From NCBI GenBank assembly GCA_027923505.1, contig BROI01000023.1, positions 434,001 to 498,000 of the forward strand: 64,000 bases of DNA. Reading direction: 5' to 3'. Below the pieces are notes generated by a model. It was given only the letters and a program-made list of their open reading frames with translations. It was not told where the DNA came from and ran no database searches. Shown here in pieces: positions 1 through 64,000 of the stretch. How positions within the stretch are numbered: position 1 is the first letter of the stretch; every line of letters begins with the position of its first letter. Both the position numbers and the translations under genes were made by a program. The DNA is from Mayamaea pseudoterrestris. Lineage: Eukaryota.

Positions 1-5
1 AGACG

Positions 6-3000
6 ATGGACGGACGCGAAGTCTACCAACGATTGCGAACGCGATACGAAGAAGGCGCTACTGCTCACATCGAGAAGGAACGCGCGCGAACGGAACTGCA
101 GGGAATGCGGCTGACCGAGAAGTGGTCACGGCCGACGATCGAATTTCTCGCACTGTTCTACAAGAAAGTCATCTGGCTGCTCGAAATGGACGCAGAAGCT
201 CTGACAGGTTTACAACGATACGACATGCTACGCGACGCTTTCTCCGAGCACACTGGATTCAGCGCCTCGCTAGCAGGTTTTGACGGAATGATTGCCATCA
301 AGAAACACATGGGGCAACACGACTCGGAAGACAATTTCGCGCAGTTGTACGCGCACTTAGAAGAGTGCTGCATCAAGTATGACAAGAAACACCCATCGAC
401 GACGAAGACTAAGCGCACAATCAATCAAGCGCAGTCTAGTGGAACGAAAGGAGGCGGCGGCGGCAATGGCGGCGCGACTCCAAGCGGCTTATCGGCGGAA
501 CGATTTGCAGCGATCATGAAGAAACCTCACGCGAGCGTGAAGGATGAAGTCTGGTTGGAGATGAAGTTTGATCAGCGAAAGCAGTTGAAGGACAAGCGTG
601 CGACGGCGCCCAAGACACCCGAAAACGGATGGCGACCGCGCAACCAACGAGGCACGGCTACGACGCAGACGCAAGTCAACGCGGCGCATCAAGAGCGTCA
701 CGCGACGGAATCTGTAGCGAACGATCACGCAAGCGTTCCTGGCACGATTAATATTCAGCCCGGCAATAGTGGAATGTCAGTCCAAACGGCTGCACGATCG
801 GTTCTGCAAGCGAACAATGCGAGTACTACAACTCAGCAAGTGACAGGATCGTTGACGACTGATAACACCGGACGAGGTACATTCAGCTTCAACATGCATC
901 GTCGTATGCGCGTCAATCGCGCACACTACGAGCGGATCAACGAAGGCGCGCTCATCGACAGCGGCGCGAACGGAGGCTTATGCGGAGGAGACATGCTCGT
1001 CGTTTCGGAAACGAACGCCGAGGTGGATGTGACTGGTATTGACGATCATATTGTCCCAGCTCTCAAGATTGGCACTGCAGCTGGACTGGCAAAGACCCTT
1101 AGTGGCGAAACCATTCTGCTTCTGTGTCACCAGTATGCTTTAAAGCGAGACGGACCGACGATTCATTGCCCGAATCAATTGCGCGCAATGGGACATCGCG
1201 TCGACGATATTCCGACCATGTTTGGCGGAACGCAACGAATTACGACGAACATTGGAGGCTACGTTTTGCCATTGGCGATTCGCGATGGCCTGGTGTACTT
1301 GGACGTGACGAAACCCACGTTCGATGATTTGGATAAGTATCCGACTGTCATCATGACGTCGGACGTGCCGTGGGACCCGACTGTTTACGATGTCGAGCAC
1401 GCGCACGACGATTTCGACGAACGAGATCACGATTATGGATCTTTCGACGAACGATTCGATGATGACGGTATCACGCACCGCAATCGTCACACGCCGACAC
1501 GCACTGGCGACGAACTTGACGTACTGATCAATCGGTGCGTGCGACACGCTCAGTTTTCACGCGTTAATTTGCGGAAGCTAAGAAGCAAGGAACCGGACTA
1601 TAATGCTCTTCGGCCGTACCTCGGATGGGTCCCGACTGAGCGAGTTCAACAGACTTTACGTCACACGGAAGCATGGTATCATCTCAGCGAACACCCGCGA
1701 TTACCATTTCGACACCTCACGAAATCACGATTTCCGGCCGCGAACGTTCAGCGGTTGCGCGAACTATTCGCCACGGACACGATACACTCTGACACGCCAG
1801 CTTTGGATGATGGAATTCTAGGGCATGGGGGAGCTACTAAGATGCAGCTCTTTGTTGGACGAGAAAGTTTTTACACGCGCGGCTACCCGATGAAGTCGGA
1901 GAGCGAAATGTCAAACGCGTTAGAGGATTTTATCCGCGAAGTGGGCGCTCCTAACGGACTGCTCAGCGACAATGCCAAGTCGGAGACTGGCAAGGCTGTG
2001 AGGGATCTCTGTCGGATGTACAATATTCCTCAAGTGACCACAGAACCGGGTCACCCAGAACAAAATCCATGCGAACGTCACACGTCGCACATTAAGCCAA
2101 TGATGGAGAACCTCCAACGAGATTCGGGTTCGCCAGGCCATTGCTGGGTTTTGCTGATTAAATTCGTAATCATGATACTGAACGTCCTCGCGACGAAATC
2201 GCTGGGATGGCGCACGCCAACGGAAGTTGCGTTCGGAAATTTGCCGGATATTTCGCCTTTGTTACATTTCAAGTGGTGGGAACCGGTCACGTTTGAGGCG
2301 CAGGGGAGTTTTCCCTCGGCGGTACGATCTGGCAACGGCCGATTCGTGGGCATCGCAGAGAATAGCGGTCCGCACATGACTTTTCTCGTTCTGACGGACG
2401 ACACGCTTCAGGCGATTCCGCGCTCCAACGTGGTCTCGCGCAGCTACTTGTTACCACGAGAGTTGCCTTCCTTCCCTGAGTCTGGAGGGGAGATTTCTGA
2501 AGAAGCTACACGCGCAAGCGAGCGAAATTTTGAAACTCCAGATCTCGCGACAGGACGCTACCATAGCATGAATGCGACAGAAAGTAGTCACGACAACTAC
2601 GAAGGAAACGACGACGAAACAATTCCGATGGCGAACCACGCCAACGTACCAGCGAAGTTCTTCAGAAGGGCTGAGCAAGAATCAGGGAATAAATGCCCTC
2701 TGTTCTCTCCAAGCGAACTCATCGGACGCACGTTCGTAAGGGAACACGAAAACGGTCAGAAAATGCGAGCGACTGTATGCGAATATATCGAAGTACGCGA
2801 TAACGAGCTACTCGAAACGACGAAAGGTTTCCTGATCCAGATGGGAGAGGAGCCAGCGAAAGACTTAATAAGTTACAACGAACTGTCGGATTTAATCGAA
2901 CGACAGATGGACGAAGATATACGAAACGATCCGGCGACTCAGTGGGTATTCACGAAGGTAATCGGACACGAGCTTAATTTGAAACCGAACGATCCGACAT

Positions 3001-4913
3001 ACAAAGGAAGTTCAAGTAACGTTCTCGTCGAATGGACTGACGGAACGACGACGTGGGAGCCTCTCGCGATCATGAAGAAGGACGATCCGATAACGATCGC
3101 AGAGTATGGACTCAAGCACGGCTTACTCGACAAGCCAGGATGGAAGCAGCTGGAACATTACACTCGGAAGCGAAAGAAGTTTCGACAGATGGTGACAGCA
3201 GCGAAACGAAAATCGAAAGCAAACGGCGTACGCTACAAATTCGGCGTAAGGTTGCCGCGCAATTATAAAGATGCGAAAGCTCTCGACGAGATCAACGGCA
3301 ACACGCTGTGGACGGATGCGATTCGAACGGAATTAAATCAGATAAATGATTACGACACGTTCGCAGATCAAGGAGTCGGTAAGGTTATGCCGGCGCCGTG
3401 GAAACGAATAAACGTGCACATGATATTCGATGTCAAGCACGATTTGCGACGGAAAGCACGACTCGTTGCAGGAGGACATATGACAGAGCCGCCGAAGGAT
3501 TCAGTTTACTCGGGCGTTGTGTCATTGCGAAGTCTACGAATGGTAGCGATGTTAGCGGAACTCAACGGTCTGGAACTGTGGGCAGCTGACGTCGGCAACG
3601 CATACTTGGAAGCGAAAACGAAAGAGAAGGTTTATATCGTGGCAGGTCCGGAGTTCGGGGAGCTCGAGGGTCACACGCTCACGATCGTGAAGGCACTATA
3701 CGGTCTTCGCACGTCAGGCGCACGCTGGCACGAACACTTTGCAGACACGCTCCGCGACATTGGCTTCACGCCGTGTATCGCAGAACCGGACGTGTGGATG
3801 CGCGATAAAGGCACGCACTACGAATACGTTTGTGTGTATGTCGACGATTTAGCGATAGCGATGAAGAATCCGAAGGAACTAACGGATCTTTTAATTGAGA
3901 ACTACAACTACAAGTTGAAGGGCGTCGGTCCATTGGCATATCATTTGGGCGCAGACGTTTGGCGAGACGACGACGGCGTACTCTGCTTCGGAGCGAAGAA
4001 GTACGTCACAAGACTATTAGCGAACTACAAAGAAATGTTCGGCGAGGAACCGCGACCGCAGACAAGTCCACTACGCGACGGCGATCATCCGGAACTCGAC
4101 GAAACGAAAGAACTTGACGACGACGGAATTGCGAAGTATCAATCGATAATTGGTGCGTTGCAATGGGCAGTAAGTTTATGTCGATTCGACATTCACTGTG
4201 CTGTCATGACTATGGGGAGATTCCGAGCTGCGCCACGAGCGGGGCACTTGGAACGGTTGAAGCATATTTGCGGATACTTACGAAGATACCCGGATGGAGC
4301 GATTCGATTCAACGTTTCGATTCCAACGGACGAGCGATACGCGACAGTTGACAAGATGGATTGGGATTACAGTGTGTACGGCAAGATCTGCGAAGAGCTT
4401 CCGTGGAACATGCCCACGCCGCGCGGCAAGGCGGTGCGAATGTCAACGTTCGAAGATGCGAACCTGTACCACGATTACACGACGGGACGGGCAGCGATGG
4501 GCATGCTACACATGTTGAATGGAACAGTCGTCGATTGGTTTTCGAAACGCCAAGCGACGGTCGAGACGGCGACGTACGGCTCGGAGTTTGTAGCAGCGAG
4601 AGTGAGCACGGAGCAGATCATGGATCTTCGCTTCACGCTACGCATGTTGGGAGTTCCGCTCGACGGACCTTCATGGATGTTTGGAGACAACAAGTCGGTA
4701 ACGCAAAGCAGCAACCTACCGCACTCTAGTCTGACGAAGCGACACAATGCACTGGCATTTCACCGTGTACGCGAAGCGATTGCGGCGGGAATTATTAATT
4801 TCAACCACATCATGGGAACGACAAACCCGGCGGATGTACTTACCAAGTTTCTTCCACGGGCTACGGCAAGCAAGCACTTAAAGAACCTGCTCTTCAAGGA
4901 ATCGAACTATTAG
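6..4913 (+). CDS. Gag-Pol polyprotein (5' truncated by window edge, otherwise uninterrupted)
   Basis: Protease LIDSGANG; integrase ATDT..SDNA..CERH; RT ADVGNAYLEA, KALYGLRTSG, YVDD; RNase H FEDA..TYGSEF..GDN..NPADVLTK. Confidence 0.95.
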   Translation: MDGREVYQRLRTRYEEGATAHIEKERARTELQGMRLTEKWSRPTIEFLALFYKKVIWLLEMDAEALTGLQRYDMLRDAFSEHTGFSASLAGFDGMIAIKKHMGQHDSEDNFAQLYAHLEECCIKYDKKHPSTTKTKRTINQAQSSGTKGGGGGNGGATPSGLSAERFAAIMKKPHASVKDEVWLEMKFDQRKQLKDKRATAPKTPENGWRPRNQRGTATTQTQVNAAHQERHATESVANDHASVPGTINIQPGNSGMSVQTAARSVLQANNASTTTQQVTGSLTTDNTGRGTFSFNMHRRMRVNRAHYERINEGALIDSGANGGLCGGDMLVVSETNAEVDVTGIDDHIVPALKIGTAAGLAKTLSGETILLLCHQYALKRDGPTIHCPNQLRAMGHRVDDIPTMFGGTQRITTNIGGYVLPLAIRDGLVYLDVTKPTFDDLDKYPTVIMTSDVPWDPTVYDVEHAHDDFDERDHDYGSFDERFDDDGITHRNRHTPTRTGDELDVLINRCVRHAQFSRVNLRKLRSKEPDYNALRPYLGWVPTERVQQTLRHTEAWYHLSEHPRLPFRHLTKSRFPAANVQRLRELFATDTIHSDTPALDDGILGHGGATKMQLFVGRESFYTRGYPMKSESEMSNALEDFIREVGAPNGLLSDNAKSETGKAVRDLCRMYNIPQVTTEPGHPEQNPCERHTSHIKPMMENLQRDSGSPGHCWVLLIKFVIMILNVLATKSLGWRTPTEVAFGNLPDISPLLHFKWWEPVTFEAQGSFPSAVRSGNGRFVGIAENSGPHMTFLVLTDDTLQAIPRSNVVSRSYLLPRELPSFPESGGEISEEATRASERNFETPDLATGRYHSMNATESSHDNYEGNDDETIPMANHANVPAKFFRRAEQESGNKCPLFSPSELIGRTFVREHENGQKMRATVCEYIEVRDNELLETTKGFLIQMGEEPAKDLISYNELSDLIERQMDEDIRNDPATQWVFTKVIGHELNLKPNDPTYKGSSSNVLVEWTDGTTTWEPLAIMKKDDPITIAEYGLKHGLLDKPGWKQLEHYTRKRKKFRQMVTAAKRKSKANGVRYKFGVRLPRNYKDAKALDEINGNTLWTDAIRTELNQINDYDTFADQGVGKVMPAPWKRINVHMIFDVKHDLRRKARLVAGGHMTEPPKDSVYSGVVSLRSLRMVAMLAELNGLELWAADVGNAYLEAKTKEKVYIVAGPEFGELEGHTLTIVKALYGLRTSGARWHEHFADTLRDIGFTPCIAEPDVWMRDKGTHYEYVCVYVDDLAIAMKNPKELTDLLIENYNYKLKGVGPLAYHLGADVWRDDDGVLCFGAKKYVTRLLANYKEMFGEEPRPQTSPLRDGDHPELDETKELDDDGIAKYQSIIGALQWAVSLCRFDIHCAVMTMGRFRAAPRAGHLERLKHICGYLRRYPDGAIRFNVSIPTDERYATVDKMDWDYSVYGKICEELPWNMPTPRGKAVRMSTFEDANLYHDYTTGRAAMGMLHMLNGTVVDWFSKRQATVETATYGSEFVAARVSTEQIMDLRFTLRMLGVPLDGPSWMFGDNKSVTQSSNLPHSSLTKRHNALAFHRVREAIAAGIINFNHIMGTTNPADVLTKFLPRATASKHLKNLLFKESNY

Positions 4914-4931
4914 GTATGACTTGAGGGGAGT

Positions 4932-5243
4932 TGCAGGATGCGAACGAAAACAGCGAAAATCGGGCAAGTCACACCGAATGTCCGATAGGGTGACACAGCG
5001 GCACTCGCGGCTCACCACAGCCTCACGATCGCGTGATGCGTGGCAGCGACGGCTTCGAAGCGATTCAACGAGCATATTGCTGAAACTAGTGCGATATAGA
5101 GTAGAAACAAGCAGACTTACTAAGCTTGAAGAGTTAAGAAAGCGATTTATTCGTCTCTCGTATTGTAGCAACTGCAAGCTTGGATTGGCCATCCAAGGAC
5201 AGCTACAAGCGAAAGGTGCAACGATTTGATTTAGAAGTTACAA
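4932..5243 (+). repeat. 3' LTR of family A copy 1 (312 bp)
   Basis: TGCAGGATG...GTTACAA. About 5 substitutions seen by eye versus the copy 2 LTRs. Confidence 0.93.
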
Positions 5244-5581
5244 AATGTACCGTACGGGCAAATCAGTGGTGAGCTCATGTAGCGTCCACACTCCAACGAC
5301 TTTACTTGAAGAAGCTCGTCAGGCGTGGCCATGAGGTAGGTAGTCATTTCATTCGTCAGGCCATCACCTTGCCCTTCTTTTACATGTAGCCAAACACTAG
5401 ATGAATGATCCGCAACGTAATTGCTGTGTTGACGACGATCTTGAAGCTGATGTTCACGGCTGCAATACCAAACCTCCTTGCATCGCGAGCAACGACGCAA
5501 TTTCTTGTGGAAAAATGGTTCCCTGGATTCACAACCAAAGGCATGGCAGGCCCGATTCAATGGTAGATTAGCGCGGTCCAT
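5244..5581 (-). pseudogene. MYND zinc-finger gene truncated at its 3' end by the retrotransposon
   Basis: CHAFGC..CSRC..YCSREHQ..H is a MYND-like signature. The ORF runs into the LTR and stops inside it. Confidence 0.65.
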
Positions 5582-6022
5582 GGTGTGTTCCAAGGCGATG
5601 ATTTACTAATGTTGCAGCGCCGCGAGAATGCAAGAAGTGCTTTCTATAATGAGCAGCTCTCCTAGAAATATACGTAAAAACGTTGCTTCGTTCTCATAGG
5701 GTCACATTCTGCCATATCCTGAAATTTACTTGAAAAACGCGACAATGGGGTAGCTGGATGTGCGTGAAGTAACAAAAATCGCAACGGTTATGATCGCGTG
5801 CGTCACAGACTCATTTTTTAATCGTGCGAGAAAACCGAACCTCCGCTTCGCGACGCGCAAGTGCATGATGCATGCATGCTTGACACAAGCGCGACGCTCG
5901 ACTTCAACTTGCCTCGTGATGCTTCCATGCGCGACGACGGCAAAATCTTTTGCCAGAGGTTGGTAGTGCTTGCTCGATGAAGCTGCGCTCCATGTAATAG
6001 TCTACTTTTACAGCCATTCAGT

Positions 6023-7114
6023 ATGATATCTACATACTCGCAGCATCAGCCATCTCCATCTGCTGCCGACAAGCACTTGAGCAACCGAGGAGGTCCCGAT
6101 TCCCCTGATCGAACCAATCTTTCAAGGTGCTCCTTCTCGCGCAACTGGTTGCTTCATGTCGCCACTGAAACAATGGAGGTGGCAAATCGAGGCTACTATG
6201 TCAACAACAAGGGTGATACAGTCAATGTGAGTCAAGCACTGGAATATGCCAAGCAAAACTCGATTCATTATCACTATCAAGATGAGTTTCATTTGCAGCC
6301 GGAATCAACGACTAGTTCGACGTTGGAAACATACGACACTCGAGTGTCTGTCGTCTACGGAACATCACTGCAAGTGGCTGCCAAGCTGCGCAACCTGCAG
6401 GGCGACATTGGCGTTTTAAACTCGGCGAGCGCACGCAACCCTGGCGAAAAGTTTTATCGGGGAACTGTCAGCCAAGAGGATTGCATCTGTCGAGCAAGCT
6501 TATTGCATCCGTGCCTGCTTCAATTCAAAGATTTGCCGGATCATTACGTCAGCATTAATTCAAACTTTCCGGAAGGAACGTCGTCGGCATGCGCCATTTA
6601 CGCACCAAAAGTTCCAGTCTATCGGGTCGACTCGGAGCGCTGTCCAGTCTTGGACGAGCCGCAGCTTTGCTCGTTTCTATCCATGCCGGCTCCTAACGCA
6701 TTTGAGGTTGCCACGCAACTCGTGGAGCAGGAGCAGCAGCAACAAAAGGAGAAGCAAGGTGCAACAAAACTGACAGACTCGCCTACAAGTGTCACGAATT
6801 GTTTCGTCGACGAGCAGTTCCAGCAGCTGATTGATCGCATATACGAGCGCCTCGTTCGGGTCCTTTGCATCTTTCACGAAAACAATTGCCGCCACTTGGT
6901 GCTGTGCGCCTTTGGTTGCGGCGTACATGGGAACGATCCAAGCATGGTGGCGGAAATCTTTTGCAGTTTACTAAATGGCCGTTTCAAAAGCAAGTTTGAG
7001 ACGGTGGTCTTTTCCATTCAACCGTCGAGGACGTACAACTTTGACGCCTTTGTTAAGGTGTTTTCGTCGGCACAAACAAGCATTCCGCAAGCATGGTCTA
7101 CAAGAATGGAGTAA
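6023..7114 (+). CDS. Microbial-type PARG macrodomain protein (TIGR02452/DUF2263-like)
   Basis: VLNSASARNPG..G..SQED.ICRAS, AIYAPKVPVYR and LVLCAFGCGVHGNDP motifs. Confidence 0.85.
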   Translation: MISTYSQHQPSPSAADKHLSNRGGPDSPDRTNLSRCSFSRNWLLHVATETMEVANRGYYVNNKGDTVNVSQALEYAKQNSIHYHYQDEFHLQPESTTSSTLETYDTRVSVVYGTSLQVAAKLRNLQGDIGVLNSASARNPGEKFYRGTVSQEDCICRASLLHPCLLQFKDLPDHYVSINSNFPEGTSSACAIYAPKVPVYRVDSERCPVLDEPQLCSFLSMPAPNAFEVATQLVEQEQQQQKEKQGATKLTDSPTSVTNCFVDEQFQQLIDRIYERLVRVLCIFHENNCRHLVLCAFGCGVHGNDPSMVAEIFCSLLNGRFKSKFETVVFSIQPSRTYNFDAFVKVFSSAQTSIPQAWSTRME

Positions 7115-7298
7115 CGCTTGTAAGGCTTGAATTTCTGCGCAACTGCATCACATTTTTTCAATATTAATATTAAAGCATGTTTCAATAGTAGTTATTTCAT
7201 TTTCTTTACGAAGAAGCTAATGGTCTGGAAGGTAGTCATGAGAAACTGTGGAGTGGTAGCTGACTGTCTTACCATCACTCATGCCGACGTACTCTCGA

Positions 7299-7449
7299 CC
7301 AGCCAGGCGCGCGCGCCAGTCTCACTTTTTCGTCCGGCACAAGATTTCGAAGGCGACGAATTTGGCGCGCCGCGTCCAGCCAGGCGCGCGCGCCAGTCTC
7401 ACTTTTTCGTCCGGCAGATTTCGAAGGCGACGAATTTGGCGCGCCGCGT
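7299..7449. repeat. Two-copy GC-rich tandem repeat (77 and 74 bp)
   Basis: CCAGCCAGGCGCGCGCGCCAGTCTCACTTTTTCGTCCGGCA...TTTGGCGCGCCGCGT occurs twice; the second copy lacks 3 nt. Confidence 0.92.
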
Positions 7450-7559
7450 TCGTTCGTGGCTCCGCCTCCTTCCAAAGCAACAGCAAGCATCCGTTTTGTT
7501 CTGTGGCTGCAGCAAACAAGCAAAGAATACTAAATTTGCATTGAATCTATCCATTCACA

Positions 7560-8735
7560 ATGATTATGCGAAGTGTACTGCTAGTTGCCGTCGTGGCGAC
7601 GACCTTCTTATCAACGTCCACTCTGGCAGCTTGTCCGCCAGGAAACTGCAAACCATACGGCCAGTGCATTTTAGACACTCGCTCTTGTGGAGACAATTGT
7701 CAGGAGCGATGGTATGTAAAGACAAAGCTATTTTGTTTGAAATGAGTGACCAAGCATCGATGTGGTCAATGGCCTTGGAGGAGAGGAAGCGGAAGCGAAG
7801 GGACGGGCGCGAGAATCGGAACGAGCTGTCACAGAAATTGAGGCATCGGTCTCGTTGGAGATTCGTTGCTTGATATATAATGATGATGCACGAAGTGTAG
7901 CTAGCTTTGGAAGCACTGATAAAGCTTTTACGTGTCTCACACTGCCGTCCCTTTCCTTTGTATCGCACCTCTGCACCTTCCGTTACCTCATCCCAACGAC
8001 ACTTTACCTTGCTCGCTACCAAATTTACTGCATCCGTCCCAATATGACTTTAACAGCGTCTGCAACGAAGGATTTGCCGGTCGGGATTGCTCTTTTCGCG
8101 TCGATATTTGCTACAATGACGTGACGGAAAACACCGGGCCCCGCGCCTGCTTCAACGGCGGCCAGTGCTTTAGCAGCAACAACAAGGATTGGAGCTGTGA
8201 CTGCAGCGCAGCCTTTGGGGATTCGGCCAACTACGAGGGAACGCAGTGCGAGTTCCCTGGTGAAGTGATAAGTTGTGAGAATGACAAGAAGAGTAGCGAC
8301 TATGCGTTTTGCGTCAATGGTGGCGTTTGTGGAAAGAACAAGGTGGATTCGGGCGAAATGTTTCGCGGATGCACTTGCCCCAAGTTGTTTGAAGGTCGGC
8401 ACTGCCAGTTTCCATTGGGCATGGCGCCGAAGCGCGAAACTATCTTGTATCCGACGACTCAGCCAAGCGGACTGGGACCGGGCGCGATTGCCATTGTCGT
8501 CTTGCTATCCTTGGCGGCAGCTGTTGGGTTGATCTTTTATGCCGTCATTGTCAAGCGCCGACGTCAAGTCAAGCAATGGGACAACAAGTCCAACAATAAC
8601 AATTTAAACAATTACACGGATTACGATGAAGGGGAATTGCAACTGGAGGAAGTTGACATGAATGACGACCAACCACCAGCCTCGCTCAGTCCGTCTCGTG
8701 GAGGAGCGGCCGTGCACGACAAGGAAATCATATAA
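7560..8735 (+). CDS. EGF-repeat single-pass membrane protein, paralogue 1 (exons 7560-7711 and 8057-8735)
   Basis: Signal peptide; GTATGT..TAACAG intron 7712-8056 whose removal completes an EGF module (QER-C-VCNEGFAGRDC); two more EGF modules; TM helix followed by KRRR. Confidence 0.88.
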
Positions 8736-9508
8736 ACGTTGCTCATGCATTGTTGATTCAGGCCACTTACGAGGTTTCGAGTGCACCAGAAACATGCTTT
8801 GCAGCCACAGGTTGCAACTTTGAGCGTTGTTATTAGAAGAAAATTTGCATACAAATTAGTTAAAGGTTACACGCAGTAAATAATTGCTCGTAGCCTCGTA
8901 CGACTTGATTCTATTTTCCCTCGTCACTGCGACGTGCAGCATATAGATGCAGCTAGCGAAAAGCATCACCTCGGCTACATTATGCACCTTATGATACCTT
9001 CTGCATATTATTTGCTACCGCTTGGAGATGCCAACCCGACTGAATCCTTCATGTGACTGCTGCCAAGTGACACGACTCCATGACTTGTTGGCCCGCTGCC
9101 TCCTTATCAAAAGCTGTTTAATCATACTGTCGCACTTATCGACCAGTGGCACGCATCCTAAGTGTAGCAACTCAGCATGAGTGAAACCAGATGGTTTTGG
9201 ACGCCGTCATCTCGCCAACAAGCTGCTGACAAGGTGCATGAGTCACTTTTGGCGTCACACGGCATTGGATTTGTCAGCTGTTTCACAGTAACACGACTGC
9301 CTATATGTGTTAGTTTCTCCGAAAACGGAAGGCGACGCGCCATTACATATGGACCATCGGATGAGTTGGTTCGTCCGGAAGGACATGGAAGGGACTTCGC
9401 GCGCGGACGGTGAAGCATCGCAAAACGACAACTTCGAATCATCGGACGGGAACCTGCCATTGTTTCGAGACGCATCCAAAGTAAATAGTAGCAGTCAAGC
9501 CTTTTATC

Positions 9509-10518
9509 ATGTCTTTGTTACGGATATTGCTGCTAATCGGCTTGTCGATCGACTTTGCGCGTGCCGCTTGTCCTCCTGGAGACTGCCAACCATATGGTGA
9601 TTGCGTCCTCGAAGATACACCAGAATGTCGAGAGAATGGAAGCTGCGAGGAGCAATGGTATGTGTGAAATCGTCTTGCTCGTTCATTGTTATGGTTCGTT
9701 CTTGCCTTTAAATTTTTGGAGCCAGTCGTTTGACGAGACGAGACGGCGAGACGCGACGATGCAGTAGTCGAGAGTATCGCGATCGCGAGACGCGTTTGCC
9801 TCACTTTAAGTGTTTCCCATGACTCACTCACCATACCCTTTTTCGTTTACGTAGCGTCTGCCGCGATGGATTTTCAGGAAGCGACTGCTCCTTCCTCATG
9901 GAACGCTGTCCGATTGACGACGGCACGAGCGAACCGGACAGCCACGCCGCTTGCTACAATGGCGGCTCCTGCTATCCTGAACCACACATTGACACGTATA
10001 GTTGGAGATGCGACTGCAGCGTTGCTGGCTTTGGTGATGCGGTGAGTCTGCAGGGACACAAGCAGTGCGAGTTTAAGGAGGAATCGTTTGTGAGCTGCGA
10101 GATTGACAAGGAAAAGAGCGACTACGCCTTTTGCGTCAATGGTGGGAGTTGTGGAAGAAACATGGTCACGTCTGGTGAACGCTTTCATGGTTGCACTTGT
10201 CCAACATTCTTTGAGGGACGGCATTGTCAGTTTCCGGCGGGGTCGGCCTTGGACCGAGACTTTTTAACGTCGTCGTCAGAAACGGAGAAACGAGGAGGCA
10301 TTGGAGCAGGTACAATCGTTGCCATTGTATTAGTTGTACTCGTCGGCATGGCTGGTTTGGTACAGTATGTTATTGTTGCCAGGCGTCGTCGAAATGAAGA
10401 TTCCGATAGCGGTCAAAAGTCAGTCGGCACCCATGTTAGTGACGATGGTCAGTTGCAACTGGAAGATATTGACATTGACAATGACCAGGTTCCTGCGGTG
10501 ACTCGAGAGATAATTTGA
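9509..10518 (+). CDS. EGF-repeat single-pass membrane protein, paralogue 2 (exons 9509-9657 and 9855-10518)
   Basis: MSLLRILLLIGLSIDFARA-ACPPGDC; intron 9658-9854 at the same codon position as in paralogue 1; shared KSDYAFCVNGG, CTCP..FEGRHCQFP and C-terminal EII. Confidence 0.88.
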
Positions 10519-10604
10519 ATACTCAAAATGATAAATAGATAAACATATTCTATAGCTTTTTAGAAGTTTTGCATTTGAATTTGCGAATAAAAACTGAGTA
10601 GTAT

Positions 10605-12128
10605 TTAACGTTTTGCATCGTCGTCATCGTCATCTTCCATGAGAATGGGTGTATTGATACGAATCTCAACATTCTTTCCTCGGGTTCGAACGTCAAAGAC
10701 AGCAACGCCAGTTGGTGCCTTGACGTTGCCAATCAGCTTGCCCAATATTGGTGGATATGGACACCACTCCCCGCGAACAGCGCCGCTCTGCAAGGCAAAG
10801 GCGGTTCGATGAAGTGGACATACAATGCAGTCCTCGCAGCCGTCTTGCTGCAGTATTTTGGAGACTTCCGTTTCGCTCCATGGGCCGTTGAAAGCGCCAG
10901 TCAATTTGGATTGGAATGACGACGACGATGAGTCTAATGATTGTTGCTTCTGCGACGGCAGTGACTTGGATGATCCTGCTTTCATACTACTTGGCATTGG
11001 CGTCTCCTCCACAGGCAGTCGCACCAATTGACCCGTCTCAAGAGGCGTCCCCAAATGTGGACATGAGTTCTCAATCGCATAGAGTCGTCGGCCATCCTTG
11101 GACGCAACAACGAGCAAGTCCAAGCCGCCAGCGACAGTGACTGGAACAATGACGCCAGGCATGAGTCGCGTCTTTGGCAAGACCACCACCCACTCCTCCT
11201 TGTCGTTCTTGGCATTGTTCGTAGCGGATGCAAGTAGTGATGCAGTGGAGGATGCAATGTAACGTTGCATGGAGGTGAATGGATTGCTGCCACTGGTCGT
11301 TTCATTGCTGGAATTGATAGCAGTGGTCGAGTTGGAGGATGACGAATTGTTGAAAAGACCGCCTGCGGCAGATTGTATTTTCGAAAATATGCCAAATGCC
11401 CATGGTTGGTCATCCTTGCTTTCCAATAGCGGCTCCTGCTTAACTTGGTCGTTTCGGTTCAGCTTCTTGCTCAATTGCTGCTGCTTGTTGCCGTCCTGCT
11501 TTTGCTGCATTGCTTTTGACTCCTTGAATCGTTGCTGCTTCTTGTCGCGACGCTGTTTCTCATACTCGTCTTGGCGTGCACTGCTAGTAGTAGTTTCGTC
11601 GCTTGGGTCTTTTGTGCGATTCCAAAGCGAGCGAAAGAAACTTAACCTAGTTTCATTGGATGCAGGTTGTTCGGCTATAGCGGTTGCAGCGGTGTCATTG
11701 ATTGACTTTGAGAAAGGAAGCTTTGGAAAGGAAAACGTTCGTTCATCCCCTGCTCTACTTTCTAACGTCGTTACTGTATTCTGCTTTTCTTGTCGTTGTT
11801 CTGCTTGTGGAAAGAATCCTCGAATGCTCCCGACGAAATTGTTGCCTTCGGCTGCGTCTTGTTTGGCGTCCGGCTTTCGTTTCGAGAAATCATTCATATC
11901 ATTGGCTTTTGATGTTGCTCTCAATACATGCAAAGACAATCTTCTTGTACATATTCTTTGGCAAGTTGGTGATTCTATTGTCTGTATTCTGCAAAAAGAC
12001 GATCCATCAATGCATTGTAACTGCCGTTGCCTTGTCGGCGACTCGCAAGAATTTATCGGAGCACTCAGCCAGGCTTCCACACTTAAAATAGTCGAAACGC
12101 TCGTTGCAAGAAGAAAATGTCGCTTCAT
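10605..12128 (-). CDS. Rieske [2Fe-2S] domain protein, probably plastid-targeted
   Basis: CPHLG and CPLH boxes, GEWCPYPP. N-terminus MKRHFLLATSVSTILSVEA-W resembles a diatom bipartite signal, so the start is placed at 12128. Confidence 0.85.
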   Translation of the reverse strand: MKRHFLLATSVSTILSVEAWLSAPINSCESPTRQRQLQCIDGSSFCRIQTIESPTCQRICTRRLSLHVLRATSKANDMNDFSKRKPDAKQDAAEGNNFVGSIRGFFPQAEQRQEKQNTVTTLESRAGDERTFSFPKLPFSKSINDTAATAIAEQPASNETRLSFFRSLWNRTKDPSDETTTSSARQDEYEKQRRDKKQQRFKESKAMQQKQDGNKQQQLSKKLNRNDQVKQEPLLESKDDQPWAFGIFSKIQSAAGGLFNNSSSSNSTTAINSSNETTSGSNPFTSMQRYIASSTASLLASATNNAKNDKEEWVVVLPKTRLMPGVIVPVTVAGGLDLLVVASKDGRRLYAIENSCPHLGTPLETGQLVRLPVEETPMPSSMKAGSSKSLPSQKQQSLDSSSSSFQSKLTGAFNGPWSETEVSKILQQDGCEDCIVCPLHRTAFALQSGAVRGEWCPYPPILGKLIGNVKAPTGVAVFDVRTRGKNVEIRINTPILMEDDDDDDAKR

Positions 12129-12368
12129 TTGAGTGTCTTTATTGTCTAAAGAGGTCTGAAGTGAAGTCCATAGTTGTTTTGTGTCGTGATGGTTGCGCGT
12201 CGCGCTGACGATTGCTCGTGTGACAGACGTCGTACCGGTTATGGTTTTGTTTGTCCTTACGGTAATGACTGGTTCGTCCATCCATGGTCCGTTCCGCCGC
12301 GACGGCGCGCCTCGCTCCAAACTCCTCCACACACAGAGAGTAGAACGACGACAACATCTTCCAAGACC

Positions 12369-13562
12369 ATGGGATCTGCGGCGTCTACATCGAGGCCGCA
12401 GCAGTCGCAAGACTCGAATGTTTTGCATCCTTCTCTATTAAATGCTTTCAGCAATAGAATTGTCAAGAGTCGCTGCGAAGCTCCTCCGCCACCGCCTCCA
12501 GCCACCAGTGACGATGCAGCAGCAGCAGCACCTCCTCCACCTCCACCATCCGAACTTGCGCTCGACTCGATTGCCGCCGCGGCCGCCAGCGTATCATCCA
12601 CCACCATTTCCAATCCCGGTCCCTACGAGCAAGCCGCGCAGGATGCCAAGCGTTTGGTCATGCTGGAAACCTTTGATGGATTTCGCTGCGACATTAACAA
12701 GCAAGTGAGTCCGTACATGGCGGCGGTGCATTCCTTTTGGATGGGCACGCAGCTTCCCGATGGCCGCAAAAGTACTTATACGTTTCTGACGCAAGTGGCG
12801 GATGAAAAGGGTGGTTTATTAATGGCGCGCATTGATTTAGGACGTGGTAGCATTGATGGAAGAATTCATCGAGCCTTGCTCGGTGGCTTGTGCATGGCCA
12901 AGCTTCAAGTCTCGGCGAGTCAAGAGGGGCAGACGGATCAGGCATTGGGTGAAGTAGACTTTGGAGGTCAAACTTGGACTGCCAATCTAAAGTATGGAAG
13001 CATGGGAGGTGGTATCATGTATGGAGGCAACTACTTTCAGGCCATTACGCAGAAATTGAGCATGGGCGGCGAAGGCATGTACATTGACGCCAATCAAAAG
13101 TTACTGAGTAGCTACACTCTCAAATATATAATGCCAGCCAAGACTGGAGACGAGGAAGAGTTGCTGCTGGGCGATGCAAAACTGGAAAAGTCGGCTGGCG
13201 CTGCTGGATTAACCAGCGATACTGCGGCTGGCTCATCGACCGTCGTCCTTAATTACAATGCTGCTCAACAGGCTTGCACAATGAACTACAAGCGTGTCGT
13301 CACACCTGGTCGAGTCACTGTTGGAGCGGAACTGACATTTAGTCCGTACAATTTGAAATCCGAAGTATTGCTGGGCGCCGAATTCAAATTGCAGCGATCA
13401 AAGTATTCGATGTGTTTGGATCCATCCAATCTGCGGTTACAGAGTGTCTTGGAAGCCAAATTGGGCATGGCGCATGGAAGTCCGTCACTGCAGCTAGCGG
13501 CGGACGTGGCGCCTTGGAGCGATGAAATGAAGTTTGGTTATGGCATTACGATTGACGGGTAG
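12369..13562 (+). CDS. TOM40: Mitochondrial import channel Tom40
   Basis: NPGPYE..FDGFRCDINK, YFQAITQKLSMGGE, C-terminal KFGYGITIDG beta-signal; MGSAAS start. Confidence 0.92.
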   Translation: MGSAASTSRPQQSQDSNVLHPSLLNAFSNRIVKSRCEAPPPPPPATSDDAAAAAPPPPPPSELALDSIAAAAASVSSTTISNPGPYEQAAQDAKRLVMLETFDGFRCDINKQVSPYMAAVHSFWMGTQLPDGRKSTYTFLTQVADEKGGLLMARIDLGRGSIDGRIHRALLGGLCMAKLQVSASQEGQTDQALGEVDFGGQTWTANLKYGSMGGGIMYGGNYFQAITQKLSMGGEGMYIDANQKLLSSYTLKYIMPAKTGDEEELLLGDAKLEKSAGAAGLTSDTAAGSSTVVLNYNAAQQACTMNYKRVVTPGRVTVGAELTFSPYNLKSEVLLGAEFKLQRSKYSMCLDPSNLRLQSVLEAKLGMAHGSPSLQLAADVAPWSDEMKFGYGITIDG

Positions 13563-13738
13563 ACGAGCGAATGATATTAAATCATAACGATGAGCATTGA
13601 CGGAGGTTAAAAAGGTGCAAGTGATGCGCTAAAGGATTTGTCGATTTACATAAAACATCTTGTAATACTGATCATTATTACTGTATATACTTCGTCCGAA
13701 GTTCGGGTCGTACGCCGATATATTGATCGCCACAATGG

Positions 13739-15220
13739 CTATTTCTCGCCACCATCATTGCTTTGCTGTTGCTGCTGCAACGCGTCCGTCTCTTTGCGTG
13801 CTCGTTCAACAACTTCGTCACGCAGTCGCAAGAGTCGTTCATCCTCCGTCTCAAAGTTTGATGCCGTCACAACTGGAGTCATACCATGCGCCGTCAAACC
13901 TTGAATCATATTGGCATCAATCTGCGTCAAGCTTGGCAAAAGTTCCGCAATTCGCTTGCGATACAATGGATCTTCCTGCAATGGATTGTATTCCAAGTAA
14001 ATGGTATCGAGTGATTGGCCGAGTTTCGAAAGACATGAAACGTCGGCAAAAGTTGCAATCTTGTTGCCCGACAACCACAACTCATCGAGCGACGTCAAGT
14101 GAGCCATGGGCGATGCATTCGTCAATCGGTTGCGGCACAAGTCCAAGACGGAAAGCTTGGGGAGAGTCAACTGCAAGCCCGTCGGCGTAGAAGCTCCCTC
14201 GACGGTGATGCCATTGTGTGCCAAGTAAAGCTCCTCCAGCGTGTCATTCACCGCCGTCAATCCTTCAATGACTTCTAGTCGATTCGACTGTACATCAAGT
14301 CTACGAAGCTTTTTGAGATTATCCAAGCCTTGAATCTTTTCAATCTTGTTCTTGCCAAGCCACAGTTCCTCGAGGTTGGTCAAGTTGGCCAGCTCGTTGG
14401 CGTCCATGCTGCGAAGTCGGTTGGCGCCCAAATCAATCTTTTTCAAATGCACCAAATTGCAAAGACCCGCCATGGTTTTCAGCTTGTTGTTGGCAATGTC
14501 TGTCAAGGAAGAAATAGCGTAGGCGAGTATGAGACAAGGGGATCGTGAGGGATCGAGCCATTGCAACACGAGCGAGCCATTGCAACACGAGGAACATTCA
14601 TTGTACGTACATAGCTCCTGTAAGTTTGGACAGAATTCAACAGGCGCCAAGTCTCGAATGGAGTTGTAACTAATGTCGAGGACTCGAAGGTTGCGTCCAG
14701 GAGCTCCATCGGCGCCATTGTTCAAACACTCCAACGCTTGCACTTGATTGTCGTACAATTCCAAAACGTTCAAATGCGCCAATCCTTCCAAACCTTCCAT
14801 GCGTTTAATCAAATGACTTCGTAACACCAGACTGGTCAATTGCGGCGATACTTGCTTGTAAAAGTCGCTTCCAATGTGAGTAATCTTTTGACCGGCCGTG
14901 CCGACAATTAAAATTTCCGTTTCGTTTTCGTCAAAGTCGGCCACGTCAAAGGGATAGCGAATCGCTGGTGCTGGAGTCGAATTACCAAGTTGCGTCCAAT
15001 CGAGAGCAAGTGTATTGTCATTCATGTTGCTGTTGTTTTCAATATTATCAGTAGCAGTACTTGCAGCTGCAGGTTGCTGCTGGACGCGGACTGATCCGAA
15101 CTGAACGATTGAAGGGTCAGCAGATTCTGTTCCTACTGATTGCTCCACCTCTGGCGCCATGACAGCATCATCGTCGGCTTTCTCTTCACGAGTCGAATCG
15201 ACGCTATCTTCGTCGGACAT
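13739..15220 (-). CDS. SDS22: Protein phosphatase 1 regulatory subunit 7 (Sds22), LRR protein; intron 14500-14610
   Basis: SDS22-class LRRs (LELYDN, LWLGKNKI, LDVQSNRL, LYLAHNGI) and LRR cap YRKRIAELLPSLTQIDA. Removing a 111-nt GT..AG intron restores LQELYIANNKL. Confidence 0.9.
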   Translation of the reverse strand: MSDEDSVDSTREEKADDDAVMAPEVEQSVGTESADPSIVQFGSVRVQQQPAAASTATDNIENNSNMNDNTLALDWTQLGNSTPAPAIRYPFDVADFDENETEILIVGTAGQKITHIGSDFYKQVSPQLTSLVLRSHLIKRMEGLEGLAHLNVLELYDNQVQALECLNNGADGAPGRNLRVLDISYNSIRDLAPVEFCPNLQELCTYNECSSCCNGSLVLQWLDPSRSPCLILAYAISSLTDIANNKLKTMAGLCNLVHLKKIDLGANRLRSMDANELANLTNLEELWLGKNKIEKIQGLDNLKKLRRLDVQSNRLEVIEGLTAVNDTLEELYLAHNGITVEGASTPTGLQLTLPKLSVLDLCRNRLTNASPMAHLTSLDELWLSGNKIATFADVSCLSKLGQSLDTIYLEYNPLQEDPLYRKRIAELLPSLTQIDANMIQGLTAHGMTPVVTASNFETEDERLLRLRDEVVERARKETDALQQQQQSNDGGEK

Positions 15221-15835
15221 GGCTGCAGCAAAATGAAAAAAATAGGTATTGCTGGCGGAATTGATTTGGACGGCAATTGAGGGCGCGAATAAATGCAGCA
15301 AGCACTACGTGATGAAATTCTGATCTTCTTCGTTCCTTTGGAGTTCAATCGACAAAGGCAGCAGTAGCAGTAGCAGCAGCAAGATTACTGTACTAATGCA
15401 GGGCAATCAATGGATTCACTGTTGCTTCGATTGACTGTGAGGATCTTTTTTGTGATCAAATCCGCAGGCAGCTGTGCGACGCACCGTGAGCAAGCGCGTA
15501 TGAATTGCGTGTCGTAAGGTTGGCCGACAGGCGCGCAAAGTTCCCGACTGGCGCGCAATGTTGCAGCGCATCACCATGGCCGTCGAACCGCCTGACAAAC
15601 GGCACAACGAATCAAGCGGCGGCGAAAGTCTTTCATCACCTCTTGTGTAGACAGTACGAAACAAACAACTGAAAAAAAGCGGAGCAGTTGATATAGAGTT
15701 GGACGGAATCATAGCATTATTGTTTGGAGCTAAAAGTAGAGCGCCTTTAATCAGCCATCATCTTGACGTATCAAATCTTGCTGCCATCAAGACATTAATC
15801 CCCTAGCAATTCCTGAATACTGCAATCGATTGATC

Positions 15836-18800
15836 ATGGACTTGGAGGAAGCGGCGCTGCTGGCCGAGCTCCGAGCCATTTCGGAAAAGTCGGCTGGGAG
15901 TCGACGCTTCAATGATTTGGATCCAATTGAAAATGCGCGCATGCTGAAAGCGTCGCCAATGTCGTCTCCTCGTGCCAATGCAAATTCAACTAACAGCTTT
16001 GACGCGACAAGTACAAGACAGGAAGGTAAAGGACGTAACAATAATAGTAGTTCGGATTTTGGAGTGACTGCAGCAAGTAATCATGACGATGACAATCAAC
16101 ATGCGGCGGAAAACAGCGACATTGGAGCTTCCTCTTGGCGCAAGACGTTGACCGAGCGAATCAAAAGTCAACCGCCCAGGCAGCAGGAGACTTTGGCAAG
16201 TGGAACTGCCGAGTCGCCCGTCGTTGTGAATGATGTACTCGACGCAGCAGCAATCGCAACCAATAATAATTTGAACGCTCCTCATCGAATTACCACTCAG
16301 CCTGCTGCATCAACCTTTACGGGCGAACGAGGAGGCGATGCAAAGGACGACGAATTACTAGCACTACTAAAGGGAGTGTCAAACAAGTCGAGTAGCTCGA
16401 GTCGGTTTGATAGTAGCAATCATGGTAACGACAACGACGACTATTTTGGCGCAACAAATCCAACATCAACAAAAATTGCTCCTGCCAAGGCGCAAGTACA
16501 AACTCAACAATCAACACCAGCAAACGTGCCTCCCTGGAAGCGTGGCAATCAAAAGCAGTCGTCATTGAATGCGAACGCATTGAGCGACAATGTTGAAATT
16601 CATGTTGGTGCACCTCCTCGTCCTTTGGATAATGGCGGCGGTGGATTCAAATCAAAGTCTACCTTTACGGGCGACCGAGGAGGAGACGCCAACGATCCAG
16701 AGCTACTTGAGCTATTGCGAAACGCTTCAAGCAAAACAAATGCAAGTCGCTTTGACGACGTTGTTGATGCTCTTCCGGCGAGTCAACTCAATGTTTCCTC
16801 CGCCTCGCACGCATCAGCTCCGCCAGCATCAAAACAAGGGATTGCCGCGTCGGTTCCTCCGTGGAAGCGCGGCAAGCAAGTATCGGCTGCTTCATCGGAC
16901 GCAAATGTGGATATTGTCGTTGCCGCTCCACCAATGGGAACAACGTTCAAATCGGACGTGCCAAAGTCTACTTTTGCCGGCGAGCGAGGTGGAGATGCAA
17001 ACGACGCCGAGCTTCTATCCTTGCTTCGAGGCGTGTCAAACAAGGCAGGAAACAGTAGATTTGATGACAATGACAACTTTGCTGCTGATGATGATGGTGC
17101 AGTTGTCTCTGCTCCGGTGCGAACCAGGCAGAATACTGCGCAAGCCGCGCCTGTCACTGCCGCCGAAGAGCCTGAGGCACCTCGACAGAATGAAGCAGCA
17201 TTAGTCCCTCCTTGGAAACGCGGCAAGCCAGCAGTGAATTCTGCTTCTGCCACATTTGATTCGTCAGACGTAATCGTTGCTCCTTCTGCTAAAGGAGGAT
17301 TTCAATCGGATGCACCCAAGTCAACCTTTTCGGGTGAGCGAGGTGGCGATGCCAACGACGCGGAACTCTTGGCGCTGCTTCGTGGCGTGTCGAGTAAATC
17401 AGGTGCTAGTCGGTTCGATGACAATAATGATGGAGCTGCTATTTCTGTCAGCGATCATGTAAGTGTCGTTAAGGATGAGCCACGTCCAACAAAGCAGGAA
17501 GGCCCACCAGAGCAACGTCATGCCGTGTTTCCTCCATGGAAGCGAGAAAAGCCACAAGCTGCAAGCGTAGATGTCACAACCGTTATTCCGCGCCCACCGC
17601 AAGGAGGGTTCAAGTCCGATCAAGGATCATCAACATTTATGGGAGAGCGAGGCGGTGATGCTAATGATCCCGAATTACTGGCGTTGTTGAGAGGAATTTC
17701 GAGCAAGACGGGTGCGAGTCGGTTCGAAAGTGATGACAGTGCACAAGGGTCGCCATCGCTGAATGTTGCCTCTGCTGAGCGAATTGCGGAGAAACCCGCG
17801 CTGAAGCAATCCATTTCCTCGAAACTCCGCCAAGCTGTTTCGCCGCCATGGAAGCGCGACAAGCAGCACGAGGGTACTGCTGCGTCTCAACCCGCAAGCG
17901 CTGGTTTCAAATCGTCGGACCAGCCCAATACGTTTTCCGGTGATCGTGGGGGAGAAGCGATTGACCCAGAACTTTTGGCCTTGCTCAGAGGAGTGTCAGG
18001 TAAAGCGGGCGCAAGTCGTTTCGACGATGATCCTTTAAGTGGACAGACGCAAAGTGAAAGTGCGATGCATCAAGGTTCTCGCAATGCCAACAACGTTGGT
18101 AGTACAAACAACAGCAAAGGTGCACAAATTGCCGCTGCTGAGAAGATTGCTGGCGGTGTTGGTATGAAATTCAATGTAACATCTACGTATGTTGGTGAGA
18201 GAGGTGGTGACGCTAATGATCCCGAGCTGCTCGCCCTGCTTCGAGATGTATCTGATAAAGCAGGTGTTGATCGCTTGAACAGCAGTGATGGTCCCGTGTC
18301 CAGCTTCCCAGTTTTACAAAATGCGCAGCATCTTCCGATCACGTTTCATAGCCAGTCAGAAATTACATCTACCACGATTCCTCCTCCTTTTGCGCCTGTA
18401 GTCGATGGACGCGATGGCATTAATTTAACGGTCGATGATCTACCTACTGCCCTTGTTGACAAGGAATGGAAGGTTCGAAGTGCAGCTTTCGAATTGCTTA
18501 GCCAAAAACTGATTGACATTGTGTCTGGGCGAGAAAATGTATGGAATGTCGACGCGAATCAGCTTACCGAAGACTTGGATGGCATGCTACCTCGCTTGCT
18601 TGCCGATTCGAACGCAAACGCGCTGGACAAGGCGCTTTTGTTCGTTTTGCTTTATGGGGAGCACTGCTGTGGGGCCACATCGCCGGAGCAAGCTCGAGCA
18701 ATTGTCGCCGTTCTAATCAAGTCGAACGGCTTTTCTGGGCGACCTGGCACCACCAAACTCGCTTCTGCAGCAGTTCTAAAGTTGGTCGAGGTTGGCTCCG

Positions 18801-21800
18801 TCGCGTCTATGAATTCTGTGATTGAAGTTTTGCTCACTGAAGGCTTGGCGTCGAAGAAACCAAAAGTTGTGCAGGCGGCTGTCTCTCTCATATTTGACGC
18901 AGCCACTGAGTTTGGTGCTGCAGTATTACCTCTGGCTGCCATCACCAGTTCTGCTCCCAAGATTCTTTCTAATTCAAACGCCAAAGTTAGGGAAATTGGG
19001 ATTAAAATTTTGGCCGAAATTTGTCGCGCCCTTGGGTCCAAAGATCCAATCGGTAATATAATTGACGAGATGAAACCGGCGCAGGTAAAGGAGCTTGACA
19101 AACACTTGGACTTGAAGAATTTTGCCGATCCACCACGGAAGATGCTCCGACAGCACGCAACATCTGCAAAAGCATCACCGCCCAATGCGTTGGCGGCACT
19201 TCACGCCGGCGCTGAAGAGCTTGCAGCACAAAGATATGCAGCTCGACCGACAATTAACCTCATGGCCGACTTGTCAAAAACTGAATACTCATCTCGAGTG
19301 AATATGCCCAAGTGGTCAGAGAAAGTGGCGGCTTTAAACACTGTTATCGAATGCGCAGGAGAGAAACCTTACAAACTAGTCTCGCCATCTTCGGCATGCA
19401 ATTACGTTCCCTTGATCAATGATTCCAAAAAACTTTTGAGTCACACACACGTCGCAGTAGTCGGCAAGGCCATGGAAGTGCTGTCAATGCTGGCAAGCGG
19501 AGTGGGTGAAAAGTTGTTTAGTCATTTAAGGCCGCTACTGCTTCCACTCTTGCTCCTTTCGAAAGACAAAAAGCTTTCCAAGGGTGTAAGTGTTTGCCTC
19601 GACACTCTTTTTGGTAATGTTTTTCGGTTTGAACACCTACTTGATCAGGACGACGCTGTTCCAGATGCAGTTGATGAGCAAAAGCAAAAGAATGCACTTG
19701 TCAGAGCTGCCGCGCTGGACTTTCTTACTCGCTGCGTGCGGCGGTCCGTGGATGCGGGTCCGAGAGGCGGCTTAACAATTCAAACAGCACAGAGGAGCGC
19801 ATCTCTTTGCATGGAGAAGCTTGATGACTCGAACGCCGATGTCCGCAAGGCTGCGTCTGATACATTCAAGGCTCTACAAGACTGCAACGACAGTGACGTT
19901 ATCGAGCTCGTGGAAGAAAAACTTGCAGGCCTAGCTACTAAAAATTCCAGAGCTTTTAAAACGCTCTCAAGAACTTCGATGCCTGGGCCCGCAACCACGC
20001 AGTCGAAGCGACTTCCACCGAAACCGAACGAGTCTGTCTCTGCTGGACAAACAAAGGCAAGGCTATTAGACGATGTTATAACGAAACCGAGCGCACAGTC
20101 GGAGTCATTGAATCAAACGGCTTCTGTAGCTGCCACTACGGATGGGACTGACGCCCCCATGAGTTTGTCAGCTGCCCTTGCTCTTGCTGGCAAGCTATCT
20201 ATACCACTTTGGGGTGCACCAGAAGACGATGGTGGCATTTTGAAGGGTCTCGAATCAGCCAAGGGTATTCTCAGGCAAGACGCAATAAAATCACTTACAT
20301 CCTTTGTGGAATCTGGCAAGCTCATTACTTCGAAAGATGTTGACAAAGATTGCTTGGCATTGGTGATAATTGTCCGAGAGCATACAAGAGGACTTAATGA
20401 GACCAATGTCAATATAATGCGAGGGATCATACAGATGTTCTTGGCGGTGTGTGACGTCCACGAAAAGATGGGATGCTTGCTGAACCAGTGGTCGGCGAAA
20501 GCTGGAACAGGTGTCGCCATAGCCAAAATTTCGGACAGAAAAGCTTCTGACGGATGTAAAAGCCTGCTGAGCGCACTTTGCACAGTCGCTTCTCCATGTT
20601 TAGTATTAATGTCGGCTTTTGAGGCACTGCAGTCAGCGAAGTCTCCGATTGCGCATGAGGAGTTTTTGAAATGGATTGTCGTATTTTGTGGCGAATTTGG
20701 AGCCATGTCGTTGGGGCGACACGTTGGCGACCTTATTCCTTTTCTGCTGCAGGAAACCTCTTCATCAAACCCCAAGGTAAAACGCGAAAGCTTTAATGCT
20801 ATTGGTGTGTTGCATAGCCATCTTGGTGGTCAATTCCGCGCACTAGCCATGTCCATGGCGAAAGGTCCTTTGCGCGACCCACTTGAAAGTTGCTTAAATG
20901 CTTTCCCATACGACGAAGCATGTCGTTCAATGTCATGGCCTAAATACTCATTAGCCACGATGGCTGGTAACTCTGGAGATGGATCATCGGATCTTATTCT
21001 AGACATCCCCAAAGTAAATTTGATGAGCGAACTCCCCGATGACATAATTAGTCGATTAGGCAGCAAGGAGGGAAAGACGGCCTGGAAAGAACGAAAAGAC
21101 GCTCTTGAGGAAGTTGAATCAGCTCTAAAACGATGTAGCGGACTTATCGAGACGAGTAATAGCAATCTGAAACAGGTTATTGATTTGACGAGGGCACTCG
21201 AACAGCGACTAAGTGACACGCAGATGAATTTGAAACCAATTGCCTCATCGGTTATTGCCCGCTTGCTTTCAGTCGTCGATTCACAAACACAAGCCAAAAT
21301 CGGAAAGATTGTGTTTAGTCAGCTTATAAACTCAGCTATGAACGATATCAAGAAGCCAATGCGTGACAGTTGCTTGAAAGCGTTACAAAGCGGTGTCACA
21401 CCCTCCTCGCTGGATAGCGGGAATATCAACGTCGATGCATTAGAAGTTTTTGTTTCTTCCTTAATTGGCGAAGTGAATGAGGTCGCTACAAGGGCAGGAG
21501 GCTTGACTGATGTCCTCATGTTTCTGTTCAATTTGATCGACTCGCTTCCGAACCTTGACGAAATTGCGTCGACCCGCGGCGAGCCTTTGGGCGAGCGATA
21601 TGCGTTGATGGTAGTCGAATGCCTCACGTCGTCAAAGGCGGAAACAAGGTCAGCTGCGACGATGATTCTTGAATCTAGTATCGAACGAGGAATTGCTAGC
21701 TTTGGAAGCTTTCGGAAGGCCTCCGAAAGATTAAAACCCGCACAACAACGCACCATCGGTCCTCTGATTGCTAAGTTCACGAAACGAACAGCGCCAAACA

Positions 21801-24793
21801 CGGAGACTGGCAAAGAAAATGATGAATCTTTAATTCCTCTACCACAACGACAAGGTTCATTAAAAGCAGCTCCAACAAAGGCCGCCGGAAAAGTTATATC
21901 TTCGTCGCCTTCCAATAGACGCGGTGAGGTTCAGACAGGCGCTGCACATGACAAGGGAGCAACAAGGCAACACCCACTGATGAGCCGCAGTGGCGCACAT
22001 GGTGGGAGTACGTCTAGCAAGCCTATCAATTGGCCCGAATATCCGGAGGAACCACAAGGCGCATCGCTGCTCACTACTTTGAAGCGTGCATGGCTGCCAT
22101 TCCTCCCAACAATGTCCGCAGCGAAACTCTTCCCCGAATCGGGAGTTAGCAAACAGGACGACGCGCTAAATGGAATTGAGTTGTTGAAGGAGGCGGTGGC
22201 ACTGGATCGCTCTTCGGGTGAAGATGTCGTTGAGATGCAGATTGACTATATTATGAAGTGGACAGCTGTTGTACTTTGCTCCCGAGAGACAACTACTGGG
22301 ATGCTCTCACTTCTTGACTTTGTTGAAGACCTATTTATGTACCTCATCGAGAGGAATTATTCTCTCAAGGACTCTGACATTCACGCGCTAGTACCATTCC
22401 TTGTGGAAAAGTCGGGCCTAGCCAAAGGCCGCTTTCGAGACAAGTTTTCGGACATAGAAAAGCTTCTTCAAGCGGATCAATTTGTTGCCACAAAACAGTT
22501 TGGAAGCTTAGTTTGTGTTGCAGTCATGGAGAGCTCGTCCCAGGCGAAAGCGAGGGCACACAGTTGTCGACTATGCTTGCACTGTTTGGATAAGGAAGGT
22601 CTTGTATCTGTTGGAAAGAAAGGTGTTCTCGTTGTGGCGAAATCGCTATCGGACGAGACTATTCCCGAGAACCGTAGTTTGGCACTCGACCTCATGGAAC
22701 AAATACTCACCAGAATGAATGGCGATTTTCAAAAGCTCACTCGCATATGCGGACCAAGTCTTAGTACTCATGGTATGCAGCTCCTTGAAGAACGCTGGGT
22801 AAAAAGAGATCAGCATGCGACGAGCTTGCGCGGGCACACGCCGAAAAGAGTAACAACGGACGAGACACACACAGAACTTGTGGTATCTGAAACTGACCTG
22901 CTGGTTTGCGCTCAAACAGAAGCGGATGCGCTGCCTGCACGGAAAGTGTCAAGGAGCATACCTTCTGAAGCATCTGCAGCGTTTCGAGCTCGACTTCAGG
23001 CGCTGCGGGAACCAGTCGACAATGTCGGGCACCTATACGATGATTGTATGCTAAATTTGAAGACACTCATGTCTATGCACCCACCGCTTAGTGAAAGCAA
23101 TACACAAATTTTAAGAACGATAGATGGGCTGAAGCTTTTTCATGCATCATTATCGGCGGAGCTAACGGACGTACAAGGCGCTTCGGTTCAGGATCTCAAG
23201 CGTTTGAAAGAAATCATAGTGAAGCATTCATGTGAAACGACAGAGCAGTTGATACACCTGATGAATTTCTCATCGAACTGTGGCGATCCAACTATTCTGG
23301 ATGGCTTATCGGTTTCTTTAATGTCAATTGCTCTTGCCTTATTGATGGCAATGTTTCGAGATCCCAATATTTGTTCGTCAATTTCGCAAGATCAATTCGG
23401 GCTCCTCATTCGTGCAACGGCCAACGTTTTGCTGGACCCGCGGCTTGAATTGAGCGATACGACGGAAGCGATGGCAAAAGCATCAAATACACTCGCTGTA
23501 AAGTCTGCGATTGGGGTGGACAGACACACTTCTTTGCTGGCAATTTTAGCTTTGCAGCAGCAGATATCGTTGACATCTGATCGTGCAATAACTGCAGAAG
23601 ACGAGGCTTTTAACAGTCGCCTTTCTCGTTTGCTTTACAAACTGTTCCTTCGCGTCGTGAAAACTGAAGTAGAGAAAAGCGAGAGATCGTTCAATCGTGA
23701 CGGCTTTGACCTCGAGGCCGTACTTTGCGGGTTAGAGGATTACCTCATTGCATGCTCGACATGTATCGGCAAGCGGCCAATTGCCATGGTGGACGCATGT
23801 CGAGACATGGCCAAAAAATTGGCGCTTGCAATGATACAAGCCCATGGAGTTAGTAACTTGTGTGAAGTTTTGGACGAGTTAGACCTCGTCGAGATGTCCG
23901 AGCTTGTACAATCGCTATCCGGTAATGCTGCTTATCCTTTTGACAAACAACACAACACGCAGTTGGCGATGTCTCGACCAGTCGTCAAGAGTTGCAGCGA
24001 AACGTCCATTCAAAAGGAAGACGCCGACACTCCAGCTGGCGTGTCGAGTCTCGTATCCGCTCTTGCGAGTGCCAAAACTGACCATGATCGATCAGTTGCT
24101 CTCAAAGCTCTGCGCGATTACGAGCAAGTCAACGGAAATAGCGATTTACGCGCTCATTTGCAACAAGTGTCTTCACCGTTTCGAGCCTTTATCGAACGAC
24201 AATTAAGTGGCGACTCAGTAGGTGCGACAACGGATGCAAAAGCGCAGCAAGAAAGCAGCAACTCCATGTCGGAACGAATCCGTAGCATTCGCACACGCCT
24301 TGCAGCTACAGAGGCTGCAATTCTACCCACTCGGGCGACAAGCGATTCACCCCCCGCATCCTCTGTCAAGGTGGCGGCTACTCCTAAATCGCCTCCTCTT
24401 GTCGATCAATCCGACCCCGACTTGGACATTGAGTCGACTTCATCATTTATCCCCGACAGCTTGGGGACAATGAATTTGACGATCCCGTCCAAAGTATCAC
24501 CACCCACGCCCTCAAGACCGACTCTCGTCAAGCTAACGTCGCGTCTGGCTCGGCCATCACCGTCGAAACTTGCTCAGCCATCACCGTCGAAACTACCGAG
24601 CTACAGTGCCACTGCAACATCCTCGTCTCAAGCATTGCGTGAGCGTCTTGCCGCGTCTGCCCAAGGTCGAGAGCCAAAGCAGTCGCCTCTTAAGAATCCG
24701 TCCACAACCCTTATGCGAGCGGCGGCTCTGCGGGCGCGACTTGCAGCAGTGAAATCAGACCGGCAGCCCACGTCAATGGACGATAATTTTTAA
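15836..24793 (+). CDS. XMAP215/Dis1/CKAP5-family TOG-domain microtubule polymerase with long repetitive N-terminal extension
   Basis: TOG HEAT-A motifs (DKEWKVRSAAF, KWSEKVAAL, TAWKERKDAL), DSNANALDKAL, GLASKKPKV, PFLVEKSG. Confidence 0.85.
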   Translation: MDLEEAALLAELRAISEKSAGSRRFNDLDPIENARMLKASPMSSPRANANSTNSFDATSTRQEGKGRNNNSSSDFGVTAASNHDDDNQHAAENSDIGASSWRKTLTERIKSQPPRQQETLASGTAESPVVVNDVLDAAAIATNNNLNAPHRITTQPAASTFTGERGGDAKDDELLALLKGVSNKSSSSSRFDSSNHGNDNDDYFGATNPTSTKIAPAKAQVQTQQSTPANVPPWKRGNQKQSSLNANALSDNVEIHVGAPPRPLDNGGGGFKSKSTFTGDRGGDANDPELLELLRNASSKTNASRFDDVVDALPASQLNVSSASHASAPPASKQGIAASVPPWKRGKQVSAASSDANVDIVVAAPPMGTTFKSDVPKSTFAGERGGDANDAELLSLLRGVSNKAGNSRFDDNDNFAADDDGAVVSAPVRTRQNTAQAAPVTAAEEPEAPRQNEAALVPPWKRGKPAVNSASATFDSSDVIVAPSAKGGFQSDAPKSTFSGERGGDANDAELLALLRGVSSKSGASRFDDNNDGAAISVSDHVSVVKDEPRPTKQEGPPEQRHAVFPPWKREKPQAASVDVTTVIPRPPQGGFKSDQGSSTFMGERGGDANDPELLALLRGISSKTGASRFESDDSAQGSPSLNVASAERIAEKPALKQSISSKLRQAVSPPWKRDKQHEGTAASQPASAGFKSSDQPNTFSGDRGGEAIDPELLALLRGVSGKAGASRFDDDPLSGQTQSESAMHQGSRNANNVGSTNNSKGAQIAAAEKIAGGVGMKFNVTSTYVGERGGDANDPELLALLRDVSDKAGVDRLNSSDGPVSSFPVLQNAQHLPITFHSQSEITSTTIPPPFAPVVDGRDGINLTVDDLPTALVDKEWKVRSAAFELLSQKLIDIVSGRENVWNVDANQLTEDLDGMLPRLLADSNANALDKALLFVLLYGEHCCGATSPEQARAIVAVLIKSNGFSGRPGTTKLASAAVLKLVEVGSVASMNSVIEVLLTEGLASKKPKVVQAAVSLIFDAATEFGAAVLPLAAITSSAPKILSNSNAKVREIGIKILAEICRALGSKDPIGNIIDEMKPAQVKELDKHLDLKNFADPPRKMLRQHATSAKASPPNALAALHAGAEELAAQRYAARPTINLMADLSKTEYSSRVNMPKWSEKVAALNTVIECAGEKPYKLVSPSSACNYVPLINDSKKLLSHTHVAVVGKAMEVLSMLASGVGEKLFSHLRPLLLPLLLLSKDKKLSKGVSVCLDTLFGNVFRFEHLLDQDDAVPDAVDEQKQKNALVRAAALDFLTRCVRRSVDAGPRGGLTIQTAQRSASLCMEKLDDSNADVRKAASDTFKALQDCNDSDVIELVEEKLAGLATKNSRAFKTLSRTSMPGPATTQSKRLPPKPNESVSAGQTKARLLDDVITKPSAQSESLNQTASVAATTDGTDAPMSLSAALALAGKLSIPLWGAPEDDGGILKGLESAKGILRQDAIKSLTSFVESGKLITSKDVDKDCLALVIIVREHTRGLNETNVNIMRGIIQMFLAVCDVHEKMGCLLNQWSAKAGTGVAIAKISDRKASDGCKSLLSALCTVASPCLVLMSAFEALQSAKSPIAHEEFLKWIVVFCGEFGAMSLGRHVGDLIPFLLQETSSSNPKVKRESFNAIGVLHSHLGGQFRALAMSMAKGPLRDPLESCLNAFPYDEACRSMSWPKYSLATMAGNSGDGSSDLILDIPKVNLMSELPDDIISRLGSKEGKTAWKERKDALEEVESALKRCSGLIETSNSNLKQVIDLTRALEQRLSDTQMNLKPIASSVIARLLSVVDSQTQAKIGKIVFSQLINSAMNDIKKPMRDSCLKALQSGVTPSSLDSGNINVDALEVFVSSLIGEVNEVATRAGGLTDVLMFLFNLIDSLPNLDEIASTRGEPLGERYALMVVECLTSSKAETRSAATMILESSIERGIASFGSFRKASERLKPAQQRTIGPLIAKFTKRTAPNTETGKENDESLIPLPQRQGSLKAAPTKAAGKVISSSPSNRRGEVQTGAAHDKGATRQHPLMSRSGAHGGSTSSKPINWPEYPEEPQGASLLTTLKRAWLPFLPTMSAAKLFPESGVSKQDDALNGIELLKEAVALDRSSGEDVVEMQIDYIMKWTAVVLCSRETTTGMLSLLDFVEDLFMYLIERNYSLKDSDIHALVPFLVEKSGLAKGRFRDKFSDIEKLLQADQFVATKQFGSLVCVAVMESSSQAKARAHSCRLCLHCLDKEGLVSVGKKGVLVVAKSLSDETIPENRSLALDLMEQILTRMNGDFQKLTRICGPSLSTHGMQLLEERWVKRDQHATSLRGHTPKRVTTDETHTELVVSETDLLVCAQTEADALPARKVSRSIPSEASAAFRARLQALREPVDNVGHLYDDCMLNLKTLMSMHPPLSESNTQILRTIDGLKLFHASLSAELTDVQGASVQDLKRLKEIIVKHSCETTEQLIHLMNFSSNCGDPTILDGLSVSLMSIALALLMAMFRDPNICSSISQDQFGLLIRATANVLLDPRLELSDTTEAMAKASNTLAVKSAIGVDRHTSLLAILALQQQISLTSDRAITAEDEAFNSRLSRLLYKLFLRVVKTEVEKSERSFNRDGFDLEAVLCGLEDYLIACSTCIGKRPIAMVDACRDMAKKLALAMIQAHGVSNLCEVLDELDLVEMSELVQSLSGNAAYPFDKQHNTQLAMSRPVVKSCSETSIQKEDADTPAGVSSLVSALASAKTDHDRSVALKALRDYEQVNGNSDLRAHLQQVSSPFRAFIERQLSGDSVGATTDAKAQQESSNSMSERIRSIRTRLAATEAAILPTRATSDSPPASSVKVAATPKSPPLVDQSDPDLDIESTSSFIPDSLGTMNLTIPSKVSPPTPSRPTLVKLTSRLARPSPSKLAQPSPSKLPSYSATATSSSQALRERLAASAQGREPKQSPLKNPSTTLMRAAALRARLAAVKSDRQPTSMDDNF

Positions 24794-25230
24794 GTAGGAA
24801 CTGATAGTTTGCCTATGCATGTATATGTATTTTGCTACTCGCGTAGGTAAAAGTAGGATGTAGTAGCTAAGAATGTAAGGTACTTGTAGTTCTTGATGCC
24901 TCTGCCATCACGCGACAAGAAGCAATCACGAGACAACTGTCTTACGGTTTAGGTTACTAGATCCAAAATCTCGAGTACTCCCATTCAAAGAAGGCTAAAT
25001 TTTTCACTCGCTCTTCTGGGTTCTCCCGAAGGAATGACGGCACGCAGCCAGCTGCATCCACAAGTCCAGCAGCGGCAGTCGTCTGTCGAAGGCAATCATC
25101 CTGTTGCAATCTTCTTGACAGGCGAGCCGAGACAAGTCTATATATAGACGCCTCTCTCGCTTACATTAATAGAGATTTGTTAAAAATATTCTCCCTTTCA
25201 GTCGCCGCCGTCGCAGAGATTTTCGTCAAC

Positions 25231-26600
25231 ATGGCATCCACCGCAGCCGCAGCAGCAGCCTCCTCCTCTCAACCGCCACCTTCCATGAGCAGCAGCAGCG
25301 CTACCGAAGCCAGTCCATTGACGGAACAAAACATTTCCTATTCAGCCGAGCGAATCATTGGCAATGGTAGCTTCGGAGTCGTCTTTGAAGCCAAGGTGGT
25401 TGAAACGGGTGAAGTGGTTGCCATCAAAAAAGTTTTGCAGGACAAGCGATTCAAGAATCGCGAGCTGCAGATTATGCGGCAGCTGGTCAAGGATCCTCAT
25501 CCGAATATTGTCGCTTTGAAGCATTGCTTCTATAGTCAGGTGATTTATATTTACTTGAGTGAGGGCGATTGTGTGAGATTGAAAGCGTTGCAGTTGGCGG
25601 CACGAATTTTGATGCAGATTCGCTTTCATTTTTATTCTCATTCATGCACTTTCATTATTTCGCATCACTATCATGACAGGGAGAGAAGCAAGATGAACTT
25701 TACCTTAATCTCGTCTTGGAGTTTGTTCCCGAGACTGTCTACTCGATTAGTCGGCGTCACCAAAAGCATTCGCTCCAGCTACCTACACTTTTTGTCAAGC
25801 TGTATCTATACCAACTTTCAAGGGCATTGGCGCACATTCACTTCCTCGGTATTTGTCATCGCGATATCAAGCCGCAGAACTTGCTCGTCCACCCCGAGAC
25901 ACAGCAGCTCAAGCTTTGCGACTTTGGTTCCGCCAAGGCGCTCGTCAAGGGGGAACCAAATGTTTCGTACATTTGCAGTCGCTACTATCGAGCGCCGGAA
26001 CTCATTTTTGGATCAACCGACTACACGACGGCCATTGACATTTGGAGTCAAGGTTGCGTCGGAGCGGAACTCTTGCTGGGACAGCCACTGTTTCCGGGCG
26101 ACTCTGGCGTGGATCAGTTGGTGGAGATTATCAAGGTTCTTGGCACGCCCACCAAGCAGGAGATTATCAGCATGAACTCGACGTATATGGAGTTCAAGTT
26201 TCCGCAAATCAAGGGCTGCCAGTGGAAGAAGATTTTTCGCAATCGAACGCCCGATCAAGCGATTGAGTTTATTGCGGCAAACCTTGCCTACAATCCAATG
26301 CAGCGCTTGCAGCCGCTGGAGGGATGCGCGCATGCCTTTTTCGATGAGCTGCGCGATCCAGAGACGCGTCTGCCACATCCCAATGGTGGTCGGCTGCCTC
26401 CACTTTTTGATTTTACGGACCATGAGCTGAGCTACAAGCCCGAGCTGATGGACAAGCTCATTCCTGCATGGTATAGAAATAGTAAAGGGGAAGCGGCAGC
26501 ACTATCAGCGTCAACAACGGCATCATCTTCAGCGTCATCACTAGATGTGAAAGTGGCAGCGGCTGATTTGAATGAGCAAGCACCAACGACTAGTGGTTGA
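25231..26600 (+). CDS. GSK3: GSK-3/shaggy-like kinase (exons 25231-25539 and 25680-26600)
   Basis: [53 protein letters not shown] 140-nt GT..AG intron joins the two ORFs in frame ([14 protein letters not shown]). Confidence 0.96.
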
Positions 26601-26905
26601 TCGTTTGCGTGTGACGAGCAGAATGAGCGGCGCAGCTCGACCAAGTAGCGCCCATGGAAGAAGGCGTTTCGCAGTTATTATGAAGTGTCTTCTCCATCAT
26701 TTTAATATGTTCAAAAAAGCTCGGCAGGTTCGGAAAGTGGTCATTTTCCGAGTCAAGAATGTTCACTGCAATCTACACCAACACATGTCGCCCGCCGCTC
26801 GCGACTATAAACACACACTACCGTATCGGTTCACTGCATGTATAATATTACCTTTAGAAAATTAGTAATATGAAACATTGCATAAGTTACAGTAGGTTGG
26901 AACAG

Positions 26906-28114
26906 TTACAAATCTGCATTGCACTTCCAAGCGTCAGGTATCAACTTCCAATAAGCTTGCGCTGCCACGGCTGGTTTCATGCCCAACGTTTGATACTTGT
27001 ATTGACCGAGAAAGTTTTCAAAGACGCGAGGCGACTTGCAATGCACAATCAACTCATTGATCAAGTAGGTATTCACCTTGCCATGCGTCACGGCCCGCTG
27101 AAAGCATGCGTGAAAGTATGCGGCGCGCATCTTATGATCCAACGACAAGTGGCGAATGGCCTGCAAAAAGTGAACGTAGGCGTGCGACTTGAGCGGAACA
27201 TGATCATCAAAAGCAACGACTTGCTGCCAAACCTCAAGGGCGACCAATCCACCCAATTCCTTCTTGGTAACATCTAGTTGCTTGTCTTGCATGGTGCAAA
27301 GTTTGAAAAAGAGGACGAAACTACTAGCGTCGCGAGTGTCGTTCGTCATGTCTTGCAAAAAGACTTGCGCGGCATGGGCTGCTTTCTGCCAATCTTTGCA
27401 ATGCAGCCATGCGCTCAAGACGCAATTGTAGTGAGCGGCTTTTGGTTGCAGCGACGAGTCTCTGGTAGCGTCAAAGAGTGACTGCAAGTGACGCACAATT
27501 TCCAAAGCAGCATCTGGAACCTCGCGCGTCATGCTAGGCGTATCTGCGTAGAGTCGCAACAGATACTGATACGTCTTGGCGTCTGGATGAGGCAGAAGAT
27601 ATTGTGGCCGTGAGACTTGCTCTCCTCGCTCCATAGCGGCAGCTCTTTGAAGCAAACTTTCATCAAAGAGCTGCATCGTCTGCACCAAGGCATTTGCTCG
27701 ATGCAGAATCGCGGGCGCATCCTTCCTGGACGACTTTTGCATTTCAAGCATTTGCTGCAGATGCATGTTGCATCGAGTTGTAGTGATAACGTTAAAAACG
27801 CTTGCTCTTGCGCCGCCGCCCCTGTAAAAGTCCTGCAACAGCTGAATCGCATGTCGCGTCGGATAGTCAACGGCTGGGTCTTTCAGTGGCTGCAGCCAGG
27901 CAGTTTTTGGATTCTTGTCCCAAGGACAACTATTCAATGGACCAGGAGGAAACCAATCCTTCCAGTCGGTCGAAGCAGTAGCTGGACTCTTGGTTAATGG
28001 AGCCGCGTGAAAAAGCTTGTTGCTGCATTGGACGGTTGTCGGTGCGTGACGAGAGGAAGATTGATTAACAGTAGCGGATAGGAGACGACCAGCAAGTATT
28101 CGGTTTCGAATCAT
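26906..28114 (-). CDS. PPR-like helical repeat protein, probably mitochondrial
   Basis: Arg/Ser-rich presequence; PDAKTYQYLLRLYA, PKAAHYNCVLSAW and RDASSFVLFFKLC resemble PPR motifs. Confidence 0.65.
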   Translation of the reverse strand: MIRNRILAGRLLSATVNQSSSRHAPTTVQCSNKLFHAAPLTKSPATASTDWKDWFPPGPLNSCPWDKNPKTAWLQPLKDPAVDYPTRHAIQLLQDFYRGGGARASVFNVITTTRCNMHLQQMLEMQKSSRKDAPAILHRANALVQTMQLFDESLLQRAAAMERGEQVSRPQYLLPHPDAKTYQYLLRLYADTPSMTREVPDAALEIVRHLQSLFDATRDSSLQPKAAHYNCVLSAWLHCKDWQKAAHAAQVFLQDMTNDTRDASSFVLFFKLCTMQDKQLDVTKKELGGLVALEVWQQVVAFDDHVPLKSHAYVHFLQAIRHLSLDHKMRAAYFHACFQRAVTHGKVNTYLINELIVHCKSPRVFENFLGQYKYQTLGMKPAVAAQAYWKLIPDAWKCNADL

Positions 28115-28275
28115 CTCTCATTAGACCTTGCAGTCATTGTTATGCTCGACTGAATTATATACATATATACATAAACCATGGCTGGTAAAGATGATCGTTG
28201 CGTGAGAAATGCGGAGGAGATGGTTGCCGCGACGAATGAGTCAGTGTCGCAGTCAGTGCCACTGCGTCAAAGAAT

Positions 28276-31200
28276 ACCAGTCTCAGCCCACGGTTGCCAA
28301 GATTTAGAGCCACGTGTATGCCCAAATCAAGCCAGAATGCTGCTAACATCCTTATTTCAGGTGCGCTACAAGATGAATTGCCTGGCTGGTCCCTCAGTAG
28401 ACTGCAATGTGATTGGTGACAACTTGTCACCAGTCTCAGCCAGCAGCTGCCATGATTGTTCAAATGCCCATACATAGAGTCATGTGTATGCCCAAATCAA
28501 GCCAGAATGGTGCCAACGTCCTTATTTCAGGTGCGCTACAAGATAAGTTGACTGGCTGGTCCCTCAGTAGACTGCAATGTGATTGGTGACAACTTGTCAC
28601 CAGTCTCAGCCCGCAGATGCCATGACCTTCAAGCGCCCCTACAGCAAGCCCTGTAGGTGCCCTAAACACACCAGAATGGTGCCAACATCCTTATTCAGGC
28701 TGCGCTACAAGATGGCAGGCTTGGCTGGTGTCTCAGGGGATGGCAATGTATTTGGTGACAACTTGTCACCAGTCTCAGCCGGTGGATGCCGTGACATTCA
28801 AACACCCCTACAGCAAGCCCTGTAGGTGCCCAAAATACACCAGAATGGTGCCAACATCATTATTCAAGCTGCTCTACAAGTGGGTAGGCTTGGCTGGTGT
28901 CTCAGGGGATGGAAATGTATTTGGTGACAACTTGTCACCAGTCTCAGCCGGTGGATGCCGTGACATTCAAACGCCCCTACAGCAAGCCCTGTAGGTGCCC
29001 AAAATACACCAGAATGGTGCCAACATCATTGCTCAAGCTGCGCTACAAGTTGGTACACTTGGCTGGTGTCTCAGGGGATGGCAATGTATTTGGTGACAAC
29101 TTGTCACCAGTCTCCACCGGCGGATGCCGTGACATTGAAACGCCCCTACAGCAAGCCCTGTAGGTGCCCAAAATACACCAGAATGGTGCCAACATCCTTA
29201 TTCAGCTTGCGCTAAAATATGGTAGGCTTGTCCGGTGTCTCAGGGGATGGCAATGTATTTGGTGACAACTTGTCACCAGTCTCAGCCCGCGGATGCCGTG
29301 ACATTCAAACGCCCCTACAGCAAGCCCTGTAGGCGCCCAACATACACCAGAATGGTGCCAACATCCTTATTCAGCTTGCGCTACAATATGGTAGGCTTGG
29401 CTGGTGTCTCAGGGGATGGCAATGTATTTGGTGACAACTTGTCACAAGTCTCAGCCCGCGGATGCCGTGACATTCAAACGCCCCTACAGCAACCCCTGTA
29501 GATGCCCAAAATACACCAGAATGGTGCCAACATCATTATTCACGCTGCGCTACAAGATGGCAGGCTTGGCTGGTGTCTCAGGGGATGGAAATGTATTTGG
29601 TGACAACTTGTCACCAGTCTCAACCCGCGGATGCCGTGACATTCAAATGCCCCTACAGCAAGCCCTGTAGATGCCCAAAATACACCAGAATGGTGCCAAC
29701 ATCATTATTCAGGCTGCGCTACAAGATGGTAGGCTTGGCTGGTGTCTCAGGGGATGGCAATGTATTTGGTGACAACTTGTCACCAGTCTCAGCCCGCAGA
29801 TGCCGTGACATTCAAACGCCCCTACAGCAAGCCCTGTAGGTGCCCAAAATACACCAGAATGGTGCCAACATCATTATTCAGGCTGCGCTACAAGTTGGCA
29901 GGCTTGGCTGGTGTCTCAGGGGATGGCAATGTATTTGGTGACAACTTGTCACCAGTCTCAGCCCGCAGATGCCGTGACATTCAAACGCCCCTACAGCAAC
30001 CCCTGTAGGTGCCCAAAATACACCAGAATGGTGCCAACATCATTATTCAGGCTGCGCTACAAGATGGCAGGCTTGGCTGGTGTCTCAGGGGATGGCAATG
30101 TATTTGGTGACAACTTGTCACCAGTCTCAGCCCGCGGATGCCGTGACATTCAAACGCCCCTACAGCAAGCCCTGTAGGCACCCAAAATACACCAGAATGG
30201 TGCCAACATCATTATTCAGGCTGCGCTACAAGATGGCAGGCTTGGCTGGTGTCTCAGGGGATGGAAATGTATTTGGTGACAACTTGTCACCTTGGTGACA
30301 ACTTGTCACCAGTCTCAACCCGCGGATGCCGTGACATTCAAATGCCCCTACAGCAAGCCCTGTAGATGCCCAAAATACACCAGAATGGTGCCAACATCAT
30401 TATTCAGGCTGCGCTACAAGATGGTAGGCTTGGCTGGTGTCTCAGGGGATGGCAATGTATTTGGTGACAACTTGTCACCAGTCTCAGCCCGCAGATGCCG
30501 TGACATTCAAACGCCCCTACAGCAAGCCCTGTAGGTGCCCAAAATACACCAGAATGGTGCCAACATCATTATTCAGGCTGCGCTACAAGTTGGCAGGCTT
30601 GGCTGGTGTCTCAGGGGATGGCAATGTATTTGGTGACAACTTGTCACCAGTCTCAGCCCGCAGATGCCGTGACATTCAAACGCCCCTACAGCAACCCCTG
30701 TAGGTGCCCAAAATACACCAGAATGGTGCCAACATCATTATTCAGGCTGCGCTACAAGATGGCAGGCTTGGCTGGTGTCTCAGGGGATGGCAATGTATTT
30801 GGTGACAACTTGTCACCAGTCTCAGCCCGCGGATGCCGTGACATTCAAACGCCCCTACAGCAAGCCCTGTAGGCACCCAAAATACACCAGAATGGTGCCA
30901 ACATCATTATTCAGGCTGCGCTACAAGATGGCAGGCTTGGCTGGTGTCTCAGGGGATGGAAATGTATTTGGTGACAACTTGTCACCAGTCTCAGCCCGCG
31001 GATGCCGTGACATTCAAACGCCCCTACAACAAGCCCTGTAGGTGCCCAAAATACACCAGAATGGTGCCAACATCATTATTCAGGCTGCGCTACAAGATTG
31101 CAGGCTTGGCTGGTGTATCCGGGGATGGCAATGTATTTGGTGACAACTTGTCACCAGTCTCAGCCCACACATGCCGTGACATTTAAACACCCCTACAGCA

Positions 31201-32135
31201 AGCCCTGTAGGTGCCCAAAATACACCAGAATGGTGCCAACATCATAAGTCAGGCTGCGCTACAAGATGGCAGGCTTGGCTGGTGTCTCAGGGGATGGCAA
31301 TGTATTTGGTGACAACTTGTCACCAGTCTCAACCCGCGGATGCCGTGACATTCAAACGCCCCTACAGCAAGCCCTGTAGGCGCCCAAAATACACCAGAAT
31401 GGTGCCAACATCATTATTCACGCTGCGCTACAAGATGGCAGGCTTGGCTGGTGTCTCAGGGGAAGCCAATGTATTTGGTGACAACTTGTTACCAGTCTCA
31501 GCCTACGGATGCCGTGACATTCAAACGCCCCTACAGCAAGCCCTGTAGGTGCCCAAAATACACCAGAATGGTGCCAACATCATTTTTCCGGCTGCGCTAC
31601 AAGATGGTAGGCTGGGCTGGTGTCTCAGGGGATGACAATGTACTTGGTGACAACTTGTCACAGTCTCAGCCCGCAGATGCCGTGACATTCAAACGCCCCT
31701 ACAGCAAGCCCTGTAGGTGCCCAAAATACACCAGAATGGTGCCAACATCATTATTCAGGCTGCGCTACAAGATGGTAGGCTTGGCTGGTGTCTCAGGGGA
31801 TGGCAATGTATTTGGTGACAACTTGTCACCAGTCTCAGCCCACAGATGCCGTGACATTCAAACGCCCCTACAGCAAGCCCTGTAGGTGCCCAAAATACAC
31901 CAGAATGGTGCCAACATCATTATTCAGGCTGCGCTACATTATGGTAGGCTTGGCTAGTGTCTCAGGGGATGGAAATGTATTTGGTGACAACTTGTCACCA
32001 GTCTCAGCCCGCGGATGCCGTGACATTCAAACGCCCCTACAGCAAGCCCTGTAGGTGCCCAAAATACACCAGAATGGTGCCAACATCATTATTCAGGCTG
32101 CGCTACAAGATGGTAGGCTTGGCTGGTGTCTCAGG
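28276..32135. repeat. 169-bp tandem satellite, about 22-23 units
   Basis: TGGTGACAACTTGTCACCA recurs every 169 bp (28753, 28922, 29091...31982). The first two units are diverged and the array is cut by an LTR at 32136. Confidence 0.98.
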
Positions 32136-32464
32136 TGACACGATAATATCAGACGAACCTTTATTCCAGCGACTACAATGGACTCGGAGCGATCAACCTC
32201 TTCGTCCAGCGTAAAGCAAACAAACAAACTCAATTGCTAGAATAGTGCATGTTACTCGCTACTCTACTCGTGCGCTTCTTTCTCGTTCTCACTGGGTTCA
32301 CGGTCGAGGTTCACGCCTCGATCGTCAGCGATTTCACTCATGTATGTGAGGATTCGGCCACAAGTGTGACTCAACCCTGCACAGGATTAAATGCATACAA
32401 AACACAGGTAGCTAACCGTCTTGTCATGAGACGCAGGTCAACTCAACTCAATAATATTGTGTCA
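32136..32464 (-). repeat. Family B LTR (duplicated 3' LTR)
   Basis: TGACACGATAATAT...ATAATATTGTGTCA with imperfect 14-bp terminal inverted repeats; PPT complement TCCCCCTTGA follows. Confidence 0.95.
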
Positions 32465-32475
32465 TCCCCCTTGAT

Positions 32476-34061
32476 CTAGGCTTGTGACAACGATCGGTTT
32501 GCCGTATCACCCTTCCAGAAAAGAATCGGAATGATCAGGGGTCGGAACGTGGCATGCGGCAAGAACTTGGTAAGAACGTCGGCGACGTTCTGCTTGCCGA
32601 AGATGTGCTCAAAGTACAGAACATTGCTTGCAATGGCCTCGCGAACTCGGTGGTAGGCGAGCGCATTGTGTCGCTTAGAAAGTGTGGAGTGCGGGATCGT
32701 TGACGACTTCTTGACACTTTCGTTGTCGCCGAACATCCAGGCTGGTCCACTCAAAGGAGCTCCCAACATGCGTAGGGAGTATCGGAAATCCATAATCTGT
32801 TCCGTCGCGGTCTTGGTGACGACGAACTCGGATCCATACGTTGCAGTCTCGACAGTATTCTGACGCTTGCAGAACCATTCGACGGGCGTCTGGTTCAGGA
32901 AATGCAGGACTCCCATTGCGGAACGTCCAGTAGTGTAATCATGGTACAGATTCGCGTCCATAAAGGTAGTTAGTTGCACAGGCTTGCCCTTCGGGATTGG
33001 CATGTTCCACGGAAGCTCTTCGCTTGAGTTGCCGTAGACCGATTGCAACCAATCATACTTGGTAGGTTCCCCGTGATCGACGATCTTCGTCCGGAAACGA
33101 ATCGCCGCATCAGGGTACTCAGCTAGGTAACCGCAGACTCGCTTGGCTTGGTCCAGGTGCCGGGCGCGGGGCGCAGCGGAATCGGCCAAGTGTCATTACG
33201 GCACAATGAATGTCAAGTCGACATAGGGTCACTGCCCACTGGAGGGCACCGATAAGAGACTGGTACTGTTGAATGCCACGGGCATCCAGCTCTTCGGTTA
33301 GGTCAAGTTCGGGGTGGTCCCCGTCGTCAAGCGGTGACTTGCGCTTGCGTGGCTTCTCGCCAAACATGGTCTCGTAGTTCTTGAGCATGCGACCGACGTA
33401 GGTCTTCGCGCTCATGCAAAGGGTTCCATCGGGATCACGATAGAAGTCGGCTCTAAGGTGATACTTGATGTCGCCGACGCCCTTCAACTTGTACTTGTAC
33501 TTGTCCTTGAGGAGGTCCGTGAAGGCTTGTGGATCTTTCATGGCCATAGCCAGATCGTCGACGAACACGCCGACGTACTCGTAGTGAGTGCCACAGTCTT
33601 TCATCCAGACGTCAGGGTCCGCGTAACTGGGGTAGAATCCAATGTCGCGGAGTGTGTCGGCAAAGTGCTCATGCCAACGCGCGCCAGAAGTGCGCAATCC
33701 GTATAGTGCCTTGTAGATGACCAAGGTATGGCCTTCCAATGGTCCAAACTCGGGACCGGCAACAACAGTAGACCTTTTCCTTGGTCTTGGCCTCGAGGTG
33801 AGGCGTTACCGACATCGGCAGCCCAAAACTTGAGGTCGTTCAGTTCAGCTAACAGTGCTATGGTTCGGATGCTTCGGATAGATACAACGCCCGAGTAGGC
33901 GGAGTCCTTGGGCGGAGCGGTCAGATGTCCCCCCGCGAGTCGGCCTTACGGTCTAGATCGTTCTTGCAGTCGAAAACAAGATGCGCGTTGATGCGCTTCC
34001 AGTCACTTCCATGAAGGCACCAATGCCTTTGTCGATGAAAGTGTCGTACTCGTGTAGCTGC
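32476..34061 (-). pseudogene. Duplicated RT-RNase H fragment of family B
   Basis: ORFs 32476-33189 and 33119-33739 match 34402-35115 and 35045-35665 at a 1926-bp offset. Confidence 0.9.
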
Positions 34062-34390
34062 TGACACGATAATATCAGACGAACCTTTATTCCAGCGACT
34101 ACAATGGACTCGGAGCGATCAACCTCTTCGTCCAGCGTAAAGCAAACAAACAAACTCAATTGCTAGAATAGTGCATGTTACTCGCTACTCTACTCGTGCG
34201 CTTCTTTCTCGTTCTCACTGGGTTCACGGTCGAGGTTCACGCCTCGATCGTCAGCGATTTCACTCATGTATGTGAGGATTCGGCCACAAGTGTGACTCAA
34301 CCCTGCACAGGATTAAATGCATACAAAACACAGGTAGCTAACCGTCTTGTCATGAGACGCAGGTCAACTCAACTCAATAATATTGTGTCA
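34062..34390 (-). repeat. Family B 3' LTR
   Basis: Appears identical to 32136-32464; adjacent PPT at 34391-34400. Confidence 0.95.
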
Positions 34391-34401
34391 TCCCCCTTGA
34401 T

Positions 34402-37400
34402 CTAGGCTTGTGACAACGATCGGTTTGCCGTATCACCCTTCCAGAAAAGAATCGGAATGATCAGGGGTCGGAACGTGGCATGCGGCAAGAACTTGGTAAG
34501 AACGTCGGCGACGTTCTGCTTGCCGAAGATGTGCTCAAAGTACAGAACATTGCTTGCAATGGCCTCGCGAACTCGGTGGTAGGCGAGCGCATTGTGTCGC
34601 TTAGAAAGTGTGGAGTGCGGGATCGTTGACGACTTCTTGACACTTTCGTTGTCGCCGAACATCCAGGCTGGTCCACTCAAAGGAGCTCCCAACATGCGTA
34701 GGGAGTATCGGAAATCCATAATCTGTTCCGTCGCGGTCTTGGTGACGACGAACTCGGATCCATACGTTGCAGTCTCGACAGTATTCTGACGCTTGCAGAA
34801 CCATTCGACGGGCGTCTGGTTCAGGAAATGCAGGACTCCCATTGCGGAACGTCCAGTAGTGTAATCATGGTACAGATTCGCGTCCATAAAGGTAGTTAGT
34901 TGCACAGGCTTGCCCTTCGGGATTGGCATGTTCCACGGAAGCTCTTCGCTTGAGTTGCCGTAGACCGATTGCAACCAATCATACTTGGTAGGTTCCCCGT
35001 GATCGACGATCTTCGTCCGGAAACGAATCGCCGCATCAGGGTACTCAGCTAGGTAACCGCAGACTCGCTTGGCTTGGTCCAGGTGTCGGGCGCGGGGCGC
35101 AGCGGAATCGGCCAAGTGTCATTACGGCACAATGAATGTCAAGTCGACATAGGGTCACTGCCCACTGGAGGGCACCGATAAGAGACTGGTACTGTTGAAT
35201 GCCACGGGCATCCAGCTCTTCGGTTAGGTCAAGTTCGGGGTGGTCCCCGTCGTCAAGCGGTGACTTGCGCTTGCGTGGCTTCTCGCCAAACATGGTCTCG
35301 TAGTTCTTGAGCATGCGACCGACGTAGGTCTTCGCGCTCATGCAAAGGGTTCCATCGGGATCACGATAGAAGTCGGCTCTAAGGTGATACTTGATGTCGC
35401 CGACGCCCTTCAACTTGTACTTGTACTTGTCCTTGAGGAGGTCCGTGAAGGCTTGTGGATCTTTCATGGCCATAGCCAGATCGTCGACGAACACGCCGAC
35501 GTACTCGTAGTGAGTGCCACAGTCTTTCATCCAGACGTCAGGGTCCGCGTAACTGGGGTAGAATCCAATGTCGCGGAGTGTGTCGGCAAAGTGCTCATGC
35601 CAACGCGCGCCAGAAGTGCGCAATCCGTATAGTGCCTTGTAGATGACCAAGGTATGGCCTTCCAATGGTCCAAACTCGGGACCGGCAACAACAGTAGACC
35701 TTTTCCTTGGTCTTGGCCTCGAGGTGAGGCGTTACCGACATCGGCAGCCCAAAACTTGAGGTCGTTCAGTTCAGCTAACAGTGCTATGGTTCGGATGCTT
35801 CGGATAGATACAACGCCCGAGTAGGCGGAGTCCTTGGGCGGAGCGGTCAGATGTCCCCCCGCGAGTCGGCCTTACGGTCTAGATCGTTCTTGCAGTCGAA
35901 AACAAGATGCGCGTTGATGCGCTTCCAGTCACTTCCATGAAGGCACCAATGCCTTTGTCGATGAAAGTGTCGTACTCGTGTAGCTGCGATGTCGTCAGCC
36001 CACGGGTGTTCCATTGTCACGTCTCAGCCTTCCAGGTATGGAACTTGACCCAAACTTGAAACGCCCCTTGGACACGGTTCTTCTTTGCAGCCTTGCACAT
36101 GCGGTTAAACATTTTAGTGCGTCCTGCCATGCGCCTCAAGCGCTTCCATCCATCCTTTTCCAGCATACCCTTGCGCTTGCCGTACTCGGCAACGGTCACA
36201 GGGTCGGACTTGATAATCAATGCGAGTGGCTCCCAGGTCTTCTCGCCATTTGCCCATTGGATGAGCAGTAGAATGAGCCAACATCATTTTCAGTGCTTCT
36301 TCCGTCAATGAAATCAAACTTGTAGTACTGGTCGTCGTTGTCATCGTCCCCCAGTCGTAAAGAATCTTGCCGCTCGCACAAGTCGGCTAGTTCGTTGTAG
36401 GTAATAAGCTCGTCGACGTCGCCGTCGCCGAGACTCAATCGGAACTTGATGATCTTGTGGTTGGCTTCGTCGCGATCGTTCAGTTGCTCGATAACCTTGT
36501 AACGTCGCGTGGAGCCGTCTTCCTCGTCAAGAAGGACAGTGCGTCCCATCAGTTCAGCCGGAGTAAAGGACGGCATGGGTCCGTCAGGATCCAAACCGGC
36601 TAACTCGGCAGCGCTTTCTAACGTGAATGCGTCTTCATCCACGGTTCCCCCAGAATCAGGCGCTGGGGTCGGTGTAAGGTCGTGTTCAAACACCGGACCG
36701 ACTAGGTCATAATCATCGTCAAACTCGTCGACAGTTTCGACTTGGACTCGTTCACGCGCGGGGCGCGCGTCGAAGACAGGTTCCGCGAACAGTGGTCGTT
36801 CGGACTCGGGTTCAGGAGCGCTTTCAGCTTCAGCGCGTAGGTTACGCCCTTCGGAGAAGGGACGAACGTTGGATCGGACAACAACCATTCCAGTCCGATC
36901 GGATCGGACCTGGTACGTGAGGATGTCACCCTTGTTCTCTGCAATGCCGACCCAGCGTCCTGCTGCTTCCTTGGTGTGAGGAAATGTCGGCTCGTCGGCT
37001 CCGTGTTTCAGCAGGACTTGTTCCCAGAACTTGAACTGCAAACGGCGAAATGTTGTATCGGGCGGTAAGGGTCAGGCACTGACTGGTCCGGATAAGGCGA
37101 TTACGTACAGCGCGCATAGAAGCCAGGCTCCAGCGGGTGCGCCCGTACGGTTCATGATGTTCTGACTGATGACTTGACTTCTTGGATGCGACGCTCGGCA
37201 GGGTTCCCTGGCTGGCCGGTTGTCACGAACGCGTAGAATCGCAACAAGGTTTCAACTTGCTTCCCGAGCTGCACTCGCGAGTTATGCTAATGAGCAAGTC
37301 AGGAGCGCCAATGTCTCGAATGAGTTGAGCGCCATGGGCATGTCACTCTCGGTTCTCAGTGGGTATCCCCTCGTCAGCAGACTCTTCTTGCCGACGAACA

Positions 37401-40110
37401 GTTGCATCATCTTGCATCCGCCATGGCCGCGGATTCCGTCATTAAAGGCGGGTTCCTTGGAAAACCAGGTATCTGTCGCCGTATCGTCATGGAAACGAAC
37501 CACATTGGCGGCAGGGAATCGCGACTTAAAGTGTTGGCGAAATGGGGTGTGTGCCGATGCACGGAAAAGCTGTGTCGTATTCTTAATGGTGCGCTTGACT
37601 CGTTCAAGTGGCGTGTAGCCAAGGTAAGGTCGAAGCGCTTGGTAGTCAGGTTCTTGTGGCATTATGCGTCGTGCATTGGCTTGGCGCGCCGTCGATCAGC
37701 CTGATCGACAATACTGCACCACAACGTTCCACTGAATTCATGTTGTTTCCGGTAGGTGGCGTCGCCGAAGTCATCCATGCGGCGTCGACGAAACCGTGTC
37801 TTCTTCCAATTCGTCGGGTGACGATTAAACTCAAGTTCTTCTTCGTTCCATTCATTATCCAGCTCCGCCGGATCCCAAAGGGTGTCCCGGCAGAGAAAAT
37901 GACCGTCGCCATTCCACTCTGCTGCGGACGCATATTCAAACGGCAAGCCGTCCTCCGGGACTGGTGACAAGCTATTGGTAGCGGACGGCGCAGATCAGAT
38001 GGCGACAAGAAGGCGACGCAGATGAATTGATCAACCCAAAGCTCGTAACTGACCGATAATGGGTCCAGTCCGAGCGTTCAATCAATGCGACGCCAGTTCC
38101 GACTTGGAGGTCGCGAACCGTGTGGTCGCTCAAACCTGTCACGTTACACGTGTGGTTGGTAGTACTCAAGATTCTCATATCGCTTCCAGCGAGTCCACCG
38201 TTCGCACCGCCGTCAATCAGCGATCCTTGGCGGGTCTCGTTGCTGCGAGCTCGATTCACCGTGTAGCGCACCGATACCATTGCCGCGTGCCGACGGCTCC
38301 ATAAACTCTTGCTGGGTGTTATTCGCAGCTTGAGTGCGAGACGACGCGGCGTTCGCAAGGAAGGATCTAATCATGTCATCCGGTGCACCTTGAGTGGCTG
38401 TCGTCGGGGCGATCGAGACAGCGTCATTCTGATACAAGATTGTACCAGGCACCGATGCAGCCGCTTGTGACTGCTGGTTATTCGCACGGTTACCGTTGTT
38501 CGCGCGTCTTGTGGTGGCGGGTCTTGGGACGGCTTCGCGTCGAGTCATGAGCTGAGCGTATTCGTCCTCGTTAAGTCGGCCGAGTCGTTCGTACGACATG
38601 TACGACCAAGGGTTCTGCAACAACTGTTCAAAGTTTAGATAATCGCCAGGGAATCGTTCCCGATGCGCTTGCGTACCGGCTGCTGGTAGTGGCGCGGAAG
38701 AGCCTCGTCCTCCGGAACCGCGGCTCACTTGGGAACCCCGCCCACCTCTCTCACCGCCCAGCGTCCGCTTGGCGCTCCTCCGCCGCGACCAGAACCGCGT
38801 CCATTACCACGTCCTTGCCCGGAAGTGTTCGCGTTGTTCGCTTGGCGGTCGGCGTTCTTCTTGCCCTTATTCAACTTGGCGTTCTTGTTGTCGACGCGCA
38901 AAGCCTGCTGCGACAACATGTCGAAAAGACAGTCATAATCTTCCGTCACGACGGCGTCTGGGTCACCATTTGCACTGATGATGCGTCGTCGTTCAAATTG
39001 CAGGTGCTGGTCGAACGTCGTGCACGTGGGGCCGAATTCTTCGTCGCCCTCCACTGCAGCTCGTAGCCAGTAGTACTTCTTCTTGTCATCCGTCACTCCA
39101 GGACGAAACTCTTCGAGATTCTTCATGAGCTGTTCGATGTAGTTTAGGAACTTGTAGTGTCCTTTCGTCCAGGTCGAATCTAGGCGAATCGTCGCAAGCT
39201 TGGCTTGCAGTTCGTTCGCTTGGATGGTAGCTAACTCGCCGGAACCAAACTTGGTCGCGAGTTCGCGATAGACGCCTTGAGCGTCAGACTTGTCGCCGTA
39301 CTTCATCAGGAGCGACTGGTGTCCAGGGACTTCGAGACAATTGCGAAACGCAGTGTACATGAAGACTTGCTGATTCTCGAATTCTAATCTCTCTTCTTCC
39401 GTGACTGGTACGTACTTGCTGTCGAGCACGTTAGAACAGCCATGGAGTTTGGCGATTGCCTTGGTAGACGCGCTCCAACTCAACCACGCGTGGGGATGTT
39501 GGAACGTTTTGTAGTCCTTGTAGTCTCGTTTCGTCTTGAGATTCGAGAAACGACCCTTGGCATCTTCTTCCTTTTCGGCCTTCTCGGCCTTCACATTCTC
39601 ATTTTCGAGTTGCTTGGCAAGTAGCTCGGCTTGCTTCTTCTTGGACTCGAGTACGTAGTATCCTTCTTCACGCTTCCGCGCGATTTCTTGTTCCGCGAGA
39701 ACCGCTTGGTATCGCTCGAGCTTGCCTAAGTCCAGCAACGCCCATTTCTTGGTGTTCGGGGGTCCGTCGTGCATGGTAAACCATTCGCATGCATCGAGGA
39801 TGAGGTTCACGTAGACTGGTGCTAGTGTCGTTTCGTATCGTTCAGGTGCGGCGGCTGCTTGTTCCTCGGCCGGTTCTTCGGCCGGCTCGTCGCCCGGCTG
39901 CGCATCGTCGGGTTGCGCGCCTTCTTCTTGCTCAGCGCCAGCTGGGATGGCGGCTCTGTCGACCCAGTAGGGGGCTTCAAGTTGCTCCTTGGTCAATCTC
40001 AACATCTGGGTAGTGGTGGTTACATTCCAAAACAAGAACGCTTCTTGGATGTCTCGTCCGAAAACGTTCGTGCAGAGAAGCTGCAAAGCTTCCGCAGTAA
40101 TTGAAACCAT
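34402..40110 (-). pseudogene. Family B gag-pol with multiple frameshifts
   Basis: Consecutive ORF fragments homologous to the family A polyprotein (EPDYQALRPYLG, TDTWFS, KALYGLRTSGARW, TATYGSEF). Confidence 0.9.
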
Positions 40111-40328
40111 GATAATGAATACCTCGCTTCCGCAAGTCCTCTCTCACACAACAACCGCTCTCAATGCGGTCGAGCCTTATACGATCCTGTTCTACGCGCT
40201 CGTGCCAAGTATTCGGATTGACGACGCCGCAATGAATCTGCTCTTTCTCTCTCAATTTCTCGATTCTTTCACTCTCTCTCTTTCGCACAGCTCTCTCAGG
40301 TCAAGACAAGCTAGCAAGACTGTTAATC

Positions 40329-40657
40329 TGACACGATAATATCAGACGAACCTTTATTCCAGCGACTACAAAGGACTCGGAGCGATCAACCTCTTCGTCC
40401 AGCGTAAAGCAAGCAAACAAACTCAATTGCTAGAATAGTGCATGTTACTCGCTACTCTACTCGTGCGCTTCTTTCTCGTTCTCACTGGGTTCACGGTCGA
40501 GGTTCACGCCTCGATCGTCAGCGATTTCACTCATGTATGTGAGGATTCGGTCACAAGTGTGACTCAACCCTGCACAGGATTAAATGCATACAAAACACAG
40601 GTAGCTAACCGTCTTGTCATAAGACGCAGGTCAACTCAACTCAATAATATTGTGTCA
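40329..40657 (-). repeat. Family B 5' LTR
   Basis: Four substitutions seen versus the other two B LTRs; followed on the minus strand by GATTAACAGTCTTG. Confidence 0.95.
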
Positions 40658-40837
40658 GACTGTGCCCAGCACAAGTCCGCCTCCATCCGGTAGAAGAACT
40701 TCTGCAAGTAAGAATCTGTCATAGGCTTCCCAGTCAACATCATCCGCGGCAGGAGCTTGCTCTTCTTTGGTAGTCTCATCCTCGTAAGGCTGATACTCTG
40801 GTGGTTCATATTCGGGTACTTCTGGATTGGCAATGAT
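40658..40837 (-). mobile_element. Fragment of host element C (integrase C-terminal region)
   Basis: Translates IANPEVPEYEPP..AYDRFLLAEVLLPDGG and is in frame with the ORF ending at ~47383 once element A2 is removed. Confidence 0.88.
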
Positions 40838-43800
40838 TGCAGGATGCGAACGAAAACAGCGAAAATCGGGCAAGTCACACCGAATGTCCGATAGGGTGAC
40901 ACAGCGGCACTCACGGCTCACCACAGCCTCACGATCGCGTGATGCGTGGCAGCGACGGCTTCGAAGCGATTCAACGAGTATATTGCTGAAACTAGCGCGA
41001 TATAGAGTAGAAACAAGCAGACTTACTAAGCTTGAAGAGTTAAGAAAGCGATTTATACGTCTCTCGTATTGTAGCAACTGCAAGCTTGGATTGGCCATCC
41101 AAGGACAGCTACAAGCGAAAGGTGCAACGATTTGATTTACAAGTTACAAGATTAACACTGTCTTGAGACTCATTGCCTCGGCATAGAGACTTTATTGACG
41201 AAGAGTACTATTGATTTACGAAGTAACGTGGACGCACGTTGGTTCTTGGCCCGGAAAGTTCCGCAGGTGATAGCAAGAACATTGTCACGACGACAACGAT
41301 GGCGGAAACTCGCGCGCAGAAAGACGCGGCGTTTGCGCATGTTACGAAAGAGACGTAGGCGTTTTCCAGGATCCTCAGTTCAAGGAGTTATTCGACGAAC
41401 TCGGAGTAGAATCGCTTACGCAATTGATCGAGATGGAGTACGACGATTTCGCGACGAAGTGGAACGTCACGACGACGACAACGACGACGACTGACGATGG
41501 CGACAATGTCACGCAGGAAACGAGCGAACACTCGCTAACGAAGATGAAACAACGCACAATCACGAACGCGATCAAATGGTATTTGGCGCAAGAGTCGCCG
41601 GACATCAAGACATGGTCGCAACTGACCACCGAAACGCTGGCGACGTTCGTCACAGCACGAGCGAAGGAACGAGTCCAAGCGCGCAACATTGCGAGCGTGG
41701 GCAACGGAAGCGGAGCGAAACCTCCAGCGAAGGAAAGCGAAACGGAATCCAAGAAGGATGAATCCAAGGACTCCACGCTAACGAACGAAGGCGACGAGTC
41801 GAAACCCGACTCGGCCGACAAGGTGCCACCGACGAGCGTGGACGTGACACGAAGCAGTCACCGACATCCGATGGACCTCGGACGACGAAGACGACGAGAA
41901 GTATTCAGACCAATTTAGAAAGTCTATCAAGTTCTCGTGAAGGATTGTAAAGAAATGAAGCTGGATTCCTCGTGGAAACAGTGGATTTCCGAGTTGAAAG
42001 TCATCGCTACATTGCACGACTTCCACGAAGTCTTTGACGACGATTATGACCCGAAGGAAAAGGGACCGAAGGAACAGAAGGCGTATGCAAAGAAGAATGT
42101 GTTTATATACAGAATCTTTCTCACGCACTGTCGAACTCCGTCTGCATCACTCGCAGTACAGCAGTTCAAGAAGACGATGGACGGACGCGAAGTCTACCAA
42201 CGATTGCGAACGCGATACGAAGAAGGCGCTACTGCTCACATCGAGAAGGAACGCGCGCGAACGGAACTGCAGGGAATGCGGCTGACCGAGAAGTGGTCAA
42301 GGCCGACGATCGAATTTCTCGCACTGTTCTACAAGAAAGTCATCTGGCTGCTCGAAATGGACGCAGAAGCTCTGACAGGTTTACAACGATACGACATGCT
42401 ACGTGACGCTTTCTTGAGCACACTGGATTCAGCGCCTCGCTAGCAGGTTTTGACGGAATGATTGCCATCAAGAAACACATGGGGCAACACGATTCGGAAG
42501 ACAATTTCGCGCAGTTGTACGCGCACTTAGAAGAGTGCTGCATCAAGTATGACAAGAAACATCCATCGACGACGAAGACTAAGCGCACAATCAATCAAGC
42601 GCAGTCTAGTGGAACGAAAGGAGGCGGCGGCGGCAATGGCGGCGCGACTCCAAGCGGCTTATCGGCGGAACGATTTGCAGCGATCATGAAGAAACCTCAC
42701 GCGAGCGTGAAGGATGAAGTCTGGTTGGAGATGAAGTTCGATCAGCGAAAGCAGTTGAAGGACAAGCGTGCGACGGCACCCAAGACACCCAACGGATGGC
42801 GACCGCGCAACCAACGAGGCACGGCTACGATGCAGACGCAAGTCAACGCGGCGCATCAAGAGCGTCACGCGACGGAATCTGTAGCGAACGATCACGCAAG
42901 CGTTCCTGGCACGATTAATATTCAGCCAGGCAATAGTGGAATGTCAGTCCAAACGGCTGCACGATCGGTTCTCGAAAACAATGCGCAGTACTACAACTCA
43001 GCAAGTGACAGGATCGTTGACGACTGATAACACCGGACGAGGTACATTCAGCTTCAACATGCATCGTCGTGATGCGCGTCAATCGCGCCTACGAGCGGAT
43101 CAACGAAGCGCTCATCGACAGCGGCGCGAACGGAGGCTTATGCGGAGGAGACATGCTCGTCGTTTCGGAAACGAACGCCGAGGTGGATGTGACTGGTATT
43201 GACGATCATATTGTCCCAGCTCTCAAGATTGGCACTGCAGCTGGACTGGCAAAGACCCTTAGTGGCGAAACCATTCTGCTTTTGTGTCACCAGTATGCTT
43301 TAAAGCGAGACGGACCGACGATTCATTGCCCGAATCAATTGCGCGCAATGGGACATCGTGTCGACGATATTCCGATCATGTTTGGCGGAACGCAACGAAT
43401 TACGACGAACATTGGAGGCTACGCGGCCATTGGCGATTCGCGGCGGCCTGGTGTACTTGGACGTGACGAAACCCACGTTCGATGATTTGGATAAGTATCC
43501 GACTGTCATCATGACGTCGGACGTGCCGTGGGACCCGACTGTTTACGATGTCGAGCACGCGCACGACGATTTTGACGAACGCGATCACGATTATGGATCT
43601 TTTGACGAACGATTCGACGATGACGGTATCACGCACCGCAATCGTCACACGCCGACACGCACGGCGACGTGATGATCATCGGTCGTGCCAGCAGTTGTTT
43701 ACGTTAATTAAGGAAGCGAAGCAGGGAAGACTATAATGCTCTTGGCCCATCTGGATGGGTACCGACTGAGCGAGTTCAACAGACTTTACGTCACACGGAA

Positions 43801-46800
43801 GCATGGTATCATCTCAGCGAACATCCGCGATTACCATTTCGACACCTCACGAAATCGAGATTTCCGGCCGCGAACGTTCAGCGGTTGCGCGAGCTATTCG
43901 CCACGGACACGATACACTCTGACACGCCAGCTTTGGATGATGGAATTCTAGGGCATGGGGGAGCTACTAAGATGCAGCTCTTTGTTGGACGAGAAAGTTT
44001 TTACACGCGCGGCTACCCGATGAAGTCGGAAAGCGAAATGTCAAACGCGTTAGAGGATTTTATCCGCGAAGTGGGCGCTCCTAACGGACTGCTCAGCGAC
44101 AATGCCAAGTCGGAGACTGGCAAGGCTGTGAGGGATCTCTGTCGGATGTACAATATTCCTCAAGTGACCACCGAACCGGGTCACCCAGAACAAAATCCAT
44201 GCGAACGCCACACGTCGCACATTAAGCCAATGATGGAGAACCTCCAACGAGATTCGGGTTCGCCAGGTCATTGCTGGGTTTTGCTGATTAAATTCGTAAT
44301 CATGATTCTGAATGTCCTCGCGACAAAATCGCTGGGATGGCGCACTCCAACGGAAGTTGCGTTCGGAAATTTGCCGGATATTTCGCCTTTGTTACATTTC
44401 AAGTGGTGGGAACCGGTCACGTTTGAGGCGCAGGGGAGTTTTCCCTCGGCGGTACGATCTGGCAACGGCCGATTCGTGGGCATCGCAGAGAATAGCGGTC
44501 CGCACATGACTTTTCTTGTTCTGACGGACGACACGCTTCAGGCGATTCCGCGCTCCAACGTGGTCTCGCGCAGCTACTTGTTACCACGAGAGTTGCCTTC
44601 CTTCCCTGAGTCTGGAGGGGAGATTTCTGAAGAAGCTACACGCGCAAGCGAACAAAATTTTGAAAATTTTGAAACTCCAGATCTCGCGACAGGACACTAC
44701 CATAGCACGAATGCGACAGAAAGTAGTCACGACAACTACGAAGGAAACGACGACGAAACGATTCCGATGGCGAACCACGCCAACGTACCAGCGAAGTTCT
44801 TCAGAAGGGCTGAGCAAGAATCAGGGAATAAATGCCCTCTGTTCTCTCCAAGCGAACTCATCGGACGCACGTTCGTAAGGGAACACGAAAACGGTCAGAA
44901 AATGCGAGCGACTGTATGCGAATATATCGAAGTACGCGATAACGAGCTACTCGAAACGACGAAAGGTTTCCTGATCCAGATGGGAGAGGAGCCAGCGAAA
45001 GACTTAATAAGTTACAACGAACTGTCGGATTTAATCGAACGACAGATGGACGAAGATATACGAAACGATCCGGCGACTCAGTGGGTATTCACGAAGGTAA
45101 TCGGACACGAGCTTAATTTGAAACCGAACGATCCGACATATAAAGGAAGTTCAAGTAACGTTCTCGTCGAATGGACCGACGGAACGACGACGTGGGAGCC
45201 TCTCGCGATCATGAAAAAGGACGATCCGATAACGATCGCAGAGTATGGACTCAAGCACGGCTTACTCGACAAGCCAGGATGGAAGCAGCTGGAACATTAC
45301 ACTCGGAAGCGAAAGAAGTTTCGACAGATGGTGACAGCAGCGAAACGAAAATCGAAAGCAAACGGCGTACGCTACAAATTTGGCGTAAGACTGCCGCGCA
45401 ATTATAAAGATGCGAAAGCTCTCGACGAGATCAACGGCAACACGCTGTGGACGGATGCGATTCGAACGGAATTAAATCAGATAAATGATTACGACACGTT
45501 CGCAGATCAAGGAGTCGGTAAGGTTATGCCGGCGCCATGGAAACGAATAAACGTGCACATGATATTCGATGTCAAGCACGATTTGCGACGGAAAGCACGA
45601 CTCGTCGCAGGAGGACATATGACAGAGCCGCCGAAGGATTCAGTTTACTCGGGCGTTGTGTCATTGCGAAGTCTACGAATGGTAGCAATGTTAGCGGAAC
45701 TCAACGGTCTGGAACTGTGGGCAGCTGACGTCGGCAACGCATACTTGGAAGCGAAAACGAAAGAGAAGGTTTATATCGTGGCAGGTCCGGAGTTCGGGGA
45801 GCTTGAGGGTCACACGCTCACGATCGTGAAGGCATTATACGGTCTTCGCACGTCAGGCGCACGCTGGCACGAGCACTTTGCAGACACGCTCCGCGACATT
45901 GGCTTCACGCCGTGTATCGCAGAACCGGACGTGTGGATGCGCGATAAGGGCACGCACTACGAATACGTTTGTGTGTATGTCGACGATTTAGCGATAGCAA
46001 TGAAGAATCCGAAGGAACTAACGGATCTTTTAATTGAGAACTACAACTACAAGTTGAAGGGCGTCGGTCCATTGGCATATCATTTGGGCGCAGACGTTTG
46101 GCGGGACGACGACGGCGTACTCTGCTTCGGAGCGAAGAAGTACGTCACAAGACTATTAGCGAACTACAAAGAAATGTTCGGCGAGGAACCGCGACCGCAG
46201 ACAAGTCCACTACGCGACGGCGATCATCCGGAACTCGACGAAACGAAAGAACTTGACGACGACGGAATTGCGAAGTATCAATCGATCATTGGTGCGTTGC
46301 AATGGGCAGTAAGTTTATGTCGATTCGACATTCACTGTGCTGTCATGACTATGGGGAGATTCCGAGCTGCGCCACGAGCGGGGCACTTGGAACGGTTGAA
46401 GCATATCTGCGGATACTTACGACGATACCCGGATGGAGCGATTCGATTCAACGTTTCGATTCCAACGGACGAGCGATACGCGACAGTTGACAAGATGGAT
46501 TGGGATTACAGTGTGTACGGCAAGATCTGCGAAGAGCTTCCGTGGAACATGCCCACGCCGCGCGGCAAGGCGGTGCGAATGTCAACGTTCGAAGATGCGA
46601 ACCTGTACCACGATTACACGACGGGACGGGCAGCGATGGGCATGCTACACATGTTGAATGGGACAGTCGTCGATTGGTTTTCGAAACGCCAAGCGACGGT
46701 CGAGACGGCAACGTACGGCTCGGAGTTTGTAGCAGCGAGAGTGAGCACGGAGCAGATCATGGATCTCCGCTTCACGCTACGCATGTTGGGAGTTCCGCTC

Positions 46801-47382
46801 GACGGACCTTCATGGATGTTTGGAGACAACAAGTCGGTAACGCAAAGCAGCAACTTACCGCACTCTAGTCTGACGAAGCGACACAATGCACTGGCATTTC
46901 ACCGTGTACGCGAAGCGATTGCGGCGGGAATTATTAATTTCAACCACATCATGGGAACGACAAACCCGGCGGATGTACTTACCAAGTTTCTTCCACGGGC
47001 TACGGCAAGCAAGCACTTAAAGAACCTGCTCTTCAAGGAATCTAACTATTAGGTATGACTTGAGGGGAGTTGCAGGATGCGAACGAAAACAGCGAAAATC
47101 GGGCAAGTCACACCGAATGTCCGATAGGGTGACACAGCGGCACTCACGGCTCACCACAGCCTCACGATCGCGTGATGCGTGGCAGCGACGGCTTCGAAGC
47201 GATTCAACGAGTATATTGCTGAAACTAGCGCGATATAGAGTAGAAACAAGCAGACTTACTAAGCTTGAAGAGTTAAGAAAGCGATTTATACGTCTCTCGT
47301 ATTGTAGCAACTGCAAGCTTGGATTGGCCATCCAAGGACAGCTACAAGCGAAAGGTGCAACGATTTGATTTACAAGTTACAA
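40838..47382 (+). mobile_element. Full-length Ty1/copia family A copy 2, nested in element C
   Basis: 312-bp LTRs 40838-41149 and 47071-47382 appear identical; target-site duplication ATGAT (40833-40837 and 47383-47387); PPT at 47060-47069. Confidence 0.97.
41299..47052 (+). pseudogene. Family A copy 2 gag-pol: gag/PR frameshifted, IN-RT-RH (43885-47052) open
   Basis: Near-identical to ORF 6-4913 but broken by indels before ~43770. Confidence 0.88.
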
Positions 47383-50156
47383 ATGATTACAGGATCTTGG
47401 TTGTAGCCAATGCCATACCGATCTTGTATCACTCTGTTGAAAGCTTCTTTCTTGGCATTGAGAGCGTCGTCCCTTAGATCCTCATCCGACATTGGGAAGA
47501 CTGATGACCGGTGAACCACTGCCCCTGTGTCAGTCAGTATCTTTGAAGTCATAGCTTGTCCAACGTCAGCAGAAGGCCCCAGATAGCGTCCAAGAAGATA
47601 GTTATCTTCGTCCAGCTTTGGCGGGTTCCAATACCACACCCAGTCATACCAAGCAAACTCAGCAAATTCGATATCAGCCGTAGTCCCTAGCAAGTATGAC
47701 CTTGGAGTGTGTTCCATCGAGAACGTACCGTCGCCATATATGACGTTCGCAGCCTGCAACTCGTAGCAATCATCCCAAAACCGTGTTGGAGCATTAGACT
47801 TGCGCATTGCGCGCTTGTACATGTGTTTCAGGACATGATTGGTAGATTCACAGCGTTGATGATTTGGAGTCCATGGCTCAGTGGAATGGATATGAGAGCC
47901 TGCAGCTCTTGCCTTCTTGAGAAAGTCGCCTGCGACAAGCTCAGGTGCATTGTCCGGCGTCAAGATCTTGGGTCCTCCAACATCACGAAATAATAGCTCC
48001 AGAGTCTCTGGTGCTTGCTTTCTTGCCTTCATTGGATACACAGACGTGAAACTTGCATCTGTGCAGTATACTTGGAGATATTGGTTGCCTCTGCGCGACT
48101 TGCAAGGTCCTTGCATAGTGTCAGTGAACATGAACGTGTTCAGATTGCGAAAGCGCAGGGCTTCAGCTCTGGACCACATTCTTCGCATCAGCCGCTCCCC
48201 GGCAAAGTGTCGCACTCCAAGCTGAGTGACAACCTGGAGAGTCTTTCTTGCCGTCTCCAATCCAATGTTCCATCGGCGCTGCAACTGTTCGGCAGTCACA
48301 GCTCCCTTTCGTTTCCGCGTTCGGACAGCACTTTGAATTCTGATCATATCAGCATGCGAGAAGCACTTGTCTTCCTTGATCGTTGACAAGACATCTTTTG
48401 GTGATTGCCAAATTGACACTCCCACTTTGGAGATGCTCCGATCAAACATGTCAAAGTCAATGCCAGGATAAGTTTCCTCCATGAGGGCTTCTTCCCTTCT
48501 TGTAAAGCTGTCGTCCTGTGGATTGTATTGTGGGCTTGAGTAGGTCATATCGATCCACTCATAGGTATCTTTGTCCTCCTCTGTAGGCTTTCTCGCATGA
48601 AATAAGGAAATGACTCCATCACAGAGTAGCGGAATGTGCAAGCCAGCTTCTGGTGCAAGAATGCTGTGCACCTTCTTTCCTTTTGCCTTAGAGAGGAATC
48701 GCGGACAGTCGTGTACCTCCAAGTCATTCAAACGCATTTGATTTGGATTGAGCAGATGACAATTGAGATTGTCAAACAGCAAGACTTGGTTGAACCGAAG
48801 CATATAAGTCTTCAGCTCCAATGGATGGTCGTATGCCACAAGCACATCAGCAACTTGGACATTCTCGACGCAACCCATTCCTTCCATGAAGGGCGTAACA
48901 GATACTGTCTGATCTTGCGTAGCAACCACACTGCAGTATCTACTTGAGAAGCAGCAAGTGTCCGCGTGCGAGTCGAGCTCGGCGCGTGTTACTTCCGGAT
49001 GAACCACATCCAATGCAGACTCTGCTCTTGCTACCGATCGCCTTGATGAGGTAATCGCATGAATGAAACGGCTCGTGGGTTTGAAAGTGCAAGTCTTTTG
49101 AGGCGCGTCTTTGGCGAGAAGATCTGGGAGAGACTCGAGATTATATATCGGATAAGTCTCGTCGCGGTCTTCTTCCATTTCATCTCTTGCATCGCAGCTG
49201 TCCCCTGGCATGTCCCCTGACATTGTCGAGCCTAGGATCGCGTCCTCCAACCTGGTCCCCTCACATTCAAACTCCGCGAGTCAGGTACGACGCCCCATCG
49301 TCTCACCTAGACGGGTGTCTTCAGCAGGCGTATCTGCTTCCGAAGCAGCAGCCAATTGCTGAGTAAGTGTTTCATTAGCAGCCTTGAGGGCTGCAATAGC
49401 TCGGCGTTGAGCTTTAAGAGTGGCCTTGCCTGTACCCTGAGTAGCGCCACCACCACCTCCACTGCCGCCGTTCTTCTTCTTGTATGCCTTCCTCTTTTGA
49501 ATAATCTTGTCCGCGCGACCATCCTTCTTCATAGCATCCCAAACGGCCTTTGGAAACCAGTCGCCTGACTTCTTGGAGCTTGGAGATCCGCTAGACTGCC
49601 CTTGTGAAGGGCTGCCAAAAGATGTCGCTGCAGCGGCGACGCGGCGACGTTGCGCTGCTTCGGATTTAATATTCATGACCAAAGAGGTGTAGTAGGTAAC
49701 AACCTTGTCATAGGTGTCGAGCCGACGGTCGGCGAGGTCTTCGTAACCAAAATCCAAGATATAGGCTCGCTTGCCAGCTTGCAAAGCGTCGTTTTGAATG
49801 GAATCGTTGAGAAAAGTGATCTTCTCTTCGTCAGTAAGCACTTTGCCTTCTTGCAATAGATCATTAAAGCAGCCTTGCAAAATTCCAAGGAATTTCTCCC
49901 ATGGAGTCTTGGTCTCGCTCACATAGAACGTAGACTTGAGCTTGGCTTCTGCCTCGACCTTAATCCGCGAGCGGCTGGATCGCGACAGATAATGACCTTC
50001 AACAGCCTTGTACGCCGCACGCCCGTTGCCAGAGCCTGAACAATGTGTAGGCTTGAGGTCATCAAATGTCTCAAGTCCTTGGGCAAGAAGCGCACCCTGC
50101 ATGGGAGCAGGGATAGTGAGCTCGTTCGTGAGGTAGTTGGCGAAGTTGGCATCCAT
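47383..50156 (-). mobile_element. Ty1/copia family C: gag (50156-49281) and PR-IN (49280-47383); RT/RH and 3' LTR absent
   Basis: Protease RAELDSHADTCC, LLNPNQMR; integrase RRWNIGLETARKTL, FTDT..TPDNAPE..CE, GRYLGPS; gag-like GRAAYKAVEGHY. The 5' LTR could not be delimited. Confidence 0.9.
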
Positions 50157-50613
50157 GTTGGCAGAGAGGTAGGTAGGTAGGCTAGGGACAAAAAGGGTAG
50201 AGGACTTAGTAGCTTGATACAACAGCGTTTGACCTTGTAGGAAAGACGATATTGTGAGAGCAAATATTTGTTCAAAATGAAGAAATGGTGCGCACTCTTG
50301 TAAAGATTCGGCATATCCAACTGTAGCAAAGTTTGATATTTCGCCAGGAACATTGCGCACGAACGACCGTTGTCACAAATATTTCGCAAGATTCACAAAG
50401 CACACACACCGTAATGTGTTTAAAGTGCGTCACTGTTGAAATGTTTGCACGCAACGCACGAAATTTTGACACAACACTTCCGTTTCAGCTGTACTTAACT
50501 CATGTGACGCGCGATCAACGCGCGTTGGACAACGAAAAGAGCAAGTCAATTGACGCAACCTGCGAGTGTTTGGCCAGCAAATCGTCACAATTTTCTCTGT
50601 CAGCAAAACTGTG

Positions 50614-51213
50614 ATGTCAATGCAACTCGTCAAAAGGTCCACACGCATCGACGACTTGCGTCGCAGCGGAAAGCTCCACCCAACATTGAATCCCTTGGAT
50701 CCTTCCAAGCTGAGAGGCATAGAGGCTGAACTCTACAAGTTGAAATGCTTCACTTCGCGACGCGAAGACATTGTTCTGATGGAAATGGGCGAACCAATTG
50801 AGCATGGCTATGACGTGAGTCAAGCACGCTTCCACCTCTACGAGTTGCCTCGCGGAACAAAGCACTTCCTGCACGACGACGTGCTCCAACACATTGTCAA
50901 ACAAGTGCGGCGTCAGTCTGGAGAGTTTGATTGGACAAGACTGACGATTCATCAACTCCTGCAAGCACCATGGTTGGAAACGAATTGCAAGCTGCACCAC
51001 AAGGATACTCGGGCCAGGAACATGGCGAGGATGAGTGCTTATCGAAAGGCCAGCAGGAAGCGCGAGCAGGAGTCCAATTGGCAGGAATCCATTCGTCCAG
51101 ATCTGGTCTATAGCTCCATCGATGCGATGCCTTTCTGGGTCCGTCATAGTGGGCTTCATGCGCAGTATTTTCCTGAAGCATATGTGGGTTGCATCCAAAG
51201 TTGTGACATTTAA
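50614..51213 (+). CDS. Hypothetical protein (~200 aa)
   Basis: Open frame with protein-like composition and no recognised motif; overlapped by an antisense ORF of similar size. Confidence 0.35.
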   Translation: MSMQLVKRSTRIDDLRRSGKLHPTLNPLDPSKLRGIEAELYKLKCFTSRREDIVLMEMGEPIEHGYDVSQARFHLYELPRGTKHFLHDDVLQHIVKQVRRQSGEFDWTRLTIHQLLQAPWLETNCKLHHKDTRARNMARMSAYRKASRKREQESNWQESIRPDLVYSSIDAMPFWVRHSGLHAQYFPEAYVGCIQSCDI

Positions 51214-52149
51214 CTTGCTCATAGCGTAAGTCAAATAAAGAAACATGGTTATTTTGGATCATTCATGTTTGTACACCATCTTGTTCGTTCGTAGTGCGCA
51301 TCGGATTGATTCAGCAAGTTGGTTGAGCTCGCCGACGAATCATTTACTGGCAAGAATTGCCGATCAGCATTGTCGGTACTGGCATGCGACCCTGATCACC
51401 ACATCTCCGACTTGTCATACAAAGCGAGTAGCGAAATGCAATGTGGAATTTCCCAGTGACAAGGAGTGGGGTTTGTCGCAAGCGTCCAAACGACAGAAGT
51501 GTTGCTCGGTCTTGTAAATACCTTTGGTCGGGTACTGACGACGCGTGGAAATGTGTACTTGTCGACACACATTAGTGCAAGCCACGGTGGAATCGCTTCC
51601 CGTCGAGCGATGCTCAGAGCATCAGATATTATTCGATAATGAAGCCGTCCCCGGCCAATGCACCCCGAACAAGTTGCTTGTTGCTCATAGCAAAGCAAAG
51701 TGGGTCTGATAAACCAATAAAGATACGTGTGACCGTAATAGATCTCGTTTACTAATACGGGTTCATGTATGCGTCTCGTTAAAGAAGTGAGCTTAATAGT
51801 TACGTTCGAACCTAAAGCAGTCTTGTTCCCAACAAGATTGCCACCGCTAGTCTTGTCCATGACAAGACTCCCGTCGCCTAATAGGATTGGATCTTTAGTC
51901 TAGTTTTGGGCGACTCCCATGGAATCTTATTGCGACTGTATGTCACAGAGCAGCAGCGGCAGCACCCACAAAACTTTGGCCATCCCCATCATGTGAAGCA
52001 TTCCCACCTTTTAAAAAGCTTTTGGTATGGTCAATCAACCTCTACAACCTTGGTGGTCATGCATATCCTTCAAGTTTTGGGAGTAGACATGCTAGCTTCC
52101 ACATAGCTAAGTATCCCGTACGCCGCCACATTACACCACCAGGTTCGCT

Positions 52150-52470
52150 GGGCATCAGACAGTCCTATTGGCAGGACTTGGAGACTAGATAGGCTAGTGA
52201 TGAATGCATTGCACTTTCTACATAATGAAACAATATTTGGCAGCTGTCAGCTATCAATTAGACCCCTCTGGCCTATGGAGTGGGTTATGGCAGCCTGCTA
52301 CTGTGGACAAGCCTGGGGCCATGGAATTCAGGCAGTCCCTGTGGCAGAACTTGGATGCTAGATGGGATAATGATGCATGCATTGCACCTTTTACACCATG
52401 AAACAATGCCTGTCAACTGCCAGCTTTCAATCTCTATACCTCTCTGGCCATTGGAGTGATGGGCTACCGT
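52150..52470. repeat. Diverged two-copy ~173-bp tandem repeat
   Basis: CAG.CAGTCC..TGGCAG.ACTTGGA..CTAGAT.GG..TGATG.ATGCATTGCAC..ATGAAACAAT..CTCTGGCC..TGGAGTG occurs twice (TGCATTGCAC at 52205 and 52378). Confidence 0.8.
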
Positions 52471-52601
52471 AGGGCCATCGAACGAAAATCGCAATATCGT
52501 ACCGTGACTCGCTTTTAGTCATTCGCCACGCAAAAGTGGCACGGGCGAAGAACGACCATGACGGCCGTACCAATCATTCTGCCGACGACAATCACCCCAA
52601 A

Positions 52602-53489
52602 ATGAACGACCCAAGCGTATCGATGCATCATTCACATACAGCTACACCTGCAGCTAATACAAGCAGAGATTTAGCTACTGTGTCATCTAGTCCGCTGACG
52701 AGCGCATCGAGTACCCAAGCCGTCTCACCAAGAGCAGCACCTACATCATTCATATTCGCCTACGGCTCGCTTATTTGTCCTCATAGTCGCGCCTTGACAG
52801 CTCCATCCATGGCGAACGTGCAAGCCATTCCAGTCCGCGTCACTCACTTGGAGCGCCATTTCAGCATGCCGACTGGATCATGGACCGCCATGGGCGTCAG
52901 GTTTCGACGCAACGCCACCTGCGTGGGCGTTTTGCTCGCAGTGACCAAGCAGGAGCTCCGACGGTTCGACAAGCGCGAGCTTGGTTATGATCGCAATCTA
53001 CTTCCGCCGGAGCATGTTGAGTATTTGGAAACTGACGGTAAAGCTGCCGAGCAGCAGCAGCAAATGGAGGAATCGCCGCCCAAACTAATTTGGGTCTACA
53101 TTCAGCAACGGCACGTTCCGCCGTCCATACGAAACCCCATTGCGCAAAGCTACGTTGACATTATACTGCGCGGATGTTTGACCGTTTCCGAAGACTTTGC
53201 CAAGGAATTCATCTTGACGACGGGTGGATGGTTCATAGCTAGTGGCGATGCGGCTACATATAAGATTTTCGATGCGAAACAACCTGCAACTGCTACATTC
53301 GACCGAGCCACAGCAAACGGCGAGCAGCAGCAGATGCTGCAAGTACATTGGGTGAATGATCGGCACGATCCTCTCTACATTCGGGCCGACGCTGCATATT
53401 CGATGCGAGCCGCTCGCATTTTGGATGCATTGCTGCAGCTGCACGTGCCGCTTGCCATGGAGCGACGAAAATTGTATGGAAGGTCTTGA
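52602..53489 (+). CDS. Gamma-glutamylcyclotransferase-like (GGCT/AIG2/ChaC fold) protein
   Basis: IFAYGSLI, FDKRELGYDR and PIAQSYVDIILRGCL motifs; start uncertain. Confidence 0.8.
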   Translation: MNDPSVSMHHSHTATPAANTSRDLATVSSSPLTSASSTQAVSPRAAPTSFIFAYGSLICPHSRALTAPSMANVQAIPVRVTHLERHFSMPTGSWTAMGVRFRRNATCVGVLLAVTKQELRRFDKRELGYDRNLLPPEHVEYLETDGKAAEQQQQMEESPPKLIWVYIQQRHVPPSIRNPIAQSYVDIILRGCLTVSEDFAKEFILTTGGWFIASGDAATYKIFDAKQPATATFDRATANGEQQQMLQVHWVNDRHDPLYIRADAAYSMRAARILDALLQLHVPLAMERRKLYGRS

Positions 53490-53898
53490 CAATGACGCTA
53501 TCATGCATTTGACAACGGTTATACAACTTGACAGCATGATTTTGTGCTTTTTGACGCAGCGCAGGCATCTATCATTTGTGACAATGACTGCACAAGATCT
53601 TGCTTCAGCTTCATCTGACGCAATGGCACCGCGATTGTTAGAGCTGACTTTCTGAATAAAAAATCTATGTACGCGTACACACAAATATAATCTGGTATAG
53701 GAATCCTTTGATGTTTGTACGATTAGCTCCTGTGAACAGCTGATTAAATAGGCAAGTACCGGTCCGTCATCAAAACTGATACGACATGACGTGTTGGAAC
53801 GACATCCATCACTCCTTTTCTTGCCGACATGCCGACATATCCATCGCACCTTTATCCAAATTCTTCAGCTCCAGCCAGGCCACTGATATATTTTCATC

Positions 53899-55215
53899 AT
53901 GACAGCGAACAAAGTGGGTTTGGATCAAAGCAGTGAACCCATCCGAGCTGTAGTCACTGACGCCAGTCCCGAAGAACAATCGTCGTCGCCCACGTACGAT
54001 GCAGGTCAAACTGACAAGGTAGAAGCTTCGTTCCAAAACGAAAATGAGTGGGAAGATTCTTTCCTAGACTTTGCGCAAAGCAAACATCCAGTCACTGGAA
54101 AATATGTCATGACGATGGAACGACTACTCTGGCTGCAAAAGCAAGAAGCTGCGTATGCACATCGTCAACATGCCTTGTCGGACGATCGATTACGAAAGCT
54201 TCAAAGTCTCGGGTTCTTTGCAAATGACAAGACTCTTTCGCCGTCATCGACTGTGACGACGACTAAAACAGCGTCTTCGGCCGGAGTTACACCGCAAAAT
54301 CCAGTGCTGTCAACGACAGCGCCATCCATTCATCATGCTTCGACAAGCAAGAAAGTGACAGATGACATGAAGAGTGGTCACGATGCAAATGTGCAGAGTA
54401 TGAAACGAGTGCGTTCGGAATCTGATGCTGACAGCCAAGCTCGCCCATCAAAAGCTGCCTGTTTGGCTCTTGACACTAGCGAGAAAGACGCGGGAAAGCC
54501 ACTAAATGTCTCAAATGATTTCACCTCAGTGATGGCTAAATCTGCTACACCCTTAGTTTTGACTCCGGAAATACAGCGTCTCATAAAGCTACAGCAGCTG
54601 GTTACGAGCTTTGCTGCGTCCGCTAGACCTGGTGACAAAGCGTCTGTTGGGATTGGTCTCACCAACCTTGAACGACATTTCGTCAGGGATGAATTGAAAA
54701 AATACGGTTCTGACTTTTGCGTGAATCTGAAAGGTTATCTTGTTGAGATTGCATTAAATGCTTCATTGAACGAGGGACCAGGCTTGGTGACTTGTCCGAA
54801 ACAATCGGACTCGTCATCCCGTACCTTATCGCGAACAAGCAATGGTGCCCAAATTTGGGTTGTAAACAATCAATATAAAAAGCGATTCCACAAGTACCAA
54901 TCAATGCCCAAGCCATCCAGTATTGGAGCTATGCCCTCGGTTGAGCGCAACGGGCAAAAACGGCCTATGTGCATCTCGTATCATGTCCGAGGCCAATGTA
55001 GCGCCAGTTGTAAACGGAGCTACGATCATTGTCTCCACCATTTGGAGGAAGACGAGCAATTGGCAAGTTGGTGTGTGCAAGCATTTACGTTCAAGCATGT
55101 TGTCACGGCGCCGATCAGGTCGAGCACGCAACCGGTCAAAGATTTTGCCACGTTGCTCGACGAGCTTACCGCCAAAAGCGCTGGTGAACACAGTGAGAAA
55201 GAAACGTGCAGTTAA
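53899..55215 (+). CDS. Hypothetical protein with helicase-associated (HA)-like domain and C-terminal Cys/His finger
   Basis: WEDSFLDF..LLWLQKQ..LSDDRLRKLQSLGF; MCISYHVRGQCSASCKRSYDH. Confidence 0.65.
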   Translation: MTANKVGLDQSSEPIRAVVTDASPEEQSSSPTYDAGQTDKVEASFQNENEWEDSFLDFAQSKHPVTGKYVMTMERLLWLQKQEAAYAHRQHALSDDRLRKLQSLGFFANDKTLSPSSTVTTTKTASSAGVTPQNPVLSTTAPSIHHASTSKKVTDDMKSGHDANVQSMKRVRSESDADSQARPSKAACLALDTSEKDAGKPLNVSNDFTSVMAKSATPLVLTPEIQRLIKLQQLVTSFAASARPGDKASVGIGLTNLERHFVRDELKKYGSDFCVNLKGYLVEIALNASLNEGPGLVTCPKQSDSSSRTLSRTSNGAQIWVVNNQYKKRFHKYQSMPKPSSIGAMPSVERNGQKRPMCISYHVRGQCSASCKRSYDHCLHHLEEDEQLASWCVQAFTFKHVVTAPIRSSTQPVKDFATLLDELTAKSAGEHSEKETCS

Positions 55216-55489
55216 TCTATTACGGATACACGGCTCCGTCTTTTCGCGTACAAGTAGTGCTCGTACTTATTGCGAAGTAGAAAGTAATACAACACAAATA
55301 TAGTCGCCGAAGTGCATCCCACATTAGTCGTGCGACTACTCGTACACACTATCGGTCTCATAACCGCAGCGACAGATCAGATCGATCGCCAAAAAGCGAC
55401 GTGAGGTTCGGAGTTGCTCCGCAAATTGCACGCAGCAATCCATCCTTTTGTCGTCATCAAGCATAGTCCGACAACACAACAGTCCTATC

Positions 55490-56122
55490 ATGTCATGGTT
55501 CAGCAGTTTTAACAATAGTCATCACGACGAAGAAGCAGCAATGGCATATCAGAGCGCAAATCACGACAATATTCCAGTGGCTCATGCTGTCGTTATGGCT
55601 CCCTCCGACAGTCAAGACCATGCTCGACCGCCTCCCATGAATCCTTCGCTGGCGCAACCCTATCGAGCAACGGCAGAAGTCGCTTCTTCTAATCCTGGAC
55701 CTTTTGCTTCAGCTCTCGATAGTCCGAAACAGCCGTCGCAGCAGCCTGTCAAGGGAAAGGTGATCACCACGAGAACCTACACGATACCAGCCGGAGCTCC
55801 ATCACCGCACCCCCCAACCAACCAGTACATGCCGCAGCAGACTGCAACATCAGCAAATCTGATTGAATTTACTCGCAATCCGCAAGTACTGGCGCAATGT
55901 CCGCAGTGCAGCGCCTGGAACGCTCGCACTCGCGTTCGCACCTATCCAAATTGGATGACGTGGGTATCCTGCGTCTTGCTCGTTTTCATCTTTTGGCCGC
56001 TATGCTGGATTCCATTGGCGGTGGATGCGTTGAAAAAGACGGATCACTACTGCTTGGCTTGCGGCAAGCTCGTTGGAAGCGTTCCTCCCTTTCGCAACAT
56101 GTGTGTCAAGTCGAGTGTTTAA
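55490..56122 (+). CDS. LITAF-domain protein
   Basis: Pro-rich N-terminus, CPQC, hydrophobic stretch (FWPLCWIP), DHYCLAC. Confidence 0.9.
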   Translation: MSWFSSFNNSHHDEEAAMAYQSANHDNIPVAHAVVMAPSDSQDHARPPPMNPSLAQPYRATAEVASSNPGPFASALDSPKQPSQQPVKGKVITTRTYTIPAGAPSPHPPTNQYMPQQTATSANLIEFTRNPQVLAQCPQCSAWNARTRVRTYPNWMTWVSCVLLVFIFWPLCWIPLAVDALKKTDHYCLACGKLVGSVPPFRNMCVKSSV

Positions 56123-56449
56123 ACCATATGAACAACGGCACTGTGCTGAGTCATTTTTGTATCGAGGACGCCAGAGCTCTGAAATCGAAAATAAACGGCA
56201 GATGGGCAATTAAAAAATTCACTATTATAGGCAACGCTTGCTATTGTGATATGACTTGACCTTACACAGATGAGTTGGCTTGCAAATTCTTACTTTCTTT
56301 TGCTCAAGTGGCTGTACGAGTAAATTATGACAAAACGATCAATTCATATCATTAACTTGATTATGGTGATGCCCTACACCAAATTCACTATAGTCGTTCT
56401 CCTACAAAATCTGCAACTGCATGGACTGACGAAGTCATCATGTTCCAAT

Positions 56450-57100
56450 CTATTCGTCATCTTGCTCGCTCGACTGCTGCTGCAGCAGTAACGCCTTTTC
56501 CCACTCGGTGAATGTCCTCGTCACTACCAATTCCTCAATGTGTAGTGTTTCCGGATTCACCAGAAACCTCGTCTGTCCCTCCACTGCCATTGGCTCGTAA
56601 TTGGGTGCAAGGTTGCAACTGCTTCCCGACCACGTTCCCGTTTCGTACCAGTGCGCCACCACCCAGTGCGGCTCGCTCCGTCCACACTCGGGTCCGTAGT
56701 AAAAGTCGACGCAACAATCGGGATGTGCCGCCACAAAGTCCATGCAGCGACGCACCAATGCAGTCGATGGAACCAGTTTGCCGTGGCAGCTGCTGCTGCT
56801 GCCACTTGATGCTGTGTCGTTATCGTTTCGCCGCAGCGCGCAAACGTCGTAGATTTTTGCCGCATCTCCAAAACAGCTGGCAATCATGGATGGATCCTTG
56901 TCGTTGACACCTTGAAAGTAGCGTCGAACAGTTTCCTCCATTTGTTGTAGTTTTGCAATGTTCATTGTTGCTGATGATGACGACGTTGCTGAAGCGGAGA
57001 ATGCAGCGGCTAGTCGAGTCGTTGCCATGATCATGCACAATAGAACAACGACACGCTTGACATTGAAAGGAGACAAGGCCTCTGATTCAGCCGCCAGCAT
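56450..57100 (-). CDS. SnoaL/NTF2-like fold protein, possibly plastid-targeted
   Basis: VRRYFQGVNDKD..IASCF, FVAAHPD, VAHWYETGTWSG, VEGQTRF; hydrophobic leader ending AAA-F. Confidence 0.7.
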   Translation of the reverse strand: MLAAESEALSPFNVKRVVVLLCMIMATTRLAAAFSASATSSSSATMNIAKLQQMEETVRRYFQGVNDKDPSMIASCFGDAAKIYDVCALRRNDNDTASSGSSSSCHGKLVPSTALVRRCMDFVAAHPDCCVDFYYGPECGRSEPHWVVAHWYETGTWSGSSCNLAPNYEPMAVEGQTRFLVNPETLHIEELVVTRTFTEWEKALLLQQQSSEQDDE

Positions 57101-57397
57101 GGTGGCTAGCAAGAGAAAACTACAAGGAAAAGTAAGGATGGGTGATGAAATCGTCAATCTTTATGGTGCCGCGAGTCGATGTCAAAATCTTCAAAACGTC
57201 ATCTACGTCACAGTGTACTCTTTAGCCTTCAGTGACGTCATAATCGTGTCACATGCGACAAAGCTTGACAATCGGAAACGGATCGAGGATCCAACATCAT
57301 CCACAACTTGCTCCGATCGACTCCAAAGGAAAGATCGCATCGCGCATCCCACCGATTCTCTTGCCTGACTCACAATCATTCGAATTCTTCTTGCACT

Positions 57398-58480
57398 ATG
57401 CTCCTACTCGTTCATTCACGTCATCGACCCTCTCATTTACTCGCCAAGCTTTCCTTTATCATGACGGCTGCTCCCTTTTCCTCCTCCACTTCTTCTGCAT
57501 CATCATCTCCGCATTCGCCATCATCCGTTGCTGCTCACGCATTCAGCACTAGCAAGAGCAACAGCATGGATGGATTAACGCAACAAGACCACGACGACCA
57601 GCTCCCATCGACGCTCCAGGGAGGCGCCGTTCGCGCCCTCGTTGAACCAGGAAGATGCCAGTTTGACGCGGAGGCAAAACCAGCGCGCTTACTGTCACGC
57701 ACCCAAGTGTCTCCCACCTCCTACTTGCTGCGGTTCGCCCTGCCCGATCAAAGTCAGCCGCTCCAGCTGACCACGTGCGCCTGCATTTTAGCGCACATGA
57801 CGCAAGACGATGAACAGGTGGTGCGTCCCTACACGCCCGTCAGCACGAATGCGCAAGTTGGTAGCTTCGATTTGCTGATCAAGGATTACTCCGACTTTGG
57901 CGGAGTCATGAGTCACTACTTGTGCAAAGTGATTCAACCATCAAGTAGCAGCAGCAGTAGTAGCAGCTCCGAACAAGGCGACGGCAGCGACTGCGTTACC
58001 TTTACGCATTCCGACAAGAATGTCAAAATATCGGCACACGACTTGATTGCCAAGCGTCACGTTGTCATGATTGCCGGCGGCACTGGCATTAACCCCATGC
58101 TGCAGGCGCTGCATGCACTGCTGGGCGGCAGCGACGGACCACAACGAGTGACGCTGCTGTATGGCAGCAAGAATGTCAAGGACATTTTGGCCAAGGAACT
58201 GCTCGACGACTGGGCCAAGATTCATGCGGATCGGTTCCATGTTGAATACGTATTGAGCGATGAGCCGGAGCAATCAGAGTGGCAAGGACGACGAGGTTTC
58301 GTCGACAAGGACTTGCTCAAGGAGCATTTGCCGGAGCAGCCAAGCAACGACATAAAAGTGTTGGTGTGTGGACCGCCGCCAATGTACGATGCCATTTGCG
58401 GTCCGCGCGAGGAAGCTGACAATGTCAAGGGTGTTTTGGCCGAGCTTGGCTACAAGGCGGAACATGTTTATAAGTTTTAG
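57398..58480 (+). CDS. NADH-cytochrome b5 reductase family protein
   Basis: VRPYTPVS, GGVMS, MIAGGTGINPM, VCGPPPM, C-terminal VYKF; start uncertain. Confidence 0.93.
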   Translation: MLLLVHSRHRPSHLLAKLSFIMTAAPFSSSTSSASSSPHSPSSVAAHAFSTSKSNSMDGLTQQDHDDQLPSTLQGGAVRALVEPGRCQFDAEAKPARLLSRTQVSPTSYLLRFALPDQSQPLQLTTCACILAHMTQDDEQVVRPYTPVSTNAQVGSFDLLIKDYSDFGGVMSHYLCKVIQPSSSSSSSSSSEQGDGSDCVTFTHSDKNVKISAHDLIAKRHVVMIAGGTGINPMLQALHALLGGSDGPQRVTLLYGSKNVKDILAKELLDDWAKIHADRFHVEYVLSDEPEQSEWQGRRGFVDKDLLKEHLPEQPSNDIKVLVCGPPPMYDAICGPREEADNVKGVLAELGYKAEHVYKF

Positions 58481-58621
58481 ATGATTACTGTATTAGATAA
58501 TGGTTAAAATTGCATGCTAAAATAGAACATAGTATACGAGTAGCGATATATTGCGCCATGGCATGGGCCCAAATCGTTACTCAATCCCAACTCTTCCAAG
58601 CGGCATTAGCTGAAGGCATGT

Positions 58622-58751
58622 CTCTACAGCATTTGCAATGTAACCATCTAGTATTAACCCGTTCGTTTCTTTCTCGCAGGAACACCCTCTACAGCATTTG
58701 CAATGTAACCATCTAGTATTAACCCGTTCGCTTCTTTCTCGCAGGAACACC
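58622..58751. repeat. 65-bp tandem duplication spanning the eIF2D stop codon
   Basis: CTCTACAGCATTTGCAATG...GCAGGAACACC at 58622 and 58687, one mismatch. Confidence 0.93.
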
Positions 58752-60668
58752 CTTGCGGCGAATAACTTCCACGCAACACTTTGGAACACGATACTTACTA
58801 TTCTGAGCGCCGCCATGAGAGGTCAAACTAGCATCACCAGTGAGCAGCGCTTCCAGCTCCTCCGCCAGATTGCCTTGAAACTGCAATTCGACATGATCCT
58901 TCTTTAACGCCTCTGAAGGCTCCTCTTCCATGGCGCCACTGCAGGCGAATCGCCGCGAAACGTCCGTGCAAAAACTTGCCGCATGAATCCCATAGTCTTC
59001 CATTCCTCGGACGCGCGTGACAAATTTGCGGTTTTGCCGGCACGTGACGGTAATGCGCACGTTGGGCGGTTTGCCTCGCGCCAGTGTCAGTACGCGATTG
59101 CCTGGCACTTGCACCAAGGCGTAGGCGGGTTTTAGTTTTGATAGCCATCGAGTCGTCAGCTCCGGTCGCGAAAGAATCGTCGGTGCATCCTGCTTACTTT
59201 GCTTGCCATAGAGCACGTCGAGCAATGGGCCATCCATGTTGGCATTGCCAGAATTATCCGGCGTGACTAAGTTTTCGCGCTGAAGATACTCGTCAATAAT
59301 TGCTCGAGCCTCCTTCATTGTAAGCATGCCAGTGTTTCGACGATCGTCACTCGTCGCATCAGCCGCCTTGACCACGTCGGGGTCCAGCCTCAGTAATTTG
59401 ACAATGTGAGGTGGAACCATGTACAAGTCAGAAACTACCACTTTCAATGTCGTGTTTGTTGTTGCGTTATCCACACCCAGCAACTTGGCTTGCTGGCGGA
59501 ACGACTTGATCAACGTATCTTGATTCGCGTTAAATCCCACTAGCATGGCCATGGGATCCTTCTTAGACGCATCTGGACCGACCAGTAGCAAGCCTTCCGT
59601 CACTTGCTCCTTGACGTAGGCACCGAATTTCTTCCACTTGGTTTGTTTTAGTTCAATGTGCGTTCCTTCGGGGCGATTGGGCAGAACGTGCTGCGAGTAA
59701 AACTTGGCCATGGTCATGGGCAAGTCGCGCTTTACTTGAAGCGTCGAAAGTGCTTTGCAGACTGCAGCATGCAATACGTCTTCGGGTGGCATTATTGGAG
59801 TAGCGGTTTCATCGTTGCTGACGCTCGTGGAGCTGCCGTGCTCTGGTGTAACTTTATTTGTAGCCACCTGATGAAACGGTTGCGCATTGTCAAGCTCATT
59901 GTCACCAGTCACGTCGCCCTCTTCAATTTGAGTCTGACAAAGTAATTTTCCCACTTCACTCGTATCTATTGCATCGTCTCGTATGCCTTCAGCCCTCGAC
60001 TCGTCGTCTACCTCGTTATTTTCGTCCTCGGCATTGCTTTCGTCTCGTTCATTGGCCAAGATTGGCACCACAAACTTGCCGTCGCAGAAACCTGCATTAC
60101 CATAGTGGCCGTCATTGTATGGAGCCCCGCCGCCAAGCAAGTCATTCGTCGGTCCATTGTTCGCTGGTGAGGAACTCGCGCCCACGCTTGTAAATTTACC
60201 AACATTTTGCTGCTTCCATATATCGTCACCGTAGCAGGAAACAATGTGCACGCCAACACCAGCGTTGGCTTGCTGCGTCTCGATCATTTCCATCAATAGT
60301 CCAACCGCCATTGGTTGCGGATTGTTTCTAACGTATACTAACACTGCCATGGAATCAAGCATGTCTTGTGGCAATGTCAATAGTCGCATACCAGCCCGCA
60401 TCAAATGAGCGCCTCGACAAAGGTATTCGGAGACGGCGGCGTTGTTCAACAAGACTCGACCAAATTTGATATAAGCTGATGGTATGACGCTTAGCAGTGC
60501 CATGGCCGGTAGTTGATGAATTATTGATTGTGATTTGCGCTGCAAATCTTGCTTCAGCACTTGAATCCATACGCATTGAGCATGCTTCGTATACGGCCAA
60601 GTAACTGATTGTGCATCTTTGTAATGATTGTCTTGTTCTTCGCTACAATCTGAAACTAGTGATTGCAT
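58719..60668 (-). CDS. eIF2D: eIF2D/ligatin-like protein (PUA, SWIB, SUI1); 5' end probably incomplete
   Basis: GAHLMRAG PUA motif, ELKQTKWKKFGAY, RQNRKFVTRVRGMEDYGI..RRFACS..LQFQG SUI1 motif. Confidence 0.85.
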   Translation of the reverse strand: MQSLVSDCSEEQDNHYKDAQSVTWPYTKHAQCVWIQVLKQDLQRKSQSIIHQLPAMALLSVIPSAYIKFGRVLLNNAAVSEYLCRGAHLMRAGMRLLTLPQDMLDSMAVLVYVRNNPQPMAVGLLMEMIETQQANAGVGVHIVSCYGDDIWKQQNVGKFTSVGASSSPANNGPTNDLLGGGAPYNDGHYGNAGFCDGKFVVPILANERDESNAEDENNEVDDESRAEGIRDDAIDTSEVGKLLCQTQIEEGDVTGDNELDNAQPFHQVATNKVTPEHGSSTSVSNDETATPIMPPEDVLHAAVCKALSTLQVKRDLPMTMAKFYSQHVLPNRPEGTHIELKQTKWKKFGAYVKEQVTEGLLLVGPDASKKDPMAMLVGFNANQDTLIKSFRQQAKLLGVDNATTNTTLKVVVSDLYMVPPHIVKLLRLDPDVVKAADATSDDRRNTGMLTMKEARAIIDEYLQRENLVTPDNSGNANMDGPLLDVLYGKQSKQDAPTILSRPELTTRWLSKLKPAYALVQVPGNRVLTLARGKPPNVRITVTCRQNRKFVTRVRGMEDYGIHAASFCTDVSRRFACSGAMEEEPSEALKKDHVELQFQGNLAEELEALLTGDASLTSHGGAQNSKYRVPKCCVEVIRRKGVPARKKRTG

Positions 60669-60686
60669 AAAACACTATAAGCTTGC

Positions 60687-63600
60687 TGTTGCAAAAACAA
60701 ACATCTTCTTCATCGTTTAACCTACTACTTGCGAAGTAGTCTTCACTGGTTACGAGCCCAAGCTACAACCTCAAACGTTAAACACTTCTTTTGTGACGCG
60801 ATGTAGGCGAATGGAGAGCCTGCGTCTTATGCGACATGGATCGTTATTGAATACCATGGCTAAAACGGGAATGATTGAAGTTGAAGTGTGTGACCAGTGT
60901 ACATGATTATTTAAGCCTATGACTAAATGACTACGGTGTCAACGGGCAAACAAGACAGTCCACGATCAAGGATTTGCCTCGAGTGGTTTGCTTTTTAAGT
61001 CAGTCTACTAGAAATTGGTTTGTTGTTTGCTTGTTGCTTGTTGTAGAGGGTTGATCGCCTTTATACTAGCTGCTCGCCTTCTATTGGACTGGTGCTATTG
61101 AATTACATCTTATCATTTTGCTCAATCCAACAACGGGACGCCGTCGTGAGCAATTCAAACTACCAACGAACGAAGACTTCTACAATTACTACAATGGGAC
61201 GATCGCCCAACAAGAAAAACAAAGCCGTCGCCGCAGCTGCCGAAGCTGAGGCCGCCGCCAACGTCGACGCTGCAGCCAACCAAGACGACTACGACAACAA
61301 GGAGCCCGAGCCAGATGCTCCTCCTTTATCCGCTCGCAACTCGAGCAAGGCCTTTACTCCAATCAAACCAGTCCATGGTGGACTCTTCACTACGCCCAAG
61401 GAAATTATTCCCTACACTGGCGGCAAACCCGAGCGCAGTTTCACCGAGTTTCCCCAAACGACCGACATACCAATGGAAGGCTGCCGCCGTCCAAGCGACC
61501 CCAAGGATTGGAAGAGTCGCACCAAAGGGCTTGATACTAAACTCTCCACAACAACAAACCTGTTTACGTGGGAGAAGGAATTTTGGCGACACCTCGTTCG
61601 CCACGGATTGGACACCACCCCCTACATCGCGAAAAACGAGACCACACTCGCTCCTATCGTCACTCAGTGTGGCAGATTCCCTACAGTCGAAGCAGTCCAA
61701 GCTGCTGTAGATGAAGTTTCCCCCAAATGGGATCCTTATGATCGTCGCAATGATGGCGACGCGGTCGAATTCCTGTTGAACTCTCTCAGTCAAGAGATCC
61801 GTCAACGCTTGGAGGTGTACACTCCAACAGACAAGCCCGAGTGCTTCGCCGTTACTTACTGGCGTGTGATTGCTATGGTACAGCAACACAATCATGATCT
61901 GCATCGGCGCCTCGAGAGGGAGGCGCTAGCCATCATGCCGCATCAGTTTCCTGGTCAAAACATTCACCAGTATTGCGCCAGCGTCCACAAGCTCATCTCG
62001 CAGCTTCAGAACGCCCAGGTTTACAACCATCAAACAACAGAGTCGCTCCTCCGCAACCTTCGAACAGCAGGAGGATCCTATAGTACAGACAATCCAGCCG
62101 CCACGGAATTCATGTTGAGTCTCTACGCATTCGAGCAAGCGTACGGGAAGGCGGTGACAGAAAGCGCTGAAATGGGAGCAGCAGAACGAGACATCTACAT
62201 GCTCAAGGCCAAGGCAGCTCCTCAAGACTTGTTCAAGGCAGCGGAGACCAAGTATGATGCCCTTATCGCTGCAAATGCTTGGTGGCCAGCCCGCCGCCCT
62301 CAGGACCGTCGCGCCCCGGCAGCACACGTCCTCCAAGTCAACACGAACCACTCGAACGCCTCTCGCTCTGATGGCGCTCAAGACAAGATTTGTTTCAACT
62401 GTGGAAAGAAAGGACACATCTCGCCTCAGTGTACTGAACCGAAAAGGGACGGTAGCAATCGCTCGGCTCCAAACTCGCCTAGAAACATGCCCAGTCACAG
62501 TCGCACCTCGAGCGGTCGGAATCCCTCTCGTCGTGGACCAAGTACTGGATCCTATGGGCCTCGAAGCACAGGCGCCAATCAAAACGGCCGCCCTTGCAAC
62601 AACAACAACAACAACAACAACAATCGTCGATCCACAAGCAATGGATCCTCTTCTGTCCCCAAGCTCTGGTGTGGCCATTGCAACCGCTGGGGGACTCATG
62701 ACACGGCTGCTCATAACAACGAGCAAACCAAAGTCCCAAATCCATCGCAGCCGCCAACTCTGAACCCGCGGGCGAATCTCGCCAATGTGTTTGACTCGCA
62801 TGATTGGGTGATGCCTAGCGCCTACTACGCAAAGCTTCCATCATTCAATGAGCGCTGGATTCCACCCGCAACAGTTGAGGCTCTTCAATTGGTTTGTTTG
62901 AAGACCAGCGAGGAAGAGCAAAACCTCGCCGCCTGCGTCCTGCCTCCGGATCTTTCAATGTCGCCATGGCATCTCGACTTGGAGGATGGAGGCGATTCCT
63001 TCAGTTCTTTCCTCAAGGAAGACGCTTATCCATCGCCGGTATACATCAAGGAGGCTCATTTGTCTCCTCGGTATGAACTTTCGCCTCGCCGTTTGTTTGA
63101 CGAGGCAAGTGCTGCAGTTGATACGCGCCCAGTTAGCGACAGTCTCCATGACTACTGGTTTGAAGGGATGTCTTGCCCTGGCGCTCCTTCTCCAGTGCCT
63201 TCCACTCCGCCTTTATCACCTAATCAACCAGATTTAAGGCTTCCGCGTATGCTTGATTTGATTGAGGACATTGATGGCAAAATCAAGTTCCATTTCGAGT
63301 GCATTGGCTCTGGCCCTTGGCCTCTCAATCCTCCTCGCACGATTCTGTTTAAACGCCTTCGCGCCATCAAGGGCGCAGGCTCTAAAGGCAGTTGCAGCAA
63401 TCAAAGCAACCACAGCTCTGCTGGCAACAATAGCGGAGGCAGTGACGAAGGCAGCAGCCTCAGCAGCCACAGCAGCAGCAGCAGCAGCAGTGTCGACTCA
63501 AGTGACACAAGCAGTCTTTCAAATGACATCAGTCTGGATAACGTCAGTACAGCATCTCCGCCTTGCAAGAAGCCATTTGCTAGCGGTAAACAGGCTGCTC

Positions 63601-64000
63601 TGGCCGCTGCTCTGTTCATGGCAAAGGGAGCAGACGCTTTCGGCGCTCCTGCGACAAGCTCTAGTCCTACCATGACTCAAGTCTTTCGCATGTTGCCGTC
63701 ATTCTTGCAGCCAACGCCTGCTCCAAGCGCTGCTGCAGTCTTTCCTTTTAATCTCCTCCCATCTATCCTTTAATTTGAAGTGGGGGAGTTGGTGGTATTC
63801 GCCTTTCTCCTTTGGTCGCTGACACTGGTCTTGGCGTGTGCCACCACTTGGTACTACATGAAGGCTCGCCGCCTTTCGCGCCGCCTTCAACGCCACTTGC
63901 GCAATTGCCATTGCTATATGGTTTTGCATGCGAATGGACGCTTTGGTTGTCCTGTGGACTCGCCTGCTGTTGATTGCGCGTGGCGCTCTGCTCGACGCGC
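60687..64000 (+). mobile_element. Probable Ty1/copia element family D (5' part; continues beyond window)
   Basis: PBS-like GGTTACGAGCCCA at 60748-60760 followed by a gag-like ORF. The 5' boundary is uncertain and no pol is visible in the window. Confidence 0.7.
61194..63773 (+). CDS. Gag-like protein with CCHC zinc knuckle
   Basis: HGLDT, AVEFLLNSL, CFNCGKKGHISPQC (CX2CX4HX4C) and a second WCGHCNRWGTHDTAAH finger. Confidence 0.8.
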   Translation: MGRSPNKKNKAVAAAAEAEAAANVDAAANQDDYDNKEPEPDAPPLSARNSSKAFTPIKPVHGGLFTTPKEIIPYTGGKPERSFTEFPQTTDIPMEGCRRPSDPKDWKSRTKGLDTKLSTTTNLFTWEKEFWRHLVRHGLDTTPYIAKNETTLAPIVTQCGRFPTVEAVQAAVDEVSPKWDPYDRRNDGDAVEFLLNSLSQEIRQRLEVYTPTDKPECFAVTYWRVIAMVQQHNHDLHRRLEREALAIMPHQFPGQNIHQYCASVHKLISQLQNAQVYNHQTTESLLRNLRTAGGSYSTDNPAATEFMLSLYAFEQAYGKAVTESAEMGAAERDIYMLKAKAAPQDLFKAAETKYDALIAANAWWPARRPQDRRAPAAHVLQVNTNHSNASRSDGAQDKICFNCGKKGHISPQCTEPKRDGSNRSAPNSPRNMPSHSRTSSGRNPSRRGPSTGSYGPRSTGANQNGRPCNNNNNNNNNRRSTSNGSSSVPKLWCGHCNRWGTHDTAAHNNEQTKVPNPSQPPTLNPRANLANVFDSHDWVMPSAYYAKLPSFNERWIPPATVEALQLVCLKTSEEEQNLAACVLPPDLSMSPWHLDLEDGGDSFSSFLKEDAYPSPVYIKEAHLSPRYELSPRRLFDEASAAVDTRPVSDSLHDYWFEGMSCPGAPSPVPSTPPLSPNQPDLRLPRMLDLIEDIDGKIKFHFECIGSGPWPLNPPRTILFKRLRAIKGAGSKGSCSNQSNHSSAGNNSGGSDEGSSLSSHSSSSSSSVDSSDTSSLSNDISLDNVSTASPPCKKPFASGKQAALAAALFMAKGADAFGAPATSSSPTMTQVFRMLPSFLQPTPAPSAAAVFPFNLLPSIL

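Follow-up and report, generated by a model that had tools for sequence, protein, structure and literature searches.

Biochemical work on Drosophila copia and genetic work on yeast Ty5 have reportedly shown that their reverse transcription is primed by a cut initiator tRNA-Met. The primer of these elements is described as the anticodon stem-loop or 5' half of the tRNA (passages on primers in PMC10886601 and PMC6317226). The Osser, Bryco and Gymco-II elements are assigned a half tRNA-Met primer, and the plant Bianca lineage a half tRNA-Ile with inosine at position 34 (I34), for which inosine-C pairing was proposed; as treated there, certain Copia clades have their half-tRNA primer type as a trait of the lineage (PMC6317226, part on primer types). 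The fungal FunCo1 Copia clade contains the primer-binding site (PBS) ATTAAGAGTCT, which was assigned to an internal region of tRNA-Lys (PMC5445492, section on this clade). The PBSs of rust-fungus Copia elements and their non-autonomous Helenus partners match the anticodon loops of Tyr, Ile, Asp and iMet tRNAs. In the same part of that paper tRNA-Asn-GTT is named once as a primer, for one fungal Helenus lineage, in wording that does not state outright that the match is of the anticodon-loop type (PMC10886601).

Two Ty1/copia elements arranged head to head, A on the plus strand and B on the minus strand, were identified in the window, a 64,000-nt stretch of DNA from Mayamaea pseudoterrestris. 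Their features are the following.

40837 to 41149, plus strand: 5' LTR of element A, 313 nt, 100% identical to 47070-47382; its TG...CA core is 40838-41148.
41150 to 41165, plus strand: candidate PBS of element A, composed of GATTAACA (complement of tRNA-Asn nt 33-40), a CT insert and GTCTTG; its 8 + 6 nt match, as a complement, nt 27-40 of tRNA-Asn(GTT) genes from other organisms.
43885 to 47052, plus strand: pol open reading frame of element A, 1055 aa, integrase followed by Ty1/copia reverse transcriptase.
47062 to 47069, plus strand: polypurine tract of element A, GAGGGGAG, adjoining the 3' LTR.
47070 to 47382, plus strand: 3' LTR of element A, recognised by the identity of the LTR pair.
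40329 to 40657, minus strand: 5' LTR of element B, 329 nt, TG...CA, 98.8% identical to 34062-34390 and to 32136-32464.
40315 to 40328, minus strand: candidate PBS of element B, GATTAACAGTCTTG, complementary, given a CAAGA stem, to tRNA-Asn nt 27-40.
35045 to 35665, minus strand: reverse-transcriptase fragment of element B (RVT_2, E = 1.3e-13).
34391 to 34398, minus strand: polypurine tract of element B, AAGGGGGA, before the 3' LTR.
34062 to 34390, minus strand: 3' LTR of element B, followed by a 1926-nt tandem duplicate at 32136-34061 (LTR and 3' internal sequence).

Each element has two direct LTRs with TG...CA ends, an RVT_2 domain and a polypurine tract ahead of the 3' LTR. In the pol product of A, Pfam detects RVT_2 at aa 549-760 (E = 1.3e-25) and rve at aa 41-101, the latter with 21.7 bits, below the Pfam cut-off of 32.6; the closest protein is 99% identical and also comes from Mayamaea pseudoterrestris. 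The coding region of B is split into several open reading frames in the ORF list, and its integrase gave no Pfam match. Comparison of A with B by tblastx yields segments of 24-74% amino-acid identity, the longer ones, from integrase to RNase H, reaching 47-74%. The two LTRs share only matches of 7-10 nt in blastn, with E values of at least 1.6. A and B appear to be two families of diatom Ty1/copia (CoDi-like) LTR retrotransposons. Relatives are found on metagenome contigs and, within MAG bins, on contigs of diatom type.

A short motif directly past both 5' LTRs had been reported in the first-pass annotation, and its sequence and coordinates are as given there for B (minus strand) and for A. 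The B site lies directly past the final CA of the 5' LTR (...TATCGTGTCA). A further pair would join the next base past it, C at 40314, to G26 in tRNA-Asn genes found elsewhere. In A, positions 41150-41165 of the plus strand read GATTAACACTGTCTTG and are preceded by ...AGTTACAA. The target duplication of A is 5 bp long and can be read as ATGAT (40833-40837 and 47383-47387) or AATGA (40832-40836 and 47382-47386); since the first reading applies if LTR A ends in CAA and the second if it ends in CA, the motif begins 0 or 1 nt past the LTR. The RVT_2 reading frames are downstream of the sites on the same strand, the orientation that is correct for a PBS. The pattern GATTAACAN{0,2}GTCTTG has two matches in the window, both at the LTR junctions of A and B, and none in 100 shuffles. 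The 8-mer GATTAACA occurs three times in the window when both strands are counted; the third occurrence, at 28063, was rejected as a further site because no LTR adjoins it. The description of the LTRs as unrelated agrees with the blastn result. The layout read from the motif, an anticodon arm with a GTT anticodon that ends 2 nt into the 3' stem, agrees with that of actual tRNA-Asn genes found elsewhere.

A and B share with copia and Ty5 the superfamily, a PBS that adjoins the 5' LTR, a match to an internal tRNA stretch whose end falls within the anticodon stem's 3' strand, and the lack of a TGG site. They differ from copia and Ty5 in that the site matches tRNA-Asn(GUU) rather than tRNA-iMet. 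The match to the Asn loop also sets them apart from the Bianca, Osser, Bryco and Gymco-II elements as characterized in print. The published FunCo1 site is in the same register and agrees with the core of the diatom site at 10 of 11 bases, the differing base being opposite anticodon position 34; FunCo1 is a fungal case of Lys(CUU), whereas A and B are diatom cases of Asn(GUU). The Helenus Asn case, as far as that passage describes it, concerns a single lineage of non-autonomous fungal elements, whereas the site here is shared by autonomous elements of a diatom lineage. A non-canonical sequence at the PBS position is also found in the GalEa elements, with their 'conserved hairpin site', and in self-priming Tf1, but sites of the A/B type have neither a conserved palindrome nor complementarity to their own LTR.

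Related junctions were collected from diatom-type Copia contigs inside 'bacterial' MAG bins (35 loci) and from further contigs of the same bins; a single-protein search of genome contigs and an alignment search of viral contigs found no relatives. In 11 of these loci (L178, L180, L188, L189, L191, L205, L223, L225, L227, L228 and L286) the end of the LTR is followed by an exact copy of the 11-mer GATTAACAGTC, and a twelfth junction, L183, contains the core with a 1-nt insert (+A) at the same place as the 2-nt insert of A. The pol gene is present on the same contig at the expected distance for 7 of the 12 junctions, two of which (L191 and L205) show both LTRs; the other five are on short contigs without pol. 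A comparison of the upstream 150 nt among 15 junctions found similarity in 1 of 105 pairs (L223/L227), unlike the downstream gag, which is homologous in many junction pairs. The final three nucleotides of the 14-mer differ among relatives (TTG, TCA, GCA and GTA), even between L178 and L180, whose gag sequences are 84% identical, and only the 11-nt core is therefore clearly constrained. A, B and the 12 related junctions all have C opposite anticodon position 34. The retention of one stretch beside otherwise unrelated LTRs in A, B and 12 relatives supports the view that the site behaves as a PBS.

The complement of the core corresponds exactly to tRNA-Asn's anticodon loop together with two closing pairs. 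The 17-mer CAAGACTGTTAATCTTG, which is the complement of the B site in closed form and had been predicted as the arm, was found in 176 public loci, of which 57 are viral and 119 come from metagenomes; 53 distinct tRNA sequences are represented. In 104 of them, all from other organisms, ARAGORN calls a tRNA-Asn(GTT) gene that has this 17-mer as its anticodon arm. Among these loci are a eukaryotic nuclear contig (L065/L070) bearing eIF2B-type and PGP-phosphatase genes, where the neighbour gene in L070 has its best named matches in zygomycete fungi, and a tandem pair of eukaryote-like character with a T-run behind it (L058). The remaining 72 loci have no tRNA-Asn call, several of them resembling cut-off or uncalled tRNAs, and tblastx gave no relation of these 72 to A or B. 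One locus, L127, was considered as a diatom contig and rejected, as the only named match of its neighbour gene, a Thalassiosira protein at 50% identity, is too weak; the protein atlas gave no further information on this gene.

ARAGORN detected no tRNA in the window, and Rfam had no match there at E <= 0.1. None of the nine runs listed is an RNA run. The host was checked with the Logan contigs of four runs (X1-X4), aligned at 80% likeness to the tRNA-Asn gene L040:270-352, which has the predicted arm. In all four runs one contig aligned, covering 281-315 of the reference with identity at 30 of 35 letters and the anticodon unread. The contigs continue with CT GTGTC, a T arm with GTTTG/CAAAC and an acceptor strand reading GCCAGG... 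and thus represent a tRNA, either tRNA-Asn or another such as tRNA-Lys. If the three aligned bases of the 3' stem match the reference, the 3' stem strand of this tRNA would read TCTCT, not TCTTG. If the tRNA is tRNA-Asn, B would pair with it by 12 Watson-Crick pairs and one G-U pair, compared with 14 for the predicted arm. X1 contains in addition a 280-nt contig of depth 2.4, aligned over 281-320. The exact predicted arm is not among the contigs listed for the four host runs, where a hole in coverage proves nothing.

Pattern searches for a diatom tRNA-Asn in G001-G014, the MAG bins with the diatom Copia contigs, gave many loose matches. An ARAGORN-called tRNA-Asn is present in eight fetched loci (L226/L253, L222/L239, L212/L242, L233, L285, L288, L290 and L291). 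All eight genes were set aside as bacterial on the basis of their sequence, their large contigs, their occurrence once per bin and, in L233, an encoded CCA. No eukaryotic-looking tRNA-Asn was found in G001-G014, the further G005-G014 matches being judged from the printed match without ARAGORN.

Minus-strand DNA synthesis of A and B is probably primed in the manner of copia and Ty5, by a 3'-truncated tRNA-Asn(GUU) ending at nt 40/41 and not by the CCA end of a tRNA. In the element RNA the site GAUUAACAGUC(UUG) would lie directly past U5 and pair with tRNA nt (27-)30-40, a stretch made up of the anticodon stem's 5' strand, the loop CUGUUAA in full and two nucleotides at the start of the 3' strand. 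To offer a usable 3' OH, the tRNA would need a cut within the anticodon stem, past nt 40 or 41, and a primer of about 40 nt would be left. Against this reading count the possible TCTCT strand of the host tRNA, the varying last three nucleotides of the 14-mer and the five junctions on contigs without pol; in A, the younger element, the site is moreover broken by 2 nt and retains only 8 contiguous pairs at the 3' end of the primer. The predicted arm of the host tRNA-Asn is CAAGACTGTTAATC(TTG), with the stem CAAGA/TCTTG, and its nt 30-40 would read GACTGTTAATC. We infer from the site that the host tRNA-Asn has the matching arm, that it is cut and that the fragment acts as primer. The earlier proposal of half tRNA-Asn priming is accordingly borne out as to a conserved site beside unrelated LTRs whose complement is the Asn loop, and stays a deduction as to the primer itself.

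A more distant relative of A and B, L197 (pol 39% identical), contains GATTATCAGCC directly past the CA of its LTR, the complement of a CUGAUAA loop in the same register. This site is of the tRNA-Ile type, with GAU if read literally or IAU if inosine pairs with C; the second reading needs the I34-C pairing proposed for Bianca in the cited part of PMC6317226. An Ile-type site in this register fits half-tRNA priming. In a broader and rather doubtful version, the whole diatom Copia lineage of A and B would prime on a tRNA-Asn(GUU) fragment cut after nt 40/41, and relatives would have swapped to tRNA-Ile(IAU) through three PBS bases with the register unmoved. Were this so, anticodon-stem geometry, rather than tRNA identity, would decide where the primer is cut, and the activity that cuts would be either encoded by the element or a general nuclease of the host. 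The insertions of A (+CT) and L183 (+A), at one fixed PBS position opposite tRNA nt 32/33, would in that case be scars of primer copying.

The sequence fixes the 3' end of the primer only, not the 5' end, and the partner tRNA-Asn might serve in a form other than a 5' half, either as an internal fragment of about 19 nt (D-loop to anticodon) or as a full-length tRNA annealed by its anticodon arm and nicked in the particle. Some tRNAs of P. tricornutum do yield fragments of the anticodon region. Such a form is unlikely, as the copia primer is reported as a 5' half (work cited in the relevant passage of PMC10886601). The site could also be a conserved cis-element, such as a hairpin or a dimerisation or packaging site, whose likeness to tRNA-Asn is coincidental. 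The A site and the last three LTR nucleotides do form a perfect 5-bp CAAGA-loop-TCTTG hairpin, and the fungal GalEa elements, for which no primer is known, are described as keeping a palindrome where the PBS would lie (PMC5445492, passage on GalEa). However, the LTR ends of the other elements give at most about three pairs (junctions judged by eye, without folding), and the 'loop' TTAACAG is invariant whereas the outer 'stem' differs between elements, with no compensating change visible in the LTR. An invariant loop with a variable stem is the reverse of the pattern of a structural hairpin. An 11-nt match to one tRNA loop in a known register, with an Ile-type variant besides, is also hard to obtain by chance, which makes a coincidental likeness quite improbable.

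Half of a tRNA-Lys(CUU or UUU), the loop of which is nearly identical and which was proposed for FunCo1, is a very improbable primer for A and B. The FunCo1 site is separated from the diatom core by a single base, and the host tRNA aligned to the tRNA-Asn reference could itself be tRNA-Lys, but the C opposite position 34 pairs with G or queuosine and not with the C or modified U of tRNA-Lys. Queuosine is the position 34 nucleoside of tRNA-Asn. Self-priming of the Tf1 type, with the transcript's 5' end folded back onto the site and then cut, has been predicted for certain Copia lineages including TAR (PMC6317226, part on self-priming) and is extremely improbable here. The longest Watson-Crick/G-U run between site and LTR is 7 in A and 8 in B, lengths that shuffled LTRs reach in 462/500 and 194/500 cases, respectively, and self-priming predicts a site that co-varies with the LTR of its family, whereas the site is constant beside unrelated LTRs. 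A TGG-type PBS for a tRNA 3' end is dismissed because none is present in the 30 nt past either LTR, as the first-pass annotation had noted; both alternatives that it had set against its own proposal, a tRNA 3' end and an LTR segment, therefore failed, the LTR complementarity being no better than that of shuffles.

Priming by a tRNA-Asn fragment was said in the first-pass annotation not to be described, which is too strong, as half-tRNA cases are in print for Ile (PMC6317226), Lys (PMC5445492), Tyr, Ile, Asp and iMet, together with Helenus tRNA-Asn-GTT (PMC10886601). The parts of these papers cited here thus already contain cases in which priming is assigned to the anticodon loop of a Met, Ile, Lys, Tyr or Asp tRNA, and in the present case a site of this kind is common to a group of diatom elements. 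Nothing was found in print on a half-tRNA primer for a diatom element. The PBS is not mentioned in the main texts of three papers on diatom transposons (PMC2806351, PMC8147415 and bioRxiv 10.1101/2025.10.24.684338), is named in PMC7466962 only as an LTRdigest filter criterion, and a full-text literature search with the 11-mer and its complements returned unrelated papers only.

With this site, diatom Copia elements would gain a defined PBS, and Asn, with Ile in a relative, would be added to the tRNAs used in this anticodon-loop register. These additions would support the view that half-tRNA priming in Copia is a flexible system, no oddity confined to the initiator tRNA. A PBS filter of the LTRdigest type tests tRNA 3' ends only, and a filter so limited would miss such a site. 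The 11-mer past a terminal CA is a simple marker of intact 5' ends. Priming by tRNA-Asn(GUU) further predicts that diatoms or particles make a tRNA-Asn fragment of about 40 nt.

A third copy of LTR A is present at 4931-5243 with 98.4% identity. No matching 5-mers of a target duplication were found for B around 34062-40657 or 32136-40657, and B contains the tandem duplicate. Element A, with its identical LTRs, is the younger of the two.

Elements A and B, two Ty1/copia LTR retrotransposons lying head to head in the window, each carry a candidate primer-binding site (PBS) directly 3' of the 5' LTR. Their features are as follows:

40837-41149 and 47070-47382, plus strand: LTRs of element A, 313 nt, 100% identical
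Element A, plus strand: 5-bp target duplication; polypurine tract GAGGGGAG; ORF with an integrase-like stretch and then RVT_2
40329-40657 and 34062-34390, minus strand: LTRs of element B, 98.8% identical
Element B, minus strand: polypurine tract AAGGGGGA; RVT_2 fragment; coding region broken
1-5244: second copy of A, 5'-truncated

The closest protein match to the window, 99% identical across the entire 1055-aa pol ORF of A, is annotated as hypothetical and comes from the diatom Mayamaea pseudoterrestris. No 5-bp target duplication was found when it was looked for at B. Judged from sequence comparison, A and B are separate families within one lineage. Segments aligned by tblastx show 24-74% amino-acid identity (the longer ones, from integrase to RNase H, 47-74%), only two stretches of DNA align (~72%), and the LTRs, described as unrelated in the first-pass annotation, have no sequence in common.

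The site reads GATTAACAGTCTTG in B (40328-40315, minus strand) and GATTAACACTGTCTTG in A (41150-41165), as the first-pass annotation had it in every checkable detail. A gapped pattern fitting both sites has two matches in the window, which are the two junctions, and none in 100 shuffles. No TGG-type site occurs in the 30 nt after the LTR of either element, and that part of the annotation also stands. The complement of the 11-nt core of the site, GACTGTTAATC, corresponds to an anticodon loop CTGTTAA that has GTT as its anticodon and a G-C and an A-T pair closing it.

A search of two public collections for the predicted 17-mer of the full arm gave 57 viral-contig loci and at least 119 loci in metagenome contigs. 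Among the matches listed, it is the anticodon arm of an ARAGORN-called tRNA-Asn(GTT) gene in 104 of 176, with 53 distinct tRNA sequences; the predicted arm is thus a real and recurrent tRNA-Asn arm. The proposed layout, a tRNA-Asn anticodon arm with the site ending two bases into the 3' strand, matches these genes. Some of the tRNA-Asn genes belong to large eukaryote-infecting DNA viruses (L076 and L106 adjoin NCLDV capsid genes), one type (L065/L070) has eIF2B-type and PGP-phosphatase genes as neighbours on a nuclear contig of a eukaryote, and at L058 the tRNA forms a tandem pair followed by a T-run.

Conservation of the site was assessed in relatives of the elements. An alignment of pol relatives scanned against one genome per prokaryote species yielded 35 loci, all clearly Copia contigs of diatom type that were wrongly assigned to 'bacterial' MAGs. 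The labels of the contaminated species-representative MAGs (L177-L211) include Sphingobacteriaceae (one bin, many contigs), Weeksellaceae, Algoriphagus, Bacteroidaceae, Lyngbya and Dehalococcoidia. Eleven related elements have the exact 11-nt core at the end of the LTR, and L183 has it with one inserted base. The site lies 2959 nt (L178) and 2876 nt (L180) upstream of the pol match, compared with 2735 nt in A, and two contigs (L191 and L205) contain both LTRs together with the site. In L183, L188 and L189 the pol match comes first and the site follows 465-722 nt later, the pattern expected if assembly has merged both LTRs of a repeat into one. Five short contigs (L223, L225, L227, L228 and L286) have the core without pol, and their element context is presumed. 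The 150 nt upstream of the site are alike in only one of 105 pairs from 15 junctions (L223/L227); downstream, many of the compared pairs have homologous gag regions. With the upstream LTRs unlike and gag diverged, the site is the sole conserved nucleotide sequence at the junction. Such conservation next to unrelated LTRs would be expected where pairing with a host RNA is required. The three bases after the core are TTG in 10 junctions (A and B among them), GCA in two, TCA in one and GTA in one.

A 2-nt insert, CT, follows the eighth base of the site in A (window 41158-41159), though A is the youngest element. The independent element L183 has the core with one extra A (L183:5500) inserted at this PBS position too, facing tRNA nt 32/33. 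The insert cuts the contiguous pairs at the primer 3' end to 8 in A; up to 11 could form with TCTTG as the tRNA 3' strand and a cut further 3'. Such an insert may be tolerated, a family trait or a reverse-transcription scar.

The distant relative L197 (pol 39% identical) carries GATTATCAGCC immediately after the CA of its LTR (L197:3751-3761), in the same register as A and B. The complement gives a loop CTGATAA with an isoleucine anticodon, either GAU as written or, with C paired to inosine-34, IAU, and suggests that L197 may use tRNA-Ile. The IAU reading needs the I34-C pairing that has been put forward for plant Bianca elements and their half-tRNA-Ile site (PMC6317226). A different anticodon at an identical position and register is the pattern expected for priming on tRNAs cut in the anticodon stem.

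The primer of A and B would be a tRNA-Asn cut in the anticodon stem, ending at nt 40/41 and paired to the site after the 5' LTR; the A of the LTR terminal CA could add one pair, with tRNA nt 41. The observation behind the half-tRNA-Asn proposal of the first-pass annotation was confirmed and the mechanism is probably right; a matching host tRNA and pairing of the outer three bases are predicted.

No tRNA or other Rfam match is present in the 64-kb window, and no eukaryotic-looking tRNA-Asn gene was found in the MAG bins with diatom Copia contigs. Nine public runs contain the element region, and contigs of four of these were aligned to a tRNA-Asn gene with the predicted arm. In each run a single contig matched, at tRNA nt 7-41 with 30 of 35 letters the same; each continues CT GTGTC GTTTG TTCAAAT CAAAC TCTTGG. 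The alignment and this continuation indicate a host tRNA whose D arm and anticodon region are similar. The 3' stem strand of this tRNA would be TCTCT, not TCTTG, provided that its three aligned 3'-stem bases match the reference. If it is tRNA-Asn, the pairing with B would comprise 12 Watson-Crick pairs and one G-U, and the inferred stem GAGA would also fit the TC at positions 12-13 of the variant site of L178, with 13 contiguous pairs. If it is tRNA-Lys, the alignment is uninformative on the primer. The exact predicted arm is in no aligned contig of the four runs, a gap that carries no evidential weight.

A tRNA-Lys primer has a precedent in fungal FunCo1, whose site, internal to tRNA-Lys according to Donnart et al., ATTAAGAGTCT, differs from the diatom core by one base (PMC5445492). 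The C opposite position 34 in all 14 Asn-type junctions fits G34 or queuosine, not Lys anticodons. A structural hairpin is formed by A only (5 bp, with 3 nt borrowed from the LTR), the others having a possible stem of ~3 bp in the printed junctions judged by eye, and its 'loop' is the invariant part. Self-priming is disfavoured, the sites of A and B pairing with their own LTRs no better than with shuffled ones; neither this nor the TGG scan gave the better match that would have counted against tRNA-Asn.

The anticodon stem-loop of initiator tRNA-Met is the established priming site of copia and Ty5 (cited in PMC10886601 and PMC6317226). Neumann et al. describe half-tRNA sites in certain plant Copia lineages only (Met; Ile in Bianca; PMC6317226), and Kojima describes rust-fungus Copia and Helenus elements whose sites match the anticodon loops of Tyr, Ile, Asp and iMet tRNAs, and names a tRNA-Asn-GTT primer for one lineage of fungal Helenus (PMC10886601). 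For diatom elements, Maumus et al. 2009 (PMC2806351), PMC8147415 and bioRxiv 10.1101/2025.10.24.684338 mention no PBS (in the sense of primer site), primer binding or tRNA in the main text, and the main text of PMC2774666 is without PBS (as primer site) or tRNA. The full-text literature search returned nothing on diatom PBS, and the motif itself only in unrelated papers. The priming type is already known; A and B would extend half-tRNA priming in Copia to another tRNA species and another group of hosts. The half-tRNA-Asn reading is of practical value for annotation of diatom elements and clearly predicts a tRNA-Asn fragment ending at nt 40/41.

Several other features were observed. ARAGORN calls Asn(gtt) at L228:674-745 (minus strand), 235 nt from the Copia-type PBS on a 1.2-kb contig; position 33 is C and the acceptor stem pairs poorly, and this tRNA-like sequence may be a pseudogene or tRNA-derived repeat. 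A 169-bp satellite array of ~22 copies (one unit 188 bp; window 28295-32280) extends as far as the duplicated LTR of B. A 1926-nt tandem duplication (window 32136-35987; 32136-34061 and 34062-35987, 99.9% identical) contains in each unit a B LTR and the 3' end of the B internal region, polypurine tract included. A 626-aa ORF without a Pfam match (window 47370-49250, minus strand) starts inside the end of the A 3' LTR and heads away from A. About half of the words sampled from window:38000-47400 occur in four small runs of a second study (X5-X8), as in the DNA runs; if X5-X8 were RNA runs, the elements would be transcribed.
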